Source of the DNA: Halorhodospira halophila SL1
GTDB lineage: Bacteria > Pseudomonadota > Gammaproteobacteria > Nitrococcales > Halorhodospiraceae
Reading direction: 5' to 3'
Assembly (NCBI RefSeq): GCF_000015585.1
Contig: NC_008789.1
Span: forward strand, 1,860,001-1,892,000
DNA: 32,000 nt
Numbering within the stretch: the stretch's first letter is position 1; each line of letters begins with the position of its first letter. Both the position numbers and the translations under genes were made by a program. The notes beneath the pieces were generated by a model, which was not told the origin of the DNA, ran no database searches, and saw only the letters and a program-made list of their open reading frames with translations. Below are positions 1 through 32,000 of this stretch, piece by piece.

Positions 1-2041
1 TGACCTGCGCCGCCGGCTCTGGGCGGGCGAAGTAGAACCCCTGCCCCAGCGGGCACCCCTCCCGGAGCAGGACCTCCTGCTGCTCCCGGGTCTCGATCCC
101 TTCTGCGAGCACCGAGTACCCCAGGCTAAGGCCGAGGTCGATGATCGCCCGGTTGATCTTGATCTGGGTCTGATCCGAAGGCAGGCCCTGCACGAAGGAG
201 CGATCGATCTTGAGCTGGTCGACGGGCAGGCCGCGCAGATAGCTCAGCGACGAGTACCCCGTGCCGAAGTCATCCAGCGCAATCTGCACTCCGCGGGCGC
301 GCAAGGCCTCGAGCTGCGCCACCACGTGGCGATCCTGCTCCATGAGGACGCTCTCGGTGATCTCCAGGGCGAGCACCTCGGGCGGGACACCAGCCTGCGC
401 CAGGGCGTAGTCGACATCCTGGACCAAGCCCCCGGCGATCAACTGTGGCGCAGAAACGTTCACCCCGACACGGCCGAACGCCAATCCGGCATCCCGCCAG
501 ATCCTGGCCTGCTCACAGGCCCGTCGCAGGACCCAGCGACCCAGCTCGCCGATGAGTCCCACACGCTCGGCCACCGGAACGAACTGGGCCGGCGAGACCC
601 AGCCCCGCTCCGGGTGCGCCCAGCGCAACAAGGCCTCCGCCCCGATCCAGCGTCCGCTGGCCAGCTCCGTCTGCAACTGGAAGTGCAGCTCCAGGGCATC
701 CTCGTCGATCGCCTGCCGCAGCTGCGAACCCAGCTCCAGCCGTTCGCGCGCATCGGCGGTCAGTTCTTCGCTGAAGAAGCGCAGACTGACCCCCTCCTGA
801 CGCGCCTGGTACATGGCGGTATCGGCCTGCTGCACAAGCTGTGCGGCGGATCCGGCCGGCTCGGGATAGCTGCTGACACCGACGCGCAAATGGATGCGCA
901 CCTCATGCCCCTGGACCCGAAAGGGGGCCTCGGTTACCTCGAGGAATCGTCTTGCCACCTCTGCGGCGTCGCCGAGGCTCCGCAGGCGAGGCAGCACCAC
1001 GGCGAACTCGTCGCCGCCGAGCCGCGAAACCTGGGCCGCAGCGCTGAGTTCGGCGGGCACACGGACGTGACTCAGCCGCTGCCCCAGCTGCTTGAGCACG
1101 GCATCACCGGCTACGTGGCCGAAGCTGTCGTTGATGGTGCGGAAGTCATTCACATCGATGACCACCAGCGCCACCGGCGCCCACGGCGGCAAGGCGTCCA
1201 GCGTGCGGGCCAGGCGATCCTGGAAGAGCAGCCGGAGCGACTCGCGGTTGGTGACGTCGTGGAGGTTGATCACCCAGGCATTCAAGCCTTCCCAGTCGAT
1301 GGGCTGGGCGCCCATCTCCACGGTACGCACCCCGATGCCGGGGGCAAACAGCTCAACCTGCTGCGGTACTTCACGGGGGATGGCCTGACCGAACCAAGCA
1401 CCGACCAGCTCTTGCGGCTCCTGCCCAAGAAACGTCCCGGCCGCGGCGTTCGCATAGAGGATACGGCCGTCACCGTCAACGATGACGATCCCTTCGGCCG
1501 TCTTGGCCAGCAGCTGGTGGTACTGCCAGTCGCGCTCGCGCAGCGCTTTGCGGACCTCTTCCCGCTCGGTGACGTCTTCGAGGATGTGCAAGGAACAGGA
1601 GTAACGACCCGCCTCATCCACCACCGGATAGGCCCGCGACTGCAGAATGTCGCTGCCATCCACAATCCGATCACAGCGCGCCTGCTGCGGAACATCGCCC
1701 TCCGCGAATCCAGCGGCCTGGGCCTGCATGCTCGCCTCGCATCCGGGCAGCGGCCCCTCCCGTATCGGGAAGACCTCCCAGTAGTAGTGCCCCAGGGCTT
1801 GATTGGCCCGGCAACGGGCCCGCTCGAGGTAGGCCGTGTTGGCCCCGATGATGCGGTAATCGCGATCGTGAACGAAGGCTGCATCGGCAATCGCTTCGAT
1901 GGGGATCGGCCAGCCCTTCGCTCCCTGCTCCGCGTTATCGTGCTCCATCAGATCCACCGCTGCCTTGCCGTTGAGCGGCCCGGCGGCGCCCAGGCGCTGG
2001 GCTGCCGTCGCGGAATCGACCCAGGGGGCACCGCGCGGCAT
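1..2041 (-). CDS. PAS-PAS-GGDEF-EAL c-di-GMP turnover protein; the C-terminal end runs off the left window edge
   Basis: Absent from the ORF track because its stop lies left of position 1. My reverse-strand translation from the ATG at 2041..2039 stays open to position 1. It reads MPRGAPWVD..., VIDVNDFRTINDSFGH, RLGGDEFAVVL (GGDEF), then EALLRW, LDDFGTGYSSLSYL, KIDRSFV and GQGFYFARP (EAL). The start codon choice is tentative. Confidence 0.85.
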   Translation of the reverse strand, partial: MPRGAPWVDSATAAQRLGAAGPLNGKAAVDLMEHDNAEQGAKGWPIPIEAIADAAFVHDRDYRIIGANTAYLERARCRANQALGHYYWEVFPIREGPLPGCEASMQAQAAGFAEGDVPQQARCDRIVDGSDILQSRAYPVVDEAGRYSCSLHILEDVTEREEVRKALRERDWQYHQLLAKTAEGIVIVDGDGRILYANAAAGTFLGQEPQELVGAWFGQAIPREVPQQVELFAPGIGVRTVEMGAQPIDWEGLNAWVINLHDVTNRESLRLLFQDRLARTLDALPPWAPVALVVIDVNDFRTINDSFGHVAGDAVLKQLGQRLSHVRVPAELSAAAQVSRLGGDEFAVVLPRLRSLGDAAEVARRFLEVTEAPFRVQGHEVRIHLRVGVSSYPEPAGSAAQLVQQADTAMYQARQEGVSLRFFSEELTADARERLELGSQLRQAIDEDALELHFQLQTELASGRWIGAEALLRWAHPERGWVSPAQFVPVAERVGLIGELGRWVLRRACEQARIWRDAGLAFGRVGVNVSAPQLIAGGLVQDVDYALAQAGVPPEVLALEITESVLMEQDRHVVAQLEALRARGVQIALDDFGTGYSSLSYLRGLPVDQLKIDRSFVQGLPSDQTQIKINRAIIDLGLSLGYSVLAEGIETREQQEVLLREGCPLGQGFYFARPEPAAQV

Positions 2042-2124
2042 GCAGCAAAACGCCCTTGAGGGCAAAGGCGCCCGCAGCCGCCAGCACCACACCCCAAGCC
2101 ATGCCGTCCATGCCAACGCCTCAC

Positions 2125-2874
2125 TCAGCCCAGCCCGCGAACACCGTCCGCGATAACCGCCATGGCGGATAGCGTACACAGGATCAGGAGAATCGGTCGA
2201 ATCCGCCCGGCATCCACCCAGTGGAGGATCGAGCCGGAGATCAACAGTCCCAGCAGCGCCGCCGGTGTCACCGCCAGGGAGAGCAGCAGTTCGTCATGGC
2301 CGAAATACCCGAGCAGGACCATACCCAACAGGGAGACCACCGAGCCGACCAGGAAATACCCCCCCAGATTGGCCCGGATGTGCGGCCCGCGGGCGTGCTG
2401 GTAGAGTAGCGCCATCGGCGGGCCGCCCACCGAGGTGGCTGTGCCCATGAAGCCTGAGAGGAACCCGGCGCCCAGCAGGCGATTGCGGGTGGGGCGGATA
2501 TCACCGGGCAGCAGGCTGACCACCACACCCAGCAGCACGGCCATACCGAGTATCAGGGACAGGATCCACTGCGAGGCCACCGCGAGCAGCCAGAACGCCG
2601 CCACCATCCCTGGCATGCGACCGACAACCGCGGCACCCAGCTCACCGATCGCCAGCCCGGCACGGTTGCGCCAGAGGATGATCGCCGAGATCACCATGGC
2701 CACAAAGAGCACCGGGCCGGGTATGAAAGCGGGATCGATCAGGAACAGCAGCGGGGCCGCGAAGATCGCTAGCCCGAAGCCCAGCGCGCCCTGGAGCAGA
2801 CTCCCGGTGGCCACCAGCAGGGAGGCGAGGAAGAGCTCAAGGGGCGTCAGGGGCAAAGCGGTCTCCGGAGGCAC
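2125..2874 (-). CDS. TauE/SafE (DUF81) family anion/sulfite exporter-type permease
   Basis: 249-aa ORF, hydrophobic throughout with about 7-8 predicted TM helices. Gly-rich helices (LLQGALGFGLAIFAAPLL, GTATSVGGPPMALL) are typical of DUF81/TauE. GTG start with no clear SD. Confidence 0.8.
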   Translation of the reverse strand: MPPETALPLTPLELFLASLLVATGSLLQGALGFGLAIFAAPLLFLIDPAFIPGPVLFVAMVISAIILWRNRAGLAIGELGAAVVGRMPGMVAAFWLLAVASQWILSLILGMAVLLGVVVSLLPGDIRPTRNRLLGAGFLSGFMGTATSVGGPPMALLYQHARGPHIRANLGGYFLVGSVVSLLGMVLLGYFGHDELLLSLAVTPAALLGLLISGSILHWVDAGRIRPILLILCTLSAMAVIADGVRGLG

Positions 2875-2980
2875 TGTGAAGGCGGGAGTCTACCATCCCG
2901 CCACACCCCGGGATGTCCGGCCTGGCCGCGCTCAGCGCACCATCAGGCGATGAACCCAGCGGTGCACCCGGCCGCCGTAG

Positions 2981-3031
2981 GGCGGTCCCGCGCAAGGGGC
3001 GCTGTTCCAGCGCCCCTTGCGCGGGACCGCC
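2981..3031. repeat. Perfect 24-bp inverted repeat with a 3-nt loop, in the spacer downstream of the helicase operon
   Basis: GGCGGTCCCGCGCAAGGGGCGCTG - TTC - CAGCGCCCCTTGCGCGGGACCGCC, read directly. It sits between the helicase stop (3181) and the TauE start (2874). No U-tract follows it on the minus strand. Confidence 0.85.
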
Positions 3032-3180
3032 TTCTCGTTGGAGAAGGTCCGGAAGCCTTCGAGGCCGTGGCAAATGTGAAGCGGTTCTGCTCCGGCATCA
3101 AAAGCAGAAAGAGCACACCCCCGCCCTTTGCGAACTTCCTGAGCACCTTCCCCCTCTCCCCCCTCCCTCCTCGCAACGCG

Positions 3181-5607
3181 CTACTGCAGGGCCTCGCCCG
3201 CGCCCAGGTGGACAGCCCGATGGCCGGTCATCAAAAGCTCGAGCACGGTCAGCGCCGCCGCCTTGGGCGACTGCCCCCGGGTCTCCTCCGAGGCCAGGAC
3301 CGGCCCGACACACGCCGGACAACCGAAACCACACTCGCACCCCTGAACCAGCTCGTGGGCATCGGCAACCACCGCGGCGCGCTGATCGAAAAGCGGTGCC
3401 GAGAGCCCGACACCGCCCGGGTAGTTGTCGTAGAGGAAAACCGCCGGCTGGAAACGCTCCGCATGCTCCACCCCGCGCTCCACGCCGCTGGCGTCACGGA
3501 TCTGGCCGCGACCGCGAGGGCCGGTGACAGCGAACCACTCGGCATCGCCGTCGCCGACCGCCCGGCCCAGATCGCCCGGTTCCGACATCAGGCGCAGGGC
3601 GGCCACGTGGTGGAGGGCATAGGCCGCACCGAGGAACCCGTCGAGGGCCTGGTGACGAGCGGTAAAGGCCGCCTCCAGGGCGCCGGGCTCGATGGTCCAC
3701 CAGGCCGCCGTGGTGTGCATCTCCTGGTCGGGGAGCTCGATGTCCCCGAAGCCGATGTTCTCGTGCGTGTAGTAGCGAATCTTCTTGTAGCCGGCGATGC
3801 GCCGGACCAAGTGGACCTCGCCGTGGGCGGCTTCCGCTTCGCCGCCGCGCTGCCCCTCGAAGCGTTCCAGGATCTTCAGCCGGGTGTAATCGATGGCGTC
3901 GGTGTAGTAATCGGCCCGCGTCTCGCGGACGAACGCCTTACGGCCTTCCCAGTCGAGGCGCTCCACCTGATAGGGGCGCGCCTGGATCATGTAGATCGCC
4001 CCCTCGTAGAGGGTCATCGGGGCGGCGGTGTAGTCCACCTCGGCAATCACCCGCTGGGCGCCGTCGGTGGTATCGATCACCACGAAGTTGCCGTCACTGA
4101 CCGAACGCAGGCTGACGTCATTGGCCGGGTAGCTGTCTGCAACCCAGTGCCACCGCTCCCCCTCCCGGTACAGCAGCCCCTGCTCGACCAGGTAGTCGAG
4201 CAGCTCTTCGAGATCCTCGCCGCCGAACTGCTCCCCTTGCCGAAAGGGCAGCTCGAAGGCCGCACACCGCACGTGATCGAGGAGGATCAGGAGCTGATCG
4301 GGGTCGATCCGGGCGTGCTCAGGCGAAGCGCCGAGAAAGAAATCCGGATTGCGCACCATGTACTGATCCAGCGGCTCACTGGTGGCCACCACTACCCCGA
4401 GGGCTGTGCGATTGCGCCGCCCGGCCCGCCCGAGCCGCTGCCAGGTCCCGGCGATGGTACCGGGATAGCCATTGAGCACGGCCACATCGAGACTGCCGAT
4501 ATCCACCCCGAGTTCGAGCGCCGAGGTGGCCACCACGCAGTCGACACCGCCACCCCGCAGGGCCCGCTCGGTCTCCCGCCGCTCGGCGGGCAGGTACCCC
4601 CCGCGGTAGGCGGCCACCCGCGGAGGCCGGCGCGGATCGCGGTCGAAGACATCCTTGAGGTACTTGGTCAGCACTTCGACCATCAGGCGGCTGCGCGCGA
4701 AGAGGATGGCCTTCAGACCGCTGCGCACAGCCAGCCGGGCGATCCGTGTCGTCTGCGAGCGCGCCGAAGCCCGAATGCCCAGGTCGGGGTCGATCACCGG
4801 CGGGTTCCACAGCAGCAGGCGCTTCTCACCCGCCGGGGCCCCGCTTTCGGTGATCGCCTCGATCCCGGCCTCGCCGATCAGCCGTCCGGCCAGCTCCCCG
4901 GGGTTGGCGATGGTCGCCGAGGTGAAGATGAACACCGGGTCAGCGCCGTAGAAGCGGCAGACCCGGCGCAGGCGTCGGAACAGATTGGCGACGTGGGAGC
5001 CGAACACACCCCGGTAGGTGTGCATCTCGTCGACCACCACGTAGCGCAGCTGCTCAAACAACTGTGCCCACTTGGTGTGGTGGGGCAGCACCCCCTGGTG
5101 GAGCATGTCCGGATTGGAGACGACGACGTCGCCGCGGGTCCGCACCGCCTTGCGGGCATCCCCGGGCGTGTCGCCATCGAAGGTATAGGCCCGTACGCCC
5201 AACCCGCCGGCCTGGTTGAGCTCGTGCAGCTCGGCGACCTGATCCTGGGCCAGGGCCTTGGTCGGAAACAGATAGAGGGCCTTGCCACTGCCGGTTAGCG
5301 CCTCGTGCAGGACCGGCAGGTTGTAGCAGAGCGTTTTCCCGGATGCGGTCGGGGTGACCACCACCGTATGCTGGCCGGCGCGGATCCGGTCCCACGCCTG
5401 CCGCTGGTGGCTATAGAGCTGCTCGATGCCCCGCTGTCGCAACGCCTCGGCCACGGGCGGGGCAAGGTCCTCGGGCAACGATGCGGTGCGTGCCGGCCGG
5501 GCGGGCAACACCAGCTCACCGGCGATCCGCTCGTGGTAGCGACGCTGCAGCCGCTCGGCCACCGCCCGGACCGGATCCTGGTCACCCTCTGTGTGCTTGC
5601 CCACCAC
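3181..5607 (-). CDS. MrfA/YprA-like (COG1205-type) DEXH-box helicase with a C-terminal DUF1998 metal-binding Cys cluster
   Basis: 808-aa ORF. Walker A is VVVTPTASGKTLCY and motif II is VVVDEMHTY. Helicase C-terminal motifs include ATSALELGVDIG and QRLGRAGRR. The C-terminal cluster is VQGCECGFGCPACVG. A GAGGAGG SD lies directly upstream of the tandem GTG GTG start. Confidence 0.85.
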   Translation of the reverse strand: MVGKHTEGDQDPVRAVAERLQRRYHERIAGELVLPARPARTASLPEDLAPPVAEALRQRGIEQLYSHQRQAWDRIRAGQHTVVVTPTASGKTLCYNLPVLHEALTGSGKALYLFPTKALAQDQVAELHELNQAGGLGVRAYTFDGDTPGDARKAVRTRGDVVVSNPDMLHQGVLPHHTKWAQLFEQLRYVVVDEMHTYRGVFGSHVANLFRRLRRVCRFYGADPVFIFTSATIANPGELAGRLIGEAGIEAITESGAPAGEKRLLLWNPPVIDPDLGIRASARSQTTRIARLAVRSGLKAILFARSRLMVEVLTKYLKDVFDRDPRRPPRVAAYRGGYLPAERRETERALRGGGVDCVVATSALELGVDIGSLDVAVLNGYPGTIAGTWQRLGRAGRRNRTALGVVVATSEPLDQYMVRNPDFFLGASPEHARIDPDQLLILLDHVRCAAFELPFRQGEQFGGEDLEELLDYLVEQGLLYREGERWHWVADSYPANDVSLRSVSDGNFVVIDTTDGAQRVIAEVDYTAAPMTLYEGAIYMIQARPYQVERLDWEGRKAFVRETRADYYTDAIDYTRLKILERFEGQRGGEAEAAHGEVHLVRRIAGYKKIRYYTHENIGFGDIELPDQEMHTTAAWWTIEPGALEAAFTARHQALDGFLGAAYALHHVAALRLMSEPGDLGRAVGDGDAEWFAVTGPRGRGQIRDASGVERGVEHAERFQPAVFLYDNYPGGVGLSAPLFDQRAAVVADAHELVQGCECGFGCPACVGPVLASEETRGQSPKAAALTVLELLMTGHRAVHLGAGEALQ

Positions 5608-5672
5608 ACCTCCTCTTCACGCGGCGCCGCGAGCCCTGAGCCTAAGCACTGCGCCGAGCGGCGTAAACGGAT

Positions 5673-7760
5673 TCAGTCGGTGACGACCTCGTGGCCCTGC
5701 AAGGCGGCCAGGTAGTCGCCGACCACCCGGGTGCGCAGCCGCTTGTCGGGCGTCTCGCCCCGATGCAGCGCCGCCCCGGCGGCGATCGAGTGCTCCGGCT
5801 GCGCCTCGGCCAGAAAGCGCGAGGCCACCGCCCGGTGCGGATCAAACTGCTCGGCCCGCCCACCGCGCAGGGCCCGCTCCAGCCGCGGATCTTGCGGGTG
5901 CACCAGATACAGCCGGTGCTGCGCGCGGGTCACCGCCACGTAGAACAGGCGGCGCTCTGCCTCCAGATCCGCCGCGGTGGCCTCTCCGACGCCGTAGGGG
6001 AAGGTACCCTCGGCCAGACCGGGCACGATGACGACCGGCCACTCCAGCCCCTTGGCCCGGTGGATCGAGGTCACGCGCACGGCCTGCTCCGGCGGGGCGT
6101 CCTGCCATTGCGCCGAGCGGGCGATGAGTTCGTCGCACCGCTCCAGGAACTCGGTCAGCCCCCATCCTCCGCTGGCAGCAAAACGGCGCAGGGCATCGAC
6201 CATCATGCTGCGATCCGTGGCTGCCTCGGCGCTGGGCGAGCCACTGGCGATGGCCTCGTAGAGCGACAGTTCCGAGACGATCTCATCCAGCACATCCGCC
6301 ACCGGATCGTCGCCATGGAACGCCCCCAGACACTCGAGCGAGGCCACCCGTTGGCGCAGCCGTCGACCCTTCCAGCGCGGCAGGTCTTCGGCCGCCCGGG
6401 ACAGGCTGCGGATCAGCGGCAGCCGTGCATCGGCGTACCCCTGAGCGACCGCCTGTGCCTCGGGCCGGCGCAGGCCGGCTACCGGCAGCATCAGCATCTC
6501 GGTCAGCAGCTCGGCCGGCCCAGCGCCGTCCGGCAGGGGGTCACGCAGGAGCCCCGCGGCATGGCGCAGATAGCCGAGCAACGCACGAACCTCCCGCCGC
6601 TGGAACAGCCCCGCACGCCCCTCGAGACGCAATGGCACGCCGGCCTCGAGGAGTTCCAGCTCCAGCGGCGCGGCCAGACTGTAGAGGCGCACCAGCACCG
6701 CCACATCGGACAACCGACCTCCGGTCGCGCGGTGCTCGGCGAGGATGCGCCGATAGAGTTCCGGATCGCTGTCGGTACAGCGACGAACCTCAGTGGCCGG
6801 ATTCCGGGGCGCGGCCAGGCACAGCTTGCCATCCCGCTGCCGATTGCGGACCACCGTGTGATTACCCAGCAGCGCCACCGCATGACCGAAGCGGAACGTA
6901 TGCGGCAGGGTATAGCTGGCAGCCCCCGGGAAGTCCTCGTCGAAGCGGCGCACGATGTACTCCGGTCGCGCCCCCCGCCACTGGTAAACGCACTGATCCG
7001 GATCCCCGACGACCATCACCGCGGCACGGTCACCGGCGATGCAACGGATCAGCTGCTGCTGAGCCTCGTTAACGTCCTGATACTCGTCGATGATGACGTG
7101 GTCGAAGTGGTTCCGGAACCGCCGCGCCAGGGCATCATCCGCCAGCAGGGCCTGGACCGGCTCGTGGATCAGATCGTTGAGCAGACGCACGTTTTGATCA
7201 TCGCGCAACGCCTCGAAGCGGCGGAACGCCTCCAGGTAGTGGCCGGGGAGTGCCGCTCCCAGCAGGCGGGGCGCCTCGGCGTGGATGACGGCCGCCTCGC
7301 GGGTGTCCGCCTTGACCACGTCGACGAAGGCCAGGAACGCGTCGACGGCCTCGTCCTCCACGGCCTCCGCCTCGTCCCGGTTCTCCAGCGCCGCCTCCAG
7401 CGCCGTGCGGGCCAGCTTGCGGGCCACCCAGTCGGCGCTCTCCAAGCGCCGCCGCGGCACCACACCCTCGGCCTCGAGTCGCTGCAACAGCCGATATCCG
7501 GCACTGTGGAATGTCTGTACCGAAACCCGGGCCTGGCAGCCGGCCTCCCGGATGGCTACGGCCAATCGCCGCTCGAAATCTTCGCGGGCCGAGCGATTGA
7601 ACATCAGGACCCGGATGCGCGCCGAATCGGCGCCGCGGCGCAGCAATTCCACCACCCGCGCGACCAGGGTCGCTGTCTTGCCGGAACCGGCCGCAGCACT
7701 GACCCGGGCGTGCCCACCCGGGTGCTCGATGACCTGCCGCTGTTCGGGGGTTAAAGCCAC
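5673..7760 (-). CDS. UvrD/Rep/PcrA-family (SF1A) DNA helicase, divergent from canonical UvrD
   Basis: 695-aa ORF. Motif I is AAAGSGKTATLV and motif II is VIIDEYQDVNEAQ. Also present are VGDPDQCVYQWRGA and a motif VI-like TSIHRAKGLEWPVVIV followed by RRLFYVAVTRA. The N-terminus does not match housekeeping UvrD or Rep as I remember them. Confidence 0.85.
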   Translation of the reverse strand: MALTPEQRQVIEHPGGHARVSAAAGSGKTATLVARVVELLRRGADSARIRVLMFNRSAREDFERRLAVAIREAGCQARVSVQTFHSAGYRLLQRLEAEGVVPRRRLESADWVARKLARTALEAALENRDEAEAVEDEAVDAFLAFVDVVKADTREAAVIHAEAPRLLGAALPGHYLEAFRRFEALRDDQNVRLLNDLIHEPVQALLADDALARRFRNHFDHVIIDEYQDVNEAQQQLIRCIAGDRAAVMVVGDPDQCVYQWRGARPEYIVRRFDEDFPGAASYTLPHTFRFGHAVALLGNHTVVRNRQRDGKLCLAAPRNPATEVRRCTDSDPELYRRILAEHRATGGRLSDVAVLVRLYSLAAPLELELLEAGVPLRLEGRAGLFQRREVRALLGYLRHAAGLLRDPLPDGAGPAELLTEMLMLPVAGLRRPEAQAVAQGYADARLPLIRSLSRAAEDLPRWKGRRLRQRVASLECLGAFHGDDPVADVLDEIVSELSLYEAIASGSPSAEAATDRSMMVDALRRFAASGGWGLTEFLERCDELIARSAQWQDAPPEQAVRVTSIHRAKGLEWPVVIVPGLAEGTFPYGVGEATAADLEAERRLFYVAVTRAQHRLYLVHPQDPRLERALRGGRAEQFDPHRAVASRFLAEAQPEHSIAAGAALHRGETPDKRLRTRVVGDYLAALQGHEVVTD

Positions 7761-7763
7761 GGG

Positions 7764-8345
7764 TTAGCGCGGCCTGAGGACCAGACGGCCCGGCTCGACC
7801 CGTACCTCTGCGGGGACCCGGCCCAGCACCCGTCCGGTGGCGCTCTCGCGCTCGATCTCGTAGACCGGGGTCCGCTCCAGGTGCTCCCCCACCAGCCCGA
7901 CCACCGGCTCGACCAGCTCCGTCACCTCACCGTTGAACCAACGCGACTCCACCCGGCTGCTCACCAACTCCAGCTCCCGGATATAGATGGCCCCGTCTTC
8001 ATGCTCGTAGTCCGGCAAGCCGCGCAGTCGCAGGGCCACACCAGCCGATTCCTGCCCCATCAACAGATCCACGCCGGCCCGCCCGAGGATATCGAGCTGG
8101 ATCCGGTCCGGCGCCTCTTCCGGTCCGAGGGTCACATCGGCCGTCCGCACGGAGAAGTCGAAGGCCGCCAGCGGACTCTGCAGGCGCACGTCCTGCAAGG
8201 CTTCCAGGCGTGTATCCAAGTGCGCCTGGACCTCGTCCTGATTGACCGAATAACTCACCAGCTGCGCGCAACCGCCCAGGATCATGAGCAGCAGCGCGAG
8301 CAGCGCACCATGCAGCGCTCGCATCGGGGATCGCTGACGATTCAA
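7764..8345 (-). CDS. YceB/DUF1439-family lipoprotein
   Basis: Signal peptide plus lipobox LLLMILGGC|AQ. Aligns by eye to E. coli YceB: GCAQLVSYSVNQDEVQAHL versus GCNQLTQYTITEQEINQSL, and LRGLPDYEHEDGAIYIRELELV versus LKALPVFDKEKGAIFLKEMEVV. I place the start at TTG 8345, which has an AAGGAGG SD 8 nt upstream, rather than at the track start 8435. ATG 8324 is an alternative. Confidence 0.75.
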   Translation of the reverse strand: MNRQRSPMRALHGALLALLLMILGGCAQLVSYSVNQDEVQAHLDTRLEALQDVRLQSPLAAFDFSVRTADVTLGPEEAPDRIQLDILGRAGVDLLMGQESAGVALRLRGLPDYEHEDGAIYIRELELVSSRVESRWFNGEVTELVEPVVGLVGEHLERTPVYEIERESATGRVLGRVPAEVRVEPGRLVLRPR

Positions 8346-8465
8346 TAGAACCACCTCCTTTCGCGAGGCCAGGGGCGGGATGGCACAACGCGCATCCGAC
8401 GCCGGGGAGGCACCCAGTATAAAGGGTTTCGGCAAGGAGGCGGGCGTTGGGCGGGGCGGTCGTCC

Positions 8466-8494
8466 TTGACCACCCCGCCCCTTGCCCCTACATT
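8466..8494 (+). promoter_or_regulatory. Candidate sigma70-type promoter for the nuclease/ATPase/sprT operon
   Basis: TTGACC (8466..8471), a 17-nt spacer, then TACATT (8489..8494). This implies a leader of about 200 nt before the ATG at 8702. Sequence match only. Confidence 0.35.
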
Positions 8495-8632
8495 CGGGAA
8501 GGAAACTGCCGCGGGATCTCCCTATCCCGCACCCCTATCGGGCTCTCACTCCGTTTTTCCGGGGGTCGGCAACGTCCTTTTGCCGAATGCGGGGTTAACG
8601 GTACCCGAGCCCCTGCCCCCTGGGGATGGGAA

Positions 8633-8660
8633 GATGCCATTCTATGCATAGGATTGCATC
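8633..8660. promoter_or_regulatory. 28-bp near-perfect palindrome, a candidate operator, in an AT-rich patch of the divergent control region
   Basis: GATGCCATTCTATGCATAGGATTGCATC. 12 of 14 positions are self-complementary and the core CTATGCATAG is perfect. It lies about 40-75 nt upstream of the phosphoesterase start. Confidence 0.4.
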
Positions 8661-8701
8661 TGACCATCGGCAAGCCGTCCTTGCCACCTGCCAGTGTTAG
8701 C

Positions 8702-10006
8702 ATGGAGGATGCATTGACCCTGTCATGGAGAGCCGTGCCTGTACGCATCCTTGCCATCGGCGACCTGCACCTGGGGCGCCGCCCGAGCCGTGTCCCGGCG
8801 GCCGTGGACCCTGCCGGCCGTCTAACCCCTGCCGCTGCCTGGGCGATGTGCGTCGAGCGGGCCGTCCGCGAAGGCGCGGACGCCGTCGTGCTCGCCGGCG
8901 ACGTGGTCGAGGACAGCGACGACCTCTACGAGGCATTCCCCGATCTGCGCCGCGGCGTGGAGCGGCTGGCCGACCACAACATCCCCGTTGCCGCCGTCTC
9001 CGGCAATCACGACGGTGCCGTCCTGCCCCGCCTGGCTGAGAGCCTCCCGGCCTTCCGACTGATCGGCCAGGGCGGCACCTGGGAGGCCATCGAGCTGGCC
9101 GGGGTCGAGATCCTCGGCTGGTCTTTCCCCGGTACCACCGCACCGGATAGCCCCCTCGCCACCCCCGTCCCGCAACGTGGCGGTAACCAGCCGCGCATCG
9201 GGCTGCTCCATTGCGATCGCGACCAGACCGGCAGCCGTTACGCCCCGGTGCGCTCGGCGGACCTGCAGGCAGCGGACAGCGATGCCTGGCTACTGGGGCA
9301 CATCCACCGCCCGGACGCCCTGGCCGGACCGCGCCCCATCGGCTACCTGGGCAGCGTCCTCGGCCTCGACCCCGGAGAGCCAGGCGCCCGCGGCCCGTGG
9401 TGGATCCGGGTCGACGGCCCCGGGCACATCGAAGCCGAGCACATCCCGTTGGCCCCCCTGCGCTGGGAGCCCTTGACGGTCAACGCCGACGGGGTCGAGC
9501 ACGCCGATGACCTCCACCCCCGGGTCATGGCAGCCCTGGACGAACTCCACCTGGCCCTGAGCCGCTCCGGCGCCGAGCCCCAGGCGGTCGGCTGCCGGCT
9601 GCAGATCACTGGGCGCCCATCAGCCGGAATCGCCATCGAAGCACGACTGCAGGAGACCGGACTGGCCGAACTCCACGAAGTCCGCGACGGCGTGCACTAC
9701 TTCATCGAGGCCGTACGCATGGCGACGGAGCCGGCGCTCGACCTGGAGCGCCTAGCCCAGGGCAGCGACCCGGTCGGACTCCTGGCCCGGCGCCTGCTGA
9801 TCCTGCGCCGCGACCCGGGGGACCGCGAGCGTGCCGAACTGATCCGCCGCGCCCGACCGGAACTCGAGGCCGTCACCCGCCAGCGCACCTACTGGGGCCT
9901 GGAGCCCTCGGACCTGGGCGAGGCCCGCATCGCCGAGGTCCTCGAACAGGCCGCCCGACGCGCCCTGGAACACCTTCTGACCCAGGACCGGGAGACCGCA
10001 CCGTGA
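8702..10006 (+). CDS. SbcD/Mre11-like calcineurin-type metallophosphoesterase (YhaO/SbcF-like nuclease subunit)
   Basis: Phosphoesterase motifs in order: ILAIGDLHLG, VLAGDVVED, VSGNHD, LLHCD and LLGHIHRPD. The track ORF starts at TTG 8447, but that extension reads as non-coding leader. ATG 8702 is chosen. In-frame GTG 8735 (GGAGA SD, product MPVRILAIGDLHLG) is an equally good alternative. Confidence 0.8.
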   Translation: MEDALTLSWRAVPVRILAIGDLHLGRRPSRVPAAVDPAGRLTPAAAWAMCVERAVREGADAVVLAGDVVEDSDDLYEAFPDLRRGVERLADHNIPVAAVSGNHDGAVLPRLAESLPAFRLIGQGGTWEAIELAGVEILGWSFPGTTAPDSPLATPVPQRGGNQPRIGLLHCDRDQTGSRYAPVRSADLQAADSDAWLLGHIHRPDALAGPRPIGYLGSVLGLDPGEPGARGPWWIRVDGPGHIEAEHIPLAPLRWEPLTVNADGVEHADDLHPRVMAALDELHLALSRSGAEPQAVGCRLQITGRPSAGIAIEARLQETGLAELHEVRDGVHYFIEAVRMATEPALDLERLAQGSDPVGLLARRLLILRRDPGDRERAELIRRARPELEAVTRQRTYWGLEPSDLGEARIAEVLEQAARRALEHLLTQDRETAP

Positions 10007-13000
10007 GACTGCGCCGGATCCAGATCCTGCGTCTGCCCGGGATCGACCCGGGCTTCACCGTAGAGGGCATGGGCGACGGGCTGCAGTTGATTGTCGGCCC
10101 CAACGCCTCGGGCAAGAGCAGTCTGATCCGCGCCCTGCACGCCCTGCTCGAACCGGGCCGACGCATGACCGGCACGGTGCACCTGGAAGCGGACATCGAC
10201 ACGGCTACCGGCCCGATGCAGGTGGTCAGGATCGGCGACCGAGTCACCTGGTATCGGGATGGCGCCCCGGCCGATCCGCCTGCACTGCCGCCCCCACACC
10301 TGCTCGACTGCTACGCCCTGCAGGTGGAAGGGCTCACCGATCCGGGTGCCACCGACGCCGAGATCGGTCGGGCGCTCGTCCGCGAGCTTGCCGGCGGCTA
10401 CGATCTGGCCGCGCTGACCGCCCAGCGCGGCCCGTTCCATATCAAGCGCAATCACGGCGAAACCGAGGCACGTACCCTGGAACAGGCACGCAGCCAGTGG
10501 CGGGAGCGGCGGCAGGAACATGAAGCCCTGATCGCCGACGAGCAGCGCCTGGCCGACCTGGAAACGGCTTACCGGGCTGCCGAGCAGGCCCGGCACGAGG
10601 CCGAGCAACTGCGTCAGGCCGCCGAGCTGGCGGCGGCCCGGGCCGAACTGGAACAGATCGATGACCGGCTGGCCCATTTCCCGGCCGAGATGAACCGGCT
10701 CCATGGCGACGAACTCCAGCGCCTGGAACAGGAAGAGGCAGCCCTTGCCCGACTCCGCACCGAGCAAGAGAAACTCGCCGAGGCGGAACGGGCCGCCACC
10801 CGACAACTGACCGAGACCCGACTGCCCGAAGCCGCCCCCGATGCCGAGACCCTGCAGCGCCACCGCCAGCTGCTGCGCGAACTCAGCGAGCGCGAGCGGG
10901 AGTGCCGCCAGGCCGAGGAGGATATCGCGGCCGCCCGGCAGCGGCAGCAGGAACTCGCCGAGGCCCTGGGCGTACCAGAACCCGCCGCCGTGCGCATCGA
11001 CCCGACGGCGCTGCGCACCCTGGAGGAGCAGCTCGAACCATACCAGCGCGCCGAGGCGGAACTGACGGCCCTGGATCGGGAGCTGGCCCGCCTCTCCGAC
11101 CCGGACCACCCCCGCCTGCCCCGGGCAGAGACCGTGCGGACCGGCCGCCGCGAACTCATCCACTGGCTCAGCGCCCGCAAACCGCCCCGCCCGGGGATCC
11201 TGGGCGGTACCGCCGGGGTACTGGGCATGGCCGCACCGCCGACGCTGGTCGGCACCCTACTGTGGCTGGAGCCACAGTGGCAGTGGCATCCCGGCTGGGT
11301 GGCAGCGGGCCTGGGTGCCACCGCTGCCCTGAGCTACGCGGCCAGCACCGTACTCCGCGCCCCGCAGGCCGACGCCCTGCGCGACGCAGCCCGCCGGCGC
11401 TACCCCACCGAGCTGCCCCAGCCCAGCGCCTGGGAGCACGACCCCGTGGGCACCTGCCTGGAGCAGCTCGATACCCTGCTCCACGCTGCCGAGCGGCGCG
11501 AGCAGCACAGCCAGCGCGCCGCCGAACAGCAACGGTGCAAGCGGGAGTTGCAGCGGCTGCGCGAGGATCTCTCGCGCCGCGCCCGCCAGCTCGGCGGCGA
11601 CGGCAACCGGTTGGCAGCGAGCACCCTGCATTACCTGCAGAGCCTGCGCGACTGGAACCAGGCCGCCGCCGAGCGGGCCGAGGCTGAGGCCCGGCGCGAG
11701 GCGCGCCAAGGCGAAGCCGAGCGCCTGCGCACCGAGGTCAGCGGCTTTCTCACCTCCTGGCACTCCTTACCCCCGGACGGCAGCGACGACGTTGAGGCCC
11801 TGATCGCCGCCGTCGACGGATTGGCCAACCGAGCCCAACAGCGCACCGAGGCGCTTCGCCAGCACCAGGACGTGGAGCGATGGCGAGCCGACCTCCTGCG
11901 GCAAGTCGACGAGCGGCGCGCGGCCATCGAGCAGCTGTTCGCCCGGGCCGGCCTGCCCGACGGGGATCGGGACACCCTCCGCCAGCGCCTGGAGCAGCGC
12001 CCCGACTGGCAACAGCTCCAGGAACATCGCCACCAGTGGCAGGCCGAGGCACAAGCGGCCCGCCGCGCCCTGGCCGATGCCAACGAGCTGCTGCAGCGCG
12101 CCGAGCAGACCTCCGCCGAGACCCTGCACGCCGAGGCCAGCGATCGCCTGGCACGGGCCGGCGACGCACAGCAGATCAGCGAGACCATCGGTTCAATCCG
12201 CCAGCGGATTCACTACGTCCAGCAGACACGCCCGCTGGAGCACACCCGCGCCGAGATCCAGCAGGCCGGCGATGCACTGGCCGAACGGCTCGACGAGGCA
12301 CTGATCGCCTGCGCGGGCCGCTGGCTGGTGGACGACGTCCGCCAGGAACACACCAGCGAGCGCCGGCCCGACGCACTGCGCCGCGCCGAGGGGTGGCTGC
12401 ACCGGTTCACCGACTACCGGTACACCCTGCGCTTCCTTCCCGACGCCGAGGGCAACGGCCGGTTCCTGGCCCACGACCAGCATGCCGGCGCCGACCGCAG
12501 CCTCGCCGAACTGTCCACGGGCACGCGCATGCAGCTGCTGCTCGCCGTCCGGGTCGCCTTTGCGCTGGAAGCGGAACGCGGCCGAGAACCCCTGCCCCTG
12601 TTCCTCGACGAGGCCCTCACCACCACCGACCGCGAGCGCTTCAGCGCCGTGGCCGAGGCGCTGGCCACCCTGGCCGAGGAGGATCGGCGACAGGTCTTTT
12701 ACCTAAGCGCGCAGGCCGCCGAGCCACAGCTCTGGCATCAAGTCGGCATCGACCCACCGGTGATCGACCTAGCGGAAGTCCGCCGCCTGGCCCGGGGCAG
12801 CGCCTCCGCCGAAGGCCTCGCGCTGCCGCCCCGTCCGACGCCCGCGGAGCCCCAGGACCACACCGCTGCAAGCTACGGAGCCGCCATCGGTGCCCCCTGG
12901 ATCGACCCCTGGCAGGACATCGGTCAGGTCCACCTGTTCCATCTGCTGCGTGACGACCTCGAGCGATTGCACCGGATTCTCAACGCCGGTTTCGAGTATC

Positions 13001-13545
13001 TGGGCCCGCTGCGCGGCCTGCTGAGCAGCGACGCTGCCCGGACCCTCTTCACCGAGGAAGAGGCCAACGATCTGCGGGTCCGGCTTGTCGTCGCCGAGGC
13101 GTGGCAGGAGGCCTACACCATCGGTCGCGGCTTCCCCATCGACCGCGCCACCCTGGCCGCGGCAACACCGATCGCCGGCAGCACCCTGCGTGATGACGTG
13201 GCCCAACTGGCCGAGACCCACGGCGGCGACGCCGCCGCCATCCTCGAGGCATTGCAGAACAAGGCAGTCTCCGGGTTCCGGACGCGCAAGATCGGCGAAC
13301 TCCGCGACTGGCTGGAACAGCACGGCTATCTCGACCCGCGCCCACCCAGCCGCCGCGAGGACCGGCTGCAGCGCGCCTTGGTCGCCGCCGGCGGGGCGAT
13401 CCACGAGGGGACCGTCACGACCAGCCAGGTTCGGGGCTGGGTCGATCAACTGGAGGCTGGGCTGGCGCCGGAGGGCGACGGGGCAGCGGCGACCCGGGCA
13501 CTGGCCACCTCCACGCAACGGGGAACGGCGGAGGCCCCCTCGTGA
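10003..13545 (+). CDS. SbcC/Rad50-like SMC-type ATPase of the YhaN/SbcE kind, with a hydrophobic hairpin at the coiled-coil centre and a long C-terminal extension
   Basis: 1180 aa. N-terminal Walker A is IVGPNASGKSS. About 750 aa of Arg/Glu/Ala/Gln-rich coiled coil follows. The ABC signature is LSTGTRMQLLLAVRVAF and Walker B is LPLFLDEALTTTD. There is no CxxC zinc hook. The start ATG overlaps the upstream stop (GTGA). Confidence 0.8.
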   Translation: MRLRRIQILRLPGIDPGFTVEGMGDGLQLIVGPNASGKSSLIRALHALLEPGRRMTGTVHLEADIDTATGPMQVVRIGDRVTWYRDGAPADPPALPPPHLLDCYALQVEGLTDPGATDAEIGRALVRELAGGYDLAALTAQRGPFHIKRNHGETEARTLEQARSQWRERRQEHEALIADEQRLADLETAYRAAEQARHEAEQLRQAAELAAARAELEQIDDRLAHFPAEMNRLHGDELQRLEQEEAALARLRTEQEKLAEAERAATRQLTETRLPEAAPDAETLQRHRQLLRELSERERECRQAEEDIAAARQRQQELAEALGVPEPAAVRIDPTALRTLEEQLEPYQRAEAELTALDRELARLSDPDHPRLPRAETVRTGRRELIHWLSARKPPRPGILGGTAGVLGMAAPPTLVGTLLWLEPQWQWHPGWVAAGLGATAALSYAASTVLRAPQADALRDAARRRYPTELPQPSAWEHDPVGTCLEQLDTLLHAAERREQHSQRAAEQQRCKRELQRLREDLSRRARQLGGDGNRLAASTLHYLQSLRDWNQAAAERAEAEARREARQGEAERLRTEVSGFLTSWHSLPPDGSDDVEALIAAVDGLANRAQQRTEALRQHQDVERWRADLLRQVDERRAAIEQLFARAGLPDGDRDTLRQRLEQRPDWQQLQEHRHQWQAEAQAARRALADANELLQRAEQTSAETLHAEASDRLARAGDAQQISETIGSIRQRIHYVQQTRPLEHTRAEIQQAGDALAERLDEALIACAGRWLVDDVRQEHTSERRPDALRRAEGWLHRFTDYRYTLRFLPDAEGNGRFLAHDQHAGADRSLAELSTGTRMQLLLAVRVAFALEAERGREPLPLFLDEALTTTDRERFSAVAEALATLAEEDRRQVFYLSAQAAEPQLWHQVGIDPPVIDLAEVRRLARGSASAEGLALPPRPTPAEPQDHTAASYGAAIGAPWIDPWQDIGQVHLFHLLRDDLERLHRILNAGFEYLGPLRGLLSSDAARTLFTEEEANDLRVRLVVAEAWQEAYTIGRGFPIDRATLAAATPIAGSTLRDDVAQLAETHGGDAAAILEALQNKAVSGFRTRKIGELRDWLEQHGYLDPRPPSRREDRLQRALVAAGGAIHEGTVTTSQVRGWVDQLEAGLAPEGDGAAATRALATSTQRGTAEAPS

Positions 13546-14057
13546 GCATGCCAACCTCGGTAGCCGAGCGCGCGCGGTTTGTGGAACGGGAAACCCGGAC
13601 CTGGTGGGACCGGTTCGGGACCACCTACCCGCGGCTCAACCGGGTAGCCACCCCCAAGGTCGAGTGGCTGCGCCGCGGCTCGACTGCCGGGCGGGCCGAC
13701 CTGCGCCGCTGGGTAGTCGCGTTCAACCGCCCCATGCTCCGGCGCGACGACGGGTTCCGCATCATTCTACCGGATACCGTGGTCCACGAGCTGGCCCACC
13801 TGGCCGCCTTCCACCTCTACGACAGCCGCGGCCACGACGCCGCCTGGCGCGGGATGATGGAGCGCATGGGCGTCCCGCCACGGCGCACTCACGACCTGGA
13901 TGTCACCGGCCTGCCCGGCGTCCAGCGCCGCTGGCGCTACCGCTGCGGCTGCGGCGAGGTGCAGCTGAGCACCACCCGTCACAACCGCATCCTGCGCGGC
14001 ACGCAGATCTACCGCTGCGCCCGCTGTCACCGGCAGCTCGAACGCGCCGAAGACTAG
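13542..14057 (+). CDS. sprT: SprT-family zinc metalloprotease with a C-terminal zinc ribbon
   Basis: Aligns by eye along its length to E. coli SprT. Matches include GSTAGRAD versus GTSAGTAW and VVHELAHLA (HExxH). Further matches are HDAAWRGMMERMGVPPRRTHDLDV versus [25 protein letters not shown], and YRCGCGEVQLSTTRHNRILRGTQIYRCARCHRQL versus [34 protein letters not shown]. The GTG start overlaps the upstream TGA; ATG 13548 is an alternative. Confidence 0.85.
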   Translation: MSMPTSVAERARFVERETRTWWDRFGTTYPRLNRVATPKVEWLRRGSTAGRADLRRWVVAFNRPMLRRDDGFRIILPDTVVHELAHLAAFHLYDSRGHDAAWRGMMERMGVPPRRTHDLDVTGLPGVQRRWRYRCGCGEVQLSTTRHNRILRGTQIYRCARCHRQLERAED

Positions 14058-14078
14058 CCGCACCCGTGCCCAGACGGA

Positions 14079-15116
14079 TCAGATCAGCAGCATGGCATCG
14101 CCGTAGCTGAAGAAGCGGTACTCTTCGGCCACGGCGTGACGGTAGGCGGCCATGACCGATTCGTAGCCGCCGAAGGCGCTGACGAGCATCAGCAGCGTCG
14201 ACTCGGGCAGGTGGAAGTTGGTGAGCAGTCCGTCCACGGCCCGGAAACAGTACCCCGGAGTGATGAAGAGCCGCGTCTCGCCACTGTAAGGTGCCAGCTG
14301 GCCGTCCGCCGCGGCACTCTCCAGGGCCCGCACCACCGTAGTCCCCACGGCCACCACCCGGCCGCCGCGCTCTCGGGTAGCGTTGACAGCGGCCACCGTC
14401 TCGGCGCTGACCTCCAGCCACTCGGCGTGCATGGTGTGGGCACTCAGATCATCGCTCTCCACCGGGGCGAACGTCCCGGCACCCACGTGCAGCGTCACCC
14501 GAGCCGTCCCCACCCCGTCGGCGCGTAACCGCTCGAGCAGGGCGTCATCGAAGTGCAGCCCCGCCGTCGGCGCGGCGACGGCCCCCGGGCGGGCGGCGAA
14601 AACGGTCTGGTAGCGGGTGCGATCCTCGTCGTCGTCCGGCCGGCGGATATACGGCGGCAACGGCACGTGGCCGACCCGCTCCAGGTAGTCCCACAGGCTT
14701 TCGACCAGCCCAGCCAGCTGCAAACGGAAGAAGCGGCCCTCGCGCTCGAGCACCTCGGCCTGCACCCCGTCGGCCAACCCCAGCCGGCCGCCGGGCTTCG
14801 GGGTCCGGTTGGCACGCAGCTGACAAGTGATCAGCCCCGCGTCCGGATCTTCCACCCGCTCGATCAAAACCTCGACCCGCGCCCCGGTGGGCTTGGCCGC
14901 CTCGAGCCGGGCCGGGATCACACGTGTGTCGTTGAGGACCAGCAGGTCCCCGGCGCGCAGATAGGCCGGCAGGTCGGTGAAGCGCCGATCGGCCAGCGCC
15001 CCGCTATCGGTGCGCAGCACCAGCATCCGGCTAGCGGCGCGTTGCGCCGCCGGCCGATGGGCGATCAGCCGCTCGGGCAAGGCGTAGTCAAAGTCACTGC
15101 GGCGCCACTCGGTCAC
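14079..15116 (-). CDS. queA: S-adenosylmethionine:tRNA ribosyltransferase-isomerase (queuosine biosynthesis)
   Basis: 345 aa. Canonical QueA N-terminus [14 protein letters not shown], followed by [41 protein letters not shown] and [14 protein letters not shown]. Confidence 0.95.
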
Positions 15117-17134
15117 GATGACGGGCCACCCTCTGTCACCTTGAACTGCTGCACCAACTCCTGCAGGGCCTCGGCCTCACGCCGCAGCTGCTGGGCGGTC
15201 TGCGCGGCCTGGTTGACGCCGCCGCTGGTCTGCTGGGTGACCTGATTGACCGCATCCACATTCTGCGCGATCTCGGCGGCGACATTCGACTGTTGCTCGG
15301 CGGCCGTCGCGATGGACTGCACGTTCTCGGCGACGCTCTGTGCCTTCTCGACAATTCGTTGCAGGGCCGCCCCGGCGGCCTCGGCCTGCCCCAGACCGTC
15401 GTTGACCTGCCCGGAACTCTGCTGCATACCCTGCACGGCGGTGTCGGTGCGCTCCTGGATCTGCTGCAGCGCCTCGGACACCTGCTGTGTGGCATCCACC
15501 GTCCGCTGGGACAGGGAGCGTACTTCGTCGGCAACCACGGCGAAACCGCGCCCCTGCTCACCGGCACGGGCCGCCTCGATGGCAGCATTGAGAGCGAGCA
15601 GGTTGGTCTGTTCGGCGATGCCGTCGATCATCGAGATGATCTCGCCGATCTGCTCGCCACTGTGTCCAAGGGCGGTCACCGCCTCGCCGGCACGCTCGAC
15701 GCTGGCGGCGACCTCCTGCATCCGGGTCACCAGACCTTGGACCGTTTCTCGACCATCGGCGGCCGTCTCCCCGGCCTGCACCGCCGCACTAGCCGCCTCG
15801 CTGGTCTGGCGCGAGACATCGTGGATCGAACTCGACATCTCCTCGATGGCGCTGGAGACCTGCTGCGTCTGATCCGACTGCTCGGTCATGCCCGACTCGA
15901 TCTGGGCATTGCTAGCGGCAATCCGCGCAACGCCGTCGGTGACATCCCGGCTCGCCCCGGAGAGCTGCACGATCATGCCGTGGATCCGATCCATCAGGCG
16001 GTTGAACCAATAGCCAACGTCACCCAGTTCATCGGCCCGGCGCTCGTCGACCCGGCGGGTCAAGTCGCCCTCACCCTCGGCGATGTCGCGCAGGCCATGG
16101 ACCAGCTGGCCCAGCGGCTGGGTCAGTGATCGCGTGGTCCACGCCGCGATACCGAAGGCCAGGAGGCCGACCAGAAACAGCCCGATGCCCAGGGTCGCCC
16201 CGGCCTCGCGGACCACGCCGACGACCCCCTCACTGGCCCGCTCGCCATTCTCGGCGGTATGATTGGCCAGATCCACCACCGCCCCGAGGGCCTGCTCGCT
16301 GGTCTCGGCCCGCACATGGCGCAGCTCGGCCAGCGCCTCCTGCGCCTCGGCCAGTCCGGTGGCGTAATCCTGGTACTCGATAATCGCGTCGTTGATCTCC
16401 TCGAGGATCTGTTGCTCCTGCTCGTCAGCGGCGTTGGCGCGCAGGATACTGAAGTGCACCTGGACCTGCCCGAACCCCGGCAGGGCGCCCTGCAGCCGTA
16501 TCGGATCGCGGGTTTCCAGAGACTGCAGGGCGGCACGGTGGATGTCCCCGGTAACCACGCGGATCTCGTTCAGGCGCGAGAGATCCTGCAACCGGCGGGT
16601 GCGTACGTCGGCAGCGCTCTGCCCGGCGGGCGCCCGGAAATCCGCCGCCTGGGCGTCCTCGACCCGCTCACGCTGCTCATCCAGCAGGTACTGCGTCTCT
16701 TCCAGGGCGATGGTAGCTGAGCGCATCAGCCCGTCCCGCTCCTCCCGCAACCGCCCCACGGCATCCTCCGTGGCATCGGTGGCATCGCGGTAGGCCCCCA
16801 TGGCGGCCTCGGCGCGCTCGGCAAACTCGGCCATGCGCCCGTGACTGCCGGCTCGCACCTGCTCGATCTGCGCTACGGCCGCATCGTGGGCCTCTGCGGC
16901 CCGCTCCGCAGCCTCGGGTTGGTGGGTCAGACCGTACTCCTGCCAGCGCTCGGCGCTCTGCTGCACATATGCCTCGATCTGCCGTGCCGCCAGCAGCTCG
17001 GGCAACACCTCCTCGCGGAGCTCCGTAGCGTGGTCGTCAATGGTCCCCAACTGCCATACCGCCACGGCACCCAAAGCACCGGCCAGACCGATGACCAGAC
17101 CGAACCCCGTACCGAGCTTCCATCGGATGCGCAT
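15113..17134 (-). CDS. Methyl-accepting chemotaxis protein with a large helical periplasmic sensor, a HAMP domain and an MCP signalling domain
   Basis: TM1 is [18 protein letters not shown], followed by a helical ectodomain of about 300 aa and TM2 [21 protein letters not shown] follows, then the highly conserved [32 protein letters not shown]. The start is moved to ATG 17134 (GGGAGAG SD 6 nt upstream) from the track start 17179. Confidence 0.9.
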
Positions 17135-17308
17135 ACTGCTCTCCCTATCACCCCGCCGCGACCGCAGCGCCGCAGCCATGCCTCAGAACGCGCGATAAAC
17201 TACGCGACTGACTCCGTCATCACCAGTGGCGACCACCTGCGGCTTTCCTTGAGCTTGAAACACCGGCACCTGGCTAACGCGGCTCGGCGTGATACACTTG
17301 TGAGCCGT

Positions 17309-17394
17309 GCCGGGATGGCGGAACTGGTAGACGCGCTCGACTCAAAATCGAGTGGGCTTCGCCCATGTGGGTTCGAGTCCCACTCCCGGCACCA
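17309..17394 (+). tRNA. tRNA-Leu, anticodon CAA, type II with a long variable arm and encoded CCA
   Basis: Acceptor stem GCCGGGA pairs with TCCCGGC. Anticodon stem-loop is CTCGA-CTCAAAA-TCGAG. T arm is GTGGG-TTCGAGT-CCCAC. The variable arm is long (TGGGCTTCGCCCATG). The 3' end is ACCA. Confidence 0.9.
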
Positions 17395-17431
17395 TCTGTG
17401 ACCCTCCCTTGGATCCATCCGAGCCGGCGTA

Positions 17432-19735
17432 TCAGTGTGATTGCGGGGGCTTTTGTGTGCCCCGGATCAGCGCCTCGAAATCCTCGGCTTCGAGGGGGGC
17501 GCTCAGGAGGGAGCCCTGGATGCGTTGGCAGCCCTGCTCCTGCAACCAGGTCAACTGCCGCTGGGTCTCCACGCCCTCAGCTACAGTCCTCAGCCCCATC
17601 GCCTCGGCCACGGCGAGGCTGGCCCGGACGATCGCCTCGGCGTCCTCATCCTGACCCAGTCCAGCCACGAAGGATTGGTCGATCTTGAGTTCGGCCAGCG
17701 GGAGTTGCTTGAGGTTCACCAAGGAGGTGAAGCCAGTCCCGAAATCGTCGATGGCCAGGGCGATGCCACCCTCATGGAGCCGACGGATCTCCTCCGGGAC
17801 GACCCCGGCACGCTCAGAGAGCGTACCCTCCGCGAACTCCACCTGGAGCTGCTCGGCGGCAACGCCGTAGCGAGACAGGATCCGGAAGAGCCGCTTGGTC
17901 CAATGCCCCTGCCGAAAGCTCTTGGCCGAGACATTGAACGAGATGGGAGCAGGGGGCGCATGGCCTGCCGACCATGTATTCAGCTGTTCACACAATAGCT
18001 CCTCCACGCGTCGATCCAGCTCCAGGATCAGATCGGAACGCTCAGCAATGGGGATGAACCGCCCCGGACTGATCGGTCCGGATGCGGGGTCGTGCCAACG
18101 CAACAGGGCCTCCGCCCCCACCACCCGGCCGGGGTCGCTGGCGTCGAACTGGGGCTGATAGACGAGGCGCAGCTCACCTTGCGTGAGGGCCCGGCGCAGC
18201 GCCTCCTCCAGGGCAGTATCCTTAAGGAGACGCTGGTGCAACCCAGACTCGCACAGCCGCAGCCGGTTGCGGCCATCCTCCTTGGCCCGGTACATGGCCA
18301 TATCGGCCGCCTTGCACAGGGTGTGCACATCCTCACCATCGCGCGGATACAAGGCCAACCCGGCACTGGGCGTGGCCTGCAGCTCCCGGCCATCGACCAC
18401 GAAGGTACCACCGAGGCCCTCCACTAGGCGCTGCGCAATGGATCCAACCTCCTCGGGGTCGCAATCGGTGAGCACCACGGTGAACTCGTCGCCACCGATC
18501 CGCGCGACCGTATCCACATCCCGCACCAGTTCGCCCAGTCGCTCAGCCACCTGGACCAGGAGCTCATCCCCCACCTCGTGCCCGAGGGTGTCATTGATGG
18601 TTTTGAAGTGATCCAGATCCAGGAACATCAGACCCACTTGCCCCTCATGGCGCTGGGTCTGAGCAATAGCCTGCTGAAGCCGGTCCTGGAACAGGCTGCG
18701 GTTGGGCAACCCGGTCAGGGGGTCGTGGTTGGCCAGGTACTCGCTCCTGCTGTGGGCATCCTTAAGCTGAGTGATATCCGAAAAGACCGCCACGAAGTGC
18801 TGGGGCTGGCCCGTGGCGTCATCGATACGGTTGATGGTGAGCCACTCCGGGTAGAGCTCGCCGCCTTTGCGGCGGTGCCAGATCTCGCCTTGCCAGTAGC
18901 CTGAACGGTCCAGGCTCTCCTGCTTCTCCTTATGGAAGGCCTCGCTGTGCCGTCCGGAGTCGAGCAGGGCACACACGGTGTTGCCCAGGGCCTCTCCCTC
19001 GGTATACCCCGTGATTCGGGTAAAGGCGTTGTTAATGGTCTGGACGTGACCGTCTGGGTCCGTCACCACGATCGCGTCGCCGGCATCCTCGAACACGCGG
19101 GCGGCGATCCGAAGCTGCTCCTCCGAGCGCCGACGCTCCGTAATATCCATCAGGGCACATCGGAACCGGCAGGGGCTCCGATCGGCGGTGGGCTCCACCG
19201 AGCTCTCCATCCGCACCGCGCAGGAGGCTCCTTCCGCCCAGGCCAGGGTCAGTTCGACGGCCTGTGGGGCTCGAGCAGCAGTCAGAGCGCGCCAGTGCAG
19301 GTAGAGCGCATCCTGGGCATCCACCGCCACGAAATCAGAGAGGAGCTGGCCCGTCAGATCGCCCCCCGGGGCCAGGAGATCCGCGGCCGCCCGATTGGCC
19401 TCCCAGATCCGGCCCTCGTCGTCCAGCAGGAGATAACCCACCGGAGCCCGCTGGAACAGGTCGTGGTAGCGGTCTAGGGCGGTTTCCAGTCGGTCTCGAG
19501 CCTGCTGCAGCTCCTCGTTCTGGATCCTCAGCTCCTGCTGGTGCAGTTCCAGCTCCGCCACCAGGGACTGGGTATCCGCACGGCTCCAGTCGGAGACGTC
19601 CGTCACCCTCCGCTCCAGACGCCGACGCGCCGCTTCCCGCAGGGCCTCGGGTGAAAGGGTTCTCCGCTCGTCTTCGCCCATCAAAGGGGGTTCCTTTAAG
19701 GCCATCTCATTGTCAGGACTTCCGTTACGCGACAT
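17432..19735 (-). CDS. Coiled-coil / PAS-PAS / GGDEF / EAL c-di-GMP turnover protein
   Basis: 767 aa. The N-terminal coiled coil reads ELELHQQELRIQNEELQQARDRLE. Two PAS modules follow, then RIGGDEFTVVL (GGDEF), then EALLRW, IDDFGTGFTSLVNL, KIDQSFV and QGSLLSAP (EAL). The exact start among the first 19 codons is uncertain. Confidence 0.9.
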   Translation of the reverse strand: MSRNGSPDNEMALKEPPLMGEDERRTLSPEALREAARRRLERRVTDVSDWSRADTQSLVAELELHQQELRIQNEELQQARDRLETALDRYHDLFQRAPVGYLLLDDEGRIWEANRAAADLLAPGGDLTGQLLSDFVAVDAQDALYLHWRALTAARAPQAVELTLAWAEGASCAVRMESSVEPTADRSPCRFRCALMDITERRRSEEQLRIAARVFEDAGDAIVVTDPDGHVQTINNAFTRITGYTEGEALGNTVCALLDSGRHSEAFHKEKQESLDRSGYWQGEIWHRRKGGELYPEWLTINRIDDATGQPQHFVAVFSDITQLKDAHSRSEYLANHDPLTGLPNRSLFQDRLQQAIAQTQRHEGQVGLMFLDLDHFKTINDTLGHEVGDELLVQVAERLGELVRDVDTVARIGGDEFTVVLTDCDPEEVGSIAQRLVEGLGGTFVVDGRELQATPSAGLALYPRDGEDVHTLCKAADMAMYRAKEDGRNRLRLCESGLHQRLLKDTALEEALRRALTQGELRLVYQPQFDASDPGRVVGAEALLRWHDPASGPISPGRFIPIAERSDLILELDRRVEELLCEQLNTWSAGHAPPAPISFNVSAKSFRQGHWTKRLFRILSRYGVAAEQLQVEFAEGTLSERAGVVPEEIRRLHEGGIALAIDDFGTGFTSLVNLKQLPLAELKIDQSFVAGLGQDEDAEAIVRASLAVAEAMGLRTVAEGVETQRQLTWLQEQGCQRIQGSLLSAPLEAEDFEALIRGTQKPPQSH

Positions 19736-19789
19736 CCATGTCGAGCGGGATCAGAGCCACACTGTCTTTCGAGTCTAGGCGCCGGGTAC

Positions 19790-22360
<2,571 letters not shown>

Positions 22361-22462
22361 GGGCGGATCCTGGATCCTCGGTCAACGGTCTCTAGCCTTG
22401 CCATACCCGCATAATTGCGGCCTCATGGCAATATCCGCGACGGCCCACGCTAAGGATGGGAG

Positions 22463-24874
22463 ATGAGCATGGCTGCACCCGAGCCCCTTTCACTGGAGCG
22501 CCTGTACCGGGTCTGTGATCCGGAGCAGCTCGGTTTTCGCACCACCGAGGAGCTGGCGGGCATGGACCGCCCACCCGGGCAGGAGCGGGCCTTGGAGGCG
22601 ATGGATCTGGGCGCGAACATGCGCGCCCCGGGCTTCAACCTCTTCGTCATGGGCCCGGAGGGCGACGGCAAGCTGGAGATGGTCCAGCGCCTACTGGCCG
22701 AACGCGCCGCTCGCGAGCCGACGCCCTCGGACTGGTGCTACCTGAACAACTTCGACGAGCCCACACAACCCCGCCTTCTGCGGCTACCCCCGGGCCAAGG
22801 GGCACGCTGGCGCCACGATCTGGAGCAGCTGATCGAGGAGCTGCGCAGCACCATCCCGGCCACCTTCGAGAGCGACGAGTACCAGAACCGGCTGCAGGAG
22901 CTGCAGCAGCAGCTCAACCGCCGCCAGCGTGAGGCCTTCGAGACCATCCAGAAGGAGGCCGAACAGTACGACGTCACCCTGCTGCAGACGCCCTCGGGAT
23001 TCAGCTTCGCCCCGGTGAAGGATGGCGAGGTGATCGAGCCGGAACAGTTCCAGCAGCTACCCGATGAGGAGCGCAAGCGCTACCAGGAGGCCATCGAGTT
23101 CCTGCAGGAACGACTGCAGTCCGTGGTGCAGCAGATCCCCAAGTGGCGCAAGGAGATCCAGCAGCAGGTCCGCAAGCTCAACGAGGAGATGACCCTGCTC
23201 GCGGTCGGTCAGCGCATCCAGGAGCTGCGCCAGCGCTACGGCGAGCTACCGGTGGCGGCGGCCCATCTGGACGCCATCCGCAACGACATCATCGAGCACG
23301 TGGACGCCTTCCGCTCCGGGGAGCAGGACCACGTGGAGTACATCCTCGGCCGCTACCGGGCCAATCTATTACTCGCCCACGATCCAGCCGACGGCGCCCC
23401 GGTGGTCTACGAGGACATGCCCACCCACCAGAGACTGGTGGGTCGAACGGAGCACCACGTCCATCAGGGCGCCCTGCTCACCGACTTCAATCTGATCCGC
23501 CCTGGCTCGCTGCATCAGGCCAATGGCGGTTACCTGGTCGTGGACGCCCACCGCATCCTCACCCAGCCACTGGCCTGGCCGTCGCTCAAGCGCACCTTGT
23601 CTGCCGGAGAGATCCGCATCGAATCCCTGGAGCAGGTCCACGGCTTCTGGACCACCGTCACCCTGGAGCCGGAGCCGATGCCGCTGCGTACCAAGGTGGT
23701 GCTGCTCGGCGACCGGATGGTCTACTACCTGCTCTCCGCCTACGACCCGGACTTCCCGGAACTGTTCAAGGTTGAGGCCGACCTGGAGGACGACCTCCCC
23801 CGGGACACCGAGACCCAGCAGCTCTACGCCCGCATGCTCGCCACCCTGGTTCGGCAGCGCCGTCTGCGCCACCTGGACCGCTTCGCCGTGGCGCGGGTGA
23901 TCGAGCACGGCAGCCGCATGGCCGATGACAGCGAGCGGCTGGCCGCCGGCGGGCGGGCCATCACCGATTTACTGCAGGAGGCGGATCACTACGCCACCGG
24001 CGACGGCGCCGAGATCATCGGCCAGGATCACATCGAGCGCGCCCTCGCCGCCCAAGAGCGCCGCGCCGGGCGCATCCGCGATCGCAGCCAGGAGACCATC
24101 GAGCGCGGCACCCTGGTGATCCACACCGAGGGGCACCACACCGCCTCGGTCAACGGGCTCTCGGTCCTGCAGCTGGGCGATTTCGGTTTCGGCCGTCCGA
24201 CACGGATCACCGCCACCGCCCGCCCCGGGCGCGGGCAGCTGGTGGATATCGAGCGCGAGGCCAAGCTCGGTGGCAAGATCCACTCCAAGGGGGTGATGAT
24301 CCTCTCGCGCTTTCTGGCCAGCCGCTTCGCCCCGGAGGGCGACCTGTCGCTGTCGGCAAGCCTCGCCTTCGAGCAATCCTACGGCGGAATCGACGGCGAC
24401 AGCGCGTCGGTGGCCGAGCTCTGTGCACTCTTCTCGGCCATCGGCCGCGTCCCACTGGATCACGGCATCGCCGTCACCGGCTCGCTGAACCAGCTTGGCG
24501 AGGTCCAGGCCGTGGGCGGGGTGAACGAGAAGATTGAGGGCTTCTTCGAGGTCTGTCGGCGGCGCGGGCTGACCGGGCAGCAGGGCGTGGCGCTGCCGGC
24601 AACCAACGTGCCGCATCTGATGCTGCGCCAGGAGGTGCGCGATGCGGTGGCCGCCGGGCAGTTCCACATTTACCCGCTGAGCCGCGTGGACGAGGCCCTG
24701 GAGCTGCTCACCGGTCTACCCGCCGGTGTCTGCGACGACGCCGGCGAGTACCCGCAGGGGTCGGTGAACCGCGCTGTCGCCGACCGCCTGGTGCAGTTCG
24801 CCAAGAGCCAGCGTCGCCGCGGCGACGGCGACGCCGGAGACACCCCGGACACCGCGGAGGATGACGATGACTGA
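22463..24874 (+). CDS. Lon-like protease (COG1067/LonC-like) with a helical insertion in the AAA module and a C-terminal Ser-Lys protease domain
   Basis: 803 aa. The N-terminus is CDPEQLGFRTTEEL...GQERALEAMDLG. The P-loop-like motif is FVMGPEGDGKLE. A coiled insertion spans roughly residues 130-290. Then come ANGGYLVVDAH, and the protease motifs GIDGDSASVAELCALFSA and VGGVNEKIEGFF. Confidence 0.85.
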   Translation: MSMAAPEPLSLERLYRVCDPEQLGFRTTEELAGMDRPPGQERALEAMDLGANMRAPGFNLFVMGPEGDGKLEMVQRLLAERAAREPTPSDWCYLNNFDEPTQPRLLRLPPGQGARWRHDLEQLIEELRSTIPATFESDEYQNRLQELQQQLNRRQREAFETIQKEAEQYDVTLLQTPSGFSFAPVKDGEVIEPEQFQQLPDEERKRYQEAIEFLQERLQSVVQQIPKWRKEIQQQVRKLNEEMTLLAVGQRIQELRQRYGELPVAAAHLDAIRNDIIEHVDAFRSGEQDHVEYILGRYRANLLLAHDPADGAPVVYEDMPTHQRLVGRTEHHVHQGALLTDFNLIRPGSLHQANGGYLVVDAHRILTQPLAWPSLKRTLSAGEIRIESLEQVHGFWTTVTLEPEPMPLRTKVVLLGDRMVYYLLSAYDPDFPELFKVEADLEDDLPRDTETQQLYARMLATLVRQRRLRHLDRFAVARVIEHGSRMADDSERLAAGGRAITDLLQEADHYATGDGAEIIGQDHIERALAAQERRAGRIRDRSQETIERGTLVIHTEGHHTASVNGLSVLQLGDFGFGRPTRITATARPGRGQLVDIEREAKLGGKIHSKGVMILSRFLASRFAPEGDLSLSASLAFEQSYGGIDGDSASVAELCALFSAIGRVPLDHGIAVTGSLNQLGEVQAVGGVNEKIEGFFEVCRRRGLTGQQGVALPATNVPHLMLRQEVRDAVAAGQFHIYPLSRVDEALELLTGLPAGVCDDAGEYPQGSVNRAVADRLVQFAKSQRRRGDGDAGDTPDTAEDDDD

Positions 24875-25712
24875 GCACACGCCGGAGCGGGGGACGCCGC
24901 GCCGGGTCGTGGTCCTGCTGGATGCCTCGCGCGCCAGCCTGGAGGCCCTCGAGGCCGCCGCCGAGATAGCGGCCCACCGTCGGGCCGAACTGCTGGCGAT
25001 CTTCGTCGAGGAGGAGGCCCTGCTGCGCTGCGCCGGATACCCCTGGGCCCGCGAGGTGGGCCTCTCCGGGGCCACCCGCCCCCTGGAGACCGACATCGAA
25101 GAGCAGCGCATGCGCACCCGCGCCGAGGAGATCCGCCGCGCCTTGGCGTACACCGGTCAGCGCCGGGGCGTGCACTACCGCCTGGAGGTCTGCCGGGGCG
25201 GGGTCGTCCGCGAGACCCTCAGTCTGGTCGACCGCGATGACCTGCTGATACTCGGCAAGGTGGGCTACGCCCGCGCCCGCGGGCTGCGCATCGGCTCCAC
25301 GGCCCGCGCCATCGTCTTCGGCACGCCGGGGCCGGTGATGGTCTTCGAGCGGCCAGTGCGGCCCCGGACGGGACACGGCGTGGCCGTGGTCGTCGAGCCC
25401 GGCGAGCCGGGCGTCGAGACGCTGACCCGTGCCGCCGCCCTGCTCGGCGAGAGTGAGACCCTGGCCCGGATCATCCCCGACCACACTGCCCCCTCACCCC
25501 CTGGCGACAACCCGACCCGCGCCTGGGCGGCCCGACACTGCCCCGACGCCCAGTGGCTGACGCCCGCCGGGTCGCCGACGGCCCTGGCCCGGCACCTCAG
25601 CCACGCCCCCGTGGACAAGCTGATCATCAGCCGCCGCAGCGCCCTGCTGGCCGAGCACAACACCCGCTCGCTGATCGAGACGGTGCAACTCCCGGTGCTG
25701 GTGGTGCCCTAG
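24861..25712 (+). CDS. Tandem universal-stress-protein (USP)-like protein
   Basis: 283 aa. The first half has a USP-like layout: VVVLLDASRASLEALEAAAEIA, then a G-x2-G-x9-G-S motif (GKVGYARARGLRIGST), then PVMVF. The second half is a degenerate repeat ending LPVLVVP. It overlaps the Lon-like gene by 14 nt. The family call rests on a weak motif match only. Confidence 0.55.
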   Translation: MTMTEHTPERGTPRRVVVLLDASRASLEALEAAAEIAAHRRAELLAIFVEEEALLRCAGYPWAREVGLSGATRPLETDIEEQRMRTRAEEIRRALAYTGQRRGVHYRLEVCRGGVVRETLSLVDRDDLLILGKVGYARARGLRIGSTARAIVFGTPGPVMVFERPVRPRTGHGVAVVVEPGEPGVETLTRAAALLGESETLARIIPDHTAPSPPGDNPTRAWAARHCPDAQWLTPAGSPTALARHLSHAPVDKLIISRRSALLAEHNTRSLIETVQLPVLVVP

Positions 25713-26497
25713 TCGCCGCCGCGCGGCCCCGGTGGCGCCGGTGCCCGGGCGGCCGCCTGGTACTCGTACTCGATCTCCGCCAGGCGGCGCTCGAACTCGG
25801 CGCGGAAGCCAGCCTCGACGCCCTCGATCTCCTGCTGCTTGGCGCGGCGGCAGCCGGCGATCAGGCCGCTGTCCACGGCGCGGGAGCCCGGCCGTACCGC
25901 CGGGAAGATCAGCACCCCGGTCAGCGCGTGCTCATCCAGCCAGGCCAGCTGGCGTAGCGCCTCGGGAACCAGCTCCGGGTCGGCCTCGGCGGCGGTGCTG
26001 CGGTGGAGCCACAGCACGCGACCGGGGCCACGCCCCTCGAATCCGAAGCGCCGGCGACCCGCCCCGCGCCCGCTATCGGCCTCCCGCAACCAGCGCGCGG
26101 CACTGCCCTCGGCAAGGACCTCGTCTACCTGACGGATCAGCCCCTGCGCTTCGTCCAGCGCCGTCGCGTAGGCCTCTAGATTGCGGTGGGCCACTGCCAC
26201 GCACGCGCCGGCGTAGCCCGCCCGGCGGCTGGCATCGAGGCGGCGGACCAGCGTGCCGATGAGATCCAGCCGACCACCGGGCTCGGGATCGGCGCCATCC
26301 TGGTAGCGCACCACGCGGCGGAAGACCACTTGCTCCTTGGCCGCCGGCAGCGCATGGTCGTCGCCGCCGCGGCCGCGGAACTCCACCGCCTGGGGGAACC
26401 CGGCCAGCCCCGCCAGGGCGCCACTACCGTGGACCGTCAAGCCGCGCACCGTGGCGAAGGCGCACCGACCGAGGATCGCCGGCGCCCCTTCGGTCAT
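25709..26497 (-). CDS. Hypothetical protein, third gene of the membrane/NTPase cassette; no recognisable family
   Basis: This is the last 262 codons (MTEGAPAILGRCAF...EIEYEYQAAARAPAPPGPRGGD) of the 574-aa track ORF 25709..27433. The upstream 312 codons of that ORF are the wrong frame of the NTPase gene. The ATG overlaps the NTPase stop (ATGA). Composition is protein-like, with an Arg/Gly-rich loop. Confidence 0.55.
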   Translation of the reverse strand: MTEGAPAILGRCAFATVRGLTVHGSGALAGLAGFPQAVEFRGRGGDDHALPAAKEQVVFRRVVRYQDGADPEPGGRLDLIGTLVRRLDASRRAGYAGACVAVAHRNLEAYATALDEAQGLIRQVDEVLAEGSAARWLREADSGRGAGRRRFGFEGRGPGRVLWLHRSTAAEADPELVPEALRQLAWLDEHALTGVLIFPAVRPGSRAVDSGLIAGCRRAKQQEIEGVEAGFRAEFERRLAEIEYEYQAAARAPAPPGPRGGD

Positions 26498-27549
26498 AGG
26501 CGCAGCCACTCCAGGATCCGCTGCCACCAGGTCGGCCCCATCCGCCCGCCGCCGAACTGGCCGTAGATCCAGGCGAAGATGTCGCGGATATCGTCGTAGT
26601 CCGGCTCCTGCAGACGCGGCCCGTGCTCGCCGTCGGCCACCGTGCCCAGATGCAGGGCCATGAGCTGCACCCGATCCTGGTGAGTCCAGCCGTCGAGGAT
26701 GCGGTAGGTGCGCGGCGCAAAGCGCTGCACGAAGGCCTCGCAGGCGTCGGCGCTGAGCTCCTCGTGACGGCGGTAGCGCTCGTCCCGCTCCTGCAGCCGC
26801 TGCAGGGCCTGTTCCGGCTTGGAGACCAGCACCGCCAGCGAAGTCCGCTCGCGCAGCGACGGGAAGTGCAGATCGAGGAAGGCGAGCAGGTTCTGGAAGA
26901 GGATGTCGTTCTCTTCGCCTTGCTCGGGATCGACCACCAGCACCAGGATCAACCGCAGCTGCTCGTTGGCGAAGTAGCGACTCAGGGTCTCGATCATGGC
27001 CGGGTCGCGCACCCGGTCGGCCACCACCTGGGTCATGAGCTCGCCGGAGGCCTCGAGGAAACTCAGATCCACCGGTTCGCCACCGCCCTGCAGCGGCCGA
27101 ACCCGGAAGCTCAGCTCGCGGATGTCGCCCTCGTCCACCGGGTTCGCCGGCGGGAAGCGCCCCTGCCCCCAAATGCGCATCCATTCGTTGAAGATGGCCA
27201 TCGGCTCCCAACCCTGGACGCTCTCCTCCGGGGTGATGAGCGGCTGGGCCTCGAAGGGGCCGATGTGGGTGACGTAGTAGGCCAGAAAGGACTGGAAAGT
27301 GGTCTTGCCGGACCCCGGGAAGCCGAAGGAGATCAGGTAATTGCCCTGGCGCTGGTCGATGTTGTCGTCGAGCAGCGCGCCGCGCTGCACCGGCTCCTCG
27401 TCGGCGGCCAGACGCTCCTCGGGGGACGGCCAAGGCGAAGGTGCCGGGGTGGGCCCCTCATCACCGGCCTCGGTGACGGGCTGCTCCTGCTCCGGTCGGC
27501 GCTCGTAATAGCGCCGCAACTGCCAGCGTGACTCCCTGGGTTCGACCAC
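26494..27549 (-). CDS. P-loop NTPase with GTPase-like G1/G3/G4/G5 motif order; family unassigned
   Basis: 351 aa. Walker A is ISFGFPGSGKTTF (about 27298..27324). Later motifs are DLSFLEASGE, LILVLVVDP, AVLVSKPE and LSADA. The N-terminal 70 aa are acidic and Pro-rich, and the tail is Trp-rich (GPTWWQRILEWLRL). A strong AAGGAGG SD lies 7 nt before the GTG start. Confidence 0.75.
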   Translation of the reverse strand: MVEPRESRWQLRRYYERRPEQEQPVTEAGDEGPTPAPSPWPSPEERLAADEEPVQRGALLDDNIDQRQGNYLISFGFPGSGKTTFQSFLAYYVTHIGPFEAQPLITPEESVQGWEPMAIFNEWMRIWGQGRFPPANPVDEGDIRELSFRVRPLQGGGEPVDLSFLEASGELMTQVVADRVRDPAMIETLSRYFANEQLRLILVLVVDPEQGEENDILFQNLLAFLDLHFPSLRERTSLAVLVSKPEQALQRLQERDERYRRHEELSADACEAFVQRFAPRTYRILDGWTHQDRVQLMALHLGTVADGEHGPRLQEPDYDDIRDIFAWIYGQFGGGRMGPTWWQRILEWLRL

Positions 27550-27567
27550 TGCTCCCCTCCTTGCCCG

Positions 27568-28668
27568 CTAGCGCGTGGCCACCCGATTACGGCCCCGCCC
27601 GGCTGCGCTGCCCCCCCGCGCGCCGGCCGCAGCCGGTGCAAAGATCAGCCAGGCGAAGAGCACCGGGGCCACATCGACGAACACGCCGAGGATCACCGAC
27701 ACCGCCGTCACCCCGGGATTGGGGCGATCCACAAAGCCGTCGCGCACACTGATGGGGATTTCACCGAGCTTGTCCAGGTCCGAGCGGATGACACGGTGCT
27801 GGACAACGGCCTCTTCGGGTAGGAGCACATTGGCGCGACGCTGCACCTCGCGCGAATGGGTACGCAGGTCGGCGATGATCTCGAAATCCCGATGCTCAAG
27901 CAGGGCACGATCACGCTGCTCCAGCTCCTCGGCCAGCGCCCGGTAGGGATCGTCGTAACGATCTAGAAGCCCATCGATCTGCCCGATCAGCTCTCGGGCC
28001 CGGTGGTACGCGGCGGGCACGACGCCGTTCTCGAAGTCGTTGATAACCGCCGCACGAAAGTGCTCATACCAGCGTTCGTTGGCCTCGTCGCCGGCGTCCG
28101 GCGACGGCACGGCGAGCTCTGTGGGCGTCCCACCAAGCTGGTCGTGGATCTCCTCGATATGCTCGCGGCAGCGCGCCCCGCAACCCGGGCGCAGCGGATC
28201 GTTGATCTGGGTGTCGAGGTTGTCGAGCGAGCGGGCCAATTCGCGCCGCTGTTCGGCCACCTGCTCGATGACCGGCGCATCGGCCAGTGCGTTGCGCGTC
28301 GCGGTAAGATCGTCGCGGAAGACCGAGAACTGGTCGCTGACCACGCGCTCGGCCATGTCGCGCTCCATGAAGTTGGTGTAGAGGAAGTTGTAGTTACTCG
28401 CGCCACTGAAAAAGGCAACGATGACAAAGAACGCCAGAGGCTTGAGCGGACTGCGCCCCTCGAGCCGAAAGCGGCGCAGCAGCATGTCGGTCCCGAACAG
28501 GAAGATGCCCAACAGGATGGCGAAGAAGATGGCCAGTTCCTGCAAGTGGCTATAGTAGCCGTAGTAAGAGAGGTAGACGCTGATCCCGACGCAGATGGCG
28601 GTCGCCACCACGTACATCAGGGTATAGAGACTGCGACCCGACATCGGCACGACCCGAACGGCGCTCAT
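27568..28668 (-). CDS. Polytopic membrane protein (3 N-terminal TM helices, a helical domain of about 220 aa, 1 C-terminal TM helix); first gene of the cassette
   Basis: 366 aa. TM helices lie at about residues 14-37, 42-63, 75-96 and 322-345. The cytoplasmic-type loop is RRFRLEGR and the tail is basic (GRGRNRVATR). The central helical domain carries a CGARC pair. Confidence 0.75.
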   Translation of the reverse strand: MSAVRVVPMSGRSLYTLMYVVATAICVGISVYLSYYGYYSHLQELAIFFAILLGIFLFGTDMLLRRFRLEGRSPLKPLAFFVIVAFFSGASNYNFLYTNFMERDMAERVVSDQFSVFRDDLTATRNALADAPVIEQVAEQRRELARSLDNLDTQINDPLRPGCGARCREHIEEIHDQLGGTPTELAVPSPDAGDEANERWYEHFRAAVINDFENGVVPAAYHRARELIGQIDGLLDRYDDPYRALAEELEQRDRALLEHRDFEIIADLRTHSREVQRRANVLLPEEAVVQHRVIRSDLDKLGEIPISVRDGFVDRPNPGVTAVSVILGVFVDVAPVLFAWLIFAPAAAGARGGSAAGRGRNRVATR

Positions 28669-28751
28669 CTTGGAGCCTGAGCATGATCCCTTAGTCTCCT
28701 ACGGCGCGGGGGCCCAAAGCTAGTACCCGCGTCATACCGGCGCGGCCGCCC

Positions 28752-30140
28752 CTACAGGCCGTAGATCAGGGAAGCGATGGCGAAGTAGTTCAGCACCCCG
28801 AGTACGTCGATCGCCGTGGTCACGAAGGGGCCCGTAGCCACGGCGGGATCGGCCTTCAACCGGACGAATAGCATGGGCAGCGAGACCGCCAGCAGCGCGG
28901 CACCGGTCATATTGGTCAGGATGGTGAGGCCGACGACCTGTCCGAGTTGAAGGCTGTCATACACCCAGAAGCCGTAGGCAGCCAGGATCACGCCGTAGAA
29001 GGCGCCCAGCAGCAGACCCACCCGTAGCTCCTTGAAGACCATAACCAAGGTATCGCGGGGGTTGATCGCCCCGGTAGCCAAACCGCGCACCGTCACGGTG
29101 GCCGACTGCACCCCGACATTGCCCGCCATGCCGATGATAATCGGGACGAAGGCACTGAGGATGATAACCTGGGCAAGCACCTCCTCGTACTGCCCGATGA
29201 CTGCGGTGGCACCGAGCCCACCGAGGAAGGCGGCGAACAACCACGGCAGCCGCACGCCGGCAATGCGGAACACCGAATCGGTCAGCATCTCCGACTGGCG
29301 AGTACCGGCCATGCGCAGCATGTCCTCGGTGGTCGATTCGCCGATCACATCGATGATGTCGTCAACGGTGATGATGCCGACCAGCACGTCGTTGTCGTCG
29401 ACCACGGGCAAAGCCAGTAGGCGATACTTGTCGAAGAGCCGGGAGACCTGCTCCTCCTCGGTGTCGGTGCGTACGCGGATCACCCGGCCGCTCATCACAT
29501 CTGCCACTTGAGCATCGCTCGGCGCGAGCAGGAGTTGACGCAGCGAGATGACGCCGGTCAGCCGCCCCTCCTCTCCGGTCAGGAACAGGTAGAAGACCAT
29601 CTCCGCGTCGGCGTAACCGCGCAGGGCCTCGATCGCCTCCTGCACCGTGCACGCCTCGGGCAACGAGAAAAACTCCGTAGTCATGATGCCGCCGGCGCTG
29701 CCCGGATCGTGGGCCAGCAGGGTATCGAGCTCGCTGCGACTTTCCGCATCCAGGGCGGACAGCGGATGGTCGCGCTGCTCATCGGGCAGAGCCTGGATCA
29801 GGTCGGTCAGGTCGTCCGGCCGGAAGTTTTCCAGCAACTCGGCCAGGTCCTTGTGCGGTAGCGCCTCAACGATCTGGTGCCGTATCGCCAGCGGCATCTT
29901 GTTGACGATCTGCGCAGCGTGGCGCAGATCGCTCACCGCCTGGAGCGTATCCACCACCTGCGGCACCGGCAGCTCGACCAGCACGGCGGCTGCATCGGCG
30001 GCGTGCAGACGGCGGATCAGTCGTTCCAGGGGGCGCCAGGATCCGCGCAGGTAGAGTTTGGTGAAGGTCTCGACCAAGCGGCGTTTGCGTTCATCGTAGA
30101 CGCCTGGGTCCGCCGGAGCGGCAGCTAAATCGATTTGCAC
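28752..30140 (-). CDS. mgtE: MgtE-family magnesium transporter
   Basis: MgtE N-domain motifs LHAADAAAVLVELP and RPDDLTDLIQALPDEQR. Tandem CBS domains follow GGIMTTEFFSLP. The C-terminal TM domain contains IIGMAGNVGVQSATV and ATGPFVTTAIDVLG. I place the start at GTG 30140 (463 aa). The track start 30326 adds 62 Arg-rich, non-protein-like codons that overlap the upstream gene. Confidence 0.9.
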   Translation of the reverse strand: MQIDLAAAPADPGVYDERKRRLVETFTKLYLRGSWRPLERLIRRLHAADAAAVLVELPVPQVVDTLQAVSDLRHAAQIVNKMPLAIRHQIVEALPHKDLAELLENFRPDDLTDLIQALPDEQRDHPLSALDAESRSELDTLLAHDPGSAGGIMTTEFFSLPEACTVQEAIEALRGYADAEMVFYLFLTGEEGRLTGVISLRQLLLAPSDAQVADVMSGRVIRVRTDTEEEQVSRLFDKYRLLALPVVDDNDVLVGIITVDDIIDVIGESTTEDMLRMAGTRQSEMLTDSVFRIAGVRLPWLFAAFLGGLGATAVIGQYEEVLAQVIILSAFVPIIIGMAGNVGVQSATVTVRGLATGAINPRDTLVMVFKELRVGLLLGAFYGVILAAYGFWVYDSLQLGQVVGLTILTNMTGAALLAVSLPMLFVRLKADPAVATGPFVTTAIDVLGVLNYFAIASLIYGL

Positions 30141-30523
30141 GGCTTCCCCTGGGGCTCCAAATCCTCGAACATCGACCAGTAGGCGTAGGCGTCGAAGATG
30201 GCCACGATGCGTAGGATGCGCCCTTGCTCGACCTGCGCCCAGTGGGCCAGGTCGATCTGTTGCTTGTCGGAGAGTTGGATGCAGTAGCGCAGGAAGTGGC
30301 AGACATCGGGACCGTCTACAAAGCACTTGACCACCTGCCGCTGCTGGACAATCGACCCGCCGACCATGGCGTGATCCAGCAGGTCTTCGGCCCGAGTGTA
30401 GCTGGCGATGGGACTCTCGTAGCGAAACCCCTGCCCGGCGAGGCAGGCGCGCGCGGCCTCGTAATCCCGGTCCTCGAGGGCCTGCAGATAACGCTCGACC
30501 GTCGCCTTCGGGTCCGTGCCCAT
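30125..30523 (-). CDS. Small NTF2-like/SnoaL-like fold protein
   Basis: Reads MGTDPKATVERYLQALEDRDYEAARACLA...F.YESP, the usual opening of SnoaL/NTF2-like domains. ATG 30523 has a GGGAGAG SD 5 nt upstream (track start 30544). Its 3' end overlaps the mgtE start by 16 nt. Confidence 0.6.
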   Translation of the reverse strand: MGTDPKATVERYLQALEDRDYEAARACLAGQGFRYESPIASYTRAEDLLDHAMVGGSIVQQRQVVKCFVDGPDVCHFLRYCIQLSDKQQIDLAHWAQVEQGRILRIVAIFDAYAYWSMFEDLEPQGKPCKSI

Positions 30524-30544
30524 GGACACTCTCCCTGATCCCAT

Positions 30545-30584
30545 CTACCAGGGTGATGAAAAAGTCTTTTCATCACCCTGGTAG
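30545..30584. repeat. Perfect 18-bp stem / 4-nt loop palindrome 22 nt upstream of the NTF2-like start
   Basis: CTACCAGGGTGATGAAAA - AGTC - TTTTCATCACCCTGGTAG, read directly. Confidence 0.85.
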
Positions 30585-30585
30585 A

Positions 30586-30613
30586 AGCGGAACCCGCAGG
30601 TTCCGCTTGTTTT
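30586..30613 (+). terminator. Intrinsic-terminator-like hairpin oriented for the plus strand
   Basis: AGCGGAACC - CGCA - GGTTCCGCT followed by TGTTTT. The T-run follows the stem only in the plus orientation. No plus-strand gene lies upstream. Confidence 0.5.
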
Positions 30614-30631
30614 AAAAAGACCGAACTCACT

Positions 30632-30657
30632 GCTTTTCCAGGCTTGCCAGGAAAAGC
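30632..30657. repeat. Hairpin: 8 bp, an A.A mismatch, then 2 bp, with a CTTG loop
   Basis: GCTTTTCCAGG - CTTG - CCAGGAAAAGC, read directly. Confidence 0.7.
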
Positions 30658-30669
30658 TTCATCCTGGTC

Positions 30670-30685
30670 CACCGCGTCAGCGGTG
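30670..30685. repeat. Short hairpin: 6-bp stem, 4-nt loop
   Basis: CACCGC - GTCA - GCGGTG. Confidence 0.6.
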
Positions 30686-30687
30686 AA

Positions 30688-30722
30688 AGCAGGCTGCTGA
30701 AAAGGGTTTTCAGCAGCCTGCT
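30688..30722 (-). terminator. Probable gshA terminator hairpin: 16-bp stem overlapping the stop codon
   Basis: AGCAGGCTGCTGAAAA - GGG - TTTTCAGCAGCCTGCT. On the minus strand it begins inside the TAG stop and is followed by CTTTC, a weak U-tract. Confidence 0.6.
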
Positions 30723-32000
30723 AGTAGGCGTACTCCGTGAAGATCGGATCCAGCGATCCGCCCCAGCGCCCGTGGTAGGCACTCAGCAGGTCCTCGGCGG
30801 GGGTCCGCCCTGCATCGACGATCTCCCAGAGCCGCTCCAGGTGGCGGCGCTCATCCCGCCCCCGCTGATCCAGACGCTGGCGGTTGCGCAGTCCGTCGCT
30901 GGCGATGGTGAGCACCTCCCGGGCCAATGCCCCCACAGTCGTCTCGCGGAACGGGGTGTGCAGCGCCGTTCGCGGGACCTCGTGGCGCAGGGCGCGCATC
31001 TCCTCAACACTCCAGTCACGAATCAACGCCTCGGCCGCAGCCAGGGCCGCGTCATCGTAGAGCAGCCCCGTCCACAGTGCCGGCAGCGCGCACAACCCCC
31101 GCCACGGGCCACCGTCCGCCCCGCGCATCTCCAGAAACTGCTTGAGCCGCACCTCGGGGAAGAGCGTCGTCAGATGGTCGTCCCAGTCACTGAGTGTCGG
31201 CCGCTCTCCCGGCAACTGCGGCAGTCGCCCCGCCATGAAATCGCGGAACGACTCGCCGGCGCAGTCGATGTACTGGCCATCGCGATAGACGAAATACATG
31301 GGTACATCGAGCACGTAGTCCACATAGCGCTCGAACCCCATACCGGACTCGAAGACGAAGTCGAGCATGCCGCAGCGATCGGGGTCGGTGTCTTCCCACA
31401 CCCGGCTGCGGTAGCTGAGATAGCCGTTGGGCTGGCCATTGGTGAACGGCGAGTTGGCAAACAGCGCAGTGGCGATCGGCTGCAGGGCCAGGCCGACCCG
31501 GAACTTGCGGACCATGTCCGCCTCACTGGAGAAGTCCAGATTCACCTGTACCGTGCAGGTGCGCAGCATCATATCCAGCCCCAGGTGACCCACCTTGGGC
31601 ATGTAGCGGCCCATCACGCCGTAACGCGCCTTGGGCATCCAGGGGATCTGCTCGCGCCGCCAAACCGGGTGAAAACCGAACCCTGAGAACCCGATCTGCA
31701 GCTCGCGGGCCACGGTGTCCACCTGCTGCAGATGCTCCCGGACCTCCACACAGGCCTCGTGCAGGGTCTCGAGCTGCGCCCCGGAGAGCTCCACCTGTCC
31801 GCCGGGCTCAAGGCTGACCGAGGCACCGCCCTCGCGCTTGAGGGCGATCACCCGTCCATCCTCGTGCACCGGCTGCCAGCCGAAGCGCACCAGCCCTTCG
31901 AGGAAGGCGCCGATGCCGCGCTCCCCCGCGTACGGCACCGGGCTGAAGTCTTCCAGATGGTGGACGAACTTCTCATGTTCGGTGCCGATCCGCCACTGCT
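30721..32000 (-). CDS. gshA: Glutamate--cysteine ligase, plant/proteobacterial GCS2 type; the N-terminus runs off the right window edge
   Basis: Reads [53 protein letters not shown] and a C-terminal IFTEYAY. The frame stays open upstream of the track ATG (31938) to position 32000, reading ...[22 protein letters not shown], so the true start lies outside the window. Confidence 0.9.

Follow-up and report, generated by a model that had tools for sequence, protein, structure and literature searches.

The closest described relatives of the locus studied here are the DO-GTPase/GAP1 systems, GTPase-centric conflict systems that were predicted by Kaur, Burroughs, Iyer and Aravind (eLife 2020, PMC7159879). 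The DO-GTPases were described as a separate family within the TRAFAC class, and in the published GAP1-N2 systems the GAP1 gene lies downstream of that for the GTPase, and its product often carries a C-terminal transmembrane (TM) helix as an anchor; trypsin and GYF components were reported as accessories of these systems (PMC7159879). The family is represented in Pfam by PF19975 and PF19993. The literature found on the DO-GTPases consists of the 2020 computational study and a comparative-genomics PSP study, with no experimental evidence for any such system. Here we describe a three-gene locus of Halorhodospira halophila SL1, termed the trio, which is probably an unnamed variant of the GTPase-centred (defence-type) conflict systems predicted so far by computation alone.

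Organization of the trio

All coordinates are positions in the window, the 32,000-nt stretch of NC_008789.1 that was analysed (1,860,001–1,892,000, forward strand), and the features are listed in Table 1. Exact protein matches identified the three products as Hhal_1721, Hhal_1720 and Hhal_1719, all annotated as hypothetical in H. halophila SL1. With homologues of each as distant as ~30% identity and the gene order always kept, g1, g2 and g3 are genuine genes rather than chance ORFs of a GC-rich genome, in line with a preliminary description of three packed minus-strand genes. The likely true start of g1, based on homologues and the original GenBank call, is Met9 (position 28644), which would give a protein of 358 aa.

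Both gene junctions given in that description were verified by direct reading of the sequence. The TAG stop of g1 (27570–27568) is followed by the 18-nt spacer (27567–27550), which carries a Shine-Dalgarno sequence, AAGGAGG (27562–27556), 6 nt ahead of the GTG that starts g2 (27549). At the second junction, the g3 ATG (26497–26495) shares bases with the g2 TGA (26496–26494) in an ATGA overlap. The distance between g1 and g2 is 0–40 nt, or the genes overlap, in every related locus, and a conserved, translationally coupled trio was present in each locus examined, in agreement with the earlier proposal of one translational unit.

Table 1. Coordinates of the trio and its features in the window
Feature	Position	Strand	Description
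Whole trio	25709–28668	−	three genes, g1-g2-g3
g1 (Hhal_1721)	27568–28668	−	ORF of 366 aa; polytopic inner-membrane protein
g1–g2 intergenic spacer	27550–27567	−	18 nt; read directly from sequence
g2 (Hhal_1720)	26494–27549	−	351 aa; predicted cytoplasmic, single-copy, divergent DO-GTPase
g3 (Hhal_1719)	25709–26497	−	262 aa; partner protein

Assignment of g2 to the DO-GTPase family

By sequence comparison, g2 is assigned to the DO-GTPase family as a divergent, single-copy TRAFAC GTPase with Glu in Walker B. The preliminary description had correctly seen a GTPase-like P-loop protein, and the Walker A motif (FGFPGSGKTTF) is intact, but its view that gene 2 fits no named family by motif was wrong. 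The window protein scored 23.5 bits with DO-GTPase2 and 21.6 bits with DO-GTPase1, both below the Pfam gathering cut-off of 27; DO-GTPase1 was matched by 18/18 g2 homologues, and distant relatives from the equivalent operon type passed the cut-off (L045, 36.8; L053, 41.6; L039, 27.2; and L057, 29.3 bits). The DO-GTPase models were the only ones matched by g2 at better than E 0.001, and matches of the g2 profile to PDB sequences were restricted to the P-loop region of SRP/FtsY and G-alpha.

Motif conservation was checked over 30 sequences. G1 reads G76-x4-G81-K82-T83, Walker B reads E166-x-S-G169-E170 and a G4-like motif reads S-K244-P-E; E145 and D215 are both conserved, and GxxxxGK[ST], [E/D]xxGE and [S/A]Kx[D/E] are common to the superfamily. 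The comparison also upheld the acidic, Pro-rich N-terminus (residues 1 to ~65, variable) and the Trp-rich C-terminus (GPTWWQRILEWL, conserved) that had been noted beforehand.

Topology and conservation of g1

An exhaustive HMMER search yielded a g1 family of 296 clusters at 50% identity, and no match was found in Pfam, NCBIfam or PADLOC. The predicted layout comprises a cytoplasmic N-terminus, a TM1–TM2 hairpin, a basic cytoplasmic loop, TM3, a large all-helical domain of about 215–220 aa predicted to be periplasmic, TM4 and a basic, predicted cytoplasmic tail ending in RVAT. This 3+1 arrangement had already been proposed, and it fits the strongly basic character of both the TM2–TM3 loop (RRFRLEGRSPLK) and the tail, as well as the CxxxC pair in the large domain. 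The AlphaFold2 model was all-helical (pLDDT 80, pTM 0.66) and had no significant match to solved structures, similarity to the TorS sensor not being significant. The g1 product is a membrane protein, as is g3 in most lineages, and may act as a receptor.

Alignment revealed three invariant motifs, FSGASNxNxLYT at the end of TM3, DPxRPGCGxRCxxH, and D324/P327 in TM4. A conserved polar cluster within the membrane is made up of Ser and Thr in TM1, Ser/Asn/Asn/Tyr at the TM3 end and the invariant TM4 Asp; this Asp and the polar TM3-end motif are kept superfamily-wide. One relative, P0077, is an apparent g1–g2 fusion. In another, the single metagenomic protein P0134, a g1-like module continues into a C-terminal TIR_2 domain (E 1e-17) at just the point where a cytoplasmic tail is predicted for g1. 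This fusion suggests that an immune-type effector can be driven from the cytoplasmic end of a g1-type module.

The third gene, g3

Gene 3 had been called an orphan, a view that was overturned by the finding of a related third gene directly after g2 in 24/24 non-redundant loci. The conserved part is an N-terminal alpha/beta domain (~residues 1–205) with the motifs GRxxFxTxRGL and RDxxxRxGYxGACVAV, and a long C-terminal helix comes after it. In most homologues the protein extends through a coiled coil and a single TM helix to a variable tail outside the cytoplasm, with coiled coil and C-terminal TM anchor present in 18 of the 24 close loci; Hhal_1719 is a truncated form, and the g3 proteins of the Halorhodospira clade have lost the C-terminal TM helix. 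Third genes of distant metagenomic loci encode 360–470 aa with one TM helix, and hhalign matched their N-terminal domain to g3 with a probability of 62% and E 7.6e-5. Every locus with enough sequence has a homologous or architecturally equivalent third gene. The g3 sequence evolves fast.

No match of g3 to Pfam, GAP1 or PADLOC models was found. The AlphaFold2 model (pLDDT 74.5, pTM 0.73) contains an antiparallel sheet packed against helices. Foldseek matches to it in the PDB at ranks 1–5 and 7 were all TagF (6iz8, 2qnu, 9t0n), with scores below significance (E 0.014–0.14, probability ≤0.69, TM-score ≤0.27).

Distribution, mobility and gene neighbourhoods

The trio is carried by 21 of 185,579 species genomes in a patchy phyletic pattern covering Gamma- and Alphaproteobacteria and single MAGs of Chloroflexi and Actinobacteria. 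The order g1-g2-g3 was constant in 24/24 non-redundant close loci; it was also kept in those distant metagenomic loci that allowed an assessment, and each distant locus with enough room has a g2-like gene immediately after g1. GC3 of the trio is far below that of the flanks in L018, L022, L027 and L029, and in Thiohalocapsa marina GC is 0.45–0.50 exactly across the trio against 0.62–0.66 in the flanks. The trio is a rare, horizontally mobile module that forms a low-GC island in several hosts, its three genes being inherited and transferred together as one unit. Apparent frameshifted copies were seen in L021 and L032, and no trio homologue was found in the plasmid, phage and viral-contig collections searched. 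In Halorhodospira the locus is stably syntenic and vertically stable and is outside any defence island; it adjoins an RND efflux operon or genes for Usp, a LonC-like protease or MgtE.

A survey of the neighbourhoods of NTPase homologues, as called for in the preliminary description, showed a conserved trio that is often accompanied by AbiE, ParE, integrase, transposase and restriction-modification genes. In detail, the neighbours that give the trio a conflict context include AbiEii/AbiEi, ParE, integrases, AlpA, GmrSD_C, Dcm with Vsr, an MTase-HNH fusion, transposases, resolvases and DUF927. Trypsin_2 and GYF_2 adjoin the trio in L035, and roughly one in three neighbourhoods contains housekeeping genes only (L025, L029, L030 and L032). 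There is no conserved fourth gene, the 150 neighbour proteins representing 144 families. Across 26 neighbourhoods, neither Psp genes nor other envelope genes showed a conserved association with the trio, no recurrent transporter or metal-homeostasis neighbours were seen in the survey, and type VI secretion genes were found in no neighbourhood examined.

Proposed function and alternative explanations

We put at about even probability the reading of the trio as a self-contained, mobile, membrane-associated GTPase module, a minimal variant of DO-GTPase-centred conflict systems, and infer a defence function. In such a module, g1 would be a transmembrane sensor or scaffold with its large helical domain facing the periplasm, and its short basic cytoplasmic tail would recruit g2, a nucleotide-dependent switch or timer that would set the activation threshold. 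In place of GAP1, the constant partner whose gene lies downstream of that for the GTPase, there would be g3, which would link the switch to the membrane via its coiled coil and TM anchor. No recognisable effector domain was found in the trio; because it encodes no enzymatic effector, its output would most likely act on the membrane itself, through oligomerisation or permeabilisation resembling abortive infection. The H. halophila trio is an old chromosomal resident that has lost the g3 anchor, and its present role there could have shifted. The family assignment of g2, the constant make-up of the trio, its mobile, accessory character and its conflict-type neighbours speak for this reading; against it stand the sub-threshold score of the window g2, the missing GAP1, GASH and FNIII partners, the lack of matches in PADLOC and in the plasmid, phage and viral-contig collections, the housekeeping neighbourhoods and the stable synteny in Halorhodospira. 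PADLOC matched no system for the trio, and the earlier claim that it matches no named defence system holds as far as the PADLOC models.

An envelope or membrane-stress signalling or remodelling system without a defence role is unlikely, but is the more probable of the alternatives. Here, g1 would sense conditions in the periplasm or membrane, with reorganisation or protection of the membrane left to g2 and g3, as in Psp or dynamin-like systems. This would account for the vertical stability in Halorhodospira beside the Usp, LonC-like, MgtE or RND efflux genes, and is consistent with the missing enzymatic effector and with components that are all membrane-bound or membrane-proximal. Judging by genus names, many carriers also appear halophilic or haloalkaliphilic, as we presume for Halorhodospira and Thiohalocapsa. 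Extreme rarity, the patchy phyletic pattern, the composition showing transfer as a three-gene island and the apparent frameshifted copies argue against it, as do the frequent toxin–antitoxin, restriction-modification, integrase and transposase neighbours, the TIR fusion in P0134 and the 26 neighbourhoods without a conserved envelope link.

A further alternative is a FeoB-like, GTP-gated channel or transporter, in which g1 oligomers would form an ion path through the conserved Asp, Asn and Ser, gated by g2. The superfamily-wide TM4 Asp and TM3-end motif, and the MgtE gene adjoining the trio in the window, point this way, but with just four TM helices g1 is unlike any transporter family by Pfam or fold, the closest relatives (L006 and L013) lack MgtE at the syntenic locus, transporter or metal-homeostasis neighbours do not recur, and horizontal transfer in a mobile-element context is unusual for an ion transporter; we consider it improbable. 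Least probable is a system like MglA/MglB or the conservon CvnA-D, in which a small GTPase serves polarity or development. It shares the general logic of membrane protein, GTPase and accessory protein, and the sheet-on-helices layout of the g3 model is also seen in GTPase-regulatory platform domains. Against it stand the restriction of g2 family matches to DO-GTPase models and the lack of any MglB or roadblock structure among the top 50 Foldseek matches of g3.

Comparison with known systems

The preliminary description had offered two analogies, of which that to conflict systems is the better supported; MglA/MglB and the conservon fail as membership, there being no Roadblock/LC7, DUF742, histidine/sensor-kinase or Ras/MglA-like match at E≤1 among the trio and its homologues. 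The trio shares with them a small NTPase that works with its own accessory protein and, in the case of the conservon, also with a membrane sensor. It differs in that g2 belongs to another GTPase family, with no Ras-like, MglA or CvnD match, in having no Roadblock/LC7, DUF742 or histidine-kinase domain, and in being rare and spread by horizontal transfer, not lineage-wide.

Kiwa (KwaAB) and Zorya (ZorAB and others) are membrane-anchored anti-phage systems, small operons with a polytopic membrane protein first and cytoplasmic partners next. They are, like the trio, self-contained mobile cassettes, and the intramembrane acidic residue of g1 recalls the stator-like ZorB/MotB. However, PADLOC models gave no sequence match to the trio, the prediction for the large g1 domain is periplasmic rather than cytoplasmic, and in the cytoplasm the trio has a GTPase where a nuclease or DUF4868-type protein would be expected. 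TagF, an accessory repressor of type VI secretion, gave the best, non-significant Foldseek matches to g3, but g3 has no Pfam TagF match and the neighbourhoods examined have no type VI secretion genes. TIR-domain immune proteins are approached by P0134, whereas the window trio has no TIR domain.

Compared with the DO-GTPase/GAP1 systems, the trio has only three genes, an invariant upstream 4-TM protein (g1) from a family without a Pfam model, and a g2 that in the window is under the Pfam gathering cut-off. GAP1, GASH and FNIII, the partners that define the described systems, are absent; in detail, the trio lacks GAP1-N, -M and -C, GASH, FNIII, Zn-ribbons, a second GTPase paralogue and a variable enzymatic effector array. 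In common with these systems it has a TRAFAC-type GTPase assigned to the same family, with the Walker B Glu, a membrane-proximal character and mobile gene neighbourhoods. The likeness to GAP1-N2 systems extends to g3, encoded immediately downstream of the GTPase and often bearing a C-terminal TM helix and extracytoplasmic sequence, and to the trypsin and GYF accessory genes of one trio relative, L035.

Layout of the three genes

The window carries three minus-strand genes, g1, g2 and g3 (together the trio), which encode a predicted four-TM membrane protein, a GTPase-like P-loop protein and a downstream partner protein, respectively. Their layout was re-read directly in the sequence and agreed with the preliminary description, including the 18-nt gap with AAGGAGG between g1 and g2 and the ATGA overlap between g2 and g3. 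The start of g1 is probably Met9 (position 28644), as in homologues and in the original GenBank annotation. The AAGGAGG lies 6 nt ahead of the GTG start of g2, and the g3 ATG (26497-26495) overlaps the g2 TGA. The exact proteins of Halorhodospira halophila SL1 are all three annotated as "hypothetical protein," and long spurious ORFs are numerous in GC-rich genomes. All three were accepted as genuine genes because each has homologues down to ~30% identity, found in the same order elsewhere.

A scan of the trio locus for promoters and terminators gave no sites. The g3 stop (TAG 25711-25709, minus strand) shares a CTAG palindrome with the stop of a convergent Usp gene (TAG 25710-25712, plus strand), so that the 3' ends of g3 and Usp overlap by 4 nt (window 25709-25712) and leave no room for a terminator. 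The same 4-nt overlap was seen from gene coordinates in the relatives L006 and L007.

Positions of the trio, its neighbors and selected features of related loci (L0xx, trio loci in other genomes or metagenomic contigs)
Sequence	Feature	Position	Strand	Remark
Window	g1 (Hhal_1721)	27568-28668	minus	ORF read from sequence
Window	g1-g2 spacer	18 nt after g1 TAG stop; AAGGAGG at 27562-27556	minus	sequence read directly
Window	g2 (Hhal_1720)	GTG at 27549 to end 26494	minus	sequence read directly
Window	g3 (Hhal_1719)	start 26497, end 25709	minus	sequence read directly
Window	MgtE magnesium transporter	28752-30326	minus	directly upstream of g1; gap of 83 nt to the longer g1 start
Window	LonC-like protease (803 aa), followed by Usp (283 aa)	22463-25712	plus
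Window	signaling cluster	15113-22360	minus	MCP (688 aa); PAS-GGDEF-EAL protein (767 aa); unusual CheB methylesterase/CheR methyltransferase/PAS fusion (856 aa)
L002	DUF945 protein after g3	8262-9719	same as g3
L017	DUF945 protein after g3	9858-11447	same as g3
L021	g1 split into two ORFs	6771-7864
L032	g2 split into two ORFs	7725-8907
L022	low-GC trio island	6800-10400		Thiohalocapsa marina DSM 19078
L035	PG_binding_1 + Trypsin_2 protein; GYF_2 + DUF805 membrane protein	2429-4920		directly upstream of trio
L033	integrase, AlpA, GmrSD_C			trio neighbors
Other trio loci	Dcm + Vsr; Dcm + transposase			trio contexts
Other trio loci	resolvase, DUF927, rve			trio contexts
Other trio locus	AbiEii, DDE transposase, MTase-HNH fusion			trio context
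Other trio loci	ParE + SMC-like ATPase; an integrase; 902-aa PLD-like protein			trio contexts

Distribution and mobility of the trio

For every locus with enough sequence, the order g1-g2-g3 was kept in a common orientation and with tight spacing (overlaps, or gaps of up to ~50 nt), so that the conservation across homologous neighborhoods on which the preliminary description had made its proposal depend was borne out. A relative of the trio was found in only 21 of 185,579 species-representative genomes. The carriers comprise Halorhodospira, other Ectothiorhodospiraceae, an Aquisalimonadaceae MAG, Thiohalocapsa marina and about a dozen Rhodobacterales, together with single MAGs of Rhodopseudomonas, Anaerolinea and Microbacteriaceae, a sporadic pattern that spans several phyla.

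In four loci (L018, L022, L027 and L029), GC3 of the trio was far below that of the flanking genes. In T. marina (L022), the trio coincides with a low-GC island of ~3.5 kb that has sharp boundaries, GC content being 0.45-0.50 exactly over the three genes, against 0.62-0.66 in the flanks. Searches around the low-GC islands for flanking direct or inverted repeats gave no convincing pairs, and no relatives of g1 or g2 were found in phage, plasmid or viral-contig collections, even with two distant g2 queries. Two loci contain a split gene (g1 in L021 and g2 in L032), either through frameshifts in pseudogenes, perhaps, or through errors in MAG assembly.

Assignment of g2 to the DO-GTPases

The preliminary description had placed g2 in no named family; that statement no longer holds. 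Against Pfam, g2 scored 23.5 bits with DO-GTPase2 (PF19993) and 21.6 bits with DO-GTPase1 (PF19975), both below the gathering cut-off of 27 bits for these models, whereas the GTPases encoded after distant g1 relatives in metagenomic g1-g2-g3 arrangements passed it (DO-GTPase1, 36.8, 41.6 and 27.2 bits; DO-GTPase2, 29.3 bits). All 18 of the close aligned g2 homologues matched DO-GTPase1, with a best E value no better than 2.8e-6. When the g2 profile was compared with PDB sequences, only the P-loop regions of SRP/FtsY and G-alpha were matched.

The motifs kept across 30 sequences of the g2 superfamily are GxxxxGK[ST], E145, [E/D]166-x-x-G-E170, D215 and [S/A]-K244-x-[D/E]. Walker A of g2 reads FGFPGSGKTTF, and G76, G81 and K82 are invariant in 30/30 sequences. 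Walker B reads hhhE166-x-S-G169-E170, with Glu at position 166 in 27 sequences and Asp in the three most distant; the defining paper describes DO-GTPases as members of the TRAFAC class whose Walker B motif contains a conserved Glu (Kaur, Burroughs, Iyer and Aravind, eLife 2020; PMC7159879). The K244 motif is SKPE in g2, and distant members have AKWD or SKAD; it bears a likeness to NKxD, the motif for guanine specificity. The alignment also displayed the acidic, Pro-rich N terminus and the Trp-rich tail noted previously: the first ~65 residues are variable and acidic or Pro-rich, and the Trp-rich C terminus is conserved. Judged by these profile matches and motifs, g2 is a divergent DO-GTPase.

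A new membrane protein family represented by g1

Based on alignment (A2, of g1 and relatives) and an AlphaFold2 model (pLDDT 80, pTM 0.66), g1 begins with three TM helices, which are followed by a domain of ~215 residues that is helical throughout; after a fourth TM helix, the protein closes with a short basic tail whose last residues are RVAT. Because the TM2-TM3 loop is strongly basic (RRFRLEGRSPLK) and the C-terminal tail is basic too, the large domain is predicted to be periplasmic, in agreement with an invariant CxxxC pair of the close subfamily; the 3+1 topology proposed earlier fits this evidence. In alignments A2, A5 and A6, the CxxxC and a downstream His of the periplasmic loop motif DPLRPGCGxRCxxH are invariant within this subfamily. 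Distant relatives have other residues in place of the cysteines (DPxNPGxGxxA), so the putative disulfide is subfamily-specific, whereas the DP..PG.G loop is universal. Across the superfamily, TM1 also shares a Ser/Thr/Gly motif, TM3 carries S-x3-N-x-N-x2-Y at its periplasmic end, the loop takes the form Q-x2-D-P-x2-P-G-x-G and TM4 contains an Asp.

Exhaustive HMMER searching gave a larger family than the word-index search, with 296 clusters at 50% identity at E<=1e-3, 200 of them at E<=1e-10. Scans of g1 and of 50 distant relatives against Pfam, NCBIfam and PADLOC assigned no family, and a Foldseek search of the PDB with the g1 model returned nothing significant (best TM-scores 0.25-0.30, to a TorS sensor domain). 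Three candidate identities were set aside. Foldseek probabilities for a ClyA/PaxB-like pore toxin were only ~0.1; a profile match to an amphiphysin BAR domain (E 8e-4) was judged to reflect compositional bias of the helical domain; and a SLATT pore-forming effector was rated low on a single NCBIfam match (SLATT_4, E 0.22, 11.4 bits against a cut-off of 55).

Two metagenomic relatives of g1 look like fusions. P0077 is an apparent g1-g2 fusion. P0134 (1367 aa) contains a g1-like module with a shortened periplasmic domain (residues 879-1141), followed at the C terminus by a TIR_2 domain (residues 1167-1284, E 1e-17); the ~880 residues ahead of the module include several TM helices and have no assigned function. 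The TIR fusion suggests that a g1-like module is able to drive an immune-type output from its predicted cytoplasmic end, and in the trio that same end would meet the GTPase.

The third gene and its partner domain

Described at the outset as an orphan, g3 proved to have counterparts throughout. A word-index search retrieved only 6 close relatives, and a local HMM placed a g3-homologous gene directly after g2 in 24/24 non-redundant loci. What is conserved is the N-terminal ~200 aa, a domain with the motifs GRAVFGTxRGLxAxGNGVLA and RDxxxRPGFxGACVAV. In 18 of the 24 loci, the protein continues beyond this domain into a coiled coil, one TM helix and a variable tail; in one subgroup, the tail bears a conserved Cys pair, as expected of an extracytoplasmic segment. 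The Halorhodospira clade, including the copy in the window, has lost the TM helix and tail. Third genes of distant metagenomic loci have the same architecture of coiled coil, one TM helix and tail, and their comparison with the g3 N-terminal domain (hhalign probability 62%, E 7.6e-5) suggests that they are homologous to g3.

Pfam, NCBIfam and PADLOC scans of g3 assigned no family, and its sequence profile matched only coiled-coil and TM noise in the PDB (e.g. Wzc and DotF). GAP1 domains, along with the Roadblock and TagF Pfam models, were absent from 12 third-gene products at E<=1 or E<=0.1. An AlphaFold2 model built from an alignment of 6 sequences (pLDDT 74.5, pTM 0.73) consists of an antiparallel sheet packed on helices, followed by a long C-terminal helix. 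When this model was searched against the PDB with Foldseek, ranks 1-5 and 7 were TagF, below significance (E 0.014-0.14, TM-score <=0.27), and the model-based likeness is treated as a lead; TagF gave no Pfam match in g3 or other third genes, and type VI secretion genes were not among the neighbors. A possible link between TagF and the DENN/longin fold was dropped, as the literature consulted gives it no support. Foldseek against BFVD found nothing among viral proteins.

Gene neighborhoods

There is no common fourth gene: 150 neighbor proteins fell into 144 Pfam families, of which the commonest were AbiEii (3), AbiEi (2), integrase (2) and SNase (2). About one-third of the contexts contain nothing but housekeeping genes. 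No GASH or FNIII protein was found in the trio or among ~200 neighbor proteins scanned or annotated with Pfam (for one census, among the 25 most frequent families). In one relative, L035, the genes directly upstream encode trypsin and GYF domain proteins; combinations of these domains are given as accessory parts of GAP1-N2 DO-GTPase systems in PMC7159879.

In the window and its closest relatives (L006, L012 and L013), the trio occupies a stable chromosomal location, in the order GCS2, a small ORF, MgtE (window genome only), the trio and then, on the opposite strand, Usp and a LonC-like protease. MgtE is missing from the otherwise syntenic L006 and L013, in which g1 directly adjoins the GCS2 gene and small ORF, and therefore looks like an insertion/deletion difference between close relatives; its true start is probably downstream of that listed (GTG, ORF of 524 aa). 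The LonC-like protease (AAA_32, LonB_AAA-LID, LonC_helical and Lon_C domains) overlaps the start of the tandem-type Usp by 14 nt, which suggests an operon, and in related Ectothiorhodospiraceae both genes are likewise found in synteny with the trio. Farther along, the window holds a minus-strand signaling cluster.

In H. halochloris and H. abdelmalekii (L002 and L017), the trio has a different location, flanked by an RND efflux operon and a DUF945 gene. The DUF945 protein (485-529 aa) is encoded after g3, in the same orientation, and could be a lineage-specific fourth component or a mere neighbor.

Proposed function and alternatives

We are confident that the trio is a conserved, mobile DO-GTPase three-gene module. 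What this module does is less certain, and we consider the chances about even that it is a compact, membrane-embedded, GTPase-gated conflict system with its output at the membrane. The shared GTPase family, the position and anchoring of the partner, the mobility and the TIR fusion together favor this conflict-system reading, within which we infer sensor, switch and adaptor roles for the trio. The main rival, an envelope-stress or membrane-remodeling function outside defense, is consistent with the stable Halorhodospira locus beside stress genes and with the lack of an encoded effector, but it fits poorly with the rarity of the trio, the signal of horizontal transfer and the TIR fusion, and we regard it as unlikely. 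A GTP-gated channel or FeoB-like transporter appears more improbable again. Least credible is the MglA/MglB or conservon-type module to which the trio had at first been likened. MglA is a Ras-like GTPase and MglB a GAP of Roadblock/LC7 fold, and the trio matches neither: no Ras, MglA or Robl_LC7 match was obtained at E<=1, and no roadblock appeared among the top 50 Foldseek hits of g3. Conservons have four genes, for the sensor kinase CvnA, the Roadblock protein CvnB, the DUF742 protein CvnC and the GTPase CvnD, whereas the trio has three, and none of its proteins matched HATPase_c, Robl_LC7 or DUF742.

A broader proposal, possible if rather doubtful, is that the trio and the superfamily of ~300 clusters represent a previously unrecognized class of bacterial transmembrane GTPase signaling, with an envelope signal as input and abortive infection as output. 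The four-TM receptor, through its periplasmic helical domain, would relay an envelope-side signal (candidates being phage adsorption, DNA injection or membrane damage) to the cytoplasmic DO-GTPase switch, and the N-terminal domain of g3 would be a new partner domain regulating that switch. Functionally, this would amount to a prokaryotic "receptor/G-protein/regulator" triad, whose output would be abortive infection through membrane permeabilization. If true, the trio would be the first tractable three-gene way into the wholly uncharacterized DO-GTPase family.

Should the trio prove to be anti-phage or anti-plasmid, it would constitute a new defense family that PADLOC does not detect and would show a GTPase coupling an envelope-side sensor to a membrane output. 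If it serves in envelope stress instead, it would establish a new type of bacterial transmembrane signaling that depends on a GTPase. Either way, there are two new families with no Pfam model and no significant match to a solved structure: that of g1, with ~300 clusters at 50% identity, and that of the g3 N-terminal domain.

Comparison with known systems

The trio was first described as matching no named defense system, and PADLOC-DB v2.0 was in accord, with zero matches for all three proteins at E<=1. The nearest published relatives are the systems defined computationally in PMC7159879. They consist of a DO-GTPase, a downstream or fused GAP1 (GAP1-N1 or -N2, GAP1-M and GAP1-C), a GASH protein (with the N1 type) or FNIII repeats (with the N2 type) and variable effectors; GAP1 of the N2 type is often TM-anchored at its C terminus, TM components occur in about two-thirds of the systems, and in 2020 the whole was predicted to form elaborate, threshold-setting conflict systems. 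The carrier genera are not mentioned in the one supplement file searched, and the consulted text does not describe the architecture of a g1-family protein, a single DO-GTPase and a g3-family protein without GAP1, GASH or FNIII. The literature searched yielded no experimental work on DO-GTPases.

The trio resembles these systems in its GTPase family, in the position and, for most loci, the C-terminal TM helix of g3 (analogous to TM-anchored GAP1), in its mobile and sporadic distribution with mobile-element or defense genes nearby and, for L035, in trypsin and GYF accessory genes. Unlike them, it lacks every other defining component (GAP1, GASH and FNIII) and any recognizable enzymatic effector, and it adds an invariant upstream four-TM protein of a new family. 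Both the GTPase family and the idea of GTPase-centered conflict systems have already been published, so the trio does not count as categorically new. Compared with the published versions, which are large and variable and span many genes, the trio is a minimal, invariant, membrane-bound form of the DO-GTPase switch; having only three, invariant genes, it is far easier to reconstitute and mutate.
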